Position numbers and translations under genes: made by a program. The notes beneath the pieces were generated by a model, which made no database searches, had not been told where the DNA came from, and was given only the letters and a program-made list of their open reading frames with translations. Source: Escherichia phage TH12. From it: a DNA stretch of 64,000 bases. The DNA is taken from sequence record MT446390.1. The stretch is one strand, 5' to 3'. Of the stretch, positions 1 through 64,000 are shown piece after piece (the stretch's first letter is position 1; each line of letters starts with the position of its first letter).

Positions 1-1
1 C

Positions 2-406
2 ATAGGCCATTTAGTAACAAAGAACCCGTCTTTAGCCGTAGCTAAAGCTGAACTTGACAGAATGATCGGTCGTAAATGCAACGGTACAATTACCCTTGAT
101 GAGGCTGAAAAGCTATTTAATGAAGACGTCGATAAAGCCGTTCGCGGAATCTTGGGTAATGCTAAACTTAAACCGGTATATGATTCTTTAGACGCGGTTC
201 GTCGATGTGCATTGGTCAATATGGTCTTCCAAATGGGTGTAGCAGGCGTTGCTGGTTTTACTAATTCTCTTCGTATGCTTCAACAGAAACGTTGGGATGA
301 AGCGGCAGTAAATCTCGCCCAATCTAAATGGTATCGTCAGACACCTAATCGCGCGAAACGCGTAATCTCAACATTTAAAACAGGAACTTGGAAAGCGTAT
401 ATATGA
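2..406 (+). CDS. e: Lysozyme (endolysin), 5'-truncated at window edge
   Basis: Open frame from window start; translation [39 protein letters not shown]...[14 protein letters not shown]...QTPNRAKRV matches T4 lysozyme core; stop TGA 404-406. Confidence 0.95.
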
Positions 407-684
407 AAACATATAGTGAATTTTTATCAGAATCTATTCTTAACGAAGCTACTGACACATTTGCAACTAAGCTAGGTGCAGCTTTGGTTGAAGCCGAAAG
501 TCTATTAGCACGTATTTCTGAACTTGCTAGTAAGATAGATACTCGCAAATTTGAACGTACCAGCGATATCGCTAAGCTTGAAGCCTTGTTACGTATGTGC
601 GATAAACCGGAAGAAATCGCTAAGAACGGCTCGCTGATGAAACAACGTCTTGAAAAATATATTTCAGGCGCTTCAGAAAAATAG
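403..684 (+). CDS. Internal head protein-like (capsid-targeting N-terminus MKTYSEF...)
   Basis: ATG 403 overlaps e stop (ATGA); N-terminus resembles T4 internal-protein capsid targeting sequence MKTYQEFIAE; ORF-track start 388 is TTG. Confidence 0.6.
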
Positions 685-685
685 T

Positions 686-740
686 GTTTACTTCCTCCAA
701 GGGTTTTGATACTATACATTCATCAACTACTTGGAGGAAA
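686..740 (+). promoter_or_regulatory. T4-type early promoter (GTTTAC -35, TAnnnT -10) embedded in 10-bp inverted repeat whose distal arm covers the denV SD
   Basis: gtttac 686-691; tactat ~710-715; arms ttcctccaag 692-701 / cttggaggaa 730-739. Confidence 0.6.
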
Positions 741-742
741 TT

Positions 743-1156
743 ATGACTCGTATCAATTTAACACTTGTTTCTGAACTGACCGATCAACATCTTATGGCTG
801 AGTATCGTGAATTACCACGCGTATTTAGTGCAGTCCGTAAACATGTCCAAAACGGTAAACGTGTAAAGGATTTTAAAATCTCTCCAACATTTATCTTAGG
901 CACAGGTCACGTAACATTCTTTTACGACAAACTTGAATTTTTACGTTTACGACAAATCGAGCTAATCGCTGAATGCTTGAAACGTGGTTTCAAAATCAAG
1001 GACACGACAGTCCAGGATATTTCCGACATCCCTGCCGAATTTCGTAATAATTATGTCCCGTCCGAAGCGTCCGTTGCGATAAGTCAAGCACGCTTAGATG
1101 AAAAAATTGCTCAACGTCCTACTTGGTACAAATACTATGGTAAATCAATTTACTAA
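743..1156 (+). CDS. denV: Endonuclease V (pyrimidine-dimer DNA glycosylase)
   Basis: [12 protein letters not shown]...[13 protein letters not shown]...[22 protein letters not shown]...[12 protein letters not shown] matches T4 DenV; 137 aa; SD GGAGG upstream; track start 731 is TTG. Confidence 0.95.
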
Positions 1157-1162
1157 GGAAAA

Positions 1163-1423
1163 ATGAAAATGTATCAAGAATTTATCATTGAAGCAGATGC
1201 CAAAGGTCCTAAATTTAAAGTTAAAGCTTTCATTGGTGATGCCGAAGACTTTGGCTCATTAAAACGTAATGGGTATTCTTTCTTAGGTGGCGATGGTAAA
1301 GAAATCAACACCTATGCAAAACGTAGTGAAATTGCTTATGTTGTAGTAAATCCTAAAGTAGATGTTGACGATATTGGATACGATTTTAACAACTTCGGAA
1401 TTATTTCTGGCGGTAAAGCTTAA
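1163..1423 (+). CDS. Internal head protein-like (CTS-like N-terminus MKMYQEFIIEA)
   Basis: ATG start; N-terminal motif shared with T4 IP capsid-targeting sequence; 86 aa. Confidence 0.6.
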   Translation: MKMYQEFIIEADAKGPKFKVKAFIGDAEDFGSLKRNGYSFLGGDGKEINTYAKRSEIAYVVVNPKVDVDDIGYDFNNFGIISGGKA

Positions 1424-1426
1424 ATT

Positions 1427-1456
1427 GTTTACGCTTAAGTATTAATATGGTATAAT
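1427..1456 (+). promoter_or_regulatory. T4-type early promoter
   Basis: gtttac 1427-1432, 18-bp spacer, tataat 1451-1456, upstream of ATG 1488. Confidence 0.65.
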
Positions 1457-1487
1457 TACTCTATCAAAACAAACAAGGAAACAAAAA

Positions 1488-1790
1488 ATGAAAACATATC
1501 AAGAATTTATTACTGAAGCGCGAGTGAGTGCAGGTAAATTAGAAGCCGCTATAAATAAAAAGGCCCATTCATTTCATGATTTGTCCGATAAAGACCGTAA
1601 GAAACTTGTAAGCCTTTATATTGACAAAGAGCGTATTCTCGCTCTTCCTGGCGCTAATGAAGGTAAACAGGCCAAGCCTTTGAATGCTGTCGAAAAGAAA
1701 ATTGATAACTTTGCTTCTAAATTCGGTATGTCTATGGATGACCTTCAGCAAGCGGCTATCGAAGCAGCTAAAGTAATTAAAGGTAAATAA
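1488..1790 (+). CDS. Internal head protein (IP family; MKTYQEFITEA N-terminus)
   Basis: 100 aa; near-consensus T4 IP capsid-targeting sequence; own early promoter. Confidence 0.7.
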   Translation: MKTYQEFITEARVSAGKLEAAINKKAHSFHDLSDKDRKKLVSLYIDKERILALPGANEGKQAKPLNAVEKKIDNFASKFGMSMDDLQQAAIEAAKVIKGK

Positions 1791-1903
1791 CAGTTTACTT
1801 TCTCCTAGAATTGTGATAGTATATTCATAATTACTTAGAGGGGTAAATACAGAAATGGACAATTCATGCGCCACGGAATGGCCCAACCTAAAAGAGAAAC
1901 TAA

Positions 1904-2443
1904 ATGAGAACATTTTTAACTGGTCCTTATCTATCCCTGATGAATGCTTTTACACACCATTCTGATGTTAGAGTAGAAGAAATTTGTAAGAACGGTTATG
2001 CCCCACCATTTGAAGACGTACTCAAGCAGTACTGTACACTTCGTTTAGACGGCGGCAGACAATCAGGTAAATCGACTGCAGTAACTAATTTTGCTGTTAA
2101 TTGGCTGTATGACGGTGGAACAGTTATTGTTCTTTCTAATACTTCAGCCTATGCTAAAATTTCTGCTGGCAACATTAAAAAAGAATTTTCTCGTTATTCT
2201 AGCGATGATATTCGATTCCGTTTATTTACCGATTCTGTCCGTAGTTTTATTGGCAATGAAGGTTCTAAATTCCGTGGATTAACGCTTTCTCGTATTCTGT
2301 ACATAATTGACGAGCCTATTAAAGCTCCTGATATGGATAAGATTTACAATGTCCATATTAAAACAGTCCAACACTGTTGCAAAAGCAAATATTGCATCGG
2401 CGGTAATGCTCGTCCTCAATTTTTTGTGATTGGAATGCAATGA
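1904..2443 (+). CDS. P-loop NTPase, unknown function
   Basis: Walker A GGRQSGKST, Walker B-like LYIIDEP; 179 aa. Confidence 0.65.
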   Translation: MRTFLTGPYLSLMNAFTHHSDVRVEEICKNGYAPPFEDVLKQYCTLRLDGGRQSGKSTAVTNFAVNWLYDGGTVIVLSNTSAYAKISAGNIKKEFSRYSSDDIRFRLFTDSVRSFIGNEGSKFRGLTLSRILYIIDEPIKAPDMDKIYNVHIKTVQHCCKSKYCIGGNARPQFFVIGMQ

Positions 2444-2748
2444 TGACCACTATTGAAGTTTTTGAATATTGTTATAACAGCCCAGTATGCAATAAAAGGG
2501 CTCTTGTAGAAAATTATGAGATTTACCATTTTAAACCTAAACGATATCGTTTGACTAAAGGCCCGTTCGCAGGGCAGCAGGTTCTTTGTACTGCTCCTAA
2601 TGCACGGTTTATGACTAGTATTCCGCATTTCAAAATGGAATTTATTGATGGGCCGTTTAAGGGATTAATCACTCAAAGTTTAATGGCGTTTAATTCTGAC
2701 CCATTTTTGATTAAAGAAAAAACTTGGATAAATTTATTTTCTAATTGA
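2440..2748 (+). CDS. Hypothetical protein (102 aa)
   Basis: ATGATG start overlapping upstream stop (translational coupling); same-strand compact packing. Confidence 0.55.
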   Translation: MMTTIEVFEYCYNSPVCNKRALVENYEIYHFKPKRYRLTKGPFAGQQVLCTAPNARFMTSIPHFKMEFIDGPFKGLITQSLMAFNSDPFLIKEKTWINLFSN

Positions 2749-2754
2749 GGTTAT

Positions 2755-3117
2755 ATGAAAGCATATCAAATTCTTGAAGGCACACACAAAGGCACTATTT
2801 ATTTTGAAGACGGTACTCAAGCCCGGATTATTGTCTCTAAGACTTTTAAAGAAGACGCTATTGTAGACCCGGAAATTTTCTACGGTTTGAATGCCCGTGA
2901 AATTGAAATTGAACATCAACCTAAAGTTAAAATTGAAGGTGGTCAACACCTGAACGTTAATGTTCTGCGTCGTGAAACTCTGGAAGATGCAGTTAAGCAT
3001 CCAGAAAAATATCCGCAGTTGACCATCCGTGTATCCGGTTATGCAGTTCGCTTTAACTCTCTGACTCCGGAACAGCAGCGTGACGTTATCGCTCGTACCT
3101 TTACTGAGAGTCTATAA
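2755..3117 (+). CDS. GrcA/YfiD-like autonomous glycyl-radical cofactor protein
   Basis: C-terminal [60 protein letters not shown] carries the RVSGY glycyl-radical motif and matches recalled E. coli GrcA/PFL C-terminus; segment is GC-richer than flanks. Confidence 0.85.
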
Positions 3118-3341
3118 TGGCTAAATTGATTATAGAAGGGTCTGAAGATGTTTTAAAATGTTTTGCCGCCTGGTTTAGTTGCTCAGGCGAGCAATCATTC
3201 ATTGAAGCATTTAGAATGGGTGATATTACTGGAAACTATCCGACAACTGATATAATTGTACGTGGATATGGCATTAATGAGCCTATCCAATTAGTCGAAT
3301 ATGACCTTGCCACTGATGAGGAAATTCCTTATGTCGATTGA
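3117..3341 (+). CDS. Hypothetical protein (74 aa)
   Basis: TAATG overlap with upstream stop; compact packing. Confidence 0.5.
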   Translation: MAKLIIEGSEDVLKCFAAWFSCSGEQSFIEAFRMGDITGNYPTTDIIVRGYGINEPIQLVEYDLATDEEIPYVD

Positions 3342-3597
3342 AGACATCAAAGGCTACAAGCCGCATACCGATGATAAAATCGGTAAAGTGAACGCTATTA
3401 AAGATGCAGAAGTCCGTCTTGGATTGTTGTTTGATGCTCTGATTGAAGAAGCATATATCTTGAAAGAAAATGAAACAGAGCAACAAACCAAAGAAGATAT
3501 GGATGCAGTACAGGCTCTTAAGTATGCTAAGCAACATCTAAAAGAAGCCAGCATGTGGGCCTGTCGTGCAGTATTTCGACCTGAGGAAAAATACTAA
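3331..3597 (+). CDS. Hypothetical protein (88 aa)
   Basis: Internal ATG (MSIEDIK) preceded by GAGGA; track start 3301 lies inside upstream gene. Confidence 0.5.
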
Positions 3598-3896
3598 TGG
3601 CTCAAATCCTATCAGGCTTTGGAACTCATTATGAAGCATCTAGACGCATAACTGAAAGCAATCCTTTTGGCCTTGTTCCGAAGCACAAGAAAATTCAAAG
3701 CCTTGATGACTTTGAGAACCGCCTATGGGCCCTCTTTAATGAGTACAAGGCATATCTGAAAGAAGACGCTGACGATTGTCTTGAAGAAGATGAGATTGCG
3801 TATTACGAACAACGCCTTGAACAGCTCAAGAACTTCCATCAGGTTCGTGACGAAGTATCTAAAGCAGTTAAAAAGTTAATTCCTTTCAAAGAGTAG
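3597..3896 (+). CDS. Hypothetical protein (99 aa)
   Basis: ATG overlapping upstream stop (TAATG); compact packing. Confidence 0.55.
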
Positions 3897-3946
3897 TTTA
3901 CTTCTCCTCTAGTTGTGTTACTATAGACTTGTCAACTAGAGGAGAA
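3896..3946 (+). promoter_or_regulatory. T4-type early promoter within 14-bp perfect inverted repeat that includes the regB SD
   Basis: gtttac 3896-3901, tactat 3919-3924; arms ttctcctctagttg 3902-3915 / caactagaggagaa 3933-3946. Confidence 0.65.
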
Positions 3947-3952
3947 ATCAAA

Positions 3953-4411
3953 ATGACTATCAATTCGGAAGTTTTTATCCGCCGTAATAAACTCCGTCGA
4001 ATCTTTGAAACGGAGTTCCGCAAAATAAATGCCGGTATAAAAGATGCTGCAAAGTCTCTTGGACTACCAGGCTTTCATATCAAGTATTCTCAACATCTCT
4101 TAGATCGTGCCATCCAGAGAGAAATAGATGAGAATTACGTTTTTGAATTATTTCATAAAGTAAAAAATCATGTTAAAGAAGTTGCAGAATTTTTATCAAT
4201 GCCGGCACGTCCAGATGTTGATGAAGATTTTGTCGAAGGTGTCGAATATCGCCCAGGCCGTTTAGAAATAACTGATGGAAATCTTTGGTTAGGTCTTACA
4301 GTTTGTCGCGAAAATCCGGCATTCAAAATGAAGACTCTTCAATGTAGAATGGCTATTATTAACAGTAAACGACTACCAGGAAAAGCTTCTAAAGCAGTGA
4401 TTAAAATCTAG
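3953..4411 (+). CDS. regB: RegB site-specific endoribonuclease
   Basis: MTINSEVFIRRNKLRR...HLLDRAIQREIDENYVFELFHK...GVEYRPGRLEITDGNLWLG...PGKASKAVIK matches recalled T4 RegB; 152 aa; track start 3929 is TTG. Confidence 0.85.
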   Translation: MTINSEVFIRRNKLRRIFETEFRKINAGIKDAAKSLGLPGFHIKYSQHLLDRAIQREIDENYVFELFHKVKNHVKEVAEFLSMPARPDVDEDFVEGVEYRPGRLEITDGNLWLGLTVCRENPAFKMKTLQCRMAIINSKRLPGKASKAVIKI

Positions 4412-4419
4412 AGGTAAAC

Positions 4420-4962
4420 ATGAGAAAAGCACTACTCGCTGGTCTATTTGCTCTTTCGTTATCAGCACATAGCTCCGAGCATACTTTTAGTAATGTCCAA
4501 CTCGATAACTTGAATTATGCTTATCAGTTTGGGGAACAGTTTTCTAAGGACGGAAAATTTAAAACGCATGAAAATATGCATAAGAAAGGACTTGGATACA
4601 TAATGGCCGCAATACTATGGCAAGAATCATCCGCAGGTATTAATCTTAAAGATAAGAAAGGTCACCATGCGTATGGAATGTTCCAAAACTATCTACCAAC
4701 AATGAGGGCAAGAATTAACCAGCTTGGTTATAATATGACTGATGCCCAAATTAAGAAAATGCTATCTAAGCGGTCTAATTCAGCAAGATGGGCTTATATC
4801 GAATTTTCTTATTGGTTAAATATACATAACGGGGATATAAGAAAAGCTATATCCTCATATAATGCGGGATGGAAGACAAGTGCTGGAAGTAAATATGCTT
4901 CTGAAGTCCTAGAAAAGGCTAATTACCTTAAATCAAATAAACTACTGGAAATAAAAGAATGA
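4420..4962 (+). CDS. Secreted SLT-domain lytic transglycosylase-like protein
   Basis: N-terminal signal peptide MRKALLAGLFALSLSAHS; SLT motifs ILWQESS...GMFQ and YNAG. Confidence 0.75.
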   Translation: MRKALLAGLFALSLSAHSSEHTFSNVQLDNLNYAYQFGEQFSKDGKFKTHENMHKKGLGYIMAAILWQESSAGINLKDKKGHHAYGMFQNYLPTMRARINQLGYNMTDAQIKKMLSKRSNSARWAYIEFSYWLNIHNGDIRKAISSYNAGWKTSAGSKYASEVLEKANYLKSNKLLEIKE

Positions 4963-5306
4963 CCAAAATGTTGGCTTTAATAGTTAGCTTGGTTTCATTT
5001 AACGCTCTTGCTAATACTACATATACTGATGTAACGGAGTATACAAACAGAACGGCGTCTGATTATTGTGGTAAAAGTCAAGAGTGTAAAGTAGATTTTT
5101 CACAAAAATTGTTATATGCGTATAAAGACGGAGAAAAAGATGGGGCGTCTAGTAGGTTCAAGGCGTCTACTTTAATTAAAAGATACTATAAAAAATGGCA
5201 AATATTAGAATGCTCGGTGGCGGAACCTAAAGATAAGGCAGCATGCAATTCTATGGTGGACCGTCTAGTTGACTCTTATACTAGAGGACTTGTAGCAAGT
5301 GATTAA
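4959..5306 (+). CDS. Small secreted protein (signal peptide, 115 aa)
   Basis: ATGA overlap with upstream stop; N-terminus MLALIVSLVSFNALANT is signal-peptide-like. Confidence 0.6.
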   Translation: MTKMLALIVSLVSFNALANTTYTDVTEYTNRTASDYCGKSQECKVDFSQKLLYAYKDGEKDGASSRFKASTLIKRYYKKWQILECSVAEPKDKAACNSMVDRLVDSYTRGLVASD

Positions 5307-5766
5307 AAACTATATCAAGGGCGATATTGTCGCCCTGTTTTCTAAAGGTAATAATATTGCTCATGGGTGCAATTGTTTTCATACAATGGGTGCCGGTGTA
5401 GCAGGTCAATTGGCAAAGGCTTATCCAAAAATTTTAGAAGCCGATAAACTTCAAACCGAATTCGGAGACGAGACTAAACTCGGGACTTATTCGGTTTATG
5501 AAAAATATTTTAAGACCCATAAAGCTTATTGCTTTAATCTTTATACACAGTTTGAGCCGGGACCTAATTTTGAGTACTCTGCTTTAATGAATTGTATAAT
5601 AGAATTAAATGAATTCGGAAAAAATAAGATAACAAAGCCTGTAATTTATATGCCAAGAATTGGTGCAGGTATTGGTGGTGGAAACTGGGATGTCATCGAA
5701 GAGATTTTAGATACGTATTCCACTAAACTAGAAATTGTGATTGTTGATTGGGAACCATTGTTATGA
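5299..5766 (+). CDS. Macro-domain (ADP-ribose-binding/hydrolase-like) protein
   Basis: GDI...IAHGCNC...MGAGVAGQLAK and C-terminal PRIGAGIGGGNW resemble macro-domain glycine-rich loops; 155 aa. Confidence 0.65.
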   Translation: MIKNYIKGDIVALFSKGNNIAHGCNCFHTMGAGVAGQLAKAYPKILEADKLQTEFGDETKLGTYSVYEKYFKTHKAYCFNLYTQFEPGPNFEYSALMNCIIELNEFGKNKITKPVIYMPRIGAGIGGGNWDVIEEILDTYSTKLEIVIVDWEPLL

Positions 5767-5969
5767 GCCAAACAAAAATTCTTACAGGTGCTAAATGCGA
5801 AAAATGCGAATGGCCTGTAGTTTTTGCTTTATGCAATGACGAAATGGCTTGTGATTTTGATTATTGGTGTTACTGTTCGAACAAAGGTTGTAGCAATCAT
5901 AAAGGTGAAGGGTTTTACTCAGGATTTTACCCTTACCCAGATTTCGTTAAAGAAGGTGAACCTAAATGA
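5763..5969 (+). CDS. Cys-rich small protein (68 aa)
   Basis: ATG 5763 overlaps upstream stop (ATGA); CEKCEW...CNDEMACDF...CYCSNKGC. Confidence 0.5.
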   Translation: MSQTKILTGAKCEKCEWPVVFALCNDEMACDFDYWCYCSNKGCSNHKGEGFYSGFYPYPDFVKEGEPK

Positions 5970-6148
5970 AATTGACTAAAGAAGAGAAAACTAAACTGTT
6001 CGAACTTATCCATGACCTATTGGATGAGCAAGCAGCCACTAATGCGTACGATGAATATGCTCCTTTAACAGACGAAGAATATCAAGCATTGATGGAATCA
6101 TTTGACAGGAAAGAACAAGAACTCATTGACTACGTGAATTCACTATAA
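5966..6148 (+). CDS. Hypothetical small acidic protein (60 aa)
   Basis: ATGA overlap; shares LIHDL motif with ORF 7954-8133. Confidence 0.5.
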   Translation: MKLTKEEKTKLFELIHDLLDEQAATNAYDEYAPLTDEEYQALMESFDRKEQELIDYVNSL

Positions 6149-6157
6149 GGGACTCTT

Positions 6158-6739
6158 ATGGCTAGTTTAATTTTTACCTATGCCGCTATGAACGCTGGTA
6201 AGTCTGCTTCATTACTTACTGCCGCACATAACTATAAAGAACGTGGCATGGGTGTATTAGTTCTTAAACCGGCTATTGATACTCGCGATTCAAAAGGTGA
6301 AATAGTCTCCCGTATTGGTATTCGTCAGGATGCCAATATAATTACAAAAGACATGGATATCTTTGAATTTTATAAATGGGCTGCAGCACAAAAGGATATT
6401 CACTGTGTATTTGTTGACGAAGCTCAGTTCTTAACTACTGAAAAGGTGTATCAACTTAGTCGTATTGTTGACGTATACAATGTGCCGGTAATGGCATACG
6501 GACTACGAACAGATTTTAAAGGTAATCTATTTGAAGGTTCTCAAGCATTAATGGCTATTGCCGATAAGCTTGTTGAACTTAAAGGTGTCTGTCATTGTGG
6601 TAAAAAGGCCACTATGGTAGCTAGAGTCACGGAAGACGGACTTCCAATTACAGATGGCAGTCAAATTGAAATTGGTGATACCGATAGATACGTGTCATTA
6701 TGCCGGAAGCATTGGAATGATTTGACAGGGTTGTTATAA
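6158..6739 (+). CDS. tk: Thymidine kinase
   Basis: MASLIFTYAAMNAGKSASLL...VFVDEAQFL...CHCGKKA...LCRKHW matches T4 Tk; 193 aa. Confidence 0.95.
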   Translation: MASLIFTYAAMNAGKSASLLTAAHNYKERGMGVLVLKPAIDTRDSKGEIVSRIGIRQDANIITKDMDIFEFYKWAAAQKDIHCVFVDEAQFLTTEKVYQLSRIVDVYNVPVMAYGLRTDFKGNLFEGSQALMAIADKLVELKGVCHCGKKATMVARVTEDGLPITDGSQIEIGDTDRYVSLCRKHWNDLTGLL

Positions 6740-6766
6740 ATACTAATATCTAACCAAGAGGTATAT

Positions 6767-6979
6767 ATGCAGCAATTAAACGAAAGACAACTTCGTAATC
6801 TTACTGTAACCCAATTGGATGAAATCCGAAGAGAATTAGGACATTCTATTTCTCATTTAAACGAGGATATCCGTCAAACTGGTTCTAAAGCTGATTATAC
6901 ACGCAAGCGCAAGCTGGAAAAATACCTCACAGATGTTAAGGCCGTCCAAAGGCGAAAAATAAATACTGGCCAAAATTAA
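6767..6979 (+). CDS. Hypothetical protein (70 aa)
   Basis: ATG with SD-like AGAGG upstream. Confidence 0.5.
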
Positions 6980-6991
6980 CAGGAGGCCTAT

Positions 6992-7294
6992 ATGGCCTTA
7001 AGAGCGATAGCTGTCATGGCGATGCTGGGGTTTTTTGCAGCAACAACTCCTATCGTTGGTACTGCACATATTGACCCATATTTTGATAACTTTATGGAAT
7101 CAGGGATTAAAAACGTATATACTTTGTTTGAAATTCAAAATGTCGAGAATTCTGAAAAATTCTATAAGTATATGGCAAAGCATTACAAAAATAGCCCCTG
7201 TGATGATGCATTTGAATGTCATGAACAAGGCATAAAAACTGCCAGACAATTTGCTGAGTTCATGAAAATAAAATTAGAGCCTACATCTATCTAA
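6992..7294 (+). CDS. Hypothetical protein with hydrophobic N-terminus (100 aa)
   Basis: SD CAGGAGG upstream; N-terminus MALRAIAVMAMLGFFAATTPIVG is signal/TM-like. Confidence 0.55.
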   Translation: MALRAIAVMAMLGFFAATTPIVGTAHIDPYFDNFMESGIKNVYTLFEIQNVENSEKFYKYMAKHYKNSPCDDAFECHEQGIKTARQFAEFMKIKLEPTSI

Positions 7295-7301
7295 TTTACT
7301 A

Positions 7302-7330
7302 GCCCCTTCCTTATGGTTGGGGCTTTTTGG
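7302..7330 (+). terminator. Putative intrinsic terminator
   Basis: agcccc...ggggct hairpin followed by ttttt. Confidence 0.5.
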
Positions 7331-7339
7331 CATTTAACA

Positions 7340-7368
7340 GTTTACTTCTCCTTGAGATGTGTTATAGT
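7340..7368 (+). promoter_or_regulatory. T4-type early promoter
   Basis: gtttac 7340-7345, 17-bp spacer, tatagt 7363-7368. Confidence 0.6.
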
Positions 7369-7395
7369 AGTCCTTACTTACTAGAGGAGAACGTT

Positions 7396-7575
7396 ATGAC
7401 ACGTAAAGAAAAGATTTCTAAGTTGATGTTTTTGATTGAAGAGTACGCTAATGCGGTATCTGATTGGGAAAATGCTCATGGTTGCGAAGATGGAGACATC
7501 GACATTAACAGGGCTATGAAAAAGATGGCCGACGCTCACACCGAATTGCAAATGTATGTTAACGAGATTATGTGA
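7396..7575 (+). CDS. Hypothetical protein (59 aa)
   Basis: Internal ATG (MTRKEK) after SD AGAGGAG; track start 7327 lies in promoter region. Confidence 0.5.
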   Translation: MTRKEKISKLMFLIEEYANAVSDWENAHGCEDGDIDINRAMKKMADAHTELQMYVNEIM

Positions 7576-7582
7576 GGATATT

Positions 7583-7789
7583 ATGCTTTACGATTATACT
7601 GGAAAATCTGAAGACGGTGTACTTGAACTTTTACCTGAAAGCGCTGAAGATGATGATATGGTGGTGATGTTTTGTAAAAATGGCCCTGGGGATAAGGGAT
7701 GGATTTATCTTCGCCAAGAAAATGACCTAATTGTTTTAGACCCTAAACAAGTTGAAGAACTTTATCAACATTTAAAACACAATCGGTAG
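7583..7789 (+). CDS. Hypothetical acidic protein (68 aa)
   Basis: ATG 7583 after GAGGA; alternative ATG 7556. Confidence 0.5.
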   Translation: MLYDYTGKSEDGVLELLPESAEDDDMVVMFCKNGPGDKGWIYLRQENDLIVLDPKQVEELYQHLKHNR

Positions 7790-7829
7790 TTTACATCTTG
7801 GTAGGACTATGTTATAGTAGTCCTACCAA
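7789..7829 (+). promoter_or_regulatory. T4-type early promoter with 11-bp inverted repeat flanking the -10
   Basis: gtttac 7789-7794, tatagt 7813-7818; arms ttggtaggact 7798-7808 / agtcctaccaa 7819-7829. Confidence 0.6.
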
Positions 7830-7846
7830 AACAAACGGAGAACAAA

Positions 7847-7957
7847 ATGAAACTTTTGCTTATCGCTTATGTTGTAGTACAATACAATTATCCGATGTTT
7901 ACTTATAACATGGTAAACGGCATAGTGAATCTTATTGAAACGAGTATGGTAAAATGA
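7847..7957 (+). CDS. Small ORF (36 aa), uncertain
   Basis: ATG after SD-like ACGGAG; below ORF-track cutoff; stop overlaps next ATG (ATGA). Confidence 0.3.
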   Translation: MKLLLIAYVVVQYNYPMFTYNMVNGIVNLIETSMVK

Positions 7958-8133
7958 CCCGTGAACAAGCTAATAAATTGATGGACCTTATCCATGACCT
8001 ACGTGAAGCCGATTCAGATTTGAATGATGTAGCTTATCACGCGGTAAATGATAACGGAGACTTTTATGAAAATCAGGTTGATGCTTGTCAGAATGATTTG
8101 GTGAATTTTGTTGAAACTTTAATTGGTGAATAA
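7954..8133 (+). CDS. Hypothetical small acidic protein (59 aa), paralog-like to 5966-6148
   Basis: MTREQANKLMDLIHDLREAD resembles KLFELIHDLLDEQ of the 5966 ORF; below track cutoff. Confidence 0.45.
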   Translation: MTREQANKLMDLIHDLREADSDLNDVAYHAVNDNGDFYENQVDACQNDLVNFVETLIGE

Positions 8134-8134
8134 T

Positions 8135-8665
8135 ATGAAAATTGTAATTGAAACAACCGAGTTGTTTGGTGATTTATGTATCGAAAAACGTGGTTATGCT
8201 TACGTTCTGACACAAGAAGATGATTCTGTTACTATTCTTCCTATGGAACTGGACAAGATTTTGAAACTCAATCCACCGGGCCATGCATCTGTAATTAACA
8301 TTGATGAAGACCTTCAAGTTCGTTTTTATCATGGACTTTATAGTGGGGTTAATATCGAAACAGAAGATGAATGCCTTTCTATTAATAATTGGAAAACATT
8401 CGTCACTAAAGTGAAAGAATTCATTGAATCTGAAACAGCCAAAAAGGCCAAACTTCAATGGGCTAAATGCCGTAATGCTTTTATTACAAATCAGGACCGC
8501 CCTGACTATACAACGGTCCTAGGCGTTAATCCTTCTTATGAAGATGGCGATGTTGTAGTTATTCGTCAAATTGATGACCTTCGTCAACATATCGTTACAT
8601 TAGACAAAGATGAAGCAGTTGCTCTTAAAGCTTATCTTGATTCTATTATCCCAACTTTGAAATAA
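8135..8665 (+). CDS. Hypothetical protein (176 aa)
   Basis: Internal ATG (MKIVIETT) directly after upstream stop; track start 8123 not ATG. Confidence 0.6.
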   Translation: MKIVIETTELFGDLCIEKRGYAYVLTQEDDSVTILPMELDKILKLNPPGHASVINIDEDLQVRFYHGLYSGVNIETEDECLSINNWKTFVTKVKEFIESETAKKAKLQWAKCRNAFITNQDRPDYTTVLGVNPSYEDGDVVVIRQIDDLRQHIVTLDKDEAVALKAYLDSIIPTLK

Positions 8666-8674
8666 GGAATTATT

Positions 8675-9148
8675 ATGATTATCAATGAAAACTCTTGGCA
8701 CTTTAAAATTTATGCCGCGTTCAATAGTACATGGAATCGTCCGAAAACGTTGTGTGCTTATTTTTGGAAAACGTTAATCCCAGTATTGTCTGTTTCAATT
8801 ATTGGATTTGCGATTTTAGCAGCAGTCGTAATCATTGGCCAGGAAATTTTAACTAGATTCTTTGTTTTTAGCAGTCTATGGACATTAGTTCCGGCCTCAA
8901 TTGGCGTAGGCATTTTAATGGTAGCAGTCATGTCTCTTATTGCTGTCGGGTTGGTAATTGGCCCGTCTTGGTTGTTAGACAAATATAACGACAGAAAATA
9001 TTATAAAGAAGTTGAGCTCATTGCACAAAACCAAGAACGAATTAAAAATGGACTTGAGCCTATTGAACGTAAGAAATCATTAATAGGTGAATACCTTAAA
9101 GCTCGTAAAGAAAAAGTCTGTCCTACTCTTGAATATAAGGCTAAATGA
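8675..9148 (+). CDS. Membrane protein (157 aa)
   Basis: Two to three hydrophobic helices (LIPVLSVSIIGFAILAAVVIIG; VPASIGVGILMVAVMSLIAVGLVIG). Confidence 0.6.
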   Translation: MIINENSWHFKIYAAFNSTWNRPKTLCAYFWKTLIPVLSVSIIGFAILAAVVIIGQEILTRFFVFSSLWTLVPASIGVGILMVAVMSLIAVGLVIGPSWLLDKYNDRKYYKEVELIAQNQERIKNGLEPIERKKSLIGEYLKARKEKVCPTLEYKAK

Positions 9149-10134
9149 TGAAAACAATTATGAAAGGCTACTTTGGTAGTCACCTTTATGGAACGTCTAC
9201 TCCTGAATCTGACGTCGATTTTAAAGAAATTTATGTCCCTCATGCTCGTGATATCTTGACCGGTAACGTTAAAGAACACATGAGCAAGAACACGAATAAC
9301 ACATCTTCTAAGAACACAAAAGACGACGTGGACCATGAGTTGTATAGTCTCAAATATTTCTTTAAACTAGCTGTGGATGGTGAAACCGTCGCATTAGATA
9401 TGCTTCACACTCCACAAAGTCTAGTAGTTAAATCTGATTTGCCTGATGTATGGAAGTATATTCAAGATAACAGATCTCGTTTCTATACCACTAACATGAA
9501 ATCTTATTTAGGGTATGTCCGTAAGCAAGCTTCTAAATATGGCGTCAAGGGTTCTCGTCTGGCTGTTCTCCGCCAAGCCCTTAAACGTTCTAATGAATGG
9601 GGACGATACTTTGATAATGGCGCAGTAATTCGTTTATCACATATGAAGAACGTTCTGCCTGTAGGTGAATTTGCTTCATGGGTTGAAACTGAAAACGAGA
9701 AAACAGGTAAGCAAACATTCTATAGTCTGTTGGACCGTAAATTCCAAGACACGTTAACCAATAAAGAGTTCAATGCCATCCTGGTTAAACTTGAAGAGAA
9801 CTACGGTGAACGTGCTCGTAAGGCAGAAGCCAATGAAGGTATTGATTGGAAAGCATTGAGTCATGCATGCCGTGGTGGACTTCAGCTCTTAGAAATTTAC
9901 AAAACCGGCGACCTGGTTTACCCGCTTCAGGATGCTCCATTTATTCTCGATGTTAAGCTTGGTAAACATACGTTTAAAACCGTACAGGAATTCTTAGAAG
10001 ATATCGTTGACCAAGTTGAACATGCGGCAGAACAAGCTGCTAAGAACGGTATGCAGCAAAAAGTAGATATGAGTTTCTGGGATGACTTCCTTGAGCAAGT
10101 CTACTTAGAAAACCACAATTCATACTATAAATGA
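9145..10134 (+). CDS. Pol-beta-superfamily nucleotidyltransferase-like protein
   Basis: N-terminal GS-x10-DVD motif (GYFGSHLYGTSTPESDVDF) typical of minimal nucleotidyltransferases; 329 aa. Confidence 0.65.
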   Translation: MMKTIMKGYFGSHLYGTSTPESDVDFKEIYVPHARDILTGNVKEHMSKNTNNTSSKNTKDDVDHELYSLKYFFKLAVDGETVALDMLHTPQSLVVKSDLPDVWKYIQDNRSRFYTTNMKSYLGYVRKQASKYGVKGSRLAVLRQALKRSNEWGRYFDNGAVIRLSHMKNVLPVGEFASWVETENEKTGKQTFYSLLDRKFQDTLTNKEFNAILVKLEENYGERARKAEANEGIDWKALSHACRGGLQLLEIYKTGDLVYPLQDAPFILDVKLGKHTFKTVQEFLEDIVDQVEHAAEQAAKNGMQQKVDMSFWDDFLEQVYLENHNSYYK

Positions 10135-10135
10135 T

Positions 10136-10153
10136 AAGGGCCTTCGGGCCCTT
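10136..10153 (+). terminator. Hairpin terminator candidate (UUCG loop)
   Basis: aagggcc-ttcg-ggccctt; weak T-tract. Confidence 0.5.
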
Positions 10154-10181
10154 TAGGGGGTCAAAATATTTTTAAAAAGTA

Positions 10182-10210
10182 GTGTACATGTTTTTAGGAT
10201 ATGTTATTAT
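10182..10210 (+). promoter_or_regulatory. T4-type early promoter
   Basis: gtgtac 10182-10187, 17-bp spacer, tattat 10205-10210, followed by tatagacctatcaa element. Confidence 0.55.
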
Positions 10211-10249
10211 AGACCTATCAAAACGAAATGAGTAAATTTGGAGAATAAA

Positions 10250-11230
10250 ATGTTCAACGTTCAAATCAAAAAAGGTATCTATCGTAATAATGAAATCTCC
10301 GGTTCTTATGTTGCCACAAAGACATGGTTCCCAGCAAAGCTTAATCCTGAATGTTCCCACTTAGGTGACGGTAAAATTTTCGTTATGATTGATGGTTCTG
10401 AACGTGGAGTATGGGTCTTCAAATCAGACATCGTAATGGAAGGAGTTGAGACGACACCAGTTGCAGTTGTTGAAAGCACTGAAGATATGAAAACTCGTAT
10501 CAACAAACGCTTTAAAGTAATGAACATGATGACGAATGGCATTATCGATGGCAAAATTCGTTCACTCATTATTTCAGGTGCAGCTGGTATTGGTAAGACG
10601 TATTCTCTGGATAAAGCGCTTAATAATGCTAATGATAATGGTTTCATCAAATACAAAAGCATTAATGGTAAAATCTCTGGTATTGGCCTTTACGAACAAC
10701 TTTGGCTCAACCGTGATGCAGACAGCGTTCTCTTAATCGACGATGTTGATGTATTCTCGGATATGGATATCTTGAACCTTCTTAAAGCAGCATTAGATAC
10801 TGGTGATAAACGCAAAGTTTGCTGGAGCACTGCATCATCTTATCTTGATGATAAGGGTATCGATAAAGAATTTGAGTTTGAAGGTACTATTGTTTTCATT
10901 ACAAACGTTGATATCGATAAAGAGTTAGAACGCGGTTCGAAACTTGCTCCGCACCTTCAAGCTTTAGTATCTCGTTCAGTGTATCTCGACCTTGGAGTAC
11001 ACTCTAATGAAGAGATTATGGTTCGAGTTGAAGATGTAATATTATCTACTGACATGATGCAGAAACGTGGTCTGACGGATGCAGAAACGTATAAAGCATT
11101 GTCCTGGATGAAGGCTAACGTATCTCGTCTTCGCAATGTATCATTACGTACGGCTCTTTATGTAGCAGATTTTATTTCAACCGATAAAGATGGTTGGGAG
11201 GAAATCTCTGAAGTAACTTTACTGAAATAA
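10250..11230 (+). CDS. AAA+ ATPase-like protein
   Basis: Walker A ISGAAGIGKT, Walker B VLLIDDVD; 326 aa; track start 10238 is TTG. Confidence 0.7.
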   Translation: MFNVQIKKGIYRNNEISGSYVATKTWFPAKLNPECSHLGDGKIFVMIDGSERGVWVFKSDIVMEGVETTPVAVVESTEDMKTRINKRFKVMNMMTNGIIDGKIRSLIISGAAGIGKTYSLDKALNNANDNGFIKYKSINGKISGIGLYEQLWLNRDADSVLLIDDVDVFSDMDILNLLKAALDTGDKRKVCWSTASSYLDDKGIDKEFEFEGTIVFITNVDIDKELERGSKLAPHLQALVSRSVYLDLGVHSNEEIMVRVEDVILSTDMMQKRGLTDAETYKALSWMKANVSRLRNVSLRTALYVADFISTDKDGWEEISEVTLLK

Positions 11231-11362
11231 GCTTATAGGAAGTTCTGAGGTAAGCCATAAAGATGAATAATCATATGGCTTACCTCAAAGAAGGACACCA
11301 GGAACCTACTGAGGGCATAGAAATATTTAAAATAATGATGTACAAATCAAAGAGGATATGTT

Positions 11363-11650
11363 ATGGATTTTATGCAAAAAAATAAAGCCGCAGTCGAACT
11401 CTATGCTCATCGTATGGTTAGTTCTACAATGCAATATAGCGAGGAAGTTCGCCAGGACTCTTCCTTGAAAGGAAAAACTAAAGCCTTAATTACCTTAGAT
11501 CGTTTGCAAAAGAATGCCATAGAGATGCTCCAGTACGACAAGAGTGTATATAAGAAAGAACAGGAAGAGAAACTTAAATCTGAAAAGTTACAGAAAACCC
11601 CGAAGTCGGTTTGGTTCAGTGGAAAAAATACTGAAAAAAGTTTCTTTTAG
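11363..11650 (+). CDS. Hypothetical protein (95 aa)
   Basis: ATG after AGAGGA. Confidence 0.55.
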   Translation: MDFMQKNKAAVELYAHRMVSSTMQYSEEVRQDSSLKGKTKALITLDRLQKNAIEMLQYDKSVYKKEQEEKLKSEKLQKTPKSVWFSGKNTEKSFF

Positions 11651-11708
11651 TTGTTTACAAGGTCTATGGTTGTGTTATTATAGACCTATCAACTACTGGA
11701 GGTAAAAC

Positions 11709-12236
11709 ATGAACGCTAAAGATATTTTCAACCTGGTAAATTATAACGACGGTAAATTTAAATCTGAAGCACAGAGCAAGTTCTTTAATGACGTTGCTTA
11801 TGGTAACGAGATTACCGTGGATGGAGGTCAGATTTTCAAATCTCGCTGGAATTGGATTGCTATCATCGATTCAGTTGGAATTGTGGAAGTCTACAAAAAC
11901 ACTAACAAAAAACGTACATTATTCTGGTCTCGTGAAACTAACGAACAGTACAAAAAGGATAAAGCATCTCGTTTATCCAAAGTAACCCAGGAAGATATCG
12001 AGTTTATCAAGAAAGATATCGAGATGTACGAAAATTTAATAGCTGAAGACCAGGCAGTACTCGATAAGTTTGATGAAATTAAAGCTTCTCGTGAAATCCC
12101 TGACTTCATGAAAGAAACAGTAAACGAACGATACGCTCTCACTTCAGAACGTATTGCAAACTATACAAAACAGAAAGCAGAACGTATTAGTACTCTTCGG
12201 AAATTTGAAGAACGTTTAAAGACGGTTCACGCATAA
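11709..12236 (+). CDS. Hypothetical protein (175 aa)
   Basis: ATG after TGGAGG; early promoter upstream. Confidence 0.6.
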   Translation: MNAKDIFNLVNYNDGKFKSEAQSKFFNDVAYGNEITVDGGQIFKSRWNWIAIIDSVGIVEVYKNTNKKRTLFWSRETNEQYKKDKASRLSKVTQEDIEFIKKDIEMYENLIAEDQAVLDKFDEIKASREIPDFMKETVNERYALTSERIANYTKQKAERISTLRKFEERLKTVHA

Positions 12237-12298
12237 ACGCTTTACCCAAGGACGGGTTATAATGGTTTTGAGTTCCAATTCAATCTGAGGAAATAGTT

Positions 12299-13294
12299 AT
12301 GAGCATTATATCTGATGCGGTAAAACATGAAATTAACGGTTTATGTGCTTCACAGATTAAAGTGTGGTTTAAAGACCATAACGATCGCAGAGCACTTAAT
12401 TATGAGCAAATTGCTATCCAAGTTCATCAATTACTGACTAGTAAATTTGATTTTCATATGCCATCTGAAATCTATACTAATCTGCCACGAGCACTTATTA
12501 AAGCGTGTAAAGGTTATGGAAAATCAATGGCTGATGGAATCTTCAGCGCGCTGAATAAACTTAACGTTCTGTCGATGATTAACTCTAACAATATCCTGCG
12601 TAATCTAGGACGTACTGATTTGTTCGGACGTGAACAGTGTAAAATGCCTTTGAAATGGATTGTTGCTCATCTTAACGAGAACCAAACACGTTTTATGGCC
12701 GTAACAGCACGTTTACAAATGGGCTTAGATCGTCAGATGAACTTTAAAACTCATCCATGTTATTCAGGTTCAACAGACTTTTATAAATGCGAGCTTCAAA
12801 AGGTCGGTGGCAAAACTGTCTTAGTAGTTCGTGTAACGTTTGAAGGACGACGTCAAGGATATTTTGACATAATCGGCTCTGGTCTTAAACATTGTGGATT
12901 TATCAACGAAGTTGATATCAAGCGAGACAGCGTTGGATACCGTATTGGGTATGTTTGTACTCTTAAAGAAGAGATTTCAGGACCAGCACCAGGACTAAAA
13001 GACGTTAGATATAAAGACGAGCTCGTTGAAGAAATAAAAGAAGTTGAATATGATATCAACCAAGAAGATGCTCTTAAAGACCTTATTGACGAACTAAACC
13101 AAGACGTTATTCCGGTTCAGAAATTTGAATCAAAACATGCTGAGCAAATCAAATACTTTGAAGCTTTGATTAACGAACTTAATGTAACTATTCAACAGAC
13201 TGACGATGAAATCTCACGATTAGCAGGCTTAAATGGTAAAAATAAAACAGAACGAGCTAATCTTATTCAAGTAGTAAAACTTCTTAAGGAATGA
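12299..13294 (+). CDS. Hypothetical protein (331 aa) with C-terminal coiled-coil-like segment
   Basis: ATG after TGAGGA; heptad-like C-terminus. Confidence 0.65.
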   Translation: MSIISDAVKHEINGLCASQIKVWFKDHNDRRALNYEQIAIQVHQLLTSKFDFHMPSEIYTNLPRALIKACKGYGKSMADGIFSALNKLNVLSMINSNNILRNLGRTDLFGREQCKMPLKWIVAHLNENQTRFMAVTARLQMGLDRQMNFKTHPCYSGSTDFYKCELQKVGGKTVLVVRVTFEGRRQGYFDIIGSGLKHCGFINEVDIKRDSVGYRIGYVCTLKEEISGPAPGLKDVRYKDELVEEIKEVEYDINQEDALKDLIDELNQDVIPVQKFESKHAEQIKYFEALINELNVTIQQTDDEISRLAGLNGKNKTERANLIQVVKLLKE

Positions 13295-13323
13295 TGTACA
13301 ACCAAGGATGGTTGGAGTATAAT
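13295..13323 (+). promoter_or_regulatory. Early promoter with spacer stem-loop (caacc-AAGGAT-ggttg) abutting TATAAT
   Basis: tgtaca 13295-13300, spacer hairpin, tataat 13318-13323. Confidence 0.6.
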
Positions 13324-13349
13324 AAATTTTTCAACATGAGGAATATAAA

Positions 13350-14309
13350 ATGGCTTTTATTACACGTAGAGAACTTATCAAAGAATTTACCTCGAACGCA
13401 TATACTCCAGGACCTAATCCTATCCGTATGCCTGTAAAGACTCCTGAAGAGATTGAGGAAATCTGTTCGTATTATGGGATTACTTCTCGTATGTTTACTC
13501 AATTTGAATGTGTTACTAACACGCCCGTTAAAGAGTTCATTAAAAATGGTGAGTTCAGCCGTTTATTAGCCAAACAGAAACTTCGTAATTTTTGTATTGG
13601 CGGTTGTGGACAATATTTCGCTAAGCAGTTCCGGAATAACCTTAACAATCTGATGGCCATTGCTTCTCGTATTCGTCCTCAAGCAATTAACATGAAACAT
13701 TTGAAATATACTTACGATAAGTTAGAAATCATGGTTATCAGTGAGAACGAGTTCACTCTTACGTATAAACCTAAGAATGATAACGTTGCTCGTGTATTCC
13801 ACCAAGCGCTAGAAGTGTTAGGCGATAATATCCATGAGATTAAAGCAATTTATTCTCGTGAGCTTAATATTATCGACCCTATCAAGAATAAGGGCCATAT
13901 CGCTATCCAGGCTCGTGTATCTATTGGTAAAAAGGTTCCTGCGCCATGGTGGCACAAAGACTCTGAATACTATCAAAATCTTAAAAAGGAAAATGCAACG
14001 TTCGAAGGCAATATCACAGCAACACCAGTCGGTAATGCAGAGGTTCTAAGCGCATATTCTCCGACACAACCCGGTATGTTTAAAGGTTTGCCAAATGTGT
14101 GCAAACTGTCGGCAGTAAAACTAAATGTTTCTAATGACCTTCTTCCGGCCGAAGATTATCATTACAACCAAATCAAGGCTACTGTAGACCAACTGTCCGT
14201 TGAACTTGACAAAGCACAAGCTAAGCTTCGTGATGCTCAAAGTGTTGTAACGAATCTCCAGTTGCAGTACTCTAAACTTTTTAATGCAATGAATGCATTA
14301 AAATCATAA
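13350..14309 (+). CDS. Hypothetical protein (319 aa) with C-terminal coiled-coil-like segment
   Basis: ATG after TGAGGA; own promoter. Confidence 0.65.
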   Translation: MAFITRRELIKEFTSNAYTPGPNPIRMPVKTPEEIEEICSYYGITSRMFTQFECVTNTPVKEFIKNGEFSRLLAKQKLRNFCIGGCGQYFAKQFRNNLNNLMAIASRIRPQAINMKHLKYTYDKLEIMVISENEFTLTYKPKNDNVARVFHQALEVLGDNIHEIKAIYSRELNIIDPIKNKGHIAIQARVSIGKKVPAPWWHKDSEYYQNLKKENATFEGNITATPVGNAEVLSAYSPTQPGMFKGLPNVCKLSAVKLNVSNDLLPAEDYHYNQIKATVDQLSVELDKAQAKLRDAQSVVTNLQLQYSKLFNAMNALKS

Positions 14310-14313
14310 AACG

Positions 14314-14343
14314 GTTTACAACCAAGGATGGTTGGAGTATAAT
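14314..14343 (+). promoter_or_regulatory. Early promoter with spacer stem-loop (caacc-AAGGAT-ggttg) abutting TATAAT
   Basis: gtttac 14314-14319, tataat 14338-14343; 26-nt identical to 13298-13323 and 56460-56485. Confidence 0.6.
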
Positions 14344-14371
14344 GAATCTATCTTAACGAGAGGAAAATATT

Positions 14372-15322
14372 ATGACACGTTCACATTACATTGAATACTT
14401 TGCCGGTCTTATCGCTAACGTTCATGCCCAGCGCGCTGTTGGTGCACTAGGATTTGATGTTCCACACCGAGATGTAGTAAGTGGTATTCTTCGCGATTTT
14501 GGTACATACACAGGTCAAGAAAATCATATCTGTAAAGATACTCAGAATGCGTATTCTCATTCATTAGGGACACTGCTTCAATGGTTCAAACGTTCTCGTT
14601 TATTATCTTCTACTGTAGCTCGCGATAACATTAAAAACTTTATGAAACCGAGCTTTATTAAATCTGTGACATCTAAAACCGATTTGGTTGAATTCACTAT
14701 TGTTAATGATGTTAAAAAGACTCATTTGGCTGATTGGTTATCTACCATTCCTGAAACTAAATTCGCTGATAAATTTGCTTGTGAATTCAATAACCAAGTG
14801 AATATGCTTTTTAAACATTCTCGTAAATTATTCACGGGCGGTGATGGTCGTACAAATAAAGTTCATGTTAAAGATTGGGTTACTGCAGTATTCAAACCGA
14901 CCGGTAATGGTAACGCATCATTATCAATTGATATCCAGGTTCCTTATTACTACTCACGTAATCTCGGTACCATGAAAGCTGAAGAAATTAATAAGCATAA
15001 CAAAACCGTTCGTTCATTGTCTTATAAACTTATTACATTGTTAGAGACTATGGATGTTGTTGAAACGTTCGACGAATCCGAAGATAACGGTTCAATGTTA
15101 TACAGTTCTCGCACCCGAATTAAGCTGAAGAACCCTAACGAGTATAAACTTAAGACTATTAAAGAACCTAAAGTAGAAAAAGTTGACAACTTGAGCGAAG
15201 AACGTGAATATCTCAAATCTCGTCTGAAAGAAGTCGAAGCCCAGATTAAAGAACAGACTAAATCATTAAAAGCTCTGAATGCAAAAGCTGATGGTTTACG
15301 AAATGCTATTGAGGTTTTATAA
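14372..15322 (+). CDS. Hypothetical protein (316 aa) with C-terminal coiled-coil-like segment
   Basis: ATG after AGAGGA; C-terminus LKSRLKEVEAQIKEQTKSLKALNAKADGLRNAIEVL. Confidence 0.65.
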   Translation: MTRSHYIEYFAGLIANVHAQRAVGALGFDVPHRDVVSGILRDFGTYTGQENHICKDTQNAYSHSLGTLLQWFKRSRLLSSTVARDNIKNFMKPSFIKSVTSKTDLVEFTIVNDVKKTHLADWLSTIPETKFADKFACEFNNQVNMLFKHSRKLFTGGDGRTNKVHVKDWVTAVFKPTGNGNASLSIDIQVPYYYSRNLGTMKAEEINKHNKTVRSLSYKLITLLETMDVVETFDESEDNGSMLYSSRTRIKLKNPNEYKLKTIKEPKVEKVDNLSEEREYLKSRLKEVEAQIKEQTKSLKALNAKADGLRNAIEVL

Positions 15323-15627
15323 TGAAACTACGTCTTTTAGAGGATATTGATATGAGCACTAATCATGGCTTGGTTAAGTTTATTGACGATAGTTCAAAGA
15401 TTGAATTTGTTCAGCGAGATAAAATCCACGGTGAAGAAGAGTTCGTTCCTCCGGCATGGAACGAAATCATGAAAATGGTTGAACGACGTGAAAATGCTGC
15501 CAAATCGGCGGCAAAACATCCATGCCCGGAATGTGGAACTATCCAAGTCCAACTGGTTAACTGGACCACTGATAACTTGAAATTGAAATGCCGTAAATGC
15601 TTCCACAAATTTGAGAGAATATTATAA
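15322..15627 (+). CDS. Zinc-ribbon protein (101 aa)
   Basis: C-terminal CPECG...CRKC motif; TAATG overlap with upstream stop. Confidence 0.6.
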   Translation: MKLRLLEDIDMSTNHGLVKFIDDSSKIEFVQRDKIHGEEEFVPPAWNEIMKMVERRENAAKSAAKHPCPECGTIQVQLVNWTTDNLKLKCRKCFHKFERIL

Positions 15628-16040
15628 TGAGATATAGCCTTCGTTGTTTTATCGCAGCTTTAGTTTTTGCCGTTATTCCATTCATTTGGAACAGTCAGAA
15701 TACTTACATGGAAACTAAAGTAATTCCTGTGGAGGTAGTGGAATTAATCTCAGGCCAATCTACAGGAAAATATTCTAAATTAGAATTTATTGCAGTCTAT
15801 AAAGATGAGCAAGGACGAGTTTTTGACAGGCGTGTATCGCCATCGTTTTATACGCTTCTGAATAAAGGTGATACGATAGCTATAGAAATTCGTGAGATGG
15901 ATATCAAACAAACTACTAAAGATAACTTGATTTGGTTCTTTGGTACAGTGTTGTTGGTTTCTATTTGTATCACAGGTTTTATTACATGTATTGTATTTGG
16001 CATTGCATATTTAATCGATGAAAGGAAAAATAATGTTTAA
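15627..16040 (+). CDS. Membrane protein (137 aa)
   Basis: N- and C-terminal hydrophobic helices. Confidence 0.6.
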   Translation: MRYSLRCFIAALVFAVIPFIWNSQNTYMETKVIPVEVVELISGQSTGKYSKLEFIAVYKDEQGRVFDRRVSPSFYTLLNKGDTIAIEIREMDIKQTTKDNLIWFFGTVLLVSICITGFITCIVFGIAYLIDERKNNV

Positions 16041-16296
16041 AGTGTACGGGTATGACTCTACTATTCATAAATGCATTTATTGCGATAATGCGAAACGACT
16101 GCTGACTGTTAAGAAACAGCCATTCGAATTCATTAACGTTATGCCAGAAAAAGGTGTATTCGATGATGAGAAAATTGCTGAGCTTCTGGTTAAGCTTGGA
16201 CGTGAATCACAAGTTGGATTGACTATGCCTCAAGTGTTTGCTCCTGACGGAAGTCACATTGGTGGATTTGACCAACTACGAGAATATTTTAAATGA
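16033..16296 (+). CDS. nrdC: Thioredoxin/glutaredoxin NrdC
   Basis: MFKVYGYDSTIHKCIYCDNAKRLL...QVFAPDGSHIGGFDQLREYFK matches T4 NrdC; 87 aa; track start 16018 lies upstream. Confidence 0.9.
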   Translation: MFKVYGYDSTIHKCIYCDNAKRLLTVKKQPFEFINVMPEKGVFDDEKIAELLVKLGRESQVGLTMPQVFAPDGSHIGGFDQLREYFK

Positions 16297-16589
16297 GTAT
16301 TGATTTAACTTTCCCTGGCCCTTATGACCAGAACGAATTAGAAACTTTGTTATATCAAGAAATGTGCTCTCGTGCTAAGAACGATATTCAGTATGCTATT
16401 GATAATCCATGGGGCGAATTTCGGGTAATGATGGGTAATAGAATCATCGGTGTCCAATGGCGATTCGTTGGCCTTGAGCCTGAGGACTATGAAGAAAACG
16501 AGCATGGTGACTGGATTCCTGTTGGTGAATACCACTGGGAATACGGTGGTCCTGACTTCGAAGTTTCCTGTGCATGGGTAGAACAATAA
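16293..16589 (+). CDS. Hypothetical protein (98 aa), bracketed by a direct repeat
   Basis: ATGA overlap with nrdC stop; flanked by repeats 16279-16296 / 16594-16611. Confidence 0.55.
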   Translation: MSIDLTFPGPYDQNELETLLYQEMCSRAKNDIQYAIDNPWGEFRVMMGNRIIGVQWRFVGLEPEDYEENEHGDWIPVGEYHWEYGGPDFEVSCAWVEQ

Positions 16590-16607
16590 ACTGCGAGAAT
16601 ATTTTAA

Positions 16608-16943
16608 ATGAACGATATTGATTTCGCCAAAGCATATAAATTTGTAGCAACTCTTCTCGGTCCTGACGCTCCTACTAAGCTTGAAGTTTTAAATTCTATT
16701 CCGACTTCATTGGTTCGAGATGCTGAAATATGGACATGGGACGACTCGGCTGTTTGTGAAGATCTGTACATTCTGATGAATGACATGATGGTTAAAAAGC
16801 CTGAAACAATGGTTACTATTACTGTTGAAGAATATAATCGCCTGCAAGCCATTGAAGAGCTTCTGTGGAACATTGAATGTGACCTGCCGTCAGGGCTAGA
16901 ATCCTGGATTGATTATGAAGAGCTCAATAAACTCCGGGGTTAA
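16608..16943 (+). CDS. Hypothetical acidic protein (111 aa)
   Basis: ATG immediately after second repeat copy. Confidence 0.55.
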   Translation: MNDIDFAKAYKFVATLLGPDAPTKLEVLNSIPTSLVRDAEIWTWDDSAVCEDLYILMNDMMVKKPETMVTITVEEYNRLQAIEELLWNIECDLPSGLESWIDYEELNKLRG

Positions 16944-17071
16944 ACCGTGGTATTCTGCTCGATGGGAGACTGTCGAGCCAGACGTCGAAACGGTTTACAA
17001 CGACGAAGAACCATGTTATGATGAACCTTCAATAAATGAATTAATTGATATGGAAATGGGAAGAGATTATT

Positions 17072-17242
17072 ATGCAAGTTAAATTATTGTACCGTTTATT
17101 AAAAAATGGCAAGCATGATTGGTATTTGCTTATTAAAACCGATCCGAATTTTTTCTCTGGACAACCATTTACAGTTCGTCCTACTAAACGTCAGCTTCGC
17201 AAAGCTAAACGTTCTCATCGTAACTTTTATAGAGAATATTGA
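17072..17242 (+). CDS. Small basic protein (56 aa), paralog-like to 45627-45839
   Basis: Internal ATG (MQVKLLY) after GGGAAGAG; C-terminal FTVRPTKRQLRKAKR matches FAVRPTKRQIRQEKR. Confidence 0.45.
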   Translation: MQVKLLYRLLKNGKHDWYLLIKTDPNFFSGQPFTVRPTKRQLRKAKRSHRNFYREY

Positions 17243-17243
17243 T

Positions 17244-17657
17244 ATGAATATTTCTGAAACTCGCGGTAAATGGTTCAAGATTGTTAAAGAAGACGAAGAA
17301 CTACAAGACAAGTTTCCTGAATTAAAGAAAGGAACAATCATCAAGGTAATTGGTACTACTACCGAAGATGGTTATGGCGACCATGGCATTATCGAAGTGA
17401 TGTTGAACACAGGTGAGAAACTTTGCATCTATGACCGTGATACTTCTCTTTGGTGCTTCTGGGAATCCCATTCAATAGATGAACTCGAAGAAATTGACCA
17501 AGTAGTTTGTGATGGTGGACTTGGTGAATTCGAAGGTGAACGTATTTCTTATGCTTTAGCTAAATTAGCTGGTCAAGAAAATAATGACGGTTATGAAGGT
17601 AATCTGATGCAAGCCGCAGCGGAATACATTGAATATTTAGAAAGACGTTTAAGTTAA
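17244..17657 (+). CDS. Hypothetical acidic protein (137 aa)
   Basis: Internal ATG (MNISETRG); track start 17106 lies inside upstream gene. Confidence 0.55.
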   Translation: MNISETRGKWFKIVKEDEELQDKFPELKKGTIIKVIGTTTEDGYGDHGIIEVMLNTGEKLCIYDRDTSLWCFWESHSIDELEEIDQVVCDGGLGEFEGERISYALAKLAGQENNDGYEGNLMQAAAEYIEYLERRLS

Positions 17658-17692
17658 TAAATACCCTTATCTATTTAAGGTAAGGGTTTATT

Positions 17693-18166
17693 ATGTTATT
17701 ATCTGGCAAATTATACAAAGAAGAAAAACAAAAATTTTATGATGCACAGAACGGTAAGTGTCCTATTTGCCACCGTGAATTAGACCCTGATGTTCAAGGT
17801 AACCATCTTGACCACGACCACGAGTTAAACGGGCCAAAAGCCGGTAGAGTTCGTGGATTACTCTGTAATCTGTGCAACGCAGCAGAAGGCCAAATGAAGC
17901 ATAAGTTCAACCGTTCTGGTCTTAAAGGTCAAAACGTTGATTACCTCGAATGGCTTGAAGCTCTTCTTGCTTATTTGAAACAAGATTATTCTGATAATAA
18001 TATCCATCCTAATTTTGTTCCAGACAAAACTAAAGAGTTCTCAAGACTAGGTAAAGAGGAAATGATGGCTGAGATGCTTCAAAGAGGATTTGAATATACT
18101 GAATCTGATACTAAAACACAATTAATAGCTTCATTCAAAAAGCAGCTTAGAAAGAGTTTAAAATGA
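17693..18166 (+). CDS. 49: Endonuclease VII (Holliday-junction resolvase)
   Basis: MLLSGKLYKEEKQKFYDAQNGKCPICHREL...HLDHDHELNGPKAG...LCNLCN matches T4 gp49; 157 aa. Confidence 0.95.
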   Translation: MLLSGKLYKEEKQKFYDAQNGKCPICHRELDPDVQGNHLDHDHELNGPKAGRVRGLLCNLCNAAEGQMKHKFNRSGLKGQNVDYLEWLEALLAYLKQDYSDNNIHPNFVPDKTKEFSRLGKEEMMAEMLQRGFEYTESDTKTQLIASFKKQLRKSLK

Positions 18167-19980
18167 AAATTGAAAAAGAAATTGAAGGATTAATTTATAA
18201 AACTAATAAAGATCTTTTGAACGAGAATGCTAATAAAGATTCTCGTGTTTTTCCAACTCAACGGGACCTTATGGCTGGTATTGTGTCTAAGCACATTGCC
18301 AAAAATATGGTCCCGTCTTTTATTATGAATGCGCATGAAAGCGGAATCATTCATATGCATGATATTGATTATTCTCCTGCTCTTCCGTTTACTAATTGTT
18401 GTTTAGTCGATTTAAAGGGGATGCTTGAGAATGGATTTAAATTAGGCAATGCTCAAATTGAAACGCCTAAATCGATTGGTGTTGCTACTGCAATTATGGC
18501 ACAAATTACTGCACAAGTTGCTTCCCATCAGTATGGCGGAACTACATTTGCGAATGTCGATAAAGTTCTTTCTCCTTATGTTAAACGTACATACGCTAAA
18601 CATGTTGAAGATGCAGAAAAATGGCAAATACCAGACATTCTGAATTATGCTCAATCTAAAACAGAAAAAGACGTATACGATGCATTCCAAGCTTATGAAT
18701 ATGAGGTAAATACTCTTTTTAGTTCAAACGGTCAAACGCCTTTTGTAACAATTACATTTGGTACTGGAACTGATTGGACCGAACGAATGATTCAGAAAGC
18801 AATTCTGAAAAATCGGATTAAAGGTCTCGGTCGTGATGGAATAACTCCTATTTTTCCTAAACTTGTTATGTTTGTTGAAGAAGGTGTTAATCTTTATAAA
18901 GATGATCCGAACTATGATATTAAACAACTTGCGTTAGAATGTGCAAGCAAAAGAATGTATCCTGACATTATTTCGGTTAAGAATAATAAAGCTATTACTG
19001 GTTCTTCAGTTCCAGTTTCTCCAATGGGTTGCCGTAGTTTCTTGAGTGTATGGAAAGATTCGACTGGTAATGAAATTCTTGATGGACGTAATAATCTCGG
19101 TGTTGTAACACTGAATCTTCCTCGCATCGCGTTAGATTCTTATATTGGAACACAGTTCAATGAACAGAAATTTGTTGAGCTATTTAATGAACGAATGGAT
19201 CTGTGCTTTGAAGCCTTGATGTGTAGAATTAGTTCCTTAAAAGGAGTTAAAGCGACTGTTGCTCCTATTCTTTACCAAGAAGGTGCATTCGGGGTTCGTC
19301 TTAAACCTGATGACGACATAATTGAGTTATTTAAAAACGGTAGAAGTTCAGTGTCTTTAGGATACATTGGTATTCACGAATTGAATATTCTTGTCGGACG
19401 TGATATTGGACAAGAAATTTTAACTAAAATGAATGCTCATCTTAAACAGTGGACCGAAAGAACTGGATTTGCTTTTAGCTTATATTCTACTCCTGCTGAA
19501 AACCTTTGTTATCGCTTCTGTAAACTTGATACAGAAAAATATGGAAGTGTAAAAGATGTCACTGATAAAGGCTGGTACACTAACAGTTTCCATGTTTCAG
19601 TAGAAGAAAATATTACTCCGTTTGAAAAGATTTCTCGTGAAGCCCCATATCATTTCATTGCGACAGGCGGTCACATTTCTTATGTTGAACTTCCTGATAT
19701 GAAAAATAACCTAAAAGGTCTTGAGGCTGTATGGGATTATGCTGCACAACATTTAGATTATTTTGGTGTTAATATGCCAGTAGATAAATGTTTTACATGT
19801 GGAAGTACTCATGAAATGACTCCTACTGAAAATGGATTTGTTTGTTCAGTTTGCGGAGAAACTGATCCTAAAAAGATGAACACTATAAGAAGGACCTGCG
19901 GTTATTTGGGAAATCCGAACGAGCGCGGATTTAATCTAGGCAAAAATAAAGAAATCATGCATAGGGTTAAACACCAATGA
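18163..19980 (+). CDS. nrdD: Anaerobic ribonucleoside-triphosphate reductase
   Basis: 605 aa; C-terminal glycyl-radical motif RRTCGYLG and zinc-ribbon CFTCGS...CSVCGE. Confidence 0.95.
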   Translation: MKIEKEIEGLIYKTNKDLLNENANKDSRVFPTQRDLMAGIVSKHIAKNMVPSFIMNAHESGIIHMHDIDYSPALPFTNCCLVDLKGMLENGFKLGNAQIETPKSIGVATAIMAQITAQVASHQYGGTTFANVDKVLSPYVKRTYAKHVEDAEKWQIPDILNYAQSKTEKDVYDAFQAYEYEVNTLFSSNGQTPFVTITFGTGTDWTERMIQKAILKNRIKGLGRDGITPIFPKLVMFVEEGVNLYKDDPNYDIKQLALECASKRMYPDIISVKNNKAITGSSVPVSPMGCRSFLSVWKDSTGNEILDGRNNLGVVTLNLPRIALDSYIGTQFNEQKFVELFNERMDLCFEALMCRISSLKGVKATVAPILYQEGAFGVRLKPDDDIIELFKNGRSSVSLGYIGIHELNILVGRDIGQEILTKMNAHLKQWTERTGFAFSLYSTPAENLCYRFCKLDTEKYGSVKDVTDKGWYTNSFHVSVEENITPFEKISREAPYHFIATGGHISYVELPDMKNNLKGLEAVWDYAAQHLDYFGVNMPVDKCFTCGSTHEMTPTENGFVCSVCGETDPKKMNTIRRTCGYLGNPNERGFNLGKNKEIMHRVKHQ

Positions 19981-20447
19981 ATTATGATAGATTTTATCCT
20001 TGCGATTTTGTGAATGGTCCTGGTTGTAGGGTCGTTCTTTTCGTTACGGGGTGTTTGCATAAATGCGAAGGGTGTTATAATAAATCAACATGGAATGCTA
20101 GAAATGGTATTCCATTCACTGGTGAAACACTAGAACAATTAATTGAATGTTTGAATAATTATTATATAGAAGGATTAACTATAACCGGAGGAGACCCTCT
20201 CTATCCTGATAACCGAGATGTTATTCATTACATTGTTCAAACAGTAAAAAATCTTTATCCCAATAAAAGCATTTGGTTGTGGACAGGATATAAGTTTGAA
20301 GATATTAAACAGCTAGAAATGCTTAAATATGTTGATGTTATTATTGATGGGAAGTATGAGAAAAATCTTCCGACCAAAAAGCTGTGGCGAGGATCAGATA
20401 ATCAGCGACTTTGGTCAAATACCGATGGGGTGTGGAAACATGATTAA
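19977..20447 (+). CDS. nrdG: Anaerobic RNR activating enzyme (radical SAM)
   Basis: ATGA overlap with nrdD; radical-SAM cysteine triad GCLHKCEGCYN; 156 aa. Confidence 0.9.
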   Translation: MNYDRFYPCDFVNGPGCRVVLFVTGCLHKCEGCYNKSTWNARNGIPFTGETLEQLIECLNNYYIEGLTITGGDPLYPDNRDVIHYIVQTVKNLYPNKSIWLWTGYKFEDIKQLEMLKYVDVIIDGKYEKNLPTKKLWRGSDNQRLWSNTDGVWKHD

Positions 20448-20550
20448 ATTGAATTACATTATGGATACTATAAATGATATGATTTTTCATTTTGGTCCAG
20501 AATTTTATTCGCAATATGGTTTGCTTATCAATGCTTGGTTAATTAATTAA
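20440..20550 (+). CDS. Small ORF (36 aa), uncertain
   Basis: ATG overlapping nrdG 3' end; below cutoff; track ORF 20329 runs through nrdG in another frame. Confidence 0.3.
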   Translation: MIKLNYIMDTINDMIFHFGPEFYSQYGLLINAWLIN

Positions 20551-20558
20551 GGGTAAAT

Positions 20559-20774
20559 ATGTATAAATTTCGTAAAGGTTTAGCTGATTTTCTTACAACT
20601 GTAACGTTCTTTTTGTTTATGGCAGTTGGAGCTATTTTTCTTATTCCTTTTACTGGTGTATTTTTCGTGATTAGTTTAATTTCTCCAGAAAAGGGCTTAT
20701 CTTCTAATGAGTTCAATGAGCGTCTGGATAAAATTACTAACAAACTGAATTCTGTTCTTGATAAAAAGGCTTAA
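20559..20774 (+). CDS. Small membrane protein (71 aa)
   Basis: Hydrophobic core FLTTVTFFLFMAVGAIFLIPFTGVFFVISLI. Confidence 0.5.
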   Translation: MYKFRKGLADFLTTVTFFLFMAVGAIFLIPFTGVFFVISLISPEKGLSSNEFNERLDKITNKLNSVLDKKA

Positions 20775-20776
20775 TT

Positions 20777-21094
20777 ATGATTAGTTTTGAGCGGTATGTA
20801 GTAGAGAGTTGGAATGGGTTTGATATGTTCGGTAATGACTATTATTTTTACGAATGTAATCTAAATCCTAGTTTTTGGGCTGGACGTGAACGAGATCTCG
20901 AAGAAATTAATGCTCGCGCCGAATTGTTAGGTGAACTGCCTACAGTTTATTTTACATTTGATGAATCTGGATTTGTTATCCAGGTTTATTTTCCTGAAGA
21001 AAACTCTGGTGAGGATTCTGTTAATCCTCCTTATTGGGCTTATCAAGGAATTATTTCTCGTGGAACAAAACTCGAACTTAAAGAACAAGATTGA
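20777..21094 (+). CDS. Hypothetical acidic protein (105 aa)
   Basis: ATG right after upstream stop; stop TGA 21092-21094. Confidence 0.55.
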   Translation: MISFERYVVESWNGFDMFGNDYYFYECNLNPSFWAGRERDLEEINARAELLGELPTVYFTFDESGFVIQVYFPEENSGEDSVNPPYWAYQGIISRGTKLELKEQD

Positions 21095-21383
21095 AATCTA
21101 TGGCATCCCTGAAGAAGTTGGACGTTGTCCAGGATGTTATACTGTTACAAAACTTTTAAAGGAGCTCAATGCTCCTTATACATTTTATAAAGTCCTCACT
21201 AATAATGGTAAGATTGAATATGACCGTCCTTTAATCGTATCTCTTGCTAAACGTGCAGGATTCACTTCACTTAATATTCGTTATCCTGTCATATTTTTAA
21301 ATGGTAAGAAACAAAAGAATATTGCAGAGTTTAAAAAGTCCTTGATTTCATTAGGATACGACTCTGATATCATAGAAGATTGA
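21090..21383 (+). CDS. Glutaredoxin/thioredoxin-like protein (NrdH-like by position), apparent non-AUG start
   Basis: IEIYGIPEEVGRCPGCYT redox-active CxxC; no in-frame ATG/GTG/TTG between upstream stop and domain; proposed ATT 21090 overlapping TGA (ATTGA). Confidence 0.5.
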   Translation: MEIYGIPEEVGRCPGCYTVTKLLKELNAPYTFYKVLTNNGKIEYDRPLIVSLAKRAGFTSLNIRYPVIFLNGKKQKNIAEFKKSLISLGYDSDIIED

Positions 21384-21385
21384 CC

Positions 21386-21412
21386 AGGTGCCGCCTGGTC
21401 TTCTTTATCCCA
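21386..21412 (+). terminator. Putative intrinsic terminator
   Basis: gaccagg-tgccg-cctggtc hairpin followed by ttcttt. Confidence 0.5.
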
Positions 21413-21548
21413 TTTCTAATATAATCTATTGGAACCCTCACTTCACTATCTCCTTGTGCCCCTCTCAAATCAAAAATATTTTCATAAAACAGTTTACATC
21501 CTCGATAGATATGTTAAGATTAAACCATCTGCTATAGAGGAAAACAAA

Positions 21549-21731
21549 ATGACAATTGAAGATAAAGAAATTAAGGTTGACCAGTACTATTCTGTCAACG
21601 GTAATGCAGTACAGATAACCAGAGTTTCAAGCCTGGATGTTTGGTACCGTTCAATCAAATATCCAGAAATTGGTGAAATGCTTTGTGACCGTAGTATCTT
21701 CTGTTCAATTGCGAAGGAAATTAAGCCATGA
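21549..21731 (+). CDS. Hypothetical protein (60 aa)
   Basis: Internal ATG (MTIEDKEIK) after AGAGGA; early-promoter-like gtttac upstream. Confidence 0.5.
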   Translation: MTIEDKEIKVDQYYSVNGNAVQITRVSSLDVWYRSIKYPEIGEMLCDRSIFCSIAKEIKP

Positions 21732-21976
21732 TTAGTTTAGATTCAAAGAAAGTTGTTCTAACCCTTAAAGTTAATGATGAGCGACCGGTATTCGTTACCA
21801 TTTCCGATTTGCATGTTGAAATTGCTAATGGCGTTCGTACTTATCAAACGTCTAAAACTCAATGGGACTATATCCCAATGTTGACGCTTACTCAGCGTTT
21901 AGAATCAATCGGACTTAAAGACCTTTCAGTAAGTGAAGTGAATTTTATCAAACGCATTGTATCAATCAACCTCTGA
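21728..21976 (+). CDS. Hypothetical protein (82 aa)
   Basis: ATGA overlap with upstream stop. Confidence 0.55.
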   Translation: MISLDSKKVVLTLKVNDERPVFVTISDLHVEIANGVRTYQTSKTQWDYIPMLTLTQRLESIGLKDLSVSEVNFIKRIVSINL

Positions 21977-21983
21977 GGTACTT

Positions 21984-22277
21984 ATGGGTAAAACATATCG
22001 TCGTAAAGATTTGAAAGTTCGCGATTACGACTATTTTGGTAAGCGTAAAGCTCCTGATGGTGTTAGCCACAAAGACATGGTTGAAAACATCTTCCGCTCA
22101 GATAAATGGAAACGTATGAAAGGCGTTGATTCTGAAGTCAAGAATGAAATGAATCGACAACTCCGCAAAGAAGTTCGTAAGTTGAAAAAAGATGTTTACA
22201 GTAAAGAAGATTATGATTATAATACTTCTCATACTGAAGCCAAACGTAAAGCTAACGAATGTTATCGTTACAGTTGA
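21984..22277 (+). CDS. Basic protein (97 aa)
   Basis: Internal ATG (MGKTYRRK) after GAGGT; Lys/Arg-rich. Confidence 0.55.
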   Translation: MGKTYRRKDLKVRDYDYFGKRKAPDGVSHKDMVENIFRSDKWKRMKGVDSEVKNEMNRQLRKEVRKLKKDVYSKEDYDYNTSHTEAKRKANECYRYS

Positions 22278-22284
22278 GGAAATT

Positions 22285-22419
22285 ATGAATATCAAACGAA
22301 TGCTTTTTAAGCAGGGATTATATACTTTAAATGTTAATCCAAAGGGTGATACAACTAAATGGTCTGTAAATGACTGGATTAAGTTCATCGATGAAAATGG
22401 GGCATGGAACACAAAATGA
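22285..22419 (+). CDS. Small ORF (44 aa), uncertain
   Basis: ATG after GAGGA; track start 22192 overlaps upstream gene. Confidence 0.35.
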   Translation: MNIKRMLFKQGLYTLNVNPKGDTTKWSVNDWIKFIDENGAWNTK

Positions 22420-22616
22420 ATCCTGAAAATATTGTGTCATGGCAACTTCGTGAAGAACGTGCAGAATTCTTTGCCAATATGAAACTCAACGGTGTTGAGG
22501 ATGAAGACTTTTTACGCTGGTTCTGGATTTACAAATACAAAGAATGCCAACATGCTGTGCTATTGACTTGCGCAATTATGTACGAAGGCTGGAAAGGCGC
22601 TAAAAAGTTCGGTTAA
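22416..22616 (+). CDS. Hypothetical protein (66 aa)
   Basis: ATGA overlap with upstream stop. Confidence 0.5.
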   Translation: MNPENIVSWQLREERAEFFANMKLNGVEDEDFLRWFWIYKYKECQHAVLLTCAIMYEGWKGAKKFG

Positions 22617-22671
22617 TAGTTTATGATGGTAGGAAGATAACACTTCTTCCTACCAATTTGAGGAGAATATC

Positions 22672-22911
22672 ATGGAACAAGAATTAGACATTATTACATC
22701 GAAAAAACGTCTTGAAGTTGTAGTGAATGGCTCAACTATTAAGTTTGTATATGACACTTTAACTGATGCTATTACCGTTAGTTGTGGTGGAAAGGCTTTT
22801 AGTCTAGATTCTACTGAAAACAAATACCCGTTCTATAAAGGTATCTTTGATATGGGTGTTGATATCAGTGTTCGTCAAGCAAACTATTTACATTATCTTA
22901 TCACTAAATAA
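22672..22911 (+). CDS. Hypothetical protein (79 aa)
   Basis: ATG after GAGGAG; upstream inverted repeat ggtaggaag...cttcctacc. Confidence 0.55.
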   Translation: MEQELDIITSKKRLEVVVNGSTIKFVYDTLTDAITVSCGGKAFSLDSTENKYPFYKGIFDMGVDISVRQANYLHYLITK

Positions 22912-22977
22912 CGCACAAACTCTTGAGAGCAGAGTATAATGTTCTCATTGGATAATAAAATAACCGAGGAAAATAAT

Positions 22978-23310
22978 ATGTCTACTAAAATCAAAAACGT
23001 GGTGAACTCTTTCGCTTTCGATAAAGTTGTTAGTCTTCTAGAAAAAGGCGGTATTGTTACTCCTCAAGTTCTTGACGCATGGGAATTCCGTCTTTATGAA
23101 ATCATGCAAAAACACGACCAGAAAATTGGACGTAATTCTATTCGCGAAATTCTAGTACAATATATTCTTTCTGAATTTGACGTTGCTGCATTTGGTGTTG
23201 AATCTAAAGCTTATCAGAAACATGAAATCTCTGAAAAGACTATCCGTCGTATGAAAAATCAACGTAAGAAAAAATTCGTTGACCTGAAAATTGTTAAGGC
23301 GGTAAAATGA
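22978..23310 (+). CDS. Hypothetical protein (110 aa)
   Basis: Internal ATG (MSTKIKN) after CGAGGA. Confidence 0.55.
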   Translation: MSTKIKNVVNSFAFDKVVSLLEKGGIVTPQVLDAWEFRLYEIMQKHDQKIGRNSIREILVQYILSEFDVAAFGVESKAYQKHEISEKTIRRMKNQRKKKFVDLKIVKAVK

Positions 23311-23534
23311 GCGTATTAACAGAAACTTTGATTAATGACCTGCGTCTAGCTGGTTACGAAGTTGGTACAAATAGTCTAGGTCTTCCTCAGATTGAAGGTC
23401 CTGGATTTATTCTAGAATATGAATTTAAACAATGGTGGCTATATGCTACGGTTGACGATGCGTTGAATATTGATTTCGTTGACCAATTTGATTCGCTGGA
23501 TGCTGCTCTTGAAGCAGCAAAGGAACTAGAATGA
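23307..23534 (+). CDS. Hypothetical acidic protein (75 aa)
   Basis: ATGA overlap. Confidence 0.55.
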   Translation: MSVLTETLINDLRLAGYEVGTNSLGLPQIEGPGFILEYEFKQWWLYATVDDALNIDFVDQFDSLDAALEAAKELE

Positions 23535-23800
23535 AACTATCTCGAATCGCTATAACTGAAGAAAAGCTGGGCGAATTTTACGTCGACAACTTTATGAAAG
23601 TTACGTATTTTCCATTTGTTAAAGGTGTCGGTTTTTGGGAAACTCATGTATCTCAATTAAATGAAGGCGACTATAACGAAACACATGAGAACTTTTTAGA
23701 TTTTCTTTATAACGCTGGTCTTACTGAGCTTTATATCGATATCCATGAGTTCAAACGTTTAATGGAAAAAGTATTCCAGGCGTATTGTTTGCTCCGATAG
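23531..23800 (+). CDS. Hypothetical protein (89 aa)
   Basis: ATGA overlap. Confidence 0.55.
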   Translation: MKLSRIAITEEKLGEFYVDNFMKVTYFPFVKGVGFWETHVSQLNEGDYNETHENFLDFLYNAGLTELYIDIHEFKRLMEKVFQAYCLLR

Positions 23801-23872
23801 TATCTCGTGCTTTAAGATAGGTCTCTAAATATTATGATATAATAGACCTATGAATTGAGCCAAGAGGTACTT

Positions 23873-24430
23873 ATGACTGAACAAAAACCTAAAAATAACT
23901 ATGTGAATAATAAAGAGCTTCTCGCCGCTATAATCGAGTGGAAAAAGGAGCTCTTAAATAATAAAGACCCAAACAAAATTATTCGTCAGAATGATACCAT
24001 CGGTTTAGCAATTATGCTTATCGCCGAAGGCCTGTCCAAACGTTTCAACTTTTCAGGATATACCCAGTCTTGGAAGCAGGAGATGATTGCAGATGGGATT
24101 GAAGCCTCTATTAAGGGACTTCATAATTTCGACGAAACTAAGTACAATAACCCACATGCATACATAACTCGAGCTTGTTTTAATGCTTTTGTCCAACGTA
24201 TCAAAAAAGAACGTAAGGAAGTTGCAAAGAAATATAGTTACTTCGTTCATAATGTCTACGACAGTCATGACGATGATATGGTAGCGTTGGTAGATGAAAC
24301 GTTTATTCAAGACATCTACGATAAAATGACGCATTATGAAGAATCCGCTTATAAAGCTCCTGGGGCTGAAAAGAAGGAAGTTGTTAGCGATTCGCCTAGT
24401 TTGGATTTTTTATATGAGGATGACAATTGA
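23873..24430 (+). CDS. 55: Late-transcription sigma factor gp55
   Basis: [27 protein letters not shown]...[38 protein letters not shown] matches T4 gp55; 185 aa; track start 23855 is non-ATG. Confidence 0.95.
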
Positions 24431-24629
24431 TATCTCTAACTACTTAGAAGAACCTTTTGACGAAGCAATCCCTTATTTGGTAAAACTGTTGGGTCGAGAA
24501 TTTAAAATTAATTTTGACATCGACCCTTTGAACCCACATGACGTGTCATTTTCGATAAATGGGACTCCAGTTGAGTACGAGTTCTGTATTGAAGAGGACG
24601 GACGTTTTTATTTTAATTTAATGAGATAA
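24414..24629 (+). CDS. Hypothetical protein (71 aa)
   Basis: Internal ATG overlapping 55 3' end; start uncertain (24414 or 24420). Confidence 0.45.
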
Positions 24630-24630
24630 T

Positions 24631-24954
24631 ATGACTACCGAGATTATTGAAAATAAAGAAGCAGAAGATGCAGTAGCTAAAATGCTACAAGAAATCCAAA
24701 AGAAAAATGAAGCTGAAGCACGTAAAAAATCCGAAAAGATTCTTAAAAAGAATCGTTTTGAACTAAACCGTCTTTATGCTCATGCTCAAGAAGCAGCAAT
24801 TCAAAACAACTTCGAAGCTTACGAATATGCTATTAAGAAATCTCGGGATATTCTACGACAACCATATAATGAAAAGTTAATTAAAATCCAATGGGTTACT
24901 ACTCGTCAGGCTATTGAGGACATCATTAATGGCACTACTTCAAACAAAGTTTAA
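24631..24954 (+). CDS. Hypothetical protein (107 aa)
   Basis: ATG right after upstream stop. Confidence 0.55.
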   Translation: MTTEIIENKEAEDAVAKMLQEIQKKNEAEARKKSEKILKKNRFELNRLYAHAQEAAIQNNFEAYEYAIKKSRDILRQPYNEKLIKIQWVTTRQAIEDIINGTTSNKV

Positions 24955-25224
24955 ACGTCTGAATTTGAACGCAGGGTTCACCCTTAAATTGGGAGGTCCT
25001 CTTTGTGTTAAAATTTCTGAAAAGGAATATCACGACGGTTCTATTACAGAAATTTGTCCGCCTATTGTAAAGGCAGACCCAAAACAACTCGTGTGGGTTG
25101 ATTCATTTCAAGTTAAGAAATGGTGGAAACGATGATAACGTGGACAGGTGGCTAATGAAAGACGAACACCCGGATTTTTAAGCTTATGAATGACAAATAC
25201 GAAAAAGTTTAAGGGGTCATATGA

Positions 25225-25398
25225 ATGACGAATTTGACGGATTTTGATAAGATTAAATCTGACAAAAATGAGATGATACTTCAATTTGAAGCCGCTCGTA
25301 TTAAAGCAGAAAATGAAGGTACTATTACCCGCAAGAAAATCAAGTTCACGTCTAGTCGCGAACCTCTGTACGGTGTGTTAATTGGAAAGGAAGCCTAG
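25225..25398 (+). CDS. Small ORF (57 aa), uncertain
   Basis: ATG after AAGGGG; below track cutoff; ends inside terminator hairpin. Confidence 0.35.
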   Translation: MTNLTDFDKIKSDKNEMILQFEAARIKAENEGTITRKKIKFTSSREPLYGVLIGKEA

Positions 25399-25412
25399 TG
25401 CTTCCTTTTTTT
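25387..25412 (+). terminator. Intrinsic terminator
   Basis: aaggaagc-ctagt-gcttcctt followed by ttttt. Confidence 0.6.
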
Positions 25413-25459
25413 GCTTTATATTCTGGATGATAAAATGAACCAACTAATGAGGAAAACAT

Positions 25460-25603
25460 ATGATTATATTTTTAGGTGTGACCATATTGATATTAGCCTT
25501 CTATCTATTCACTAGGGCGTGCTGGATAGGTTTCTTTAGTGCCCCAGATGGATTAATTTCTGTGGTTTTATTTTGCATTGCGATAACGGCGTTAGACTTA
25601 TGA
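25460..25603 (+). CDS. Small membrane peptide (47 aa), uncertain
   Basis: ATG after TGAGGA; hydrophobic; stop overlaps gene 47 start (ATGA). Confidence 0.4.
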   Translation: MIIFLGVTILILAFYLFTRACWIGFFSAPDGLISVVLFCIAITALDL

Positions 25604-26619
25604 AAATTTTACATTTAGGTGACTTCCATATCGGCGTTAAACAGGACGACCCATGGGTTCAAGATATTCAACGGGATGGTATTCGTCAAGCAATTGAATA
25701 CTCTAAGAAACACGGTATTAAAACTTGGATTCAGTACGGTGATTGGTTTGACGTCCGTAAAGCAATTACACATCGTACGATGGAATTCAATCGTGAAATA
25801 GTTGATATGATTTCTAAGGCAGGCATTCACGTTCATGTCACGATAGGAAACCATGACATGGCGTTTAAGAATACAATAACACCTAACACTGTTTCTGAAT
25901 TGTTAACTCAATTTGAAAACTTTACTATTTACGAACATCCAACTACTGTAGATTTTGACGGATGTCTGATCGATATCGTTCCGTGGATGTGTGAAGAAAA
26001 TACAGGTGAAATCTTAGAGCACATCAAGACTTCTTCCGCAGCGTACTGTGTTGGGCACTGGGAACTGAACGGCTTTTATTTCTATAAAGGAATGAAGTCT
26101 CATGGGCTTGAACCTGATTTCTTAAAGACCTATAAACAAGTCTGGTCTGGCCACTTCCACACAATCTCTGAAGCTGCTAACGTCAAATATATTGGGACAC
26201 CATGGACCCTTACTGCAGGTGATGAGAACGATCCGCGAGGATTCTGGGTATTTGACACTGTTGTTGAACGTATGGAATTTATTCCCAATGAAACGACATG
26301 GCATCGACGAATCACTTATCCATTTAAAGGCAAAATCAATTATTCTGATTATACTAATCTAGCCGTACGTGTTATAGTATCAGAAATTGATTCAGAGTTG
26401 ACTAAATTTGAATCTGAACTTGAAAAAGTAGTTCACTCTCTTCGTATGGTTTCTAAAGTTGATAACAGTGTTGAATCTGATGACGACCAGGAAATCGAGA
26501 TTAAATCACTTCAAGATATCATTAAAGAATATATTGACGCGATTCCGGATATCTCAGACGAAGACAGAGAAGCGCTGGTCAAATATTCCAACGAACTTTA
26601 TATTGAGGCAACACAATGA
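25600..26619 (+). CDS. 47: Mre11-like recombination nuclease subunit gp47
   Basis: MKILHLGDFH...GDWFDV...GNHDM phosphoesterase motifs; 339 aa as in T4. Confidence 0.95.
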   Translation: MKILHLGDFHIGVKQDDPWVQDIQRDGIRQAIEYSKKHGIKTWIQYGDWFDVRKAITHRTMEFNREIVDMISKAGIHVHVTIGNHDMAFKNTITPNTVSELLTQFENFTIYEHPTTVDFDGCLIDIVPWMCEENTGEILEHIKTSSAAYCVGHWELNGFYFYKGMKSHGLEPDFLKTYKQVWSGHFHTISEAANVKYIGTPWTLTAGDENDPRGFWVFDTVVERMEFIPNETTWHRRITYPFKGKINYSDYTNLAVRVIVSEIDSELTKFESELEKVVHSLRMVSKVDNSVESDDDQEIEIKSLQDIIKEYIDAIPDISDEDREALVKYSNELYIEATQ

Positions 26620-26873
26620 CTTTAGATGAATTTAACAATGCTGGGCTTGGGCTTGAAGTTGAAATAGACGTTAAAGATGATGATGGATTCGAGAACACTA
26701 TCAAGTATTGGATTGAGCCATTACGCGTTGAAGGCAATGAAGTTAAAGCCGTTCATGTCTGTACCGACTGGGCTATTGAATTTAGCTTTAATATAATGGA
26801 CAACGATACTCCTGGCTCTATTCTTAAAATGGCTGAAGCGTGTATTGAGGATGCGTATAATGACGAAGACTGA
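26616..26873 (+). CDS. Hypothetical acidic protein (85 aa)
   Basis: ATGA overlap with 47. Confidence 0.55.
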   Translation: MTLDEFNNAGLGLEVEIDVKDDDGFENTIKYWIEPLRVEGNEVKAVHVCTDWAIEFSFNIMDNDTPGSILKMAEACIEDAYNDED

Positions 26874-27099
26874 TTATGAAATCCATCGTCATGAATTTAG
26901 TATTGGTGATGGTTATATTGGTATCGTTGAATGGACTGAGAATTACGAGGAATCAACTCCTCGTTTCTTTGGAACAATGTATGTTACCTGTGAGTACGCA
27001 CCAGGTGTTGTTATGTATGCAGAACTAGATGAATATTTTGCTGATAGGGATGACATGTTAAAATATGTAGAGGACTTCATTCGAAGAGAATACATATGA
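26860..27099 (+). CDS. Hypothetical protein (79 aa)
   Basis: Internal ATG (MTKTDYE); start uncertain (26851 or 26860). Confidence 0.5.
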   Translation: MTKTDYEIHRHEFSIGDGYIGIVEWTENYEESTPRFFGTMYVTCEYAPGVVMYAELDEYFADRDDMLKYVEDFIRREYI

Positions 27100-28784
27100 A
27101 ATCATTTAAATTAAATCGTGTTCGTTATCAAAACATCATGTCGGTAGGTGGGAATCCTATTGATATCCAATTAGATAAAGTCCAAAAGACATTAATCACT
27201 GGTAAAAATGGTGGTGGTAAATCTACGATGTTAGAAGCCATTACTTTCGGACTTTTCGGTAAACCATTTCGTGATGTTAAGAAAGGACAAATCATTAATA
27301 GCACTAACAAGAAAGAGCTCTTAGTTGAGCTTTGGATGGAATTCGATGATAAAAAATACTTCATTAAACGTGGCCAAAAGCCCAATATTTTCGAAATCTC
27401 CGTTGACGGTGTTCGTCTTGATGAATCTGCCAGCAGTCGCGACTTCCAAGAAGAATTTGAACGTAGCATCGGAATGTCATACGCGTCTTTTAAACAGATC
27501 GTTGTGCTTGGGACGGCAGGGTATACCCCTTTCATGGCTCTTAGCACCCCTGCTCGCAGAAAACTTGTTGAAGACTTATTAGAAGTTGGAATACTTGCCG
27601 AAATGGATAAAATCAATAAGTCTCAAGTTCGAGAACTTAATTCCCAGGGACAAGTTCTCGATGCCAAGAAAGATGGTGTTATCCAACAAATTAAGATTTA
27701 TAATGAGAATATCGAACGTCAAAAGAAATTATCTGGTGATAATGTAGCGCGTCTACAGAATATGTATGACGACCTAGCCAAAGAAGCTCGTTCATTAAAA
27801 GCAGAAATTGAAGAAGCTAACGAGCGTCTACTTAATATCGTTCTTGACGAAGACCCTACTGAGGCATTCAACAAGATAGGACAAGAAGCATTCTTGATTA
27901 AATCTAAAATTGACTCATATAACAAAGTTATTAAGATGTATCATGATGGCGGTACATGTCCTACTTGCGCATCACAGTTGCACCAGGGTGACCCTATTGT
28001 CTCTAAGATTACCGATAAGCTTCATGAATGTAATCACTCATTCGAGCAACTTACCTGTCACAGAGATAACCTGAGTGTCCTAGTGGACGAATATAGAGCT
28101 AATGTTAAGACTAAACAGGACCTTGCATCTGATATTCGTACCAAGAAACAAGCAATGATTGCCACTATTGATAAAGCTAAGAAAGTTAAAGCTGCAATAG
28201 AACAAGCCTCGGCGGAATTTATCGACCATGCCGATGAGATAGCTTTGCTTCAAAAAGAACTTGATAAAATCATTAAAACAAAATCGGATATCGTTCTTGA
28301 AAAATACCATCGTGGTATTATCACAGATATGTTAAAAGATTCTGGTATTAAAGGTGCTATCATTAAAAAATATGTGCCTCTGTTCAACAAGCAGATTAAC
28401 CATTATCTTAAAATCATGGAAGCCGATTACGTGTTTTCTATTGATGAAGAATTCAATGAATCTATAAAATCACGTGGTCGTGAAGAGTTCAGTTATGCTT
28501 CATTTAGTCAAGGTGAAAAGGCACGTATCGATATCGCATTGTTGTTTACATGGCGAGATATTGCTGAAAAGGTCTCTGGTGTTAGAATCAATACATTAAT
28601 TATGGACGAAGTCATGGATTCCGCGACTGATTCTGAAGGTATTAAAGCTATTTCAACAATTCTTAACTCTCTAACCGATGCAAACGTGTTTATAATTAGT
28701 CACAGAGACCATGACCCACAAGCTTATGGACAACATCTTCAAATGAGCAAAGTTGGACGATTTACTGTAATGACTGTTTCATAA
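27096..28784 (+). CDS. 46: Rad50/SbcC-like recombination ATPase gp46
   Basis: Walker A TGKNGGGKST; coiled-coil middle with CPTC zinc hook; C-terminal LIMDEV; 562 aa. Confidence 0.95.
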   Translation: MKSFKLNRVRYQNIMSVGGNPIDIQLDKVQKTLITGKNGGGKSTMLEAITFGLFGKPFRDVKKGQIINSTNKKELLVELWMEFDDKKYFIKRGQKPNIFEISVDGVRLDESASSRDFQEEFERSIGMSYASFKQIVVLGTAGYTPFMALSTPARRKLVEDLLEVGILAEMDKINKSQVRELNSQGQVLDAKKDGVIQQIKIYNENIERQKKLSGDNVARLQNMYDDLAKEARSLKAEIEEANERLLNIVLDEDPTEAFNKIGQEAFLIKSKIDSYNKVIKMYHDGGTCPTCASQLHQGDPIVSKITDKLHECNHSFEQLTCHRDNLSVLVDEYRANVKTKQDLASDIRTKKQAMIATIDKAKKVKAAIEQASAEFIDHADEIALLQKELDKIIKTKSDIVLEKYHRGIITDMLKDSGIKGAIIKKYVPLFNKQINHYLKIMEADYVFSIDEEFNESIKSRGREEFSYASFSQGEKARIDIALLFTWRDIAEKVSGVRINTLIMDEVMDSATDSEGIKAISTILNSLTDANVFIISHRDHDPQAYGQHLQMSKVGRFTVMTVS

Positions 28785-28838
28785 ACGCTTTAACACGATG
28801 TGGTTATAATGACCACATCAAATTAAATGGAGAACAAC

Positions 28839-29027
28839 ATGGAGTATTCAACCGGACAACATCTTCTTGTTGTCCCTGAAATTAAAAAATATGTTTTGAC
28901 CAATACGTTTTCAGGTGAAGAACATATTGTTACTGAACAAATGCTCAAATCTGCTTTTAAAGATGAGTATAATAAAATAATGTCTAATCGCAATTCCGCA
29001 TGGACAGTTACTGACTTCTACGAATAA
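28839..29027 (+). CDS. Hypothetical protein (62 aa)
   Basis: Internal ATG after GGAG; upstream inverted repeat gatgtggt-tataat-gaccacatc. Confidence 0.45.
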   Translation: MEYSTGQHLLVVPEIKKYVLTNTFSGEEHIVTEQMLKSAFKDEYNKIMSNRNSAWTVTDFYE

Positions 29028-29039
29028 GAGAGAAATAAT

Positions 29040-29456
29040 ATGTTTACTACTGCTAAAGGTTTCACTGCTGCTGATCTGAAAGTTACTTCTATCCGTACTG
29101 ACGCTAACCCGCATAACCATAATCGTGTTCGTAAAGCATGGGTCCTGCATTGTGATGACGCAAGTGCTAAAAAGCTTCAATCTTTGCCACAAGAAACTCG
29201 TTTTATGATTTATGGTTTTATTGATAACGATGTATCTGATATGTGGATTCATCTGATGCGTAAGCACTATAAAGATTCTATTGAAGCTGGTGGAAAAATC
29301 GTTCTTGATAAAGATGGTTCTGAGCGTCTGGAAGATTTCTACTGTGTTGATGCCGACGAACAATTAATTGCAGCTGGCGAAATTGTTGCTTCTAAAATTC
29401 CAGAATATATTGAATCACTACCTGAAGCTATTAAAAAGCAGATGGTCGCTGCATAA
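29040..29456 (+). CDS. Hypothetical protein, RpbA-like by synteny (138 aa)
   Basis: Located between 46 and 45 where T4 carries rpbA; no motif verified. Confidence 0.5.
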   Translation: MFTTAKGFTAADLKVTSIRTDANPHNHNRVRKAWVLHCDDASAKKLQSLPQETRFMIYGFIDNDVSDMWIHLMRKHYKDSIEAGGKIVLDKDGSERLEDFYCVDADEQLIAAGEIVASKIPEYIESLPEAIKKQMVAA

Positions 29457-29498
29457 TAAATTTGTTATAAACTTTGAATTGTCTTGAAAGGAAATAAA

Positions 29499-30185
29499 AT
29501 GAAACTGTCTAAAGATACTATCGCTATTCTGAAAAACTTTGCCTCTATTAACTCCGGTATTCTGCTGAGTCAAGGTAAATTTATTATGACGCGTGCAGTT
29601 AATGGCACTACTTATGCGGAAGCAAATATCTCTGATGAAATTGATTTTGACGTAGCACTTTATGATTTGAATAGCTTCTTAAGCATTTTGAGTCTAGTGT
29701 CTGACGATGCTGAAATTTCAATGCACACTGACGGCAATATTAAAATTGCCGATACGCGTTCCACAGTTTATTGGCCTGCTGCCGACAAGAGCACCATTGT
29801 TTTTCCTAATAAGCCAATTCAATTCCCAGTGGCTTCTGTGATTACTGAAATTAAAGCTGAAGACCTTCAACAATTGCTTCGAGTTTCACGTGGTCTTCAG
29901 ATTGATACAATTGCTATTACAAATAAAGATGGTAAAATTGTTATCAATGGTTACAATAAAGTTGAAGATTCTGGCTTGACTCGTCCTAAGTATTCTTTGA
30001 CTCTTACCGATTATGATGGTTCTAACAACTTTAACTTCGTAATCAACATGGCTAATATGAAAATCCAGCCAGGTAACTATAAAGTAATGTTGTGGGGAGC
30101 TGGTGATAAAGTTGCAGCCAAGTTTGAAAGCTCTCAAGTAAGTTATGTTATTGCAATGGAAGCCGATTCTACTCACGACTTCTAA
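29499..30185 (+). CDS. 45: Sliding clamp gp45
   Basis: MKLSKDTIAILKNFASINSGILL...EADSTHDF matches T4 gp45; 228 aa; track start 29484 is TTG. Confidence 0.95.
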   Translation: MKLSKDTIAILKNFASINSGILLSQGKFIMTRAVNGTTYAEANISDEIDFDVALYDLNSFLSILSLVSDDAEISMHTDGNIKIADTRSTVYWPAADKSTIVFPNKPIQFPVASVITEIKAEDLQQLLRVSRGLQIDTIAITNKDGKIVINGYNKVEDSGLTRPKYSLTLTDYDGSNNFNFVINMANMKIQPGNYKVMLWGAGDKVAAKFESSQVSYVIAMEADSTHDF

Positions 30186-30217
30186 GTCAAAGCTTTACGT
30201 TTAATGTAGTACGATTA

Positions 30218-30235
30218 TGGAGGAGAAATCCTCCA
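30218..30235 (+). promoter_or_regulatory. Stable hairpin in gene 44 leader (possible translational operator)
   Basis: tggagga-gaaa-tcctcca, 7-bp stem with GAAA loop, 25 nt upstream of ATG 30261. Confidence 0.45.
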
Positions 30236-30260
30236 GATTAATGATAATGAGGAAAATTAC

Positions 30261-31223
30261 ATGATTACTATCAATTCCAAAGAACACATTCTAGAACAGA
30301 AATATCGTCCTTCTTCCATTGACGAATGTATTCTGCCTGCGTATGACCATGAAATATTCAAGTCTTTAGTATCTAAAGGAAAACTTCCTCATATTATTTT
30401 GCACTCTCCTTCTCCTGGTACAGGTAAAACAACCGTAGCAAAAGCATTATGTAATGATATCAATGCCGAAATGATGTTCGTCAACGGTTCTGATTGTAAG
30501 ATTGATTTTGTGCGTGGTCCGTTAACTGCATTCGCTCGTTCAGTCTCAATGGAAGGCAAGCCTAAAGTTATTGTTATTGACGAATTTGACCGTAGTGGCC
30601 TTGCCGAATCACAACGTCACCTTCGTACGTTTATGGAAGAATTCTCTAGTAACTGCTCTATTATTATCACTGCTAACAATATTGATGGAATTATTGAACC
30701 ATTACGTAGTCGTTGTCGAGTTATCGAATTCGGTCGTCCGACTGAAGAAGATAAAATCTCGATGATGAAGAAAATGATTCATCGTATGGTTGAAATCTGT
30801 AAGAACGAAAATATCGAAATCGCTGATATGAAAGTTGTTGCAGCTCTGGTTAAAAAGAACTTCCCAGACTTTCGTCGTACAATTGGCCAATTAGACCAGT
30901 ACTCGTCTAAAGGTGTTCTTGATGCAGGTATTCTGTCTATCGTAACTAATGACCGTGGCACAGTCTCCGATGTTATCGAAGCAATGAAGAACAAAGATAT
31001 CAAACAACTTCGTGCATTAGCTCCAAAATATGCTGCAGATTATTCATGGTTCATCGATAAATTAGTTTCAGAATGTTATGATCAAGTTGCACCTGGTAAA
31101 AGTATTATTTCGCTTTACGAAATTGCAGGCGAAAATAATAAGTTTCATGGACTAGCAAGTAATATTGAATTACATGTTATGTATATGCTTCTTCAACTGA
31201 CCTGCGAACTGACTTGGAAATAA
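30261..31223 (+). CDS. 44: Clamp-loader large subunit gp44 (AAA+)
   Basis: Walker [12 protein letters not shown], Walker B VIVIDEFD; 320 aa. Confidence 0.95.
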
Positions 31224-31224
31224 T

Positions 31225-31788
31225 ATGAACTTATTCGATGATGACGTCCAGCTTAACGAGCACCAAATTGCATGGAAGTCTAATGACGCTGATGCGATTC
31301 AAAAATGTGCTGATATGTTTAAAGAAAAACCTGAGAATGAATTCTTTAAAATCATTAATGCTATTAATGAAAAGAAATCTATGTCAATTGCTCAGGTCGA
31401 CTACTCAAAATTTATGGTTGAGAACTCATTATCACAGTTTCCAGAATGTATGCCAGCCGTTTACATGATGAACTTAGTCGGTTCTGAATTAAGTGATGAA
31501 GCGCACTTCAACTATATGATGGCGGCAATTCCACGTGGTCGTCGATTCTCTAAATGGGCTAAACTAGTCGAAGACACTTCAGAGTTACTAGTTATCAAAC
31601 TGTTGATGAAACATTACACAATCAACATGAATGATGCTACCGAGTATAAGCGGCTCCTTGAAAAAAATAACAAGTTGCCAATAGTCCTTAAAGAACTGAA
31701 GGCCATGGTCACTGATGAATTTCTCAAAGAAGTTACTAAAAACGTAAAAGAACAAAAACAATTTAAAAAATTAGCATTGGAATGGTAA
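31225..31788 (+). CDS. 62: Clamp-loader small subunit gp62
   Basis: Directly downstream of 44, upstream of regA as in T4; 187 aa. Confidence 0.85.
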
Positions 31789-31790
31789 AA

Positions 31791-32159
31791 ATGATTGAAA
31801 TTAAATTGAAGAACCCTGAAGATTTTCTGAAAGTCAAAGAGACTCTAACCCGTATGGGCATCGCTAATAACAAAGATAAAGTCCTTTATCAGTCCTGTCA
31901 TATCCTCCAAAAGCAAGGTAAATATTACATCGTCCACTTTAAAGAAATGCTGCGTATGGACGGACGTCAGGTTGATATTGATGGTGAAGACTATCAGCGA
32001 CGTGATTCGATTGCTCAGCTGCTTGAAGACTGGGGATTGATTGTTATTGAAGACTCTGCTCGTGAAGATCTGTTTGGCCTGACTAATAACTTCCGTGTTA
32101 TCTCTTTTAAACAGAAAGATGACTGGACTTTGAAAGCAAAATACACAATTGGTAATTAA
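31791..32159 (+). CDS. regA: Translational repressor RegA
   Basis: MIEIKLKNPEDFLKVKETLTRMGIANNKDKVLYQSCHILQK...NNFRVISFKQK matches T4 RegA; 122 aa. Confidence 0.9.
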   Translation: MIEIKLKNPEDFLKVKETLTRMGIANNKDKVLYQSCHILQKQGKYYIVHFKEMLRMDGRQVDIDGEDYQRRDSIAQLLEDWGLIVIEDSAREDLFGLTNNFRVISFKQKDDWTLKAKYTIGN

Positions 32160-32162
32160 AGC

Positions 32163-32193
32163 AATGGGACTTCGGTCCCATTTGGAGTATAAT
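32163..32193 (+). promoter_or_regulatory. UUCG hairpin followed by GGAG-TATAAT (-10-like) upstream of gene 43
   Basis: aatgggac-ttcg-gtcccatt 32163-32182; tataat 32188-32193. Confidence 0.45.
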
Positions 32194-32240
32194 AAGTTCA
32201 TCAACAAACAAAAGACAATAACTCGTCTAAAGGAAATTAA

Positions 32241-34952
32241 ATGAAAGAATTTTACTTAACGGTTGAACAGATTGGTGATTCAATTTTTGAACGTTACATC
32301 GATTCTAATGGCCGTGAACGTACTCGTGAAGTAGAATATAAACCATCGTTGTTTGCACATTGTCCAGAAAGTCAGGCTACTAAATATTTCGATATCTACG
32401 GTAAACCTTGTACTCGTAAGTTGTTCGCTAATATGCGTGATGCCTCCCAATGGATTAAACGCATGGAAGATATCGGACTTGAAGCACTTGGCATGGACGA
32501 TTTCAAATTGGCGTATTTGTCTGACACTTATAACTATGAAATCAAATACGACCATACAAAAATTCGTGTGGCTAACTTCGACATCGAAGTAACATCTCCG
32601 GATGGGTTCCCTGAGCCGTCACAAGCAAAACATCCGATTGATGCTATCACCCATTATGACTCAATTGACGACAGGTTCTACGTATTTGATCTATTGAATT
32701 CTCCGTATGGTAATGTAGAAGAATGGTCTATCGAAATTGCGGCTAAGCTTCAAGAACAAGGCGGTGATGAAGTTCCATCTGAAATTATCGATAAAATCAT
32801 TTATATGCCATTCGATAACGAAAAAGAATTGTTGATGGAATATCTCAACTTCTGGCAACAGAAAACTCCTGTCATTTTGACTGGATGGAACGTTGAGTCA
32901 TTTGATATTCCATATGTGTATAACCGAATCAAGAATATTTTTGGCGAATCTACTGCGAAACGTTTATCACCACATCGTAAAACTCGTGTTAAAGTTATCG
33001 AAAACATGTATGGTTCTCGTGAAATCATTACATTGTTCGGTATCTCTGTTCTTGATTACATTGACCTTTACAAAAAATTCTCTTTTACCAATCAACCGTC
33101 GTATTCTCTGGATTACATTTCAGAATTTGAATTGAACGTTGGTAAACTGAAATATGACGGCCCTATTTCTAAGCTTCGTGAAAGCAATCACCAACGATAT
33201 ATAAGCTATAACATCATCGACGTGTATCGTGTATTGCAAATTGATGCTAAGCGCCAGTTCATCAACTTGAGTTTGGACATGGGTTATTATGCTAAGATAC
33301 AGATTCAATCTGTGTTTAGCCCAATTAAAACATGGGATGCTATTATTTTTAATAGCCTTAAAGAGCAGAACAAGGTGATTCCACAAGGTCGTTCTCACCC
33401 GGTTCAACCTTATCCTGGCGCTTTTGTTAAGGAACCTATTCCAAATCGATACAAATATGTAATGAGTTTCGACCTTACATCTCTGTATCCAAGTATTATT
33501 CGCCAAGTGAATATTAGCCCAGAAACAATAGCAGGAACGTTTAAAGTAGCTCCATTGCATGATTATATTAACGCAATCGCTGAACGTCCTTCAGATGTGT
33601 ACAGTTGCTCCCCTAACGGCATGATGTATTATAAAGACCGTGATGGTGTAGTTCCAACTGAAATCACTAAGGTCTTTAATCAACGTAAAGAACATAAAGG
33701 TTACATGCTTGCAGCTCAACGTAATGGTGAAATAATTAAAGAGGCATTGCATAATCCTAATCTTTCTGTTGACGAACCATTAGATGTTGATTATCGTTTC
33801 GACTTCACTGATGAGATTAAAGAAAAGATTAAAAAGTTGTCTGCTAAATCTCTTAATGAAATGTTGTTTAGAGCTCAACGTACTGAAGTTGCAGGTATGA
33901 CTGCACAGATTAACCGTAAATTGCTCATCAACTCACTTTATGGTGCACTTGGCAACGTTTGGTTCCGTTATTATGATTTGCGTAATGCTACTGCAATCAC
34001 AACATTTGGTCAAATGGCTTTACAATGGATTGAACGTAAAGTTAATGAATATCTGAACGAAGTTTGTGGTACAGAAGGTGAAGCTTTCGTTCTTTATGGT
34101 GATACAGACTCTATTTACGTATCTGCAGATAAAATTATTGATAAGGTTGGTGAATCTAAATTCCGTGATACCAACCATTGGGTAGACTTCTTAGATAAGT
34201 TCGCACGTGAACGTATGGAACCAGCTATTGATAAAGGTTTCCGTGAAATGTGTGAATACATGAACAATAAACAACACTTAATGTTCATGGACCGAGAAGC
34301 TATCGCTGGTCCTCCGCTTGGTTCTAAAGGTATTGGCGGATTCTGGACTGGTAAGAAACGTTATGCATTAAACGTGTGGGATATGGAAGGAACCAGATAC
34401 GCTGAGCCTAAACTCAAAATCATGGGTCTCGAAACACAGAAATCTTCGACCCCTAAAGCAGTACAGAAAGCTCTTAAAGAATGTATTCGCCGTATGCTTC
34501 AAGAAGGTGAAGAATCATTACAAGAATATTTTAAAGAGTTTGAAAAAGAATTCCGTCAATTGAATTATATTAGCATCGCGTCGGTATCTTCTGCGAATAA
34601 CATTGCTAAATATGACGTTGGTGGATTCCCTGGTCCTAAATGTCCGTTCCATATTCGTGGAATTCTGACATATAACCGAGCTATCAAAGGTAATATTGAT
34701 GCTCCACAAGTTGTAGAAGGCGAAAAGGTATACGTTCTGCCTTTACGTGATGGAAACCCGTTCGGTGATAAATGTATCGCATGGCCTTCTGGTACTGAAA
34801 TCACAGATTTAATTAAAGACGACGTACTTCATTGGATGGACTACACTGTTCTCCTTGAGAAGACATTTATTAAACCACTTGAAGGATTCACATCAGCAGC
34901 GAAACTCGATTACGAGAAGAAAGCATCTCTGTTCGATATGTTCGATTTTTGA
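32241..34952 (+). CDS. 43: DNA polymerase (family B) gp43
   Basis: 903 aa; N-terminus MKEFYLTVEQIGDSIFERYIDSNGRERTREVEYKPSLF matches recalled RB69 gp43; exo FDIEV, pol motifs DxxSLYPS and YGDTDS. Confidence 0.98.
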   Translation: MKEFYLTVEQIGDSIFERYIDSNGRERTREVEYKPSLFAHCPESQATKYFDIYGKPCTRKLFANMRDASQWIKRMEDIGLEALGMDDFKLAYLSDTYNYEIKYDHTKIRVANFDIEVTSPDGFPEPSQAKHPIDAITHYDSIDDRFYVFDLLNSPYGNVEEWSIEIAAKLQEQGGDEVPSEIIDKIIYMPFDNEKELLMEYLNFWQQKTPVILTGWNVESFDIPYVYNRIKNIFGESTAKRLSPHRKTRVKVIENMYGSREIITLFGISVLDYIDLYKKFSFTNQPSYSLDYISEFELNVGKLKYDGPISKLRESNHQRYISYNIIDVYRVLQIDAKRQFINLSLDMGYYAKIQIQSVFSPIKTWDAIIFNSLKEQNKVIPQGRSHPVQPYPGAFVKEPIPNRYKYVMSFDLTSLYPSIIRQVNISPETIAGTFKVAPLHDYINAIAERPSDVYSCSPNGMMYYKDRDGVVPTEITKVFNQRKEHKGYMLAAQRNGEIIKEALHNPNLSVDEPLDVDYRFDFTDEIKEKIKKLSAKSLNEMLFRAQRTEVAGMTAQINRKLLINSLYGALGNVWFRYYDLRNATAITTFGQMALQWIERKVNEYLNEVCGTEGEAFVLYGDTDSIYVSADKIIDKVGESKFRDTNHWVDFLDKFARERMEPAIDKGFREMCEYMNNKQHLMFMDREAIAGPPLGSKGIGGFWTGKKRYALNVWDMEGTRYAEPKLKIMGLETQKSSTPKAVQKALKECIRRMLQEGEESLQEYFKEFEKEFRQLNYISIASVSSANNIAKYDVGGFPGPKCPFHIRGILTYNRAIKGNIDAPQVVEGEKVYVLPLRDGNPFGDKCIAWPSGTEITDLIKDDVLHWMDYTVLLEKTFIKPLEGFTSAAKLDYEKKASLFDMFDF

Positions 34953-34992
34953 TATAATGCCATGGACGGTAAACTAATTAAATGAGAGAAAT

Positions 34993-35628
34993 ATGAAAAC
35001 TACACCAATCACTATCGCTATTGACGCAATCGTAAAACAAGCTTCATCTCTTGCCACTATGGCTAAAGTAATTAGTCAAAACTCTGCCCGATATAATGCT
35101 ATTCTTGAAACTCTTCGTCGCCCTGGACTGAGTAATTATGAAAGCCGAGTAATTATTACAGGTGTTGGTAAGAACGCTAATATCGCAACTAAAGCTTCCG
35201 AGACTTTTGCTTCACTAGGTATTCCTAGCATGTATTTGAACACCGGGCATTATTCTCATGGCGACGCAGGGTTTATTGCACCTAATGATGTATTAGTTCA
35301 CATCAGTCGTTCTGGTAAGACTGAAGAAATGATAGGTGTTGCTAAACATCTTCGTATGATTCGTCCTCAGGTTAAACAGATTCTGTTACATTGTAACCCT
35401 GACATTCCGCAAGAATACGAAGCTCTTTTTGATTATACGTTCTGTACAGGCATCGCGGTAGAGGTTGATGAGAATTCTCTGGCTCCGACCATGTCCACTA
35501 CATTGTTGTTAGCGCTTATCGATACGTTTGCTATCAACCTTTCGTCTGAACGTGGATTTACCTCTAATGACTTCCTTAAGTTCCACCCTGGTGGTGCACT
35601 AGGTGCCATGTTACGAGGCGAACAATGA
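34993..35628 (+). CDS. SIS-domain sugar-phosphate isomerase (arabinose-5-phosphate isomerase-like)
   Basis: SIS motifs ITGVGKNANIATK, SRSGKTEE, HPGGALG; 211 aa. Confidence 0.8.
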   Translation: MKTTPITIAIDAIVKQASSLATMAKVISQNSARYNAILETLRRPGLSNYESRVIITGVGKNANIATKASETFASLGIPSMYLNTGHYSHGDAGFIAPNDVLVHISRSGKTEEMIGVAKHLRMIRPQVKQILLHCNPDIPQEYEALFDYTFCTGIAVEVDENSLAPTMSTTLLLALIDTFAINLSSERGFTSNDFLKFHPGGALGAMLRGEQ

Positions 35629-35768
35629 AAGCAATAACAATAGGACTTTTACTATTGATGCTTGTCATGACTATCTACTGGAGCTTAACGGCTCCAGTAA
35701 TGATTCCGACTCTTATAATCGGATGGATTATGATTGGACTACAAACAAAGTATGAATGCTTTAACTAG
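35625..35768 (+). CDS. Small membrane peptide (47 aa), uncertain
   Basis: ATGA overlap with SIS gene stop; hydrophobic; below track cutoff. Confidence 0.4.
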   Translation: MKAITIGLLLLMLVMTIYWSLTAPVMIPTLIIGWIMIGLQTKYECFN

Positions 35769-35809
35769 AATAGTGTACAATACACCTACTTACCAATGAG
35801 GACCACAAC

Positions 35810-37495
35810 ATGAAAAAAGCTGTTATTCTTGGTGCTGGACTGGCAACTCGTTTGTATCCAATAACGCACCATATTCCTAAGGTGCTTGTTAACTATAAAC
35901 AAGACACTATTCTGAGCAATTTGTATACAATTTATTCTGACCTTGGTGCAGATGAAATTATTGTAGTAGTTCATTCAAAATTTGTTGAAACTGTTCGAGC
36001 TTATTGTGAGCAAGAAGGGTTCAATGTGACTATTCGTACAGTTGATGAAGCGTATGGTTCTGCTTATGCTCTTGCTAAATTATACAAAGATTTAGATGGC
36101 CATAATGTAATTGTTAACTGGTGTGATATTATTCCTGATTTTGGTTCATGGTCTTGGAATGTTAACGCAATCTATGTTAAGGGTGACGAATGTCGATATA
36201 ATTTCGACGGTGAAAATATCACTAGCGTAGGTTCAACAGGTGGTAATGTTGTAGGAATTTATCAGTTCAAAGACTGGGAATTCTATATGGGTTCTACTGA
36301 TGAGGAAATTCATGAATACTGCAAAGGACGTGATTTCGTAGAATTCCTTTACGGCAGCGCATTCAATAAATCAGAGCTTATGAATCTAATTGATTTAGGT
36401 GATATGCCTAAACTTGAAAAAGCTCATGAAGTTCGTGAACTTAATCGTAGTTTTAATGCAGTTGAAATTGGTGAAGAAACTGTAACTAAATTCGCATTAA
36501 CCGAACAGGGCCGAGCTCTTCAGAAAGATGAGATTTCATGGTATCTTAAAGTGAAATCAGATTCAGTTCCTCAGTTAGTTTCTGTTAATGAAAATAACTT
36601 TGAAATGGAACGCATTAAAGGTAAGCCGGCATTTGAATATATTAAATCCAAATCGAGTCTTGCTCGTCCACAAATTGTTGATGCAATTTTAGATGCACTG
36701 AAATTCAGCACAGACACTTATTTTGTAAGTCCTGAAACTGTTCGTCGTGATTTCACTAAAGAATTCTATACGAAAGTTATTGATCGTTGTGAAAGCATTC
36801 AACCATTGATTGATTCATTTGGTAAAATCACACATGTGAACTACACTAAGATTGGACGTCTGAAGCCAATGCTGAAACAAGCTTTAGAACACCTTATTCG
36901 TTATCATAACCGTTCTCAGGGACAGTACTCTGTTATTCATGGTGACCCGAACTTCAGTAATACTATGATTACTGATAACGGCGAAGTCAAGTTTATCGAC
37001 CCTCGTGGATATTTTGGCGAAACCAAGATTTACGGGCCAAAATTGTACGATGAAGCTAAAGTGCTTTATGCTGTTTCAGGTTATGATGAATTCAATGCTA
37101 ATCCGACCTGGGGACAGTTTACTATTGATGAAACAACTTGTAATGTGACTATTAACATCAATCCATTAATTTACAAATATGGAAAGATGAGTTCGTTTAA
37201 CGAGTATCATCATTTGGCGGTGGCAATTATCTGGATTGCATTAGGTGGTTATTTCAAGAATAATCCACTTAAAGCGGTAGCCGCATATTATAAAGGTATG
37301 GAACTTCTGACTAAGCAATTACGCAACATGGGCCGTGTACTTCAAGACGGCTCTATTAGTTATGACGTAGCAGAACCTGTAACGGCTACTCTGATTACAA
37401 AAAATCCTGGTAAATGGGTACTAACTGATAAAGAAACTGGTGTTTCCTATCGTCCAATCGGTGGCGATATCACTCATCAATGGGAACGAATCTAA
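35810..37495 (+). CDS. Bifunctional sugar-1-phosphate nucleotidyltransferase / APH-fold sugar kinase
   Basis: N-term AVILGAGLATRLYPITHHIPKVLV (NDP-sugar pyrophosphorylase G-loop); C-term VIHGDPNFSNTMI...FIDPRG (APH/choline-kinase-type motifs); 561 aa. Confidence 0.75.
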   Translation: MKKAVILGAGLATRLYPITHHIPKVLVNYKQDTILSNLYTIYSDLGADEIIVVVHSKFVETVRAYCEQEGFNVTIRTVDEAYGSAYALAKLYKDLDGHNVIVNWCDIIPDFGSWSWNVNAIYVKGDECRYNFDGENITSVGSTGGNVVGIYQFKDWEFYMGSTDEEIHEYCKGRDFVEFLYGSAFNKSELMNLIDLGDMPKLEKAHEVRELNRSFNAVEIGEETVTKFALTEQGRALQKDEISWYLKVKSDSVPQLVSVNENNFEMERIKGKPAFEYIKSKSSLARPQIVDAILDALKFSTDTYFVSPETVRRDFTKEFYTKVIDRCESIQPLIDSFGKITHVNYTKIGRLKPMLKQALEHLIRYHNRSQGQYSVIHGDPNFSNTMITDNGEVKFIDPRGYFGETKIYGPKLYDEAKVLYAVSGYDEFNANPTWGQFTIDETTCNVTININPLIYKYGKMSSFNEYHHLAVAIIWIALGGYFKNNPLKAVAAYYKGMELLTKQLRNMGRVLQDGSISYDVAEPVTATLITKNPGKWVLTDKETGVSYRPIGGDITHQWERI

Positions 37496-37881
37496 TGCAC
37501 CGTGTAGAAAACATGCTTAATCTTTGTTTTGATGTCGATGATTGTATAACAGAGTGGAATAACAATCGTGATTACGTGAACTTCAAACCAGACGTCGAAA
37601 TGGTGTCTGCCATTAATGCCCTGTATGATGCAGGGCATACCATAACGCTTTACACTGCTCGTGGTATGAAGTCAGTAGGTCCTGGTCGTATAGCAATTGA
37701 CATTCTCCCAAGTCTGATTCAGAACTTGGCAAACATTGGCTTGAAGTACCATAATTTGCTAACACATAAACCAGTATATGATTGGATTATCGACGACAAA
37801 GCTATGCGTCCTGACGAATTCAAAGCTCTTATGAATAAAGGCGAATTCGAAACATTTAAATCGTATAAACCGAATCTATAA
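37495..37881 (+). CDS. HAD-superfamily phosphatase-like protein
   Basis: Motif I FDVDDCIT near N-terminus; TAATG overlap with upstream stop; 128 aa. Confidence 0.65.
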   Translation: MHRVENMLNLCFDVDDCITEWNNNRDYVNFKPDVEMVSAINALYDAGHTITLYTARGMKSVGPGRIAIDILPSLIQNLANIGLKYHNLLTHKPVYDWIIDDKAMRPDEFKALMNKGEFETFKSYKPNL

Positions 37882-37939
37882 TAATTTAAGTAAGACCTGC
37901 AAAAAAACCATCGCATCAATTAACGCGAGATGCAAAAAA

Positions 37940-39100
37940 ATGAATACTTTTAAAATCGGAACGAATTTTGATTTAGCTCTTCTTGATAAAATCGTAGAGC
38001 TCAATAAAACCTATCCTAATAGCTTGATAAACGAAGTATATGGCTCTACAAGAGAAATGGCTTTTGTAGCAGCCAGACCTGATTTTAGGCTTCCTGACGT
38101 TGACAAAAAGATGTTAGAAGACTACGTTAAACGTTGTAACGAATTAGGTATTTGCTTTAACTATACACTCAACACGATAAATCCTGGTTCAAAAAGAGAA
38201 CTAGTTGAGTGGAAGAAGAAAGCTATTCAGGATTATGTTCAGTATCTTTGGTCAATAGGCGTATGGCGTATTACTATCGCTAACCCTGTTGTTATGGAAA
38301 TTGTTCGTGAAGTCAATAAAGATATTGAGATTGAAGTTTCAACAATTCTACATGTCGATGCGGTAACTCAAATCAAATACTTACATGACCAATATAACAT
38401 CAAAAAGGTCTGTTGCGGAATTCATAAGAACCGTTCAGTTTCTTTCCTGAAGCGTGCAGCAGAGTTTTGCAATAAGAACAATATAATATTTGAAGTTCTT
38501 GTAAATGAGTTCTGTTCTAATGCTGGTAAAGGGTATACAACACATTGTAGTTATCGTGACTCTTGCTATATTTTCCATAGTACTGATGTTACAGCTGATG
38601 ATGCTAAATCCTTAAATGGATATCCAATGCAACACTGCATTAAAGCTCGTGATACAGACCCATTTAACTGGTTGAGAACTCGTTTTGTTCGTCCTCAAGA
38701 TTTGAAACTTTATAATGATATTGGTATCACTCAATTCAAAGTTTCAGGACGTACAGGTAGCACAGACTACATTTTGAAAGTTCTTGAAGCATACGCTTCT
38801 GAAAAGTTTGAAGGTAATTTGTTAGAACTGTGGAAGCCTTTAGAGACTATTTTCACTCTTGAAAATGAGACTGAGTTTTCACATACAGTAAATATTGAAA
38901 CCTCTTTGTTAGATGGCTTTTTAGAAAAAAGGTGGTTCAGACATCCAGATTTTGATTGTGCTAATGAAATCTGTGGGTCAACGTGTACATATTGTGAAAG
39001 GTATTATAAACGTCAATTATCTAAAAACGGGTTAGCAGAAAACTCCATATCTATTATTGATATAACTAACTCTGATGACGCTTTGAGGTACCCGGAATGA
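37940..39100 (+). CDS. Cys-rich enzyme, tentatively peptidase-U32-like (Fe-S?)
   Basis: 386 aa; Cys clusters VCCG, EFCSNAGKGYTTHCSYRDSCY, DCANEICGSTCTYC; family call is weak by-eye resemblance only. Confidence 0.6.
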   Translation: MNTFKIGTNFDLALLDKIVELNKTYPNSLINEVYGSTREMAFVAARPDFRLPDVDKKMLEDYVKRCNELGICFNYTLNTINPGSKRELVEWKKKAIQDYVQYLWSIGVWRITIANPVVMEIVREVNKDIEIEVSTILHVDAVTQIKYLHDQYNIKKVCCGIHKNRSVSFLKRAAEFCNKNNIIFEVLVNEFCSNAGKGYTTHCSYRDSCYIFHSTDVTADDAKSLNGYPMQHCIKARDTDPFNWLRTRFVRPQDLKLYNDIGITQFKVSGRTGSTDYILKVLEAYASEKFEGNLLELWKPLETIFTLENETEFSHTVNIETSLLDGFLEKRWFRHPDFDCANEICGSTCTYCERYYKRQLSKNGLAENSISIIDITNSDDALRYPE

Positions 39101-39336
39101 TTTCTAGAAAAAGTTTTAATTATAAACTTAACGAAGAGATTTTGACTATGAAACTGAACACTAACGAACAAATTCTTAAAAAGGCCCTTATGGGCCTGTT
39201 TGAAACCAAAGCGGCTAAAGTGATTAAAGAACCTGTTCAATTGGAATACTACACTGATGCATTCCTTCATAGTGTTCTTGGAAGTATAGATTCTGAAGCT
39301 TTACGTTATATCAACATTGTCAAGAAATTCAAATAA
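39097..39336 (+). CDS. Hypothetical protein (79 aa)
   Basis: ATGA overlap; GAGGT upstream. Confidence 0.5.
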   Translation: MISRKSFNYKLNEEILTMKLNTNEQILKKALMGLFETKAAKVIKEPVQLEYYTDAFLHSVLGSIDSEALRYINIVKKFK

Positions 39337-39378
39337 GCTTTATGAATTGAGTATATAATAAATTGTATTGAGGTAAAT

Positions 39379-40095
39379 ATGGGAAAACATAACACAATGA
39401 AATATATCAAAGCCGCAGATTTTCAAACCGCATTTAAAGCAGTCAATCGTGAAATTTTAGAAAACCCCGAATTCGTAACTGATTCTCGTATTGGACGTTG
39501 TAATGAAATTGGGTCTATGACAGTAGTTGTTGACACTCCATCATCATTCAAAATGACCGACCCACGTATTAACCGCATCTCTTATGAATATGCCGAAGAC
39601 TTCTGGAAGTTTATGATTTCTGGTGGTACCAACGCAGAAGAAGCGTTTAAGGCATATCCTAATGTCGCTAAATTTATTTCTAAACCAAAATCAGATGTTT
39701 TGCCGGCGAACTTCAACACTTTCTATGGTCCTCGCATTGCGGCCCAATTACCAACTCTTCTAAAAGAACTTAAAGAAAAACCTAACTCTCGAAGAGTTGT
39801 GTTCCAAATTCTAGAAAGTTCTGATCAGGCTTTGCTTGATTCGGACGAAACACTTGAATATCCATGTACTGACTCAGTAACTTATTATATTCGTGATGGT
39901 AAGCTTTATACCCACTGTCATATGCGTTCTCAGAACTGTGCTGTTGTTATGCAGTTGGATTTTTATCTCCAAGGAAAATTACTTCATTATATCGCTAACG
40001 AATGTGGTGTAGAAGTTGGTGATTATACTCATACCATGGTAAGTGCCCATGTGTTTGAACGTGATTTTGATTATGTTAAAGGATTCCTTGACTAA
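39379..40095 (+). CDS. 42: dCMP hydroxymethylase homolog (thymidylate-synthase superfamily), divergent
   Basis: KPNSRRVVFQIL vs T4 NPDSRRGIMIY; PCTDSVTYYIRDGK...HMRSQN vs T4 MCTNTVQYLIRDKK...NMRSND; SAHVFERDF vs SLHVYSRHF; 238 aa. Confidence 0.75.
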   Translation: MGKHNTMKYIKAADFQTAFKAVNREILENPEFVTDSRIGRCNEIGSMTVVVDTPSSFKMTDPRINRISYEYAEDFWKFMISGGTNAEEAFKAYPNVAKFISKPKSDVLPANFNTFYGPRIAAQLPTLLKELKEKPNSRRVVFQILESSDQALLDSDETLEYPCTDSVTYYIRDGKLYTHCHMRSQNCAVVMQLDFYLQGKLLHYIANECGVEVGDYTHTMVSAHVFERDFDYVKGFLD

Positions 40096-40994
40096 TGGCT
40101 ATTTTCCGCGTACCAATCTTGAGTATGCGGTCTTATGAAACTGGACAGTATGCTATCCTTAAGGATGGCAACTTCCAACTTCATTTGCACCGTGCTAATC
40201 CGGGTGATGTGATTACATATCCACGTAATGCATCTGATATTAAAGAATGCGAACGTCTTTTCCCAGAATTTAAGTTTGTTCCATTATGGTATAAAGATAA
40301 CGCGTATAACACTCGTAAATATTTCTGGACTGAAAATGAATTTGTGGTTGATTCATTAATTGATTATTATGATTGTGATTTTCTAATCACAGATATCACT
40401 GGTTATGGCGGCGCTTTTGATGTGGAATTCAATTTCAATATCACTGCAGACCCTAATAAACCACGTTTTTATATTGATGAATTCTTAAAAACCGACATGT
40501 TGTCTGTTAATCGTTCACTTCAAACTACTGTGTTGAATGAACGTCAAAAAGGAGTGCTGGTTAACGCAGGTGCAGATGGTAATAAGATTATCGTAACGCA
40601 GAAAGTTATACGTCCTTCCATCATGCAGCGTCTTGTAGGTGATTTGGCTCCTATTCATCTAGATGGTATTTTTCATCCATTTCGAATTAGTGACCCATGT
40701 TATCGTTTTGAACAAGTGGTTGAATGTGCAATTCAATTAGGTCAACCGCTTTATATAACCGATCCAAATAATAGCTTCGACAGAAATAAGTATCCTGAAG
40801 AAGCGCTGATTCGAATTTTTAAACCAACTAAAACTGAGTACTATCAAATTCTTAAAGGACGTCCGAAAATTCAATATTTCGAAAATCCTGAAGAAGTATT
40901 CCATCCAGGTCTTGGTGAGTTCATCTACTTTAATGCTTTAATTTCTTCGCCGTATAATATACCTAAATACGAAGATGTCGTAATCGAGGAATAA
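40095..40994 (+). CDS. Hypothetical protein (299 aa) at the T4 beta-gt position
   Basis: TAATG overlap with 42 homolog; no family recognised. Confidence 0.6.
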   Translation: MAIFRVPILSMRSYETGQYAILKDGNFQLHLHRANPGDVITYPRNASDIKECERLFPEFKFVPLWYKDNAYNTRKYFWTENEFVVDSLIDYYDCDFLITDITGYGGAFDVEFNFNITADPNKPRFYIDEFLKTDMLSVNRSLQTTVLNERQKGVLVNAGADGNKIIVTQKVIRPSIMQRLVGDLAPIHLDGIFHPFRISDPCYRFEQVVECAIQLGQPLYITDPNNSFDRNKYPEEALIRIFKPTKTEYYQILKGRPKIQYFENPEEVFHPGLGEFIYFNALISSPYNIPKYEDVVIEE

Positions 40995-40995
40995 A

Positions 40996-41544
40996 ATGGC
41001 TAAAATTATTTTAGTAGACGGCCCAGATAATGCTGGTAAAACAACTTTCATTAATGACATAATGGAAATTAGTGAAAGATATGTAAAGATTGATTTCCCT
41101 AAACGAACAGTTGATGGACGTTTCGATGTTAAGTCTCGAAATGAAGTTGGTTGTTTCGAAACGATGTTGAATTATTTAGACCCTACTAAGATTTATCTGT
41201 TAGACCGTGGATATATTAGTAACTGGGTTTATGGACGTATTCGACAAGATGCGGACTCGGTTCTTGACGTTTATGAACAGGACTATGTTCGTCTTTGCCA
41301 AAACCATGATGTGTTCACAATTATTTTAACACGTAACGAAATGACTGAAAGTTTTGAAGACGACCTTATTACTTTGTCTTCATTCGGTTTTAATACAGTC
41401 GTTTCACATTTTGAAGAGTTTGCAATTCATAACAAAATCCAAACATATCAATTACTTAATCATGATGGTGCTAACAAAGTTATAGGATTTAATGCAAGCG
41501 AACGTAATTGTTTGATTACAGAAATCATCAAATGGGCTCGTTAA
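40996..41544 (+). CDS. P-loop kinase, thymidylate/dNMP-kinase-like
   Basis: Walker A ILVDGPDNAGKTT; LLDRGYISNWVYGR resembles Tmk DR(Y/H) region; 182 aa. Confidence 0.6.
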   Translation: MAKIILVDGPDNAGKTTFINDIMEISERYVKIDFPKRTVDGRFDVKSRNEVGCFETMLNYLDPTKIYLLDRGYISNWVYGRIRQDADSVLDVYEQDYVRLCQNHDVFTIILTRNEMTESFEDDLITLSSFGFNTVVSHFEEFAIHNKIQTYQLLNHDGANKVIGFNASERNCLITEIIKWAR

Positions 41545-41562
41545 GAGCCATTTAAAGTTTTA

Positions 41563-41589
41563 AATGCTGTATAACCCTTAGTATATAAT
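41563..41589 (+). promoter_or_regulatory. Candidate MotA-dependent middle promoter for uvsX
   Basis: aaTGCTgtA MotA-box-like 41563-41571, 12-bp gap, tataat 41584-41589. Confidence 0.45.
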
Positions 41590-41642
41590 CGTCTTATCTT
41601 TTAAACATGAGTAAAATATAATGATGCCTATGGAAAAATACA

Positions 41643-42815
41643 ATGTCTGATTTAAAATCTCGTCTGATTAAAGCTTCTACTTCTAAAATGACTGCGGACT
41701 TGACTAAGTCTAAGCTGTTTAATAATCGTGATGAAGTCCCTACTCGTATTCCGATGTTGAATATCGCACTAGGTGGTGCTCTGAATGCAGGATTGCAATC
41801 AGGCTTGACTATTTTTGCTGCACCTTCTAAACACTTTAAAACGCTGTTTGGACTAACTATGGTTGCAGCGTATATGAAGAAATATAAAGATGCAATCTGT
41901 TTGTTTTATGACTCAGAATTTGGTGCTTCAGAATCTTATTTTCGTTCAATGGGTGTTGATTTAGACCGTGTAGTTCATACTCCGATTCAATCTGTCGAAC
42001 AACTTAAAGTTGATATGACTAATCAGCTTGACGCGATTGAACGCGGTGATAAAGTTATTATCTTTATCGATTCAATCGGTAATACTGCATCTAAGAAAGA
42101 AACCGAAGATGCATTGAATGAGAAAGTCGTAGGTGATATGTCTCGTGCTAAGGCACTTAAATCTCTGTTCCGTATTGTGACTCCTTATCTGACTATTAAA
42201 GATATTCCATGTGTTGCAATCAACCATACAGCAATGGAAATCGGCGGATTGTATCCTAAAGAGATTATGGGCGGTGGTACAGGTATTCTTTATTCTGCCA
42301 ACACGGTATTTTTTATCTCTAAACGTCAGGTTAAAGAAGGTACAGAATTGACCGGTTATGACTTCACGTTGAAAGCGGAAAAATCTCGTACAGTTAAAGA
42401 GAAATCTACTTTCCCGATCACGGTTAATTTTGATGGCGGTATTGACCCATTCAGTGGCTTGTTAGAAATGGCAACTGAAATTGGTTTTGTAGTTAAGCCT
42501 AAAGCCGGGTGGTATGCTCGTGAATTCCTTGACGAAGAAACAGGCGAAATGATTCGTGAAGAGAAATCATGGCGTGCTAAAGCTACTGATTGTGTAGAAT
42601 TCTGGGGACCTTTGTTTAAACATAAGCCTTTCCGAGATGCAATTGAAACTAAATATAAACTAGGTGCTATCTCTTCTATTAAAGAAGTTGATGACGCTGT
42701 TAACGACCTTATTAATTGCAAAGCAACAACTAAAGTTCCGGTTAAAGCTTCTGATGCTCCGTCTGCAGCAGATATAGAAAACGACCTTGACGAAATGGAA
42801 GATTTCGATGAATAA
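41643..42815 (+). CDS. uvsX: RecA-like recombinase UvsX
   Basis: MSDLKSRLIKASTSKMTADLT...matches T4 UvsX N-terminus; C-terminal acidic tail; 390 aa. Confidence 0.95.
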   Translation: MSDLKSRLIKASTSKMTADLTKSKLFNNRDEVPTRIPMLNIALGGALNAGLQSGLTIFAAPSKHFKTLFGLTMVAAYMKKYKDAICLFYDSEFGASESYFRSMGVDLDRVVHTPIQSVEQLKVDMTNQLDAIERGDKVIIFIDSIGNTASKKETEDALNEKVVGDMSRAKALKSLFRIVTPYLTIKDIPCVAINHTAMEIGGLYPKEIMGGGTGILYSANTVFFISKRQVKEGTELTGYDFTLKAEKSRTVKEKSTFPITVNFDGGIDPFSGLLEMATEIGFVVKPKAGWYAREFLDEETGEMIREEKSWRAKATDCVEFWGPLFKHKPFRDAIETKYKLGAISSIKEVDDAVNDLINCKATTKVPVKASDAPSAADIENDLDEMEDFDE

Positions 42816-43149
42816 TCTCGATGATTTAAATCTAGAAATCGTTGATGAATCCCCTTCTTCGGAAGGGGAAGACATTCGCAAAGAACGAGTGTTTAATGAA
42901 TCTCTTAAAATTATCCGTTCAGCAATGGAAAATGTCATTCAAGAGATTCTGATTACACTTGAAGACGGTTCTCATCATATAGTCTATATTACAAAACTAG
43001 ACTGGGTTGATGGTAAAATCGTAATGGACTTTGCAGTTCTTGACCAGGACAGAAAAGCAGAACTTGCACCACATGTTGAAAAATGTGTTACAATGCAGGT
43101 ACAACAAGCTTTTAATGAACGAACCAAGAAAAAATTTAAATTCTTTTAA
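42808..43149 (+). CDS. Hypothetical protein, gp40-like by synteny (113 aa)
   Basis: Internal ATG overlapping uvsX stop; sits between uvsX and 41 as T4 gene 40. Confidence 0.5.
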   Translation: MNNLDDLNLEIVDESPSSEGEDIRKERVFNESLKIIRSAMENVIQEILITLEDGSHHIVYITKLDWVDGKIVMDFAVLDQDRKAELAPHVEKCVTMQVQQAFNERTKKKFKFF

Positions 43150-43158
43150 GGAGTTATC

Positions 43159-44601
43159 GTGGTAGAAATTATTTTGTCTCATCTCGTATATGACCAGGCT
43201 TATTTTTCTAAGGTCTGGCCTTATATGGATTCTGATTACTTTGAGCGTGGACCGGCAAAAAATGTCTTTAAAATTATAAAGAACCACGTTAACGAATATA
43301 ACGCAATGCCATCCATTAATGCATTAAAGGTGGCTTTAGATAACAGTTCTTTAACTGAAGCCGAATATAAAGGAACTTCAGACTTAATTGAAAAATTGGC
43401 TGATACTCCTGAAGACCACGAATGGTTGGTTAAAGAAACTGAGAAATATGTCCAGCAAAAAGCGATGTATAATGCTACATCCAAAATCATTGAGATTCAG
43501 TCTAATGCTGAACTACCTCCAGAACAACGTAACAAGAAAATGCCTGATGTAGGAGCTATTCCTGATATTATGCGTCAAGCACTTTCAATTTCGTTCGATA
43601 GTTATGTTGGACATGACTGGATGGAAGACTACGAAGCACGCTGGCTTTCTTATCTAAATAAAGCACGTAAGGTCCCGTTCAAATTAAACATTTTGAATAA
43701 AATAACCAAAGGTGGTGCAGAAACAGGTACACTAAACGTTTTAATGGCCGGTGTTAACGTCGGTAAATCTTTAGGCCTTTGTTCACTTGCTGCAGATTAT
43801 CTTCAAACAGGTCATAATGTTCTTTATATTTCCATGGAAATGGCTGAAGAAGTTTGTGCTAAGCGTATAGATGCAAACATGCTTGACGTATCACTCGATG
43901 ATATCGATGATGGTAACGTATCTTATGCTGAATATAAAGCCAAGATGGAAAAATGGCGTTCAAAAACAACATTAGGACGTTTAGTAGTTAAACAGTATCC
44001 TACTGGTGGAGCTAATGCTAATACATTCCGTGCGTTGCTTAATGAGTTAAAACTTAAGAAGAACTTTGTGCCATCTGTAATCATGGTTGATTACTTAGGT
44101 ATTTGTGGGTCTTGTCGTATCAGAGTTTACACTGAAAATAGCTACACATTAGTTAAAGCTATCGCAGAAGAACTTCGTGCATTAGCAGTAGAATCTGAAA
44201 CAGTTCTATGGACTGCAGCTCAAGTAGGACGTGCAGCATGGGATGCTTCAGACATGAACATGAGTGATATCGCAGAATCAGCAGGTTTACCAGCAACGGC
44301 AGATTTCATGTTGGCCGTAATTGAAACCGAAGAACTTGCACAAGCTGAACAACAACTTATCAAACAAATCAAATCACGATACGGTGATAAGAATAAGTGG
44401 AACAAGTTCTTGATGGGTGTACGTAAAGGCAATCAGAAATGGGTTGAGATTGAGCAAGAAGGCATGAACACACCTAACACAGTAAATGAAAACGCAGGTG
44501 CTCAGATGCGTCAGGCAGAGGTGAATCGTACGGAACGCGTAGGTAAAGCCAAAGCAACACGTGCTGACCTAGATAGCTTAGCCAATGAGTTAAAATTTTA
44601 A
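43159..44601 (+). CDS. 41: Replicative DNA helicase gp41 (DnaB-like)
   Basis: GTG start after TAAGGAG; MVEIILSHLVYDQAYFSKVWPYMDS and Walker A GVNVGKS; 480 aa. Confidence 0.95.
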   Translation: MVEIILSHLVYDQAYFSKVWPYMDSDYFERGPAKNVFKIIKNHVNEYNAMPSINALKVALDNSSLTEAEYKGTSDLIEKLADTPEDHEWLVKETEKYVQQKAMYNATSKIIEIQSNAELPPEQRNKKMPDVGAIPDIMRQALSISFDSYVGHDWMEDYEARWLSYLNKARKVPFKLNILNKITKGGAETGTLNVLMAGVNVGKSLGLCSLAADYLQTGHNVLYISMEMAEEVCAKRIDANMLDVSLDDIDDGNVSYAEYKAKMEKWRSKTTLGRLVVKQYPTGGANANTFRALLNELKLKKNFVPSVIMVDYLGICGSCRIRVYTENSYTLVKAIAEELRALAVESETVLWTAAQVGRAAWDASDMNMSDIAESAGLPATADFMLAVIETEELAQAEQQLIKQIKSRYGDKNKWNKFLMGVRKGNQKWVEIEQEGMNTPNTVNENAGAQMRQAEVNRTERVGKAKATRADLDSLANELKF

Positions 44602-44605
44602 TAAA

Positions 44606-44625
44606 AAGGAGACTTCGGTCTCCTT
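44606..44625 (+). terminator. UUCG hairpin (terminator/processing candidate)
   Basis: aaggagac-ttcg-gtctcctt; short T-tract. Confidence 0.5.
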
Positions 44626-44689
44626 TCGGGGTTTACATCTTCCTCTAGGCATGATATGATGAACTTACACCAACCAAGAGGAAAACATT

Positions 44690-45064
44690 ATGAATATGTC
44701 TCAAGCAATTTTTACTGCAATCACAGAAAACACAACTGTTGAAGTAGTTTCTCCACTGGCAACCTACGTTATTCTTGCCCCTAAAACTATTGTATCTCGT
44801 ATGGAAAACATGGGCAAACGTATCGTACAAATTGTCGGAGCCGGAAATCAAAAACTTGATTATCTGCGAACCATCAAAGCTTATGAACATTTCCAACTCG
44901 AAAAAGGTTCTCCTATCCGGGTAGAACTCGTAAATGGTGATATCGTTCGAGCAATGTTCCATCATTTCTATGCATTGAATGACCCATCTAAAGCGGTTCG
45001 TTTAATTGCATACGACGCAAACCAAAACGAAATCAACGCAGATATATCTAAATTACGTTTTTAA
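44690..45064 (+). CDS. Hypothetical protein (124 aa)
   Basis: ATG after AGAGGA; early-promoter-like gtttac upstream. Confidence 0.6.
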   Translation: MNMSQAIFTAITENTTVEVVSPLATYVILAPKTIVSRMENMGKRIVQIVGAGNQKLDYLRTIKAYEHFQLEKGSPIRVELVNGDIVRAMFHHFYALNDPSKAVRLIAYDANQNEINADISKLRF

Positions 45065-45115
45065 GTTTACTTCTCCGGTAGTTGTGTTATTATAGACCTA
45101 TCAACTACTGGAGAA
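45065..45115 (+). promoter_or_regulatory. T4-type early promoter with 14-bp inverted repeat sequestering the SD
   Basis: gtttac 45065-45070, tattat 45088-45093; arms ttctccggtagttg / caactactggagaa. Confidence 0.6.
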
Positions 45116-45119
45116 CAAA

Positions 45120-45437
45120 ATGAAAACCATCGATTGTAAAGCAGAATTTAAGATTTTTTATCACGGTTCAAGTAGTTCAGCTAACATCGAAAACATGCTT
45201 TGTCCTCCTGAAGAAACAGGAGTTCTGTCTGAAACTGGACGTAAGAAAAACTTGGATCGTGTATTCTTTACTGAAGATATCGGTTTAGCAAAGATTTATG
45301 CAGGACGAGCAGCACGCTCTTATGGAGGTGAACCACGTCTCTATCGAGTAATTTCTCCGGTAGACGTAGTTCAAATGAATAATACTAAAGGTGCTACAGT
45401 TTATCACGCTGAATGGGCCTTCTGTGAGGAAATATGA
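45120..45437 (+). CDS. Hypothetical protein (105 aa)
   Basis: ATG after TGGAG. Confidence 0.6.
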   Translation: MKTIDCKAEFKIFYHGSSSSANIENMLCPPEETGVLSETGRKKNLDRVFFTEDIGLAKIYAGRAARSYGGEPRLYRVISPVDVVQMNNTKGATVYHAEWAFCEEI

Positions 45438-45625
45438 GCAAATTAACTAAAGTTACTTTTATCGGTTGGTTTAAAAGCGGCGAGATGTTCACTAAAGATA
45501 TCATGTTATCAGGTGATCGCGAAGAAATCGAGTGGGTTGCGGTACAACTTGCTGAAGTGAACAAAGCATTAGTTAAAGCATTTGTTAATGACGAGAAAGT
45601 TTTTGAAGCTGATTTCAGAGGATAA
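45434..45625 (+). CDS. dmd: Dmd (discriminator of mRNA degradation; RnlA/LsoA antitoxin)
   Basis: VTFIGWFKSGEMFTKDIML...AEVNKALVKAFVNDEKVFEADFRG matches recalled T4 Dmd; 63 aa. Confidence 0.8.
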   Translation: MSKLTKVTFIGWFKSGEMFTKDIMLSGDREEIEWVAVQLAEVNKALVKAFVNDEKVFEADFRG

Positions 45626-45626
45626 T

Positions 45627-45839
45627 ATGTATTCAACTGTGTTTAAACCATCGACATACGAATTTGCATCAACTACACAATGGAAAGCTCTTATTCTGGA
45701 AGGATGGGAACTAATGATGGACTGCGAAGCATCTGAAAAGTTTCCACACGGCAAAGTGGACTTCGTTAAATTTGCTGTACGTCCGACTAAACGACAAATT
45801 CGTCAAGAAAAACGCAAATTTCGCAAAAGTTTAAAATAG
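45627..45839 (+). CDS. Small basic protein (70 aa), paralog-like to 17072-17242
   Basis: ATG after GAGGA; C-terminal FAVRPTKRQIRQEKRKFRK. Confidence 0.5.
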   Translation: MYSTVFKPSTYEFASTTQWKALILEGWELMMDCEASEKFPHGKVDFVKFAVRPTKRQIRQEKRKFRKSLK

Positions 45840-45899
45840 CTGTTTACAAGCACTACATAATGTGTTACTATCTTTCTATCAACTACAGAGGAAATTGAA

Positions 45900-46268
45900 A
45901 TGAAAAAATTAATCACTTTAGCAATGGTATTTGGATTAACCGGATGTGGTGCCCATGGCTTTATCCCTAATAATGTTGGCCAATTGATTTATAACCCGAA
46001 TGTTAAACAGTACAACCAACCTAAAGTTGAAGTGGAAGACCCGGTTACTGTAGGTAATCGAATGATTCAAGCTGATGCCCATGCTCAACGTTATCGTGAT
46101 TCTGATACTGTAGCATTGTCAAAAGAACAACGCGTTAAAGAACATTGTCTACAGGCTACTGAAATCGCATTCATTCGCTATGTTGAAACAACTGGTAAAG
46201 AGCCTTCCCAGAAACAAATCGCGAATAACTACGTCCAGTGTATTGAACGTTTAAACAAATTTAATTAA
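45900..46268 (+). CDS. Lipoprotein (122 aa)
   Basis: Signal peptide MKKLITLAMVFGLTGC with lipobox LTGC; own early promoter. Confidence 0.65.
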   Translation: MKKLITLAMVFGLTGCGAHGFIPNNVGQLIYNPNVKQYNQPKVEVEDPVTVGNRMIQADAHAQRYRDSDTVALSKEQRVKEHCLQATEIAFIRYVETTGKEPSQKQIANNYVQCIERLNKFN

Positions 46269-46329
46269 TTGGTTTACGCCAAAGTTAAAACAAGATACTA
46301 TAAACATAACAAATCAAGAGGAAATTAAC

Positions 46330-46578
46330 ATGGAATTATTCGTAGCTAGTTCAGTAGCAGTTTTAATCGCAGGTATTGGTTCAATCATCATTTACATGTT
46401 GCCTTGGGTAATCGCACTTATTCGTGGCACAAAAAGCACAACAGCAATCTTCTTTGTATCTTTACTCTTTAACTGGACGATGATTGGTTGGATTGGAACT
46501 TTAATTTGGTCTATCGTTGCCGAAAAGAAATCTGCTCAGCAGCCTCAACAAGTAATTATTATTCGCGAAAAAGAATAA
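46330..46578 (+). CDS. Superinfection-immunity (Imm)-family membrane protein
   Basis: LPWVIALIRGTKSTTAIFFVSLLFNWTMIGWIGTLIWSI resembles Imm-family signature; 82 aa, two TM. Confidence 0.65.
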   Translation: MELFVASSVAVLIAGIGSIIIYMLPWVIALIRGTKSTTAIFFVSLLFNWTMIGWIGTLIWSIVAEKKSAQQPQQVIIIREKE

Positions 46579-46641
46579 ACTTGTTTACATTATAGATGGA
46601 CTATGGTATAGTAGTCCTATCAAATCAACTAAGGAGTTAAA

Positions 46642-46935
46642 ATGAAAAAGTTATCATTGGCAGCAATCTTACTCGCAGTATCATGTGCACCAGCTCCAGT
46701 TACAGCAGGTTATGATAAAGACCTCTGTGAGTGGTCAATGACTGCAAATCAAGAAGATGTTGAACAACAAATCTTCTCTGATATCGTGAACATCACTAAA
46801 CGAGACCGTCCTAATATGGTTAATAAAGTTGTTGAACAACTTAAGTCTGGCGGTATCATGCAGTACAACTATGTTTTGTATTGTGACCCTAATTTCGATA
46901 ACAAAGATATCGTAACCGAAATCACAGGTGAGTAA
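46642..46935 (+). CDS. sp: Spackle-like periplasmic superinfection-exclusion protein
   Basis: Signal peptide MKKLSLAAILLAVSCAPAPVTA then GYDKDLCEWSMTA...SGGIMQYNYVLYCD, as recalled for T4 Sp (61.3); 97 aa. Confidence 0.7.
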   Translation: MKKLSLAAILLAVSCAPAPVTAGYDKDLCEWSMTANQEDVEQQIFSDIVNITKRDRPNMVNKVVEQLKSGGIMQYNYVLYCDPNFDNKDIVTEITGE

Positions 46936-46936
46936 T

Positions 46937-47587
46937 ATGATTTATTATATGCACAAAAATGCACCATTTAAATATGGTAAATTTCCTAATGCACAATGTT
47001 ATAATATAACGCCGAATGAAAATAATAACGGATACCATATTGGTGTAATTTTTGTAATTGTTAAAGATAATGAAATCGTTGCCTGGGCAGATTTTAAAGG
47101 TACAACATATGATGTTAATCCTGTGCCTTTCACATATTACAATATAATGGATTTGGCATATGATTATAATTGGTTTACTCATGATACTCTGGCACATGTT
47201 GAAGGCGTAGGATTTGATATCTCTTATTCTAGTTATTCATTATGTCCTATGAGCCGAGCTCACGGTAAAGATGTATCATATCTTTCAATTCGGAAACGTG
47301 TAAACTTCAAACGTAGTACAGAGTATGTTGGTGGACTCTTTGTTAAAGATAATAAAATAACTCGTATTAGTTATCCTTTAAGTGTAGGTCAAAAAGATGT
47401 TGATGTTGATTTAGACTTAACTGAAAGTAACATTAATCGTATTGCTTCTGTATATTTTGATATCGATGAAAAAATTGTAGTGTGTGGATACGAATTACCA
47501 CCTGAAGAAAAGGTTGAAGCAATTGAAGTCGAATTAGAAATTTCTGTTGATGACCAAATATTTAATGCATTTATGAATCGAGGTTAA
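46937..47587 (+). CDS. Hypothetical protein (216 aa), AT-rich
   Basis: ATG after AGGTGAG; track start 46928 is GTG. Confidence 0.6.
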   Translation: MIYYMHKNAPFKYGKFPNAQCYNITPNENNNGYHIGVIFVIVKDNEIVAWADFKGTTYDVNPVPFTYYNIMDLAYDYNWFTHDTLAHVEGVGFDISYSSYSLCPMSRAHGKDVSYLSIRKRVNFKRSTEYVGGLFVKDNKITRISYPLSVGQKDVDVDLDLTESNINRIASVYFDIDEKIVVCGYELPPEEKVEAIEVELEISVDDQIFNAFMNRG

Positions 47588-47588
47588 A

Positions 47589-47786
47589 ATGACTACTGCA
47601 ATTTGCACTGGTTCTAAAATTAGTGTTTTTACAAGTTTTGAAGATTATGAAGTTGTTTCAAAACACCAATACAATATTAGCGTAAAAGCTAATGATGGTG
47701 TAATTTGGAATATTCCACACTATGAAGACACTACATATGAAGTCACAGATGCGAACGGTGATAAAGCGATCTTTGTGATTGATTAA
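47589..47786 (+). CDS. Hypothetical protein (65 aa)
   Basis: ATG after GAGGT. Confidence 0.5.
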   Translation: MTTAICTGSKISVFTSFEDYEVVSKHQYNISVKANDGVIWNIPHYEDTTYEVTDANGDKAIFVID

Positions 47787-47805
47787 ATATACTCAGGAGG
47801 TACCT

Positions 47806-48273
47806 ATGGGTATTATTAACACTGCAATAGATTCTGTTTACGCATATAAGTTTATTCGACTAATGCAAAAACCTTTTACCGAATGGAAAGCGTACGAAGC
47901 CAAAATAATCGACGAACGTGGAAGTGTTCTTAAACGTCCTTCTACTCCCGAAGAGAAAGCGGCTTATACACCTTTTCATGCTTCAGTTCGTTCAATGAAG
48001 CGAATGATGAGTACTGTTCCAGGTCTTAATGGAATGGCCTCAATGATGTCTGCCTGGAGTGCTGTAGCTTCACGCTATAACATTACAGAAGAACAGCAGA
48101 AAGAAATATTTAAAGAACTCCCTTTATTTGAGGATATGGTGGCTGGTGATTCAGGTGGCAGTCCTCAAGCTATTGCATCAGGAACTACTACAGGTGCAAT
48201 TGTAAATAAAGGTCCAGAACAAATTCCTTCCAAGAAAAGAAAGCGAATTAAAGTAAATATTAATAAGTTGTGA
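47806..48273 (+). CDS. Hypothetical protein (155 aa)
   Basis: Internal ATG after AGGAGG. Confidence 0.55.
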   Translation: MGIINTAIDSVYAYKFIRLMQKPFTEWKAYEAKIIDERGSVLKRPSTPEEKAAYTPFHASVRSMKRMMSTVPGLNGMASMMSAWSAVASRYNITEEQQKEIFKELPLFEDMVAGDSGGSPQAIASGTTTGAIVNKGPEQIPSKKRKRIKVNINKL

Positions 48274-48312
48274 TAAGATGGCCTTATTAATTTAAGGCCT
48301 CTGGAGAATACT

Positions 48313-49335
48313 ATGGCTGAATGGATAGATAATGAATTTGCTTATCGTGCGTTTTCTCACCTCCCTCGTTTTAGACAAATCAATAATTCAAGCACATTTA
48401 AATTAACATTTCGTTGTCCAGTTTGTGGCGACTCTCAGACAGATGCAATGAAAGCCCGCGGATGGTATTATGGCGGTACTCCAGGTAATGTGCATTGCTA
48501 TAACTGTCAATATCATAATACAATTTCTGGATACTTAAAAGAGTACGATGAAGAGCTTTATCGCGAGTATCTAATGGAAGTTCGTAAAGAAAAAGCTAGA
48601 ATGGAACCAAAGATTGAAAAGGTTCCTGAAGCTAAGCCGGAGCCAGAGAAAAAGACTATAAATTCTTTGCCGTCTTGTTCTCGTCTGGACAAGTTGCCTG
48701 AAGAGCATCCTATTGTGAAATATGTTAAGTCTCGGTGTATTCCTAAAGAATCATGGAACAGATTATGGTTCACATTAGAATGGCCCAAATTGGTCAACAA
48801 GATTCAACCTGGTACGTATAAGAAAGAGATTCCTGAACCGCGTTTAGTGATTCCTATTTTTAATAAAGATGGGAAGGCCGAGTCATTCCAAGGACGTGCA
48901 CTTCGTAAAGATGCTCCTCAGAAATATATCACTATTAAAGCGTTTGAGTCTGCAACAAAAATTTATGGTGTTGAACGTGTTAAGGAAGGAGACGTCTGGG
49001 TAATGGAAGGTCCTATTGATAGTTTATTCATACCCAATGCAATCGCTATTACAGGCGGCTCAATAGATTTAGATGTGGTACCATTTAAAGAACGTCGGGT
49101 ATGGGTAATGGATAATGAACCTAGGCATCCAGATACTATAGCTCGTATGAAGCGATTAGTTGATGCAGGCGAACGTGTCATGTTCTGGGACCGAGCTCCA
49201 TGGAGATCAAAGGATGTGAATGATATGGTAATGAAAGAAAATGCAACACCACAAGAAATTTTAGAATATATGAAACAGAATATTTCAAGTGGGTTGCATG
49301 CTAAAATGAGATTATCTCGTTATTCGAAGATTTAA
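48313..49335 (+). CDS. 61: DNA primase gp61
   Basis: N-terminal zinc ribbon CPVCGDS...CYNC and TOPRIM-like region; 340 aa; position upstream of 56. Confidence 0.9.
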   Translation: MAEWIDNEFAYRAFSHLPRFRQINNSSTFKLTFRCPVCGDSQTDAMKARGWYYGGTPGNVHCYNCQYHNTISGYLKEYDEELYREYLMEVRKEKARMEPKIEKVPEAKPEPEKKTINSLPSCSRLDKLPEEHPIVKYVKSRCIPKESWNRLWFTLEWPKLVNKIQPGTYKKEIPEPRLVIPIFNKDGKAESFQGRALRKDAPQKYITIKAFESATKIYGVERVKEGDVWVMEGPIDSLFIPNAIAITGGSIDLDVVPFKERRVWVMDNEPRHPDTIARMKRLVDAGERVMFWDRAPWRSKDVNDMVMKENATPQEILEYMKQNISSGLHAKMRLSRYSKI

Positions 49336-49529
49336 ACAAGCCCTATAATAGCAAAGGCCAAATCAACTACAGTATCCAATGGAACAGAAGGAACTATAAT
49401 ACCATTAGCAACTAACAATGGTGCAATCCCGAAGTTCCATGAAATAATGCCACCTACAACTATTGCAGCGATAGCAGTTTTCTTTTTATTGCCTTTAATA
49501 GCGTTGATTAACGATGGAAGTTTAAACAT
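49332..49529 (-). CDS. Small membrane protein (65 aa), only minus-strand gene called
   Basis: On minus strand ATG preceded by AAGGAG at 5-nt spacing; two hydrophobic helices; fills an otherwise ORF-free gap between 61 and 56. Confidence 0.6.
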   Translation of the reverse strand: MFKLPSLINAIKGNKKKTAIAAIVVGGIISWNFGIAPLLVANGIIVPSVPLDTVVDLAFAIIGLV

Positions 49530-49618
49530 AATATCTCCTTAGTTACCTATTATTTATTACGCTTTATAAAATTAATGTTAGAATTAAACTCTCTTACACT
49601 GAATTGAAAGGAAAAATA

Positions 49619-50140
49619 ATGGCGCACTTTAACGAATGTTCACAACTTATTTCTGGTGTTGATAAAGCAGAAGAAGCTTATTTTAATGCTCTGATTCACG
49701 AAGATAAAGACCCACTGCAGGTAATGCTTGATATGCAGAAATCTTTACAGGTTCGTTTGGCAAATGACAAGCCTGAACATAACAAACATCCTGATGAATT
49801 GGCTACTGCCGGTGATGTTGTTGATTGGCTGCGTAATCAGAAAGATTATATTGATGATGAATTCCGTGAACTGTTGACTTCACTTGGCGGTATGAGCAAT
49901 GGTGAAAAAGCCGCCAGCAGTGTATGGAAGCCGTGGAAAGCACAACATGCCGAATATCGTAATCGTCGTATCGATGAACTGTCTCCTGAAGACCAGCTTG
50001 AAATTAAATTCGAGATGATTGATATCCTCCACTTTGTTCTGAACATGTTCCAAGGCCTTGGACTTACTGCAGAAGAAATCTTTAAACTTTACTACTTGAA
50101 AAACCAACACAACTTTGAACGCCAGGATAATGGTTACTAA
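49619..50140 (+). CDS. 56: dCTP/dCDP pyrophosphatase gp56
   Basis: 173 aa; internal ATG (MAHFNEC); MazG-like; position between 61 and soc. Confidence 0.85.
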   Translation: MAHFNECSQLISGVDKAEEAYFNALIHEDKDPLQVMLDMQKSLQVRLANDKPEHNKHPDELATAGDVVDWLRNQKDYIDDEFRELLTSLGGMSNGEKAASSVWKPWKAQHAEYRNRRIDELSPEDQLEIKFEMIDILHFVLNMFQGLGLTAEEIFKLYYLKNQHNFERQDNGY

Positions 50141-50146
50141 TTAAGT

Positions 50147-50154
50147 TATAAATA
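50147..50154 (+). promoter_or_regulatory. T4 late promoter (TATAAATA) for soc
   Basis: Exact TATAAATA ~35 nt upstream of soc ATG. Confidence 0.65.
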
Positions 50155-50185
50155 CACCTGTAATTAAACAACAAAGGAGTTAATT

Positions 50186-50422
50186 ATGGGTGGTTACGTT
50201 AATATCAAAACCTTTACACATCCGGCTGGCGAAGGCAAAGAAGTTAAAGGTATGGAAGTTTCTGTACCGTTTGAGATTTATTCAAACGAACATCGAATTG
50301 CAGATTCCCATTACCAAATCTTTCCATCAGAAAAGGCAGCTTATTCTGATGTCGTTTCTGATGCAGCAACTTGGAAAACTAAGAACGCTGCAATGTTTAC
50401 CCCTACACCAGTAAGTGGTTAA
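50186..50422 (+). CDS. soc: Small outer capsid protein Soc
   Basis: GYVNIKTF...HYQIFPSEKAAYS...matches T4 Soc pattern; 78 aa; SD AAGGAG. Confidence 0.85.
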   Translation: MGGYVNIKTFTHPAGEGKEVKGMEVSVPFEIYSNEHRIADSHYQIFPSEKAAYSDVVSDAATWKTKNAAMFTPTPVSG

Positions 50423-50430
50423 ATAATTTA

Positions 50431-50456
50431 AGGAATCCTTCGGGATTCCTTTTTTC
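50431..50456 (+). terminator. Intrinsic terminator
   Basis: aggaatcc-ttcg-ggattcct followed by ttttt. Confidence 0.7.
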
Positions 50457-50523
50457 GTTTCTAGAGTTTACAACCACTAAAAACTGTGTTAAGATATTCT
50501 TACTTACTCAAGAGGAGAACAAT

Positions 50524-50751
50524 ATGTTAAATCGTTGGATTAAACCTAATAACACATTAGGTGCTTTGATTGCTCAAGAAGTTTCGTTGAAATACGGTCT
50601 TGGATATTACGATGATGTAGTCGTACACTCATTCATGATGGATGGTGAAGACGTCAAATTTAATGCCGAAATCCGTTGGGATGATGGTGGTGTTCGTTTT
50701 GTTCGAGGAACAATTAATGCTTACGATGCTGAAGAAGTTTTTTGCTGTTAA
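50524..50751 (+). CDS. Hypothetical protein (75 aa)
   Basis: ATG after AGAGGAG; early-promoter-like gtttac upstream. Confidence 0.55.
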   Translation: MLNRWIKPNNTLGALIAQEVSLKYGLGYYDDVVVHSFMMDGEDVKFNAEIRWDDGGVRFVRGTINAYDAEEVFCC

Positions 50752-50764
50752 ACCAGGCGAAGGT

Positions 50765-50953
50765 ATGATGCCTATTCCTGATACACACGAAAAAAGTTGG
50801 GAATACATTGGTGACGGCATGATGGAAGAAGTTGTTCGTCCTAAGTCTGCTTTAAACTCTTCAAGTTATAATCATTCATACGTATCGTCTTGGCCTGGTG
50901 ATTCCGGGTCAAGTTATTCTGATTGTGGTTCAAGCTCAGGGAGCTGCGAATGA
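50765..50953 (+). CDS. Hypothetical Ser-rich protein (62 aa)
   Basis: Internal ATGATG just after upstream stop; track start 50642 overlaps upstream gene. Confidence 0.4.
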   Translation: MMPIPDTHEKSWEYIGDGMMEEVVRPKSALNSSSYNHSYVSSWPGDSGSSYSDCGSSSGSCE

Positions 50954-51129
50954 ACAAGATAGTTAAATGGTTTAAAAGCTGGGACGATGGTGTCGGTCCA
51001 GAAGATTGGCTGGATGTTCTTGAAGAGAATATGGCTAAAGAATTCCAGAAACATGAAGAAAAGCTCGTCGAAGATGAAGGCGAACGTATTGTAAAACTTT
51101 ATATGGGTGAACCATCGAGGAAATTATAA
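50950..51129 (+). CDS. Hypothetical protein (59 aa)
   Basis: ATGA overlap. Confidence 0.45.
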   Translation: MNKIVKWFKSWDDGVGPEDWLDVLEENMAKEFQKHEEKLVEDEGERIVKLYMGEPSRKL

Positions 51130-51593
51130 TGGATGCTATGCTATTTAAAATGTATTTGCTTGAAGCCAAGTCATTTAAACATATACCGGTGGAAGATAAG
51201 ACTCCACTAGAAATAGCTATTCTCATTAACAAAAGTCTAAATAATCCGCAATATATCGTAGAAGAATTCTGTAAATTGCAGATTCCTAAAGGTTACAAAA
51301 TTCGTGTAGAGCGAGTTGGAGCTATTACTCGTTCTAAAAATTCTCCGTTTAGTCTTGAAGAAGGCATAAAGGACTTAGGTTATGAATCTACGGAAAATGC
51401 AGTTTATGTGAATCCTGAAAAGCGTTTAGACTTGTTTGAAAAGCGAGACCATAAGTATTTTGCCAAAAAATACTTTATTACATCATTAGCAGATTTAGTC
51501 CATTTGCAACGAGCTATTTGGAAATTTTTTAAGACAAAAGGTGTAGCACTAGAAACATTCTCTGAACCAGCTAGTTTTTATCTAGGTGAATAA
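51129..51593 (+). CDS. Hypothetical protein (154 aa)
   Basis: TAATG overlap; CGAGGA upstream. Confidence 0.6.
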   Translation: MDAMLFKMYLLEAKSFKHIPVEDKTPLEIAILINKSLNNPQYIVEEFCKLQIPKGYKIRVERVGAITRSKNSPFSLEEGIKDLGYESTENAVYVNPEKRLDLFEKRDHKYFAKKYFITSLADLVHLQRAIWKFFKTKGVALETFSEPASFYLGE

Positions 51594-51594
51594 T

Positions 51595-51774
51595 ATGGAC
51601 CTTATGAGTATGTTTGACGAGCCTGAAGTTGAGGCTCCTAAAGTGCATCGTAGTGAACTTGTTGATGAACTAGATAGTATTATACAACGACACGGCTTTA
51701 GTTTACCTGTTGAAGCCCTGAAAGACCTTGCATCTTATTATGACGACCCTCCACCATGGAGTCCTTGGAAATGA
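51595..51774 (+). CDS. Hypothetical acidic protein (59 aa)
   Basis: Internal ATG after AGGTGA. Confidence 0.45.
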   Translation: MDLMSMFDEPEVEAPKVHRSELVDELDSIIQRHGFSLPVEALKDLASYYDDPPPWSPWK

Positions 51775-51935
51775 AAGAGAAATTTAAAGAGAAATTCTTA
51801 CTAGAAATCAAGGAAAAAGACTTTGAGACATGGTACCGAATGGTGAAAGGGTTGACATTGCTTTTTAAAGCATCCTTATTCATGTTAGAACAACCCGGTC
51901 CTGATGGTCCTTTAGTAGGAAAGCTTAAAAAGTAG
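51771..51935 (+). CDS. Small ORF (54 aa), uncertain
   Basis: ATGA overlap; below track cutoff. Confidence 0.35.
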   Translation: MKEKFKEKFLLEIKEKDFETWYRMVKGLTLLFKASLFMLEQPGPDGPLVGKLKK

Positions 51936-51990
51936 TTTACATTCCCTCCTCTCGTGTTATGATAGGCTTATCTTTAAATGGAGGTCTATC

Positions 51991-52572
51991 ATGACATGTC
52001 AATCTGAACTTCAAGAACGCGAATACCTAACAAATCTGATTGATAGCAAATTCACCCGCCAAGAACAAAACATTCTCTGGGCTTGCACTGATTCTAAGGA
52101 AGACCCAGATTTCCACTATGAATTAGACCATCTTGTCCGTAAGCATATGACTTCTACAGTACCAGTAGAACTCTACCGTGGTGTAACTCCAGAAGAAGTA
52201 GAACGTCTTTCCCTTCTTTCTGTTGGATGCCATTGGTCTCCTGGACGCGCGACATCATTCACAACTGATTTCAGTACAGCTCGTCAATTCTCTGGGAGAT
52301 GGGAATATCAAACGTACACTATTCTTAGTCTTCGAAATGCTCCATTCATTTTTGATTACTACCAAAACATGGTTAACATTATACTCGCTGGAAAGAATCC
52401 TAAGCATGTTATGGAAGAAACGCGTGTTGACGTCCTAGATATGATTGAATCTGAACAAGAATACATGGTCTCAGGTATCTCTAGATTTGAGATTGTGGAA
52501 ATTGAAGACTTAGAATATGACCCTTTATCTCGGTTATACAAAATCATTCATTTGAAAATGTTGAATTTTTAG
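51991..52572 (+). CDS. modB: ADP-ribosyltransferase ModB-like
   Basis: R-S-ExE-type elements (LYRG; SFTTDFSTA; EQEYMV); paralog of next gene; position as T4 modB. Confidence 0.65.
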   Translation: MTCQSELQEREYLTNLIDSKFTRQEQNILWACTDSKEDPDFHYELDHLVRKHMTSTVPVELYRGVTPEEVERLSLLSVGCHWSPGRATSFTTDFSTARQFSGRWEYQTYTILSLRNAPFIFDYYQNMVNIILAGKNPKHVMEETRVDVLDMIESEQEYMVSGISRFEIVEIEDLEYDPLSRLYKIIHLKMLNF

Positions 52573-52629
52573 TGTACAAACTCTTCCGATGATGATATTA
52601 TACTTTTATCAACCACAGGAGAAACCTAA

Positions 52630-53238
52630 ATGTTTATGCCGTATAACGAGTGTGAAATTGAAGAAATGGTTCGTCGTGCTCAAAACCCCGAATATCAAGA
52701 TGTATTGCAGTACGAAATTGATAGTCAATTCAGCGACATTGAACAAAGTGTACTGTGGCAGTGTATGGAAAACAAGCCAGATAGCATCCAACAGGAGTTA
52801 AGTTCAATCGTTCGTAGAAATTGGACGTCTTCTGTTCCTGAGACAATGTATCGTGGAATCTCTAAGAAAACTATGGCCACACTTGATGATAAAGGCATTG
52901 GTAGTATTATTAAATTTGACAGAGTAATGAGCTTCAGCCCAGTGTTCGGTGTAGCACGTAACTTTGCTTCGTATAATTTTTACGGAACATTTAATATGTT
53001 CTGCATCAAAGATGCACCATTTGCTTTCAACTTCCGTGAACATATGCTTAATATGATTCTGGCTGCGCCATCTTGCGAGTTCAATGGAGCTTTCCCTGAA
53101 GCAACAAGACGGTCTAATGCTAGACTTATATCTGACGAATGCGAATTTATGCTCCCTATAGGGACTACACTGCGTGTAGATTCTATTATTCAAGATGGAC
53201 GTTATACAATCTGGAATCTGTCTATTGTCAGTTACTGA
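52630..53238 (+). CDS. modA: ADP-ribosyltransferase ModA-like
   Basis: MYRG; SFSPVFGVA; DECEFML; paralog of 51991 ORF; position as T4 modA. Confidence 0.65.
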   Translation: MFMPYNECEIEEMVRRAQNPEYQDVLQYEIDSQFSDIEQSVLWQCMENKPDSIQQELSSIVRRNWTSSVPETMYRGISKKTMATLDDKGIGSIIKFDRVMSFSPVFGVARNFASYNFYGTFNMFCIKDAPFAFNFREHMLNMILAAPSCEFNGAFPEATRRSNARLISDECEFMLPIGTTLRVDSIIQDGRYTIWNLSIVSY

Positions 53239-53392
53239 CTGAATTAGAATAACCGGATGGAACTCAGAACCATTATAACACATAAAAAATTAAAGCATTT
53301 TATGAAAAAAAGAGTGTACACTACCTGAGGGCATGATATTATAGACTTATCAGCTAAATGACCTTAACGTCCGTAAGACAGAGGAAAATATT

Positions 53393-54139
53393 ATGTTATC
53401 AAATAATAAAATTAACAAAATCAATCGTCGTCTTGACCACACCAGAGCTTCTGCGAAGAGACGCTCTAAGGATTTTAACTTAGACTTTAATTACCTTAAA
53501 AACATTCTTGATCAAAAGGTCTGCGCTTACTCAGGTGAATCTTTCAATAACTCTGTTGAAGGTGAGAAATTATCCTTAGAACGTTTTAATAACGATATCG
53601 GCTACATTAAAGGTAATGTTATCCCAGTTAAGAAAAAATATAACACGGCTCGTTCTGATTTAACATTAGAAGAACTTATTGAGAAACGTGATGCCATTGC
53701 AAGACGTATCGCTAATCCTTCTGCCCGTAAAGTAGAGAAACTTAATCTCGACGAGAAGAAATGGGCCCAAATCAAAAAGGTTTATGGTACTATTTTAAAA
53801 ATCCGAGCAAAACGTGAAAATCGTGTTAAGCATATGGCGAACATGTTGAAAAATCAACCTTTATCTAACGAATCTAAACTTAGAATTGTTGCTTTGAAAG
53901 CACGCATTAATGGCTCACATCAAGCAGAAGGCCATGAACTTACTAAACTCAACGTTCTTCTTAAAGGCTCTGACTGGAAAACTAAAACTAAATTAACCGA
54001 TGCTGAATCGCTTTTCGATACATATGATAAAGTTATCCAAGGTCTGCAACGTTTTGAAAAGATTGGTTTCATTGGTAAATTAAAATTGAAACGTGGCTTA
54101 CCACTTAGCGCATCATTATTCCAACTGATTAAAGGTTAA
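53393..54139 (+). CDS. Basic protein, Srd-like by synteny (248 aa)
   Basis: Between modA and dda as T4 srd; no motif verified. Confidence 0.5.
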   Translation: MLSNNKINKINRRLDHTRASAKRRSKDFNLDFNYLKNILDQKVCAYSGESFNNSVEGEKLSLERFNNDIGYIKGNVIPVKKKYNTARSDLTLEELIEKRDAIARRIANPSARKVEKLNLDEKKWAQIKKVYGTILKIRAKRENRVKHMANMLKNQPLSNESKLRIVALKARINGSHQAEGHELTKLNVLLKGSDWKTKTKLTDAESLFDTYDKVIQGLQRFEKIGFIGKLKLKRGLPLSASLFQLIKG

Positions 54140-54141
54140 TT

Positions 54142-54453
54142 ATGGTTTATGTATATGCAATAGTTTATCGAGATATGGAAGGATTTACTGTCCCGGTTCC
54201 ACTTGATGAGCATCGTCCTGCAGTATTTTTTAGAAAGGATATTGCAGATAAAGTTTTCGATACTTTGAAAACACAGTATAAAACAGATTTAAAAATGGGA
54301 GTTCTAAGAATGGTCGAAACTCCGCGTAAGTTCTGGTTTAATAAGCTTGAAATGAAACACGTTAAACTAGATGCGGAGACGCAAAGATTGTATCAACGAA
54401 TCCTGGACACAGGCCGTATTGTTAGTATTCCAATTGCAGGGACTTTACGATGA
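54142..54453 (+). CDS. Hypothetical protein (103 aa)
   Basis: ATG right after upstream stop. Confidence 0.55.
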   Translation: MVYVYAIVYRDMEGFTVPVPLDEHRPAVFFRKDIADKVFDTLKTQYKTDLKMGVLRMVETPRKFWFNKLEMKHVKLDAETQRLYQRILDTGRIVSIPIAGTLR

Positions 54454-55763
54454 TATTTGATGATTTGACTGAAGGCCAGAAAAACGCCTTCAACGTTGTT
54501 ATGGAAGCTATTAAAGAAAAGAAACATCACGTAACTATTAATGGGCCTGCCGGTACAGGTAAAACAACCCTTACTAGATTCATCGTTGAAGCCCTTATTT
54601 CTTCTGGAGAATCAGGTATTATTTTAGCAGCCCCTACACATGCTGCTAAAAAGGTTCTAAGCAAACTTGCAGGCCAAGAAGCATCGACTATTCATAGCAT
54701 TCTTAAAATCAACCCAACTACATACGAAGAAAACGTATTATTTGAACAGAAAAAGGTTCCAGACTTAGCCTTGTGTCGTGTACTGTTATTTGATGAAGCG
54801 TCAATGTGCGACCGTTCTCTGTTTAAAATAATGTTAGCTAGTATCCCTAAATGGTGTACAGTAATTGGAATTGGTGACCGATGTCAGATTCGACCTGTAG
54901 ACCCAGGCGAATCAACTGCGTATCTAAGTCCTTTCTTCACTCACAAAGACTTCGTGCAATGCAACCTTACAGAAGTTAAACGTAGCAATGCGCCAATTAT
55001 TGATGTTGCGACCGATATTCGTAATGGCAAATGGATTTACGATAAAGTAGTTGATGGGCACGGTGTTCATGGATATACAGACCTTAAATCGTATATGATG
55101 AACTATTTTAACGTCGTTAAAACTCCTGAAGACCTTTTCGAAAATCGAATGATGGCATTCACAAATAAGTCGGTGGATAAGTTGAATTCAATTATTCGCC
55201 GAAAACTTCTCGAAACAGAAAAGCCATTTATTAAAGATGAAGTCATTGTTCTACAAGAGCCGTTTACCAAGACGTATAAGCTAGATGGCAAAAATATGAC
55301 CGAAATGCTTTTCAATAACGGGCAATTCGTTCGTATTCGGGATGCTGTAGAAACGTCTACATTCGTTAAAGCACGTGGTGTTTCAGGCGAATATATGATA
55401 CGATACTGGAATCTTACAGTAGAAACATATGGCGACGATGATGAATACGTCCGCGAGGATATAAAGGTTATTTCTTCTGAAGAAGAGCTTTATAAATTCA
55501 ATTTGTTTTTGGCTAAGACTGCAGAAACATACAAATTCTGGAATAAAGGTGGTAAAGCTCCATGGAGTGAATTCTGGGATGCTAAACGTATGTTCACTAA
55601 GGTGAAGGCACTACCAGTATCAACCTTCCATAAGGCCCAGGGTATGTCTGTTGACACGGCCTTTGTTTATACACCGTGTATCCATTATGCCGATTCAGAA
55701 TTAGCTAAACAGTTATTGTATGTCGGCACAACTCGTGGTCGTTTTGACGTCCATTTTATTTGA
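54450..55763 (+). CDS. dda: SF1 DNA helicase Dda
   Basis: Walker A GPAGTGKTT, Walker B LLFDEASM; 437 aa. Confidence 0.95.
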   Translation: MIFDDLTEGQKNAFNVVMEAIKEKKHHVTINGPAGTGKTTLTRFIVEALISSGESGIILAAPTHAAKKVLSKLAGQEASTIHSILKINPTTYEENVLFEQKKVPDLALCRVLLFDEASMCDRSLFKIMLASIPKWCTVIGIGDRCQIRPVDPGESTAYLSPFFTHKDFVQCNLTEVKRSNAPIIDVATDIRNGKWIYDKVVDGHGVHGYTDLKSYMMNYFNVVKTPEDLFENRMMAFTNKSVDKLNSIIRRKLLETEKPFIKDEVIVLQEPFTKTYKLDGKNMTEMLFNNGQFVRIRDAVETSTFVKARGVSGEYMIRYWNLTVETYGDDDEYVREDIKVISSEEELYKFNLFLAKTAETYKFWNKGGKAPWSEFWDAKRMFTKVKALPVSTFHKAQGMSVDTAFVYTPCIHYADSELAKQLLYVGTTRGRFDVHFI

Positions 55764-55772
55764 GAGAAAATT

Positions 55773-56450
55773 ATGAGCACTGATGTTATTATAGATTTTG
55801 AAACATTCGGCAATACATCAAAAGCGGCTGTTATTGACCTTGCGGTTATTGCATATAATTCCGACCCTGAAGTTGTTGAATCATTTGAAGAACTTGTTCA
55901 ACGTGGTAAGCGAATTAAATTTAATTTAGCTTCTCAAAAAGGGAAGCGAGTTTTCGCTAAATCCACTATGAAATGGTGGAAAGAACAATCAGCAGAAGCA
56001 CGTAAAAACCTTGCTCCGTCTGAAGATGATGTCACTACGCTTGAAGGCATTAAAATCTTTTTAGACTATTGCCGAGCTAATAAAGTTGACCAATGGAAAT
56101 CACAGATGTGGTGCCGTGGTATGAGCTTTGACTTCCCGATCTTGGTCGATTTGATTCGTGACCTCTATCGTGATGAAGGTGTTCTTGAACCGGATATTGA
56201 TACTGATAAATTAGAACCGGTTAAATTCTGGGCTCAACGTGATATTCGTACGGCAATCGAAGCTTACTCGTTGACACGAGGATTAAGTATGTGTCCATTA
56301 CCGATGGGTACGCTAAAAGGATTCGTTGCCCATGATAGTGTTCATGATTGTGCTAAAGATATTTTGATGTTAAAATATGCTCAGCGTTATGCGCTTGGCC
56401 TTGAAGATGTCCCTGAGAATCCTGACCCGTTAAGTGTAAAACAGCGATAA
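55773..56450 (+). CDS. dexA: Exonuclease A (DEDD family)
   Basis: IDFETFG exo motif, FDFPILVDLIRD, HDSVHDCAKD; 225 aa. Confidence 0.85.
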   Translation: MSTDVIIDFETFGNTSKAAVIDLAVIAYNSDPEVVESFEELVQRGKRIKFNLASQKGKRVFAKSTMKWWKEQSAEARKNLAPSEDDVTTLEGIKIFLDYCRANKVDQWKSQMWCRGMSFDFPILVDLIRDLYRDEGVLEPDIDTDKLEPVKFWAQRDIRTAIEAYSLTRGLSMCPLPMGTLKGFVAHDSVHDCAKDILMLKYAQRYALGLEDVPENPDPLSVKQR

Positions 56451-56455
56451 AAACA

Positions 56456-56485
56456 GTTTACAACCAAGGATGGTTGGAGTATAAT
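56456..56485 (+). promoter_or_regulatory. Early promoter with spacer stem-loop (caacc-AAGGAT-ggttg)
   Basis: gtttac 56456-56461; tataat 56480-56485. Confidence 0.6.
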
Positions 56486-56515
56486 CTTTCTATCTTAACC
56501 AAACGGGAAAACATT

Positions 56516-57010
56516 ATGAATATCAATACCACGGCTACTTACATCCTGAAAGACGAAAAACAAATCAACTGGTACAGTGCTTCAGTGCGAGCTTATGAAA
56601 AGTTTTGTGAAATTTTAGGTGCCACTCAAGGTAATAGTTTCACTATTGTTAACTTCATCAAACAAGTTGAAGGCCCTTGGTTATTCTTAGAAATTAAAAA
56701 TTCATATGGTACAATTTCTACTACCGCCCTTCCAAGCACCGACTTTGAACTGTTGATTGAAGAAGTAGAACCCGTTAAAGATATCTGTATTGATATGGAT
56801 ATCACTTGTATGTACGGTACTCTGATTAAGCCTATTGAGCCTACTGATTTGTTGTGTAAATATGTTTCAATTCGACGCCCATTCGCTGGTCCAGTAAATG
56901 GATGGGTAACTGACCAATGGATTGAAGACGATGTTGAACTTCTGAACGTTGTTCATGCAGGTGATTTTAGTGTAGTTCCACGTAGTGCTGTGGTTAATAT
57001 CCTTAATTAA
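56516..57010 (+). CDS. Paralog family member 1 (164 aa)
   Basis: Internal ATG (MNINTT); C-terminal NGWVTDQWIEDDVELLNVVHAGDFSVV shared with next two genes. Confidence 0.6.
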   Translation: MNINTTATYILKDEKQINWYSASVRAYEKFCEILGATQGNSFTIVNFIKQVEGPWLFLEIKNSYGTISTTALPSTDFELLIEEVEPVKDICIDMDITCMYGTLIKPIEPTDLLCKYVSIRRPFAGPVNGWVTDQWIEDDVELLNVVHAGDFSVVPRSAVVNILN

Positions 57011-57013
57011 TGT

Positions 57014-57042
57014 TGTACATCCAAGGACGGATGGAGTATAAT
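57014..57042 (+). promoter_or_regulatory. Early promoter with compensated spacer stem-loop (catcc-AAGGAC-ggatg)
   Basis: tgtaca 57014-57019; tataat 57037-57042. Confidence 0.6.
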
Positions 57043-57072
57043 GAATTCAACTTAAACAAAGAGAGAGAAATT

Positions 57073-57528
57073 ATGATTACTATTGGTGAAATTAAGCGTG
57101 TATCATCTGCATCTCGTTCTAAAGCTGCAGGTCGTCTGGTTGAAGTTGTCGGACTTCGTACTAATGGTACTGGACGTGTTAAAGAAGTTAAAGTTCGAAT
57201 CATTCCTAGTTCCGGAAAAACTGAAACTCAGTACGCTTACGTAAGTCCTAAATTCTTGGAAACTCATGTGAGCGCTCATTTTGCTTCTACTGAACCTAAT
57301 GTACAGTTCAAATGGGCCTTGTGTAAAGGTGTTGAATTCCAGACTGATAAAGAATTTGACTTCATCGATGAATACGGTTATCCAAGCAAAACTGATACTA
57401 TGTGCGGCTTCATTAGTGACCAATGGGTTGAAGATGGTGAAAAGTTATACAATATCGTATTCTTAGGTGACTTCCGAGTTGTTAAAGAATCTGAAATCAC
57501 TCGCTATGTGTCTCCTCGTAAAGCTTAA
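57073..57528 (+). CDS. Paralog family member 2 (151 aa)
   Basis: Internal ATG (MITIGEIK); SRSKAAGRLVEV...GFISDQWVEDGEKLYNIVFLGDFRVV. Confidence 0.6.
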   Translation: MITIGEIKRVSSASRSKAAGRLVEVVGLRTNGTGRVKEVKVRIIPSSGKTETQYAYVSPKFLETHVSAHFASTEPNVQFKWALCKGVEFQTDKEFDFIDEYGYPSKTDTMCGFISDQWVEDGEKLYNIVFLGDFRVVKESEITRYVSPRKA

Positions 57529-57537
57529 GGAATTATT

Positions 57538-57957
57538 ATGAATATTGTAAATCTCTCTACAGGTGATTACGTATATGTATCTGTTGCTTCTCGCTCTAAA
57601 GTTGCCGGGAAGTTGGTTGAAGTTCTTTCTGTGAGTGATCCGGTTTTTGGTCGTAACCAAGTTAAAGTTCGTGATGCTAATGGTAATATTGGCTACGTCT
57701 CAAGCCAGTTCATTGAGCCAGAAGAAAAAGCGTTCAAATGGGGACTATGCAGATCAGTTTCTGTTGAAAAAGACCATGAATTCACTATTGCTGCGGCAAC
57801 TGATGGAACGCCATGGAAAACTAAGCAAATCGGCGGATTTATTAGCGACCGTTGGGTAGAAGATGGTGTTAAGCTTTATAACATCGTTTTCGCTGGTCAG
57901 TTCATGGTAGTTCCTGAATTCCAAATTAAAAAATATAGCCCAGCTGCTTTCGCATAA
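57538..57957 (+). CDS. Paralog family member 3 (139 aa)
   Basis: SRSKVAGKLVEV...GFISDRWVEDGVKLYNIVFAGQFMVV. Confidence 0.65.
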   Translation: MNIVNLSTGDYVYVSVASRSKVAGKLVEVLSVSDPVFGRNQVKVRDANGNIGYVSSQFIEPEEKAFKWGLCRSVSVEKDHEFTIAAATDGTPWKTKQIGGFISDRWVEDGVKLYNIVFAGQFMVVPEFQIKKYSPAAFA

Positions 57958-57961
57958 AGTT

Positions 57962-58012
57962 GTTTACTTCTCCTCTGGTTTTGATATTATAACCATATCA
58001 ACCAGAGGAGAA
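57962..58012 (+). promoter_or_regulatory. T4-type early promoter with 13-bp perfect inverted repeat sequestering the SD
   Basis: gtttac 57962-57967, tattat 57985-57990; arms ttctcctctggtt 57968-57980 / aaccagaggagaa 58000-58012. Confidence 0.65.
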
Positions 58013-58016
58013 TAAT

Positions 58017-58541
58017 ATGTTAGTTTACCGCGTAGAACGTAGTTTTTGTACTCAACGTGAATCATTACCAGGAATTGCTATCGAAGACGGTAAAGCCGTC
58101 AGAATTTGGGAAACCTCTTGGAATAAAGAACCTCGCTCGCCATACGGTTGGTCGGGCACCGACAACTCTGAAGAAACATGGGAGTTCCTTGATAAACATG
58201 GAATACTCTCAGGTAACTTCTACCATCACGGCGACAACTATAATGTCCCTAATCGTCCTACAGTAAATGAAGACAAACTCCTTGAACAAAATATCTTAAG
58301 ATACTATAGAATTGAGCACACATTTGAATTGAGTGAAGATTGGGCTCAAGGGTTCTATTTTGGATTTGAAAGTGTTGATGCGGTTTATGCATGGTTTGAT
58401 GACCAGGTGGATGTTGAACTCTTGAAAGCTAAAGGATACTACATCGCGGTCTATGAAGCACCTGATTTCATCCTCGGAAGTTGTCAATTAATGTTTAGAC
58501 GTTCATTGGCAGAACAAGTTGATTTTATTTTGCTAAAATGA
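58017..58541 (+). CDS. Hypothetical protein (174 aa)
   Basis: ATG after GAGGAG. Confidence 0.6.
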   Translation: MLVYRVERSFCTQRESLPGIAIEDGKAVRIWETSWNKEPRSPYGWSGTDNSEETWEFLDKHGILSGNFYHHGDNYNVPNRPTVNEDKLLEQNILRYYRIEHTFELSEDWAQGFYFGFESVDAVYAWFDDQVDVELLKAKGYYIAVYEAPDFILGSCQLMFRRSLAEQVDFILLK

Positions 58542-58598
58542 TGTACAACAACTATGGTCTATGATACTATAGACCTATCAAAACAAGAGGAGAATATT

Positions 58599-58826
58599 AT
58601 GAAACGTCAAATCATTAAAAACGTAACTACTGATTCAAATATCGATGAGTTTGAAGATGTTCTGTTTAATCCTGATTTAGTTGTTGTACAGAAAAACTGG
58701 ACTGAATTTTTATGCTACACTGAAGTGGTTTACGTTTACGAAAAACTAGGCGATGAAATGCCTATCTATGGTATCTTCCGTGAAATCACTGAAAATGGTA
58801 CAACTTATTGGAAGGAAACTTACTAA
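58599..58826 (+). CDS. Hypothetical protein (75 aa)
   Basis: Internal ATG after AGAGGAG; track start 58554 lies in promoter. Confidence 0.5.
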
Positions 58827-59236
58827 TGGCTAATAAATTCCGCGTTAACTTATGGTACCAATTTAAAGATAAACGTGCCCAAGAAGAGTTTATTAAAAAC
58901 CACACTGATAATGGGATTTATGCACGACGTCTTGGCCTGGAACCATTTAAAGTATTAGATGTTGACCATCTTGGTCGTCCTACTAAAATTGTGACATCTA
59001 CTGGCATGGTTGGATACGCAACAGGCGGTGATATTCTTGATGAAAACTTTATCTGGCTCTCTACTAGTGAAGCAGAGTTTTTTGATGAAGTGGGAAATCC
59101 GTATCAAGCGTCCGAAGAGCAAGATTCTGGTGAACTTGACGAATTGTCTGAATTTCCGGTGATGACAATTACTATCGAAAATAACGACCAGGCATGGTCT
59201 TTGTATCAAATGTTGAAAGCACATTTTAAGGAATAA
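58826..59236 (+). CDS. Hypothetical acidic protein (136 aa)
   Basis: TAATG overlap. Confidence 0.55.
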
Positions 59237-59241
59237 TAATA

Positions 59242-59421
59242 ATGCCGTTATACGACTATAAATGTCAATCTGAAGGTTGTGGCCATGAATATGAAAAAAT
59301 TAAAAGGATTTCTGAACGAGAAAACGATGTTTGCCCTGAATGTCATCGTCTGTCTACTCGTCGGGTTTCTGCTCCTAAACATGTGAACGGTGGTTTTTAC
59401 GACTTACTTAAGAAGGGTTAA
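59242..59421 (+). CDS. Zinc-ribbon small protein (59 aa)
   Basis: CQSEGCGH...CPECH two CxxC pairs; below track cutoff. Confidence 0.5.
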   Translation: MPLYDYKCQSEGCGHEYEKIKRISERENDVCPECHRLSTRRVSAPKHVNGGFYDLLKKG

Positions 59422-59423
59422 TT

Positions 59424-59849
59424 ATGGCTTTTAAAGGTTTTGAAGTTGGTAAGAAATATCGTATTATCAAAGGACAGGAAGATAATTTCTTGAGAATTCT
59501 TAATACGACTGGTAAACGTCTTAATACTAATCTGCATACTACTTTATTGTCCAAAGATTTTATTGTGGAAGAGATGATTGGTTACGGTGTTTCAATGATT
59601 GCTGTAGAAGCCGTAGGCGATTATGGCCGAACTATTCATAGTATGCAAGGTGATATTCTGCTTTATGGTGCAGAATTTAAATTCTTTGAAGAAGTTCAGG
59701 AACCAGATACAGCTGTCGATTTCAAAAAAGGCTCTATAGAATTTGTTGATGGTTCGGTGATCGTATCAGGCGATGTGGTCATTACAGTTAAAAGTGAACA
59801 AGGGCGTTTGGCTGTAATTGATGCACTTCAGAAAATTAAATTTAAATAA
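59424..59849 (+). CDS. Hypothetical protein (141 aa)
   Basis: ATG right after upstream stop. Confidence 0.6.
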   Translation: MAFKGFEVGKKYRIIKGQEDNFLRILNTTGKRLNTNLHTTLLSKDFIVEEMIGYGVSMIAVEAVGDYGRTIHSMQGDILLYGAEFKFFEEVQEPDTAVDFKKGSIEFVDGSVIVSGDVVITVKSEQGRLAVIDALQKIKFK

Positions 59850-59866
59850 GGGCTTCGGCCCTTTTT
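59848..59866 (+). terminator. Intrinsic terminator
   Basis: aagggc-ttcg-gccctt followed by ttttt. Confidence 0.65.
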
Positions 59867-59912
59867 GCTTTAGATTTCGGATGATAGAATACCTTCATAA
59901 CGAGGAGACAAT

Positions 59913-61733
59913 ATGATTAAAAATGAAATTAAGGTATTGTCAGATGTAGAACATATTAAGAAACGTAGTGGTATGTATATTGGTTCTTCTGCTAAAGAAG
60001 CCCACGAGCGTTTTTTGTTTGGTAAATATCAACAAGTTGAATATGTTCCAGGTCTGGTTAAATTAATCGATGAGATTATTGACAACTCGGTTGATGAAGC
60101 TATTCGTACATCATTTAAGTTTGCAAATAAAATTGATGTGCAAATTAAAAATAATCAAGTTTCGGTGGAAGATAATGGACGTGGTATTCCTCAAGGTTTA
60201 GTTACCGACCAAACAGGTGAACAAATTCCTGGGCCTGTAGCAGCCTGGACTATTCCAAAGGCCGGTGGTAACTTTGGCGATGACTCTGAACGCAAGACTG
60301 GTGGTATGAACGGCGTCGGGAGTAGTTTAACTAATATCTTCTCTACGTTGTTTACAGGCATTACGTCAGATGGCGAAAATGAAATCACTGTTAACTGTTC
60401 AAACGGAATGGAAAACAAATCATGGTCTTCTAAGAAATCTAAAGGTAAAGGCACTAAAGTAATCTTCACTCCTGATTTCACTTCATTTGAAGAGCATAAT
60501 TTATCTCAAATTTATTTAGATATTACTTTAGACCGACTTCAAACATTGGCAGTCGTTTATCCTGATATCAAGTTCACATTTAATGGTAAAAAGGTTGATG
60601 GTAATTTTAAACGATTTGCTAAACAATTTGGTGAAGATAACATCATTCAAGAAAATGATAAAGTCTCTATAGCATTCACAACATCACCAGATGGCTTCCG
60701 TCATTTAACTTATGTGAATAACATCCATACTAAAAACGGCGGTCATCATGTTGAATGTGTAATGGATGATATCTGTGAACATCTTTTGCCTGGTATTAAA
60801 AAGAAATATAAGGGTATTGAAGTCACTAAAGCTCGTGTTAAAGAATGTCTCACAATGTTGATGTTTATTAGAGACATGAGCAACATGCGTTTTGATTCTC
60901 AGACTAAAGAACGTTTAACGTCAACGTATGGTGATATTCGTAATCATATCCAATTAGATGCTAAGAAAATTGCTCAGGCACTTCTTAAAAATGAAGCCTT
61001 GATTATGCCTATTGTTGAAGCAGCATTAGCTCGTAAATTGGCGGCAGAAAAGGCTGCAGAAACTAAAGCGGCTAAAAAGGCAACTAAAGCTAAGGTTCAT
61101 AAGCATATTAAAGCTAACCAATGTGGTAAAGATGCAGATACGACATTGTTCTTAACAGAAGGTGATTCGGCAATTGGTTATCTCATTGATGTTCGTGACC
61201 GTGAACTACATGGTGGATTCCCATTACGTGGTAAGGTGATGAATAGCTGGGGTATGTCATATGCTGATATGATGAAGAACAAAGAGCTCTTTGATATCTG
61301 TGCTATCACAGGTCTTATTCTTGGTGAAAAGGCAGAGAATACGAACTATCGTAATATTGCAATTATGACTGATGCCGATCATGACGGCCTTGGAAGTATT
61401 TATCCGGCTTTGCTTGCTTTCTTTAGTAATTGGCCTGAATTGTTTGAACAAGGACGTATTCGCTTTGTTAAAACGCCTGTAATTATTGCACAAATTGGCA
61501 AAACTCAAAAATGGTTTTATACTGTAGCTGAGTATGAAGAAGTTAAAGATACACTGCCTAAGCATAGTATTCGATACATCAAGGGATTGGGCTCACTTCA
61601 GCGGGATGAATATAAAGAAATGATTCAAAACCCTGTGTACGACGTAGTTAAACTTCCTGAAAATTGGAAAGAACTATTTGAAATGCTCATGGGTAACGAC
61701 CCTGAACTCCGTAAAGATTGGATGCTTGGTTAA
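59913..61733 (+). CDS. 39: Topoisomerase II ATPase subunit, uninterrupted gp39/gp60 fusion form
   Basis: 606 aa; GHKL ATPase IDNSVDE...EDNGRGIP...GGMNGVGSS and TOPRIM-like TEGDSA...DADHDG in one ORF. Confidence 0.9.
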   Translation: MIKNEIKVLSDVEHIKKRSGMYIGSSAKEAHERFLFGKYQQVEYVPGLVKLIDEIIDNSVDEAIRTSFKFANKIDVQIKNNQVSVEDNGRGIPQGLVTDQTGEQIPGPVAAWTIPKAGGNFGDDSERKTGGMNGVGSSLTNIFSTLFTGITSDGENEITVNCSNGMENKSWSSKKSKGKGTKVIFTPDFTSFEEHNLSQIYLDITLDRLQTLAVVYPDIKFTFNGKKVDGNFKRFAKQFGEDNIIQENDKVSIAFTTSPDGFRHLTYVNNIHTKNGGHHVECVMDDICEHLLPGIKKKYKGIEVTKARVKECLTMLMFIRDMSNMRFDSQTKERLTSTYGDIRNHIQLDAKKIAQALLKNEALIMPIVEAALARKLAAEKAAETKAAKKATKAKVHKHIKANQCGKDADTTLFLTEGDSAIGYLIDVRDRELHGGFPLRGKVMNSWGMSYADMMKNKELFDICAITGLILGEKAENTNYRNIAIMTDADHDGLGSIYPALLAFFSNWPELFEQGRIRFVKTPVIIAQIGKTQKWFYTVAEYEEVKDTLPKHSIRYIKGLGSLQRDEYKEMIQNPVYDVVKLPENWKELFEMLMGNDPELRKDWMLG

Positions 61734-61747
61734 TTGATAGATGTCCT

Positions 61748-61775
61748 AAGCTCCTTCGGGAGCTTCATTTTAATT
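61748..61775 (+). terminator. Hairpin terminator candidate
   Basis: aagctcc-ttcg-ggagctt then cattttaatttt. Confidence 0.55.
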
Positions 61776-61791
61776 TTAATAAGGCTTAATT

Positions 61792-62892
61792 ATGAAAGTT
61801 ATGTTTATCCCATCTCGCGCAGTCCCATTTAACCCAGAACGTGTACAAGGTGGTCTTGAAGCAGTACATTTAAATGTGTTGAAATATCTTGTGTCCATCG
61901 GTGCTGATATTGATTATATCGGCTTTGATAATGACACATTTGGTGATTGGAAGGTTAATCATCATCCTGTTGGTCATCTGACTAAATTCAGTCTAGGTAT
62001 GAGTTATACTATGGCTCGTAAGATTGTTGAACTAGCCGGCATCCATGAATACGATTTCGTTGTTACTATGGAACCGACTAAACTAACCGTTCAGGCAATT
62101 AAAGACGCAGGTCTCTCTAAAGTTCATAAGAATTTTATGGCAACACCATTTGAACCGGTATCTCGTGGCATTGTTCAAATTTGGGACCAGACTATTCAAA
62201 TTCATAAGAACGGTGGTAAGAGTTATGCTCCTACTAAAGCCTTCCGTGAATTTGAACGTAAATATTGTTATATGACTTCAGGTCTGACTGACAAAATTGA
62301 TTATGATTATTGGCGAGCAAATCCGTTGTTTGAAGCCGAAGATTATCCGGTTATTTGTTTGAATGAGAAACCTGAAGTTCTTCCGGCGACTGATCTGATT
62401 ATTAGTGCACAACGTTATGACACTAAAATGCGTCGTACTGATGTTGCTCTTGAAGCGATTAAAGCACTAGGCGAAAATGGTGCAGGATACTGTCCTAGTA
62501 AATGGGCACCACCGGCTAAGTATCCTGTTATTATTGATGCTCCACACAGTGAAATCATGGAACGTCTTAAAACAGCTAAAGCACTTATTAATACGTGTCC
62601 TGACACAGGTACGGTAGAGAATAGTTCTATTGAAGCCATCTCTAAAGGTGTCCCTGTAATCCAGTTAGTTTTTAAGGATTATCCTCATGCGACATTTGAA
62701 TATGACCCAGATACTGTGCGTGTAGAAATTGATTCCTCTACTCCTAAGAAAGAAGTAGTTGCGCTTTACACAAAAGCTGTATTAGAATTCACTGACACAT
62801 ACGAAGCTCGAGTTAAACGCGCTGAAGCAGTGTGGAAGAAGTATAATCGAGATGCAGTTGTTGCGATGTGGGATAAAATCTTCACAGCGTAA
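61792..62892 (+). CDS. Candidate GT-B-fold glycosyltransferase (possible DNA glycosyltransferase)
   Basis: 366 aa; C-terminal TGTVENSSIEAISKGVPVIQ resembles GT-B nucleotide-sugar-binding E-x7-E region; fold not verified. Confidence 0.6.
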   Translation: MKVMFIPSRAVPFNPERVQGGLEAVHLNVLKYLVSIGADIDYIGFDNDTFGDWKVNHHPVGHLTKFSLGMSYTMARKIVELAGIHEYDFVVTMEPTKLTVQAIKDAGLSKVHKNFMATPFEPVSRGIVQIWDQTIQIHKNGGKSYAPTKAFREFERKYCYMTSGLTDKIDYDYWRANPLFEAEDYPVICLNEKPEVLPATDLIISAQRYDTKMRRTDVALEAIKALGENGAGYCPSKWAPPAKYPVIIDAPHSEIMERLKTAKALINTCPDTGTVENSSIEAISKGVPVIQLVFKDYPHATFEYDPDTVRVEIDSSTPKKEVVALYTKAVLEFTDTYEARVKRAEAVWKKYNRDAVVAMWDKIFTA

Positions 62893-62984
62893 ATCCTGAA
62901 TAGCCTGAGGCACTATTACACATAAGATGATAGATTATATGGTCTTTAGTAATAGTGCCCTAGGAATCTACTGAAGAGAATATT

Positions 62985-63185
62985 ATGAGAACATATAACG
63001 TGGACTTGGAACTTTTTGATAAAGCAGTGCTCCGGGAATTCCGGCTTATCCAAAGATTTTTTGATATCGAGTCAGCAGAGTCCTTTAAAGAACGCTTTAA
63101 AGAAATTCGATATAAAATACAAACCGATACAGCTACTAAAGAAGAACTTCTTGAAGTAGCAGAAATTTTTAAACGTAACTTGTGA
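62985..63185 (+). CDS. Small protein (66 aa), rIIA.1-like by position
   Basis: ATG after GAAGAG; immediately upstream of rIIA. Confidence 0.55.
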   Translation: MRTYNVDLELFDKAVLREFRLIQRFFDIESAESFKERFKEIRYKIQTDTATKEELLEVAEIFKRNL

Positions 63186-63197
63186 TGAGAGAAAAAT

Positions 63198-64000
63198 ATG
63201 ATTATTGAAACGGCTAAAGAAACGATTATTGGTTCTGGTGGTAAAAGCACAGCATTTACTATTCAAGGCAATAGCAAAGTTTATAAGATTTTGTCTAATG
63301 ACCTTTATACAAACAAAGAATTGGCTTGTGTACGTGAATTAATTACAAACTGTATCGATGGACAAATTCTTAACGGTTGCACTGATAAGTTTATTGTTCA
63401 GGCTCCAGGTCGTTTAGACCCACGTTTTGTAGTTCGTGATTTTGGACCGGGTATGAGCGATTTCACCATTCGAGGTAATGACGAAGAGCCAGGAATCTAT
63501 AACTCATATTTTGCTTCAACTAAAACATCGAGTAACGATTTCATTGGTGGATTCGGACTCGGCTCTAAAGCTCCATTAGCATATACTGATACGTTTAACC
63601 TTACGTCTTATCATAATGGTGAAGTTCGTGGTTACGTAATCTACCAAGATGACACAGGTCCACAGATTAAGCCGACCTTTGTAGATAAGATGGGTCCTGA
63701 TGACCGTACGGGTGTAGAAGTAGTTGTACCGGTTAACCCGGAAGATTTTGGAAAGTTTGCATCCGAAATTGCATATGTTATGCGTCCTCTAGGTGATATT
63801 GCAGAAGTTCGTGGTGTTAAAGATATTAAATACTTCCCAGAATTTGATGATGTATATTTGGCCAAGGAAGCTCCATGGGGTGAACGTGGTAATATCATGG
63901 CTGTTTATGGCGGTATTGTATATCCAATCGGAAGTGTTATTAAAGAACAAACATGGATGATGACACGATGCACTACAGCTTATATTAAATTCCCTATGGG
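63198..64000 (+). CDS. rIIA: rIIA protein, 3'-truncated at window edge
   Basis: [55 protein letters not shown]...DFGPGMSDF...GGIVYPIG matches T4 rIIA N-terminal region; open to window end. Confidence 0.95.

Follow-up and report, generated by a model that had tools for sequence, protein, structure and literature searches.

The spacer between genes 45 and 44 of phage T4 holds a small hairpin, GGGC-UUCG-GCCU, which lies 2-4 nt past the gene 45 stop codon and is followed by UUUAUAAUUU. This particular spacer was reportedly treated by Tuerk and colleagues in 1988, and the transcript map of the T4 cluster by Hsu and Karam (1990) reportedly shows a partial stop between 45 and 44. Canonical intrinsic terminators follow closely on a gene, on the transcribed strand, and join a G+C-rich stem (about 5-14 bp) and its short loop to a defining U-rich tract directly 3' of the stem. 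Intercistronic mRNA-stabilising hairpins, such as the REP elements of malE-malF and the hairpins of the puf operon, set the differential expression of the cistrons of an operon. Among T4-like phages, the 'CUUCGG hairpin' class of Tuerk et al. 1988 (as cited in PMC3972237) takes C(UUCG)G as its prototype, and both UUCG and GAAA tetraloops nucleate unusually stable hairpins that have been associated with T4 mRNA and with rho-independent termination (PMC3972237). In RB69, a member of the genus Mosigvirus, a TransTerm terminator designated '44<--45' was assigned to positions 35357-35372 with a score of 100 and a stem of 6 bp, and RB43 and Aeh1 have '44<--45' terminator entries too (Nolan et al. 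2006; PMC1524935, Additional file 6). The same spacer also houses a translational control element. The sites of the repressor RegA are A+U-rich and without apparent secondary structure: the T4 gene 44 operator is AAAUUAUGAUU, RB69 RegA protects the Shine-Dalgarno-to-AUG region of genes 44 and 45, the AUG itself excluded, and selection with RB69 RegA (SELEX) yielded AAUAAUAAUAAnA (PMC3014915, Uzan and Miller review). A second operator of this gene cluster, that of gp43, is itself a hairpin in the intercistronic regA-43 spacer, with a specific UAAC-containing loop that adjoins the gene 43 ribosome-binding site.

The window analysed here, a stretch of 64,000 nt from Escherichia phage TH12 (MT446390.1), belongs to an RB69-like Mosigvirus. 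Around its 45-44 hairpin, the sequence matches that of Escherichia phage OLB35 at 100% identity and those of about 150 further Mosigvirus genomes at 96-99%, and the order of genes on the + strand, 46, 45.2, rpbA, 45, 44, 62, regA, 43, matches that of RB69 and T4. The records of relatives annotate gene 45 as sliding clamp or processivity factor, and the tblastn matches of gene 44 carry a clamp loader annotation. The layout of the locus is given in Table 1.

Table 1. Features in and around the 45-44 spacer of the window, with the basis of each assignment
Feature	Position	Strand	Basis
Gene 45, sliding clamp, 228 codons	29499..30185	+	ORF list, start read as ATG 29499
Gene 45 stop TAA	30183-30185	+	
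5' part of 45-44 spacer, variable in Mosigvirus	30186..30217	+	alignment
Hairpin 5' arm UGGAGGA, Shine-Dalgarno-like, with two overlapping GGAG	30218..30224	+	sequence, folding
GAAA (GNRA) tetraloop	30225..30228	+	sequence, folding
Hairpin 3' arm UCCUCCA, anti-Shine-Dalgarno-like	30229..30235	+	sequence, folding
A/U-rich single-stranded spacer GAUUAAUGAUAAU, at the U-tract position but without U-richness	30236..30248	+	tail score
Gene 44 Shine-Dalgarno GAGGA, invariant in 8 Mosigviruses	30249..30253	+	sequence, alignment
AAAUUAC, Shine-Dalgarno-to-AUG stretch of gene 44	30254..30260	+	identical to RB69
Gene 44, clamp-loader large subunit, 320 codons	30261..31223	+	ORF list
regA	31782-32159	+	
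Gene 43	32241-34952	+	

The hairpin, TGGAGGA GAAA TCCTCCA at 30218-30235, is a perfect 7-bp stem of four G-C and three A-U pairs, just as an earlier note on this DNA had described it, a tggagga/tcctcca stem closed by GAAA. It begins 32 nt past the gene 45 stop. Downstream of it, the gene 44 Shine-Dalgarno sequence, to whose GAGGA its 3' arm UCCUCCA is complementary, follows after 13 nt and the AUG after 25 nt; this last spacing had also been given in the earlier note and is correct, since the hairpin ends at 30235 and the gene 44 ATG starts at 30261. Two of its descriptive terms need trimming. The stem is 'G/C-rich' relative to a genome of 37% G+C, but not beyond that comparison, and 'gene 44 leader', while right in placing the element before 44, is better replaced by '45-44 intercistronic spacer', because in most relatives the hairpin begins 0-15 nt past the 45 stop, so that it is attached no less to the 3' end of gene 45 than to the gene 44 leader. 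In the spacer comparison, the segment 30186..30217 is without counterpart in most other genera.

By folding, the element is a very stable hairpin. Alone, it reaches -10.7 kcal/mol (z = -2.9 against shuffles), and when it is folded within segments of 83-151 nt the pairing probabilities are 0.95-1.0 for the six inner pairs and 0.8-0.9 for the outermost U-A pair, the gene 44 Shine-Dalgarno sequence being about 0.7 unpaired while the hairpin is intact. The whole 105-nt spacer is not unusually structured (z = -0.56); the signal is this single hairpin. It is real and stands above chance expectation. When the + strand of the window was compared with 40 dinucleotide-preserving shuffles, perfect-stem tetraloop hairpins at or below -10 kcal/mol numbered 8 against 0.23 +/- 0.47 in the shuffled sequences, and perfect-stem hairpins of all loop sizes at the same threshold 19 against 1.5 +/- 1.4. 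C(UUCG)G accounts for six of the eight tetraloops; of the other two, one is UUAU and the other is the GAAA at 30218-30235. About 110 of the 115 called genes lie on the + strand, which carries six UUCG and zero CGAA tetraloops, the strand bias expected of RNA-level elements. Twelve of the 19 hairpins are wholly intergenic, and a thirteenth overlaps a stop codon (by a greedy ORF call). Most of the other intergenic hairpins begin 1-14 nt past an upstream stop, and U-rich tails follow 8 of the 12, so that hairpins tied to gene 3' ends form a class in this window. The 45-44 hairpin, at its 32 nt, is the farthest from its stop of any intergenic hairpin in the window. An Rfam scan of 29400-32400, with E-values up to 10, returned no match overlapping 30186-30260.

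Within Mosigvirus the hairpin is invariant while its surroundings drift. In eight genomes of the genus, none of the 18 hairpin columns varies, versus 18 of the 57 columns in the rest of the spacer (Fisher p = 0.004), and the identical hairpin recurs in three metagenome contigs; the very completeness of this invariance leaves nothing on which covariation could be tested inside the genus. The IMG/VR relatives of gp44 are mostly distant (34-43% identity) and of little help for the 45-44 spacer. What does change is the tail behind the stem. The window carries A at 30237, a minority allele where U is found in 10 of the 11 relatives read, and its post-stem tail is GAUUAAU, compared with GUUUAAU in those 10; GUUUAAU is the tail of RB69 and of the Mosigvirus SA35RD. 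The A30237 allele adds four weak pairs to the helix (-12.0 kcal/mol). In the Mosigvirus ESCO47 the same hairpin is followed by CUUUUUGAUAAU.

Between genera it is the structure that persists. The 45-44 spacers of representatives from 16 genera or lineages of T4-like phages were compared and each was folded, and a G+C-rich hairpin is present in all 16. Fifteen of these hairpins rank in the top 6% of same-length control windows, and eight exceed all controls, the controls being taken from the largely coding sequence that flanks each spacer. Such controls were used in place of a cross-genus count of conserved pairs because the spacers can be aligned only via the hairpin, so that the count would be circular. 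The stem sequences differ among genera, and the loops are mostly UUCG, UACG or GAAA. Next to the GGGC/GCCU of T4 there is GGGAGGA/UCCUCCC in Dhakavirus, GGAUGGUC/GACCAUCC in Karamvirus and AAGGAGAC/GUCUCCUU in Kanagawavirus. Dhakavirus and the window share a GGAGGA/UCCUCC core, and the sole candidate for a compensatory change is the outer pair, U-A here versus G-C in Dhakavirus. The element at 30218-30235 is the Mosigvirus form of a stable 'punctuation' hairpin, an ordinary feature of T4-like phages in the interval from gene 45 to gene 44.

The comparison with T4 illustrates how far such versions may diverge. Both are extra-stable tetraloop hairpins that occupy, on the sense strand, the 45-44 spacer of this operon, yet they have no sequence similarity: a UUCG loop closed by C-G in T4 is replaced by GAAA closed by A-U, and a hairpin that nearly abuts the stop and runs into UUUAUAAUUU is replaced by one 32 nt away with no U tract behind it. 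With its stable-class (GNRA) tetraloop and G+C-rich stem, its intercistronic position on the sense strand and its positional counterpart in the T4 45-44 spacer, the window hairpin has the characters of the CUUCGG class in all but the loop sequence and the closing pair of the prototype. It resembles the REP and puf hairpins, too, in lying between cistrons of unequal product need, in doing without a U tract and in being followed by an A/U-rich single-stranded stretch, although these are bacterial elements unrelated to it in sequence.

How much of a terminator is it? A perfect 7-bp stem with a 4-nt loop on the transcribed strand, past the gene 45 coding region and ahead of gene 44, has the stem and the position of an intrinsic terminator, and it has been catalogued as one. 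In converted coordinates the RB69 entry covers precisely the loop of this hairpin and its six inner base pairs, and the GenBank record of SA35RD places a rho-independent terminator over the hairpin and 10 further nt. Both features have the identical 18-nt sequence in the same place, and both are software predictions, by TransTerm in RB69 and by WebGeSTer and TransTermHP in SA35RD. The record of CfP1 likewise annotates a terminator in the 45-44 spacer. The difference is in the tail, since the change from GUUUAAU to GAUUAAU drops the U-tail score to background. On a TransTermHP-style tail score, the tail of the window, GAUUAAUGAUAAUGA, reaches -2.12, at the 48th percentile of window positions; the tails of RB69 (-2.88) and of ESCO47 (CUUUUU; -3.46) are nearer the terminator type. 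Orthologous hairpins of distant T4-like genera have textbook U tracts where the window copy has none. Tulanevirus, Krischvirus, Pseudotevenvirus, Slopekvirus, Vibrio phage D486 and T4 have U-rich tails in the top 1% of positions, as has the T4-like phage SF2-1. Across the sample, a terminator-type U tract follows the hairpin in 7 of the 16 genera, and there is no clear U tract in the other 9.

Lacking a U tract (GAUUAAUGAU), the window hairpin fails the strict test for an intrinsic terminator, and the consensus terminator scan did not call the hairpin at 30218-30235. A tail score at the window median together with the missing call implies that termination, if any, should be weak. The consensus promoter scan of the spacer returned no sigma-70-type promoter. 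Several lines nonetheless favour a terminator ancestry for the 45-44 hairpin; what is conserved is the hairpin itself, not the U tract.

These observations are best accounted for if gene 45 mRNA owes its 3' ends, or their protection, to the hairpin, which thereby lowers the amount of 44-62-regA message relative to that of 45, a reading that we consider probable, if by no great measure. The hairpin would form in the sense RNA when the unit 45.2-rpbA-45-44-62-regA is transcribed, and its effect could come about by two routes. Some RNA polymerases may stop at it, as at a leaky, weakened intrinsic terminator, with leaky termination expected to be stronger in relatives that have better U tracts. 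Alternatively, the transcript may be cleaved in the A/U-rich stretch just downstream and trimmed back to the hairpin, which would then stop 3'-to-5' exonucleases. Either route would shift the 45:44 ratio in the same direction, the 45 message outnumbering or outlasting the 44-62-regA message. Gene 44 should still be made from read-through transcripts, since the hairpin stops 13 nt short of the Shine-Dalgarno sequence, which stays unpaired. RegA control of 44 would be a separate matter, exerted on the unstructured A/U-rich Shine-Dalgarno-to-AUG stretch. The lack of a clear U tract in 9 of the 16 genera favours the exonuclease-barrier half of this proposal, short of proof, and the suggestion in the earlier note that the hairpin is an mRNA stabiliser is compatible with all of the findings and becomes part of the preferred explanation. 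Genes 45, 44 and 62 of T4 fall into one temporal class, middle RNA (T4 omics supplements, PMC9697503, which give classes, not abundances), and this is consistent with read-through, that is, with a leaky rather than a complete separation of the two messages. Set against 3'-end formation or protection is the spacing in this window, where 32 nt from the 45 stop and 25 nt to the 44 AUG also fit a role for the downstream gene.

The role that had first been put forward for the hairpin, a candidate translational operator for RegA, is not supported. Its appeal is one of location: the hairpin shares its spacer with the RegA-controlled initiation region of gene 44, and the adjoining UAAUGAUAAUGA, with its UAA/UGA repeats, resembles the RB69 RegA SELEX motif AAUAAUAAUAA (PMC3014915). 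The operators of T4 and RB69 do occupy this spacer and regulate this gene, but they are unstructured, A+U-rich and situated at the Shine-Dalgarno sequence or the AUG, or between the two (PMC3014915), whereas the hairpin is fully paired, with G-C in 4 of its 7 pairs, and ends at 30235, 13 nt upstream of a Shine-Dalgarno sequence that begins only at 30249. Moreover, the T4 and RB69 hairpins differ in sequence, loop and position, although the RegA proteins of both phages repress 44, which in T4 is the classic RegA target, and the gene 45 leader, also a RegA target, has by eye no obvious comparable hairpin. That the hairpin is the RegA operator of gene 44, or part of one, is accordingly very improbable. 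The likely operator here runs from about 30240 to 30260, a stretch that is invariant and unstructured and includes the AAAUUAC at 30254-30260, since this matches the stretch protected by RB69 RegA (PMC3014915). A hairpin near a RegA-controlled start need not be an operator, and the regA-43 spacer of the same cluster makes a related point. There, an AGAC-AAUAACUC-GUCU hairpin at 32213-32228 bears the UAAC loop motif of the gp43 operator (PMC3014915), and a separate C(UUCG)G hairpin at 32163-32182 sits 3 nt past the regA stop. Operator and punctuation hairpins are thus distinct elements in this cluster, and the 45-44 hairpin, without a UAAC-containing loop and just outside the ribosome-binding region, is unlike the former.

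Other readings look to the downstream gene or to the arms of the stem. Conceivably, the hairpin could shield or insulate the 44-62-regA mRNA as a cap: after processing of the spacer, or on some transcripts, it would lie at the 5' end or close to it, slowing the entry of RNase E and keeping the 44 ribosome-binding region single-stranded. Such a role would sit well with a hairpin-AUG spacing that is fairly constant (25-34 nt in 11 of the 16 genera) and with a gene 44 Shine-Dalgarno sequence that is some 70% unpaired in the presence of the hairpin. It would sit well, too, with an identical GGAGGA-GAAA-UCCUCC that Jiaodavirus and Moonvirus carry, without a U tract, 5-9 nt upstream of the Shine-Dalgarno sequence of another gene, and with two further hairpins of the window that lack U tails and lie 13-16 nt ahead of a start codon. 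The constancy of the distance is, however, partly forced, since the 45-44 spacers are short (46-75 nt), and a hairpin that abuts the 45 stop within 0-15 nt in most genera, with a terminator-type U tract in 7 of 16, points back to the upstream gene; we regard a protective role for the downstream message as unlikely. The inverted repeat might instead act as DNA, binding a dimeric protein or extruding as a cruciform, or be a functionless relic. Its perfect 7 bp would suit a DNA-level site. Against this, loops of UUCG, UACG and GAAA are RNA-specific stable tetraloops with a strand bias, the stems change between genera while the pairing is kept, which is not what a sequence-specific DNA site would show, and a relic would hardly stay invariant in Mosigvirus while the spacer around it varies. 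Neither version is readily credible, and together they are the least probable of the readings weighed here.

The Shine-Dalgarno-like and anti-Shine-Dalgarno-like arms raise the further prospect of a lock, in which the 5' arm GGAGGA would hold the 3' arm UCCUCC, and RNAs without the 5' arm would have the 3' arm paired with the 44 Shine-Dalgarno sequence and translation silenced. Such RNAs might start at about 30222 from a MotA-box-like promoter or arise by a RegB-type cut in GGAG. T4 offers precedents for transcript-dependent sequestration of a Shine-Dalgarno sequence in genes e, soc, 49 and I-TevI (PMC3014915), and the predicted folding behaves as required, the probability that the 44 Shine-Dalgarno sequence is unpaired falling from about 0.7 to 0.44 for a 5' end at 30222 and to 0.07 for one at 30225. 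If the middle-promoter pattern is taken to be a MotA box, (a/t)(a/t)(a/t)TGCTTtA, that precedes a -10 element TAnnnT by about 12 bp, GCTTTA-N12-TACGAT at 30192-30215 fits, with a start that would fall at about 30222; the pattern is enriched in the window (35 matches versus 11 expected), and the core of the stem, GGAGGA/UCCUCC, recurs in the 45-44 hairpin of Dhakavirus. The promoter match itself, AAAGCTTTA-N12-TACGAT at 30189-30215, is weak, however: two of the 8 Mosigviruses have GATT in place of its GCTT core, its -10 element TACGAT is poor, and no middle promoter is predicted at that site in RB69. The stems of T4 and of most genera have no anti-Shine-Dalgarno character, RegB spares structured GGAG and most middle transcripts (PMC3014915), and silent short transcripts have no evident benefit. 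Very little weight can therefore be given to such a lock. A slightly broader proposal, that the conserved role of the 45-44 hairpin is purely RNA-level and not termination, as its retention without a U tract in 9 of 16 genera might suggest, with the Mosigvirus and Dhakavirus form doubling as an anti-Shine-Dalgarno lock, is only a little less improbable. If the lock were true, the clamp loader would be subject to transcript-specific silencing, RNA 5' ends inside the 5' arm hiding the gene 44 Shine-Dalgarno sequence.

Two smaller candidates in the same stretch were considered and rejected. As a RegB site the 5' arm is a poor prospect: both GGAG are paired (probability about 1.0), and their 3' context, GGAGAAAUCCU, fits GGAGRAYARAA poorly; structure protects GGAG from RegB, and most middle transcripts are resistant (PMC3014915). 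An upstream reading frame of 15 codons, from ATG 30217 to TGA 30264, ends in an ATGA overlap with the gene 44 start, but it lacks a Shine-Dalgarno sequence, and in ESCO47 the deletion of A30217 destroys the ATG.

The element as such is not new. It is already catalogued as a predicted terminator in RB69 and SA35RD, and it is the counterpart of the long-known T4 45-44 hairpin. The mildly new point is a comparative one, namely that the hairpin is kept in all sampled genera, U tract or none. Taken alone, the hairpin is of little importance, and its value is modest and comparative. The GAUU, GUUU and CUUUUU tails that Mosigviruses carry behind an identical hairpin amount to a natural allelic series, which could serve to apportion its action between termination and protection from decay. 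Its retention in every sampled genus, in turn, points to a conserved need of T4-like phages to uncouple the message amounts of gp45 and gp44/62.

The hairpin between genes 45 and 44 (30218-30235) is not confined to that spacer. The same GAAA-capped stem recurs in a Jiaodavirus and a Moonvirus at an unrelated locus, 3′ of a thioredoxin-like gene, where no U tract accompanies it and the Shine–Dalgarno sequence UGAGGAAAA of a small ORF lies 5-9 nt past each copy. An exact 16-mer of the hairpin is also present in Synechococcus, Erwinia, and Clostridium phages, with E-values at chance level. Just 3′ of the hairpin, the window carries a minority allele, A30237; RB69, six further Mosigviruses, and three metagenome contigs all have U there. 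The A costs the would-be terminator tail one U, and permits a helix longer by four weak pairs, GAUU (30213-16) with GAUU (30236-39).

Two further features converge on this spacer. A 15-codon frame spans the hairpin, and its stop codon overlaps the start codon of gene 44 (ATGA); the T4 counterpart is four codons long (AUG AGG AAA UUA UGA). An upstream-ORF reading of this frame was rejected; it is probably a chance occurrence, because no Shine–Dalgarno sequence precedes it and its ATG is missing in the Mosigvirus relative ESCO47. The other is a match to GCTTNA-N11-13-TANNNT, a MotA box plus −10, a pattern found 35 times in the window versus 11 expected. From the match within the spacer, transcription would be predicted to start inside the hairpin's 5′ arm.

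Hairpins and related features; window positions, except L102 and L103 (stretches of relatives, own numbering)
Feature	Position	Strand	Context
G-GGAGGA-GAAA-UCCUCC-C hairpin	L102 398-418		Jiaodavirus ValerieMcCarty05
G-GGAGGA-GAAA-UCCUCC-C hairpin	L103 398-418		Moonvirus Moon
ATG GAG GAG AAA TCC TCC AGA TTA ATG ATA ATG AGG AAA ATT ACA TGA	30217-30264	+	15-codon frame
GCTTTA-N12-TATAAT	28787-28810	+	directly upstream of 45.2; matches RB69 predicted promoter Pm:36813
GCTTTA-N12-TACGAT (weaker)	30192-30215	+	45-44 spacer
12-bp hairpin, -17.3 kcal/mol	7798-7829	+	intergenic
11-bp hairpin, -16.8 kcal/mol	22627-22655	+	intergenic
9-bp hairpin UACUGGAGC-UUAACG-GCUCCAGUA, -14.0 kcal/mol	35676-35699	+	downstream of gene 43
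AGAC-AAUAACUC-GUCU hairpin	32213-32228	+	regA-43 spacer; loop with UAAC motif of gp43 translational operator
C(UUCG)G hairpin AAUGGGAC-UUCG-GUCCCAUU	32163-32182	+	regA-43 spacer, 3 nt past regA stop
C(UUCG)G hairpin	10136-10153	+	
C(UUCG)G hairpin	42850-42869	+	
C(UUCG)G hairpin	44605-44626	+	
C(UUCG)G hairpin	50430-50451	+	
C(UUCG)G hairpin	61748-61765	+	

Elsewhere in the window, the two long intergenic hairpins share a stem start, TGGTAGGA...TCCTACCA, both are devoid of a U tract, and they may be copies of a single repeated hairpin family. The strong 9-bp hairpin is located within a small called ORF (35625-35768), and its loop also contains UAAC, the loop motif of the gp43 operator.

The regA-43 spacer harbors two separate elements, the AGAC/GUCU hairpin and, 5′ of it, a C(UUCG)G hairpin. 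The tail of the latter, UGGAGUAUAAUA, is near-identical to those that follow the 45-44 hairpins of Dhakavirus IME08 (UUGGAGUAUAAUG) and Kanagawavirus CIP9 (UUGGAGUAUUAAG). C(UUCG)G hairpins number six on the plus strand, five of them situated 1-14 nt past a stop codon and one within a called ORF (42808-43149). CGAA loops are absent from that strand, which identifies all six as sense-RNA elements.

Follow-up and report, generated by a model that had tools for sequence, protein, structure and literature searches.

What does a U32-family protein contribute to a phage gene cluster that encodes a 5-hydroxy-dCMP synthase together with the enzymes of arabinose activation? Arabinosyl-5-hydroxycytosine is found in the DNA of common coliphages that are therapy candidates, and the sole known route to 5-hydroxycytosine needs O2, yet the hosts of these phages mostly live without oxygen. 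Escherichia phage TH12 is an RB69-like coliphage (Mosigvirus), and in the stretch of its genome that was analysed (64,000 nucleotides of record MT446390.1, hereafter the window) the U32 gene lies between the UDP-arabinose genes and the synthase gene, the latter being two genes downstream. For the RB69 ortholog, gp50, the published list of the cluster gives no more than the prediction 'sugar or heterocycle reductase' (PMC13326640, Table 1), and we found no biochemical or genetic test of it in the literature.

We infer, with a probability of roughly 60%, that the gene encodes a U32-family enzyme, probably carrying a [4Fe-4S] cluster, for the O2-independent hydroxylation of a pyrimidine deoxynucleotide at C5. 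[quoted passage not shown] The phage would then most likely have a second, anaerobic route to the product of its flavin- and O2-dependent 5-hydroxy-dCMP synthase. What the comparisons establish is the family, the fold, the conserved cysteines, the linkage to neighbouring genes and the distribution; independence from O2, use of prephenate, substrate, reaction and Fe-S binding are inferred.

Table. The U32 gene of phage TH12, its sequence features and its neighbours (window positions)
Feature	Position	Strand	Basis
Arabinose-5-phosphate isomerase (RB69 gp55)	34993..35628	+	Pfam SIS; 203/211 identical to gp55
Bifunctional nucleotidyltransferase/kinase (RB69 gp52:53, AfhE-like), UDP-arabinose pathway	35810..37495	+	Pfam NTP_transferase and kinase-like matches; PMC13326640, PMC6024577
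HAD-type phosphatase (RB69 gp51, AfhF-like), UDP-arabinose pathway	37480..37881	+	RB69 comparison; PMC13326640
U32-family protein, candidate O2-independent pyrimidine C5-hydroxylase	37940..39100	+	ATG start, 386 aa; ortholog of RB69 gp50 (NP_861740.1)
Pfam U32 model match	38219..38797	+	aa 94-286
C-terminal four-Cys cluster, C340-x4-C345-x3-C349-x2-C352	38957..38995	+	all four invariant in 92 homologs
79-aa ORF (RB69 gp49 ortholog), small conserved partner	39097..39336	+	70/79 identical to gp49
Thymidylate-synthase homolog, FMN/O2-dependent 5-hydroxy-dCMP synthase (RB69 gp48 ortholog)	39379..40095	+	Pfam Thymidylat_synt, 57.2 bits; 235/238 identical
DNA arabinosyltransferase 1 homolog (RB69 gp46:47)	40095..40994	+	97% identical to RB69 region; role as proposed in PMC13326640
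Thymidylate-kinase-like nucleotide kinase (RB69 gp45)	40996..41544	+	98% identical to RB69; PMC13326640, Table 1

The open reading frame has the position and length given in a preliminary description of this DNA, and its product is a genuine U32-family protein. It scores 42.2 bits against Pfam PF01136 (Peptidase_U32; gathering threshold 22.4, E 7.3e-11) over profile positions 2-192 of 233, and its fold matches that of the solved family member Mk0906 (PDB 5d88). The preliminary description had tentatively proposed a U32-like Fe-S protein engaged in base or sugar chemistry, an interpretation that the analysis supports. A PDB sequence search gave no match, and the BFVD viral fold library returned the same protein from phage OLB35, generic TIM barrels and nothing else. 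Most GenBank annotations follow the family name ('peptidase', 'collagenase-like protease', PHROG 'peptidase'), but this name is historical, the characterised E. coli members are hydroxylation factors and the genomic context is unconnected with proteolysis, all of which makes a collagenase-type peptidase extremely improbable.

The protein is rich in cysteine: its 13 residues amount to 3.37%, compared to a mean of 1.33% for the 47 ORFs of 150 aa or more on the plus strand of the window, among which it ranks second. The clustering of these cysteines does not result from chance, for C158, C192, C203, C209, C233, C340, C345, C349 and C352 never vary among 92 homologs with identities as low as 47%, and conservation of C177 reaches at least 90%; C66, C72 and C159 are kept in close phage relatives only. 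The preliminary description had pointed to this clustering and had named poor conservation among homologs as a possible refutation. It correctly identified the VCCG motif (C158-C159) and was partly accurate on the spacings: in its C-x9-C-x5-C the second step holds and the first does not (C192-x10-C203-x5-C209), and in its C-x5-C-x3-C-x2-C the last two steps hold, whereas the first is x4 (see the table). Within the Pfam-matched stretch, E190, R206, Y210, H213 and the motif K267-x2-G270-R271-T272 are also invariant, together with C192, C203, C209 and C233.

Profile comparison by hhalign with the E. coli U32 proteins points to RlhA as the nearest characterised relative, at the level of remote homology (probability 75.5%, E 2.4e-5, versus 10.8% for TrhP, 3.5% for UbiU and 0.6% for UbiV). 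These scores, together with 18.5 bits against the UbiU equivalog model NF047963 of NCBIfam (cut-off 440), rule out orthology with UbiU, UbiV or TrhP. Orthology with RlhA is rejected as well, as members of that class have about 650 aa with U32, DUF3656 and a C-terminal Cys region, while the phage protein has 386 aa and matches PF01136 only. The phage residues E190, C203 and C209 align with E161, C169 and C176 of RlhA, which are needed for ho5C2501 formation, as are the C-terminal cysteines C580 and C611 (PMC5727448). The [4Fe-4S] arrangement that recurs in U32 proteins uses four cysteines in the pattern CX6CX15CX3/4C (Pelosi 2019, PMC6747719). In the alignment, the CX6C pair of RlhA falls on C203 and C209, here at a spacing of x5, and after C209 there is a single cysteine, C233, 23 residues on, so the phage protein reads C-x5-C-x23-C, unlike the canonical pattern. 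The fourth cluster ligand could be the invariant C192, or C177, or C158, and the C340-C352 cluster is a candidate second metal or Fe-S site. UbiU (CX6CX16CX38C) and UbiV likewise depart from the recurrent pattern.

Given this relationship, the protein might be the phage's own counterpart of RlhA or TrhP, forming ho5C in rRNA or ho5U in tRNA to tune translation during infection; within the family, these are indeed the two proteins for which action on pyrimidine C5 and a need for prephenate are known. However, both are already present in the host, and the phage protein consists of a single U32 domain with a short Cys tail and has neither the DUF3656 of RlhA nor the C-terminal extension found in TrhP. 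Furthermore, the gene always resides within clusters for DNA precursors and DNA glycosylation (dCMP hydroxylase, glycosyltransferases, nucleotide kinases, dCMP deaminase, DNA polymerase), and hence we regard an RNA substrate as improbable.

The neighbouring genes raise another option, namely that the protein makes or modifies UDP-arabinose, as some database annotations have it. The gene adjoins those of the isomerase, the kinase/uridylyltransferase and the phosphatase, one phage record names a 'putative enzyme involved in UDP-arabinose biosynthesis', and arabinose genes are also present at the U32 loci L010 and L030. Against this, AfhE/AfhF-type enzymes account for the path from arabinose-5-phosphate to UDP-arabinose, and no arabinose genes whatever occur at the U32 loci L002, L011, L013, L014 and L026-L028. 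In addition, the Acinetobacter phages DLP3 and Maestro have arabinosylated 5-hydroxycytosine and no U32 gene (PMC13326640), Maestro carrying the same cluster without U32 and without chorismate mutase, and the E. coli-infecting Dhakaviruses (JS10, for example) possess the arabinose cluster and no U32 gene either. We regard a sugar-pathway function as improbable too. It also follows from the Dhakaviruses that U32 is dispensable for the modification as such and that its correlation with host lifestyle is imperfect. U32 was detected in 221 phage records, and those listed all belong to phages of Enterobacterales or Shewanella, whereas 57 of the 368 records with the arabinose marker gene are from Acinetobacter phages. 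The Acinetobacter absences may trace to one or a few evolutionary events. Across genera, U32 is the best-conserved protein of the cluster (82-86%, compared to 41-82% for the others).

The ATG of the 79-aa ORF overlaps the U32 stop codon (ATGA), and homologs of this ORF occur in 162 phage records. It was considered as a diverged AroQ chorismate mutase and rejected: there is no CM_2, other Pfam or NCBIfam match, hhalign against seven phage chorismate mutases gives a probability of 1%, and both genes stand side by side in three genera, with the small ORF located between U32 and the mutase in Pectobacterium PM2, Yersinia TG1 and Serratia 92A1. Inspection by eye of the DNA 5' to the U32 gene showed no FNR-type site, and sites resembling sigma-70 promoters or terminators occur in 34900-41700 no more often than in shuffled sequence.

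The link to prephenate emerges from related phages. A CM_2 chorismate mutase (Pfam, 32.8-44.6 bits, cut-off 27) lies directly 3' of U32 in Serratia LC53, Enterobacter Entb_45, a Klebsiella phage and Shewanella Thanatos-2, and one is likewise found 3' of U32 in Pectobacterium PM2. These mutases retain the EcCM residues R11, R28, K39, E52, S84 and Q88. A tblastn search of 50,697 phage records with a phage chorismate mutase found 51 records, all of them U32-carrying Straboviridae, and among the matches listed every mutase adjoins the U32 gene and/or that of the thymidylate-synthase homolog. Moreover, a fusion of DAHP synthase and CM_2 (112.7 and 67.3 bits) is encoded immediately upstream of U32 at locus L030, and a DAHP-synthase-like gene (237 bits, versus 63 for KDO8P synthase) immediately downstream at L010; both represent independent lineages. 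Prephenate is the oxygen donor for UbiU/V (PMC10990095) and is required for TrhP (PMC6599085) and RlhA (PMC5727448). Within the window, an HMM of five phage chorismate mutases found no credible mutase, and its best match (53345-54136, E 0.0095) was taken as chance; this Mosigvirus would rely on host PheA/TyrA, whereas related genera carry a mutase of their own for making prephenate. In the full text of the literature, no paper was found that joins phage U32 with chorismate mutase, or 5-hydroxycytosine with prephenate, and the Thanatos phage paper leaves the U32 gene undiscussed.

This linkage bears on the strongest of the competing explanations, in which the protein is a redox helper or reductase that passes electrons through Fe-S, for instance to the FMN of the synthase, or reduces a sugar or heterocycle, and performs no hydroxylation of its own. 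The published label of gp50 suggests as much, the flavin synthase requires reducing equivalents, U32 Fe-S clusters have been proposed to serve electron transfer, and a flavin-dependent methylenetetrahydrofolate reductase appears among the lower fold matches. However, apart from 5d88 the TIM-barrel matches are generic, the gp48 synthase is active in E. coli without gp50 (PMC13326640), and some loci combine U32 with a glycosyltransferase and a kinase while offering no thymidylate-synthase homolog to be served. Also left unexplained would be the three independent arrangements in which U32 is linked exclusively to chorismate mutase or DAHP synthase, so a purely electron-transferring or reducing role seems unlikely.

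Such loci are found among uncultured phages. At nine metagenomic phage loci with a U32 homolog of 46-58% identity, the neighbours include dCMP deaminase, thymidylate-kinase-like genes, dUTPase, dNK, NT5C and DNA polymerase III alpha, and U32 directly follows a homolog of the first DNA arabinosyltransferase in six. At one of the loci, a TET-associated glycosyltransferase is encoded as well, together with a UDP-galactopyranose mutase. A ThyA-family homolog is absent from all nine within the 6-10 kb covered on each side, which is the portion of these genomes that the statement concerns. Kinase and SAM-methyltransferase fusions neighbour U32 in some uncultured phages. The clade comprises 1187 cluster representatives at E<=1e-3, and a scan of 185,579 species genomes with two peptide patterns detected at least four loci. 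It is conceivable, though we would not put it at even odds, that the clade as a whole consists of phage-borne, O2-independent deoxynucleotide C5-hydroxylases. Many uncultured phages of anaerobes would then have no other source of 5-hydroxypyrimidine DNA, which would subsequently be glycosylated (GT1-like, TAGT and GLF neighbours) or O-methylated (the fusions), and some phages would feed prephenate through auxiliary chorismate mutase or DAHP synthase.

For TH12, anaerobic dCMP hydroxylation would proceed as follows. The phage dCTPase would supply dCMP, the most likely substrate, although the enzyme may act on DNA instead. The U32 enzyme would carry out a two-electron oxidation of the base, the electrons leaving through the Fe-S centre or centres, and decarboxylation of prephenate would deliver hydroxide and leave phenylpyruvate and CO2. 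The phage dNMP kinase and the host NDP kinase would then provide 5ho-dCTP for replication, and glycosyltransferases would add arabinose on the DNA. The activity of RB69 gp48 as a 5-hydroxy-dCMP synthase has been demonstrated, and since 18O2 labelling revealed that its oxygen comes from O2 (PMC13326640), a synthase of this type is useless in strict anoxia. In a facultatively anaerobic host, for example in the gut, U32 would permit the exchange of cytosine for 5-hydroxycytosine, and its subsequent arabinosylation, without oxygen. The anaerobic ribonucleotide reductase NrdD/NrdG is encoded in the same window.

If true, the anaerobic route would account for the upkeep of an anti-restriction modification in the gut, would add DNA precursors to RNA and quinones as substrates of prephenate-dependent U32 hydroxylation, and would assign a defined function to the chorismate mutase and DAHP synthase that phages encode. 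An enzyme of one chain that acts on a soluble nucleotide would be an attractive system to settle the U32/prephenate mechanism and could yield the first in vitro reconstitution of this chemistry, and the metagenomic relatives hint at further, undescribed DNA modifications based on 5-hydroxypyrimidines.

Several known systems provide a frame for this proposal. RlhA (YdcP), the E. coli 23S rRNA 5-hydroxycytidine-2501 synthase, shares with the phage protein the U32 domain, the aligned Glu and two Cys, and an extra conserved C-terminal Cys cluster; it hydroxylates cytosine at C5, which would be the same chemistry, and depends on prephenate and Fe-S biogenesis. It differs in length (653 aa), in its DUF3656, in its spacing (C-x6-C-x15-C-x3-C) and in acting on a ribosomal precursor instead of the presumed deoxynucleotide. 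A parallel to the phage pair is offered by TrhO and TrhP, two enzymes that form one 5-hydroxypyrimidine, tRNA ho5U34, where the O2-dependent TrhO corresponds to the thymidylate-synthase homolog and the prephenate-dependent TrhP to U32. Their distribution is also similar, as both occur in facultative anaerobes and one alone in strict aerobes or anaerobes. However, TrhO is a rhodanese unrelated to the flavin-binding phage enzyme, TrhP aligns poorly with the phage U32, and the substrates differ. Similarly, UbiU-UbiV (with UbiT) are O2-independent ubiquinone hydroxylases of the U32 family, each subunit holding a [4Fe-4S] cluster through four Cys, with prephenate shown to be the oxygen donor, and in anaerobiosis they take the place of the flavin mono-oxygenases UbiI/H/F; they form a heterodimer that acts on a lipid, whereas the phage protein may hold two metal sites on one chain. 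The U32 protein Mk0906 of Methanopyrus kandleri (247 aa, 14% identity) lacks any counterpart of the C-terminal ~100 residues seen in the phage protein. Finally, the RB69 gp48/HY126 synthase, a member of the thymidylate-synthase superfamily that uses FMN and O2, belongs to the same cluster and pathway as U32 and shares its proposed product, 5-hydroxy-dCMP, yet is unrelated to it in fold and cofactor and takes its oxygen from O2.

The 386-aa U32 ORF and its ATG start are as the preliminary description gave them, and the family call, then considered weak, proved correct, with a Pfam Peptidase_U32 score of 42.2 bits against a cut-off of 22.4. The gene and its family label were already known, its ortholog RB69 gp50 (383 of 386 residues identical) having been listed with a fold match. 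The protein falls far below the cut-off of the NCBIfam UbiU model and has no sequence relatives in the PDB, and an AlphaFold model from 92 sequences is confident (pLDDT 93.3, pTM 0.91). In the RB69 record, gp50 starts three codons further upstream (MQKMNTF); the window has one more base in the A-run ahead of the ATG at 37940, which puts the upstream ATG (37930) out of frame. The start at 37940 is supported by the homologs, whose alignment begins at MNTFK. In the OLB35 record (MH992122.1) the gene is split into two 'peptidase' CDS of 269 and 108 aa (BFVD entries A0A3G3MCS7 and A0A3G3MCT7) despite DNA 99.2% identical to the window; the probable cause of this split is a frameshift or an error in sequencing.

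The protein contains 13 cysteines (3.37%, mean 1.33% across the window's 47 long plus-strand ORFs). The VCCG motif is present, and both cysteine clusters noticed earlier are real, with spacings that had been read one residue off: C192-x10-C203-x5-C209 and C340-x4-C345-x3-C349-x2-C352. Conservation was checked in 92 homologs with at least 47% identity, where these seven cysteines together with C158 and C233 are invariant; C177 is at least 90% conserved in the same set, and conservation of C66, C72 and C159 is limited to close relatives. Selection thus acts on the cysteines.

Among the four E. coli U32 proteins the best profile match is RlhA (hhalign probability 75.5%, E 2.4e-5; phage residues 55-285 versus RlhA 47-258), compared to 10.8% for TrhP, 3.5% for UbiU and 0.6% for UbiV. 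RlhA is the factor for 5-hydroxycytidine-2501 of 23S rRNA, in which C169 and C176 are essential, E161 is nearly essential and the C-terminal C580 and C611 are also required (PMC5727448). Similarly, phage C203, C209 and E190 align onto C169, C176 and E161, and the phage C-terminus also bears cysteines, as an invariant four-cysteine cluster. The phage sequence comes close to the canonical CX6CX15CX3/4C motif (PMC6747719) but does not match it exactly, which makes Fe-S binding likely rather than certain. The resemblance to RlhA might also suit an RNA hydroxylase, which we consider quite unlikely, and the family name a peptidase, which is highly improbable.

RB69 DNA was first described with arabosyl-hmC, i.e. 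arabinosyl-hmC (PMC6024577), and its base was revised in 2026 to mono- and poly-arabinosylated 5-hydroxycytosine (PMC13326640). RB69 gp48, whose ortholog in the window is identical at 235 of 238 residues, binds FMN and produces 5-hydroxy-dCMP with oxygen derived from O2, as revealed by 18O2 labelling (PMC13326640), hence the neighbour previously called a pyrimidine hydroxymethylase is a hydroxylase. Acinetobacter phage DLP3 has the same base and a cluster without a U32 gene (PMC13326640). The cluster region shares 98-99% identity with many Mosigvirus coliphages (RB69-like, T4-type), and between genera U32, where present, is its most conserved protein (82-86% identity versus 41-82% for neighbours). 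A redox helper or reductase is an improbable alternative, and a sugar-pathway enzyme, which its position beside arabinose genes could indicate, is marginally less credible than the RNA hydroxylase. The 42-nt spacer 39337-39378, located 5' of the synthase homolog, resembles by eye a T4 MotA-dependent middle promoter (aGCTTTA-N11-TATAAT).

Coordinates of the U32 gene cluster and of other genes discussed in the text
Sequence	Feature	Position	Strand	Remark
Window	120-aa ORF	2755-3117	+	C-terminal glycyl-radical motif like GrcA/YfiD; annotated 'pyruvate formate-lyase' in a close relative
Window	NrdD	18163-19980	+	Pfam NRDD 571.6 bits, Gly_radical
Window	NrdG radical-SAM activase	19977-20447	+	only long window ORF with more Cys than the U32 protein
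Window	DNA polymerase	32241-34952		left border of cluster
Window	Arabinose-5-P isomerase	34993-35628	+	
Window	Nucleotidyltransferase/kinase	35810-37495	+	
Window	HAD phosphatase	37480-37881	+	
Window	U32	37940-39100	+	
Window	79-aa ORF (orfX family)	39097-39336	+	translationally coupled to U32 via ATGA overlap
Window	Thymidylate-synthase homolog	39379-40095	+	
Window	Glycosyltransferase	40095-40994	+	
Window	Kinase-like gene	40996-41544	+	
Window	UvsX	41643-		right border of cluster
L010	Phage-borne DAHP synthase-like gene	7145-7891		adjoins U32
L030	Phage-borne DAHP synthase-like gene fused to chorismate mutase	4931-5959		adjoins U32

Chorismate mutase is the enzyme that produces prephenate, and in related Straboviridae the small gene overlapping the U32 stop codon encodes an AroQ chorismate mutase (Pfam CM_2; 32.8-44.6 bits for the U32-adjoining mutases versus a cut-off of 27). 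CM_2-validated examples are found in Serratia LC53, Enterobacter Entb_45, a Klebsiella phage, Pectobacterium PM2 and Shewanella Thanatos-2, the last of which has a changed cluster order and keeps the U32-mutase pair together. A tblastn search with one phage mutase matched 51 of 50,697 phage records, all Straboviridae with U32, from twelve host genera, and among the matches listed the mutase always adjoins the U32 and/or the thymidylate-synthase-homolog gene. An alignment to E. coli PheA and TyrA shows that R11, R28, K39, E52, S84 and Q88 are retained in the phage mutases, whereas D48 and R51 are absent and there is a nine-residue deletion. The U32 proteins characterised so far have roles in O2-independent hydroxylation; UbiU and UbiV hold one [4Fe-4S] cluster each and use prephenate as oxygen donor (PMC6747719, PMC10990095), and prephenate is needed for TrhP-dependent ho5U34 (PMC6599085) and RlhA-dependent ho5C2501 (PMC5727448).

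In the metagenomic locus L030, which was binned into a Gastranaerophilaceae MAG and also encodes the anti-Thoeris gene Tad3, the order is AfhE-like, HAD, isomerase, a DAHP synthase (112.7 bits) fused to CM_2 (67.3 bits), and U32. In L010 the gene directly 3' of U32 matches DAHP synthase models at 237 and 216 bits versus 63 for KDO8P synthase. Both genes are predicted auxiliary shikimate-pathway genes of uncultured phages, and the two loci are unrelated metagenomic phages that link U32 to prephenate synthesis independently. Shikimate/prephenate enzymes adjoin this U32 clade in three different arrangements, and it is mainly on this linkage that the rival readings fail. The annotated LC53 mutase has an N-terminal extension of ~36 aa (L005 7158-7265; MRRINHTMNELV...), which resembles the start of Serratia 92A1 orfX (MNRINHNLNERLV...) and may be an orfX remnant fused to the mutase.

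An HMM of phage mutases found nothing credible over the 64 kb window, so Mosigviruses would draw prephenate from host PheA/TyrA; the best match (53345-54136 (+), 264-aa frame, E 0.0095, 13.9 bits) was taken as chance. The mutase slot is occupied by the 79-aa orfX. It was rejected as a diverged mutase, given an hhalign probability of 1% and its coexistence with the mutase in three phages, Pectobacterium PM2, Yersinia TG1 and Serratia 92A1 (order U32-orfX-mutase-synthase). OrfX forms a separate small family with the motif YY-x-DAF-x-HS...RHIN and members in 162 phage records. It varies more than U32 does (89% versus 99% identity to RB69) and might assist the U32 enzyme as an accessory factor.

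U32 homologs of 46-58% identity are numerous in metagenomes (1187 cluster representatives of the clade at E<=1e-3). In nine fetched loci U32 lies on phage-like contigs with DNA polymerase III alpha, UDG and dCMP deaminase, and with thymidylate-kinase-like, dUTPase, dNK, NT5C and nucleoside deoxyribosyltransferase genes. No ThyA-family homolog occurs in any of the nine across the 6-10 kb of flanking sequence retrieved per side. In six, a homolog of the first DNA arabinosyltransferase (RB69 gp46:47) is directly upstream of U32, with a kinase-like gene nearby in five; L013 encodes a TET-associated glycosyltransferase (33.9 bits, cut-off 27.5) and a UDP-galactopyranose mutase. U32 here stands in place of the Straboviridae thymidylate-synthase homolog, next to the glycosyltransferase and kinase, as would be expected if the hydroxylated base can come from either enzyme. 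The rivals also fail mainly on such loci without the thymidylate-synthase homolog or without arabinose genes. In cellular genomes the clade is rare, with at least four loci in 185,579 species, a lower bound from a scan by two peptide patterns; all lie in MAGs (Bacillota, Gastranaerophilaceae, Eubacteriaceae and a Woesearchaeota bin).

L031 (3872-5179) and L032 (3946-5214) encode a guanylate-kinase-like domain fused to a SAM methyltransferase, and L003 (5912-7156) has precomputed Pfam hits to methyltransferase only. In all three loci the gene is the second one upstream of U32 and is preceded by a GP88 gene. By analogy with ho5U to mo5U conversion in tRNA, this gene could O-methylate a 5-hydroxypyrimidine nucleotide, yielding a 5-methoxy base in DNA. 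L003 (13227-14360) and L029 (11224-12357) contain a further, strongly diverged U32 paralog, whose Pfam score of 21.7 bits narrowly misses the cut-off. The L003 copy lies within a few kb of the main U32, and its neighbours are a nucleoside deoxyribosyltransferase-like gene and a gene of the radical SAM/SPASM type, a type that is also found repeatedly next to U32, in L002, L014 and L027.

From the family, fold, conserved residues, gene linkage and distribution obtained here, we infer the Fe-S content, reaction, substrate, prephenate use and oxygen independence of the enzyme, and propose, with a probability of roughly 0.6, that it is an oxygen-independent, prephenate-dependent dCMP C5-hydroxylase. 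dCMP from the phage dCTPase would be oxidised at the U32 active site, electrons would exit via the Fe-S centre(s) to some acceptor, and prephenate decarboxylation would deliver the hydroxyl group, as proposed for UbiU/V (PMC10990095). The 5-hydroxy-dCMP would then enter the known kinase, polymerase and arabinosyltransferase route. No paper linking a phage U32 protein or phage mutase to prephenate-dependent DNA-precursor hydroxylation was found in a search that covered recent literature incompletely. If true, the proposal extends a known kind of enzyme to a new class of substrate and places it in a new biological context.

The arabinose-pathway marker (561-aa enzyme) occurs in 368 phage records, 57 from Acinetobacter, and U32 in 221, with Escherichia, Klebsiella, Shigella, Serratia, Proteus, Yersinia, Enterobacter, Providencia, Edwardsiella and a few more as hosts and no Acinetobacter among those listed. 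In Acinetobacter phage Maestro the cluster consists of isomerase, AfhE-like, HAD, synthase, glycosyltransferase and kinase genes, and HAD is followed directly by synthase. The correlation with host oxygen physiology is imperfect, since Dhakaviruses of E. coli (JS10) are without U32, and its absence from Acinetobacter phages may go back to a small number of independent events. The window also encodes the anaerobic ribonucleotide reductase NrdD/NrdG and a GrcA-like glycyl-radical protein, so the phage already has tools for anoxic hosts. The distribution of U32 and the synthase is similar to that of TrhP and TrhO, where facultative anaerobes have the two enzymes together, aerobes just the O2 enzyme and anaerobes just the U32 enzyme.

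Follow-up and report, generated by a model that had tools for sequence, protein, structure and literature searches.

Why do two superinfection-exclusion genes, imm and sp, lie side by side in Escherichia phage TH12, and what became of the position that imm occupies in phage T4? We examined these questions in a window of 64,000 nt of the phage TH12 sequence (MT446390.1); all coordinates given here are positions in that window. The genome is that of an RB69-like (Mosigvirus) T-even phage.

Three contiguous genes for envelope-directed proteins

A first-pass annotation had described an Imm-like and a Spackle-like gene as neighbours, and the two ORFs indeed follow each other on the + strand, 63 bp apart. 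Directly upstream of them lies a homolog of T4 imm.1.

45900 to 46268, + strand: imm.1 homolog, coding for a predicted lipoprotein of 122 aa (PF17578, phrog_1754, match to T4 Imm.1)
46330 to 46578, + strand: imm ortholog, coding for an 82-aa inner-membrane superinfection-immunity protein (PF14373, BLASTP, phrog_1039)
46642 to 46935, + strand: sp (spackle, 61.3) ortholog, coding for a 97-aa precursor (PF25676, PDB matches)

The proposed Imm-family membership of the 46330 ORF was borne out by profile searches. Its product matches the Pfam model PF14373 (Imm_superinfect) over all 42 model positions with 57.2 bits (cutoff 27.9), and T4 Imm itself scores 58.2 bits. In the PHROGs database it matches phrog_1039, 'immunity to superinfection', with 108 bits. 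PF14373 is a short model of 42 positions, and members of it are also found by tblastn in unrelated phages of 45-100 kb, at 35-42% identity. The ORF might thus be an unrelated member of the family, acquired from bacteria or from phages of a different group, rather than the counterpart of T4 imm. We rejected this idea, whose probability is negligible, based on the gene upstream, which is the imm.1 homolog, and on identity to T4 Imm from end to end (54 of 83 positions, or 65%, with one gap; BLASTP E-value 3e-37). The alignment includes parts beyond the Pfam model, namely the hydrophobic segment at the N-terminus and QVIIIREKE, common to both proteins, at the C-terminus. T4 Imm (83 aa) and the TH12 protein have the same layout, two hydrophobic stretches flanking a basic loop, followed by a polar tail. 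In the latter, the hydrophobic stretches span residues 1-34 and ~38-64 on the Kyte-Doolittle scale, a pattern like that of T4 Imm, with the basic loop RGTKST (R32-K35) between them and a polar C-terminal tail ending in IIIREKE. No solved structure of Imm was found for comparison in a PDB search. Sequence comparisons thus confirm 46330-46578 as a full-length ortholog of T4 imm.

The identification of the 46642 ORF as a Spackle gene is similarly confirmed at the sequence level. The protein matches PF25676 (T4_Spackle) with 142.6 bits (cutoff 27) and phrog_1586, 'spackle periplasmic', and it is 65% identical to T4 Sp over 97 residues (BLASTP E-value 1e-49). PDB entries 6X6O, 6XC0 and 6XC1 match residues 1-97 with an E-value of 5e-39, and the chain of the mature form in 7CN6 aligns to residues 23-97. 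Like T4 Spackle (gp61.3; 6X6O, 6XC0, 7CN6), the TH12 protein is a 97-aa precursor, with a hydrophobic N-terminus (1-23), a signal peptide (1-22) and a mature periplasmic part of 75 residues (23-97). T4 Spackle harbours a Cys29-Cys81 disulfide and contacts the gp5 lysozyme through Ser32, Met33, Thr34, Ala35, Gln37 and Asn76 (PMC7677548). Both Cys residues are present in the TH12 protein, and all six contact residues are identical. The right neighbour of sp, 61.2/AdfA, is the same in both phages; the left neighbour is 61.4 in T4 and imm here, and no other sequence-level difference was noted.

The imm.1 product matches PF17578 (DUF5481) with 37.4 bits (cutoff 27; 239 bits for T4 Imm.1) and phrog_1754 with 100.5 bits. 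It is 32% identical to T4 Imm.1 (E-value 8e-19), and its RB69 counterpart carries the gene name imm.1. The protein harbours a lipobox, LTGC, at residues 13-16. In 27 homologs collected in two database searches, C16 and a pair of cysteines, C83 and C114, show no or almost no variation, one homolog being devoid of the lipobox Cys. An AlphaFold2 model has a mean pLDDT of 60, with the C-terminal three-helix part (48-120) alone moderately confident, and Foldseek found no match with E < 2 between this model and the PDB.

Gene order at the new and the old site

The three genes are contiguous in 154 phage records, all Mosigvirus, at 95-99% identity. RB69 (NC_004928, RB69p037-p035) and the 153 other Mosigvirus records have the order 61.4, imm.1, imm, sp, 61.2, as here, and imm with its flanking spacers is at least 97% identical in all 154 (98.9% in RB69, with few point differences). 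The imm.1-imm-sp order is already known, as the RefSeq annotation of RB69 names all three genes in sequence. Real, fixed in the genus and publicly annotated, the arrangement is therefore ordinary for these phages. In our literature search, we found no discussion of a relocation of imm in RB69 or Mosigvirus, and no reports of expression or phenotypes for imm.1, imm or sp of any Mosigvirus.

Elsewhere, imm is found just after gene 43, in T4, Gaprivervirus P896, Dhakavirus AnYang, Moonvirus Merlin, Klebsiella phage Roth76 and a T4-related metagenomic contig (L029). Neither imm nor imm.1 lies within 3 kb of sp in any of 17 non-Mosigvirus Sp loci sampled from IMG/VR. In T4, imm lies between 43 and 42, and the distance from imm to sp is ~6 kb; here, imm is found behind imm.1 between 61.4 and sp, 63 bp from the latter. 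The spacer between 61.4 and sp is empty, with a length of 59-60 bp, in T4 and two Dhakaviruses. The Imm.1 family adjoins imm in all six lineages examined. Its gene is upstream of imm in Mosigvirus, in a Moonvirus, in a Klebsiella phage and in T4, where it is directly upstream, and downstream of imm in Dhakavirus and Gaprivervirus, whose Imm.1-like versions of 166-167 aa fall outside the Pfam model. The elements of the new site are the following.

45627 to 45839, + strand: gene 61.4 homolog (DUF7279), left neighbour of the insertion (PF23945, T4 gp61.4)
45840 to 45899, + strand: spacer between 61.4 and imm.1, 60 bp, with TTTACA-N17-TACTAT at 45843-45871 and a ribosome-binding site
46269 to 46329, + strand: spacer between imm.1 and imm, 61 bp, with TTTACG-N17-TACTAT at 46273-46301 and a GAGG ribosome-binding site
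46579 to 46641, + strand: spacer between imm and sp, 63 bp, with TTTACA-N17-TATAGT at 46584-46612 and an AGGAG ribosome-binding site
46937 to 47587, + strand: gene 61.2/AdfA (anti-DarT factor A) homolog, right neighbour as in T4

The 61.4 product, gp61.4 in RB69, matches PF23945 with 71.6 bits and is 57% identical to T4 gp61.4 over 45627-45836; the longest ORF opens with a TTG at 45582, and the T4-matching part starts at 45627. The 61.2 product matches PF23813 (AdfA) with 391 bits and is 64% identical to T4 gp61.2. Its likely start is the ATG at 46937, as in the annotation of CAU_ECP01, the mechanical ORF starting from a GTG at 46928.

The motif present in the three spacers is of the early type TTTACW-N17-TAYWAT, as defined for T-even early promoters (PMC4122927). 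With at most one mismatch allowed, the window contains 30 such consensus matches, which are not measured transcription starts, for 8.6 expected, and no shuffled sequence reached 30. The imm.1 motif fits exactly, scores 9/12 in a sigma-70 scan and has an upstream TG. The sp motif has one mismatch, scores 10/12 and also has an upstream TG, and its -10 box is embedded in a short palindrome, GGACTA...TAGTCC. The imm motif is the weakest of the three: it has one mismatch, scores 8/12 and was not listed by a stricter scan. Its -35 box is TTTACG here versus TTTACA in RB69, where the fit is exact. In T4, the imm.1-imm spacer is 11 bp long and has no such motif, in contrast with the 61 bp found here. 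The claim of the first-pass annotation that imm and sp each have a promoter thus holds in the form of promoter-like consensus matches, one of them weak, and it extends to imm.1.

The spacer preceding sp is 77% alike the Dhakavirus spacer between 61.4 and sp, including the GGAGTTAAA ribosome-binding region, and the 46584-46612 element is probably the resident sp promoter. The spacer preceding imm.1 is 80% alike the Dhakavirus spacer between 43 and imm, and 73% alike the T4 spacer between 43 and imm.1. As all the spacers belong to one promoter family, 58-80% alike in 60-bp comparisons, this likeness cannot prove which promoter travelled.

It has been proposed that modules of T4-type genomes are shuffled by way of PeSL/early-promoter cassettes (PMC2839356, PMC4122927). 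Similarly, the plastic 41-61 region has short intergenic cassettes with the TTTACW-N17-TAYWAT motif between its genes, and such cassettes flank the inserted pair. In contrast with PeSLs, the spacers around imm.1, imm and sp are devoid of the upstream stem-loop/terminator half, and a scan detected no terminator-like sites in 45800-46700. We therefore rejected a full PeSL reading and describe these elements as early-promoter cassettes. A full stem-loop with a promoter is present at 44602-44689. A direct repeat of leader and start codon (45878-45911 and 46624-46653) brackets the insert of ~742 nt.

At the old site and at the 42 homolog, three genes are relevant.

34993 to 35628, + strand: gene for arabinose-5-phosphate isomerase (SIS domain), which opens the arabinosylation cluster
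35625 to 35768, + strand: small ORF for a 47-aa membrane protein (phrog_3610), footprint of the old imm site
39379 to 40095, + strand: '42 homolog', coding for a thymidylate-synthase-family enzyme (PF00303, 57 bits), without adjoining imm

Searches of the whole 64-kb window by tblastn with the T4 and TH12 Imm sequences identified the 46330 locus only, the next best match having an E-value of 0.17. Thus, no imm-like ORF lies beside the 42 homolog, and the absence of imm from its T4 position had been correctly noted. The 42 homolog is 25% identical to T4 gp42 and equals RB69p048, a reported 5-hydroxy-dCMP synthase (PMC13326640). The isomerase gene (PF01380; phrog_5670, 388 bits) equals RB69p055, which has been assigned to UDP-arabinose synthesis (PMC6024577, PMC13326640). 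It fills the exact slot of T4 imm.1-imm, between gene 43 and the conserved small membrane ORF. The latter matches phrog_3610 with 92 bits, and the ORFs found next after imm in T4 (unannotated; 8728-8877 in the T4 locus used), P896 and AnYang share 53-58% identity with it. Its start overlaps the isomerase stop (ATGA). In T4, Gaprivervirus and Dhakavirus, the overlap is of the same kind but with the stop of imm; imm of TH12 is uncoupled from it. In RB69, the note to RB69ORF054c reads 'similar to T4 42-imm intercistronic region'.

Origin of the imm-sp adjacency

Based on these analyses, the imm.1-imm cassette, which directly precedes sp in the spacer after 61.4 within the 41-61 early region, was very probably relocated there from behind 43, with T4-like functions predicted for Imm and Sp. 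The moved unit is this two-gene cassette: that imm had changed place was rightly seen in the first-pass annotation, but a move of imm by itself is incomplete, as imm.1 moved too. The likeliest route would be recombination among copies of the early-promoter/leader cassette that recur between the genes of this plastic region. It could have taken place inside the lineage, or a T4-type cassette could have been captured from a relative during co-infection. The native copy would have been lost upon occupation of the old slot by the isomerase gene. Most simply, the adjacency to sp would be a by-product of this reshuffling rather than a new mechanism.

The gene order of two genomes is symmetric, and the reverse direction can be envisaged, with the Mosigvirus order as the ancestral one and the position after 43 as derived. 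No specific feature speaks for it. The finding of imm behind 43 in six lineages, including the outgroups Moonvirus and the Klebsiella T4-like phage, the same empty 60-bp spacer between 61.4 and sp in T4 and Dhakavirus, and the persistence behind 43, in TH12, of the small ORF to which imm is coupled in other phages all argue against this direction. It is also disfavoured by parsimony and appears very unlikely. As for the capture route, it supposes a Dhakavirus-type ancestor, with the order 43, imm, small ORF, long Imm.1-like lipoprotein and island, that lost its native genes and gained T4-type imm.1-imm at 61.4/sp from a Tequatrovirus-like co-infector. We consider such a history quite conceivable, if somewhat less probable than its converse. 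In agreement with it, TH12 Imm is 66% identical to T4 Imm versus 54-57% to the Dhakavirus and Gaprivervirus proteins, and gp43 shows the opposite pattern (62% to T4 versus 83% to Dhakavirus and 75% to Gaprivervirus). The TH12 Imm.1 is moreover of the short DUF5481 type encoded upstream of imm, as in T4, in contrast with the longer, downstream Dhakavirus and Gaprivervirus versions, and the 561-aa and 133-aa island genes are common to TH12 and Dhakavirus. Nevertheless, with 32% identity between the Imm.1 proteins, any donor was not close to known Tequatroviruses, and the T4-like flanks gp41, gp61 and 61.2 indicate that the affinity of Imm may reflect a local mosaic. The genome is mosaic, with gp41 (86%) and gp61 (74%) closer to T4, and gp43 (83%), Sp (73%) and Dmd (65%) closer to Dhakavirus. 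Given these mixed affinities and the limited phylogenetic power of short proteins, identity matrices do not separate an internal move from the capture of a T4-like cassette. Synonymous/nonsynonymous comparison with RB69 and CAU_ECP01 yielded just 2 to 11 differing codons per gene.

The first-pass annotation had further suggested a consolidation of the exclusion functions into one module, perhaps with displacement by the modification island. The presence of the isomerase gene in the old slot agrees with displacement. Nevertheless, Dhakavirus AnYang carries homologs of the 561-aa and 133-aa island genes and still has imm right after 43, which indicates that the island alone does not force imm out. 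For consolidation, selection would have joined imm and sp for co-regulation or co-inheritance as one module, for instance so that co-adapted alleles stay linked in a phage population with frequent recombination. The contiguity of three envelope-directed genes in an order fixed in 154 of 154 Mosigvirus records, and the shortening of the imm-sp linkage relative to T4, would fit this proposal. However, a single origin in one tight clade provides no replication, and the arrangement was found in no other sampled lineage with Sp. In addition, imm and sp are already early genes in T4, imm.1, imm and sp would be early at either location, and the presence of a promoter-like element for each gene makes no new co-regulation evident. 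Imm and Sp of T4 each contribute to exclusion independently, as established by classical genetics. With one event in one genus and no sign of selection, consolidation finds no support past the adjacency itself and is improbable. We thus favour relocation of the cassette, with the sp adjacency as its by-product.

Exclusion functions and a possible role for Imm.1

By analogy with T4, Imm would stop the DNA of superinfecting T-even phages from crossing the inner membrane, and Spackle, once secreted, would bind the tail lysozyme gp5 of incoming phages and inhibit it. A ~60-bp spacer that holds an early-promoter-like motif and a ribosome-binding site lies in front of each gene, and all three products are therefore predicted to be made within minutes of infection. 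They would reach three envelope compartments, Imm.1 as a predicted lipoprotein, Imm in the inner membrane and Sp in the periplasm.

No molecular account of how Imm acts is known to us, nor is any function of Imm.1. This gives relevance to a tentative proposal, based on the presence of Imm.1 next to imm in six lineages and on the persistence of their linkage after relocation in Mosigvirus: the Imm.1-family lipoproteins (phrog_1754) might be unrecognized partners of Imm in T-even exclusion, possibly forming in Mosigvirus, with Imm and Sp, a three-layer, co-inherited envelope barrier.

The cluster represents the normal exclusion genes of RB69-like phages and matters little as such. It illustrates cleanly how genes are reshuffled between two plastic early regions in T-even phages: the empty site, the filled site and the footprint are all visible, and the arabinosylation pathway's first gene has taken over the old imm slot. 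A single fresh lead emerged as a by-product of the analysis, the testable hypothesis that Imm.1 may cooperate with Imm.

Orthologs of imm.1, imm and sp in the window

Both ORFs of the exclusion pair described in the first-pass annotation were found, at 46330 and 46642, in the following gene order.

Gene layout from gene 43 to gene 61 of the window
32241-34952, +, gene 43, preceded by regA (+)
34993-39336, +, sugar-modification cluster, 3' of gene 43
35625-35768, +, small membrane ORF of 47 codons (phrog_3610 at 92 bits; 53-58% identity to other phages' copies)
39379-40095, +, thymidylate-synthase-family gene (the '42 homolog')
43159-44601, +, gene 41, preceded by two more cluster genes, then uvsX, then 40
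between gene 41 and the lipoprotein gene, +, two ORFs of unknown function, then dmd, then 61.4
45840-45899, +, spacer 5' of imm.1
45900-46268, +, lipoprotein gene (imm.1 homolog)
46269-46329, +, spacer 5' of imm
46330-46578, +, imm ortholog
46579-46641, +, spacer 5' of sp
46642-46935, +, sp ortholog
48313-49335, +, primase gene 61, preceded by 61.2/AdfA and two small ORFs (+)

We fetched the corresponding region of T4, translated its genes and compared the products directly with the window proteins. The 46330 product matches PF14373 (Imm_superinfect) at 57.2 bits (cutoff 27.9), and PHROGs concurs. It is 65% identical to T4 Imm across the full 82-83 residues in the direct comparison, shares with it the C-terminal QVIIIREKE, outside the Pfam model, and has the same hydropathy pattern: an extended hydrophobic segment at the N-terminus, separated by a basic loop from another hydrophobic segment, which a polar tail follows. 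The Spackle identity of the 46642 product is likewise supported by PF25676 (T4_Spackle; 142.6 bits) and PHROGs, with 65% identity to T4 Sp over all 97 residues. Its alignment with the T4 Spackle structure 6X6O covers the whole protein, and the mature-form chain 7CN6 aligns to its residues 23-97. Every one of the residues assigned in the T4 structure to the disulfide (Cys29, Cys81) and to contacts with the gp5 lysozyme (Ser32-Ala35, Gln37, Asn76) (PMC7677548) is present.

The lipoprotein gene directly 5' of imm, overlooked in the first-pass annotation, is the homolog of T4 imm.1. Its product matches Pfam DUF5481 above cutoff, a model whose archetype is T4 Imm.1 itself (239 bits), and is 32% identical to the latter (E 8e-19). 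It carries a lipobox (LTGC), and two of its cysteines form a pair that is conserved in 27 homologs. Structure prediction (pLDDT 60) gave no more than a three-helix bundle at the C-terminus, at moderate confidence, with no fold match in the PDB. As the T4 order is 43 - imm.1 - imm - 42, the unit found at the new site is the pair imm.1-imm. The family phrog_1754 takes in both Imm.1 proteins, together with 146-147-residue proteins just 5' of imm in Moonvirus and a Klebsiella phage and 166-167-residue lipoproteins just 3' of imm and a small ORF in Dhakavirus and Gaprivervirus. By tblastn, DUF5481-type Imm.1 occurs in 656 records, 154 from Mosigvirus and 502 others; Imm at 60-80% identity to that of the window likewise occurs in 502 records, an agreement in the number of records. 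Thus, the pairing of imm with a gene for an Imm.1-family lipoprotein is conserved and outlasted a change of locus, which suggests a functional partnership between the two proteins.

Other features of the interval were noted. The two ORFs between 41 and dmd (44690-45064, +, 124 residues, phrog_10668; 45120-45437, +, 105 residues, phrog_2110) have no Pfam match, and each has its own early-promoter-like spacer 5' of it. T4 has no ORFs at this site; in Dhakavirus, an ORF equal in length to the 105-residue one occupies the same position. For 61.2/AdfA, the mechanically called ORF has a GTG start overlapping the end of sp (46928-46940, +); the ATG at 46937, two bases past the sp stop and used in the closest annotated genome, is more plausible. 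Lastly, a 164-residue ORF (47779-48273, +) joins an N-terminal phrog_2086 part to a C-terminal 61.1-like part (phrog_1823), with T4 gp61.1 aligning to 48109-48252. The RB69 RefSeq record has two separate genes there (p031, p032), so that this ORF represents either a gene fusion or a difference of annotation.

Gene order among relatives and the former imm site

The 1.9 kb around the pair are 98% identical to Escherichia phage CAU_ECP01 in a DNA database search, and 154 further records, mostly of RB69-like phages, match them at 95-99%; RB69 is classified as Mosigvirus. In T4, Gaprivervirus P896, Dhakavirus AnYang, Moonvirus Merlin and Klebsiella phage Roth76, imm lies directly 3' of gene 43, and a T4-related metagenomic contig reads 43 - frd.3-like - imm.1 - imm - small ORF - 42. 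Conversely, the junction between 61.4 and sp is an 'empty' spacer of 59-60 bp in T4 and two Dhakaviruses. When imm.1-imm-sp served as a single query in a distant-mode DNA search, the three genes were contiguous in only 154 of the 741 records matched, all at 95-99% identity to the window; imm and both its flanking spacers are at least 97% identical in those same records. In IMG/VR, 19 loci with a gene for an Sp relative (46-99% identity) were compared; imm.1 and imm lie within 3 kb in just two, both Mosigvirus-like. On these grounds, the imm.1-imm-sp order is a derived character of a single genus.

The absence of imm from its T4 position is genuine, since tblastn with the window and T4 Imm proteins revealed no second imm-like sequence in the 64 kb (next match, E 0.17). 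The former site is nevertheless recognizable. In T4, a 49-codon ORF for a small membrane peptide, unannotated in RefSeq (8728-8877, -, of the T4 locus), overlaps the imm stop codon by ATGA, and the same ORF follows imm with the same overlap in Gaprivervirus, where it is annotated, and in Dhakavirus. The family, phrog_3610, comprises peptides of 45-49 residues with a conserved ...MIPTLIIGW...KYEC[F/I]N sequence. The window copy is still 3' of gene 43, but its ATGA overlaps the stop codon of an arabinose-5-phosphate isomerase gene (34993-35628, +), which therefore fills the exact slot of T4 imm.1-imm. The RB69 annotators had flagged a likeness to the 'T4 42-imm intercistronic region'.

This isomerase catalyses the first step of the proposed RB69 UDP-arabinose pathway (PMC6024577; PMC13326640). 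The earlier suggestion that the modification island displaced imm is thus supported in part, an island gene occupying the old slot. Displacement was not a necessity, as AnYang has the order 43 - imm - small ORF - Imm.1-like lipoprotein - homologs of window cluster genes (a 561-residue protein at 42% identity and a 133-residue one at 64%), so that one genome can house imm alongside much of the island. The '42 homolog' is only 25% identical to T4 gp42; its RB69 counterpart is reported in a 2026 paper to make 5-hydroxy-dCMP, not hydroxymethyl-dCMP, and hence the DNA modification is arabosyl-5-hydroxycytosine rather than arabinosyl-hmC (PMC13326640).

Spacers, repeats and a possible route of the cassette

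Small genes, each with a promoter-like cassette 5' of it, form a mosaic in the 41-61 interval. The spacers 5' of imm.1, imm and sp, of 60-63 bp each, all contain GTTTAC, a -10 box 17 bp on and a ribosome-binding site. As predicted promoters, they deviate from the T-even early consensus TTTACW-N17-TAYWAT (PMC4122927) by 0, 1 and 1 mismatches, respectively; matches of this type number 30 in the whole window versus 8.6 expected. The sp spacer has the best sigma-70 match of the three (10/12) and the imm spacer the weakest motif. The imm-proximal -35 box (46273-46278, +) reads TTTACG in the window versus the consensus TTTACA in RB69; the one base that differs lies where an effect on promoter strength is to be expected. 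Because merely 11 bp separate imm.1 and imm in T4, a promoter close to imm would be a trait of Mosigvirus. With no terminator-like element detected between the three genes in a sequence scan, overlapping early transcripts would be expected.

The spacer 3' of gene 41 (44602-44689, +) carries a perfect stem-loop, GGAGAC-TTCG-GTCTCC, then TTT, directly before a GTTTACA early-promoter motif. It thus has both the terminator and the promoter of a full PeSL-type cassette (stem-loop and early promoter), unlike the imm.1, imm and sp spacers, which are devoid of the stem-loop half.

The imm.1-proximal spacer resembles spacers 3' of gene 43 (80% in Dhakavirus, 73% in T4), and the sp-proximal spacer is 77% alike to the resident Dhakavirus sp spacer. 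In addition, a direct repeat of ~35 bp spanning leader, ribosome-binding site and start codon, ATCAACTA...ATGAAAAA[A/G]TTA, occurs at 45878-45911 and 46624-46653 (+), its copies ~742 nt apart and flanking the imm.1-imm insert; both proteins begin with MKKL. The repeat may be a recombination scar, or just the similar leaders of two secreted-protein genes. Together, the spacer likenesses and the repeat fit a process put forward for T4-type genomes (PMC2839356, PMC4122927), in which repeated promoter/leader cassettes recombine. The imm.1-imm cassette may have moved in this way, although such short sequences fall short of proof.

The cassette may have changed place inside the lineage, or it may have been acquired from a T4-like phage. 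Capture would agree with the identities of Imm, 66% to T4 but 54% to Dhakavirus, and with an Imm.1 of the short T4 type. However, affinities differ among neighbouring genes: gp43 (83% vs 62%), Sp (73% vs 65%) and Dmd (65% vs 55%) are nearer to Dhakavirus than to T4, whereas gp41 (86% identity to T4), gp61 (74%) and 61.2 (64%), like Imm, are closer to T4; at the Dhakavirus loci inspected, no 61.2 was found beside sp. By these comparisons, the region (32241-49335) is a local mosaic at single-gene grain.

Meaning of the imm-sp adjacency

In the window, the orthologs of T4 imm.1, imm and sp follow the order annotated for RB69, whose RefSeq record already names them so. We found no paper commenting on the relocation, which is plainly visible in the public annotations of RB69 and about 150 relatives; no new kind of element is involved. 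By orthology to the T4 proteins, Imm should keep superinfecting DNA from passing the inner membrane, and Sp should act as an inhibitor of gp5, the tail lysozyme of incoming phages, a mechanism for which T4 structures provide the demonstration (PMC7677548). There is no sign that their adjacency has created a new mechanism: a single evolutionary event brought them together, both would be early genes at either locus, and each has kept its own promoter-like element. For these reasons, the adjacency, read in the first-pass annotation as consolidation into one module, is most likely a neutral by-product, and an adaptive reading of it appears improbable.
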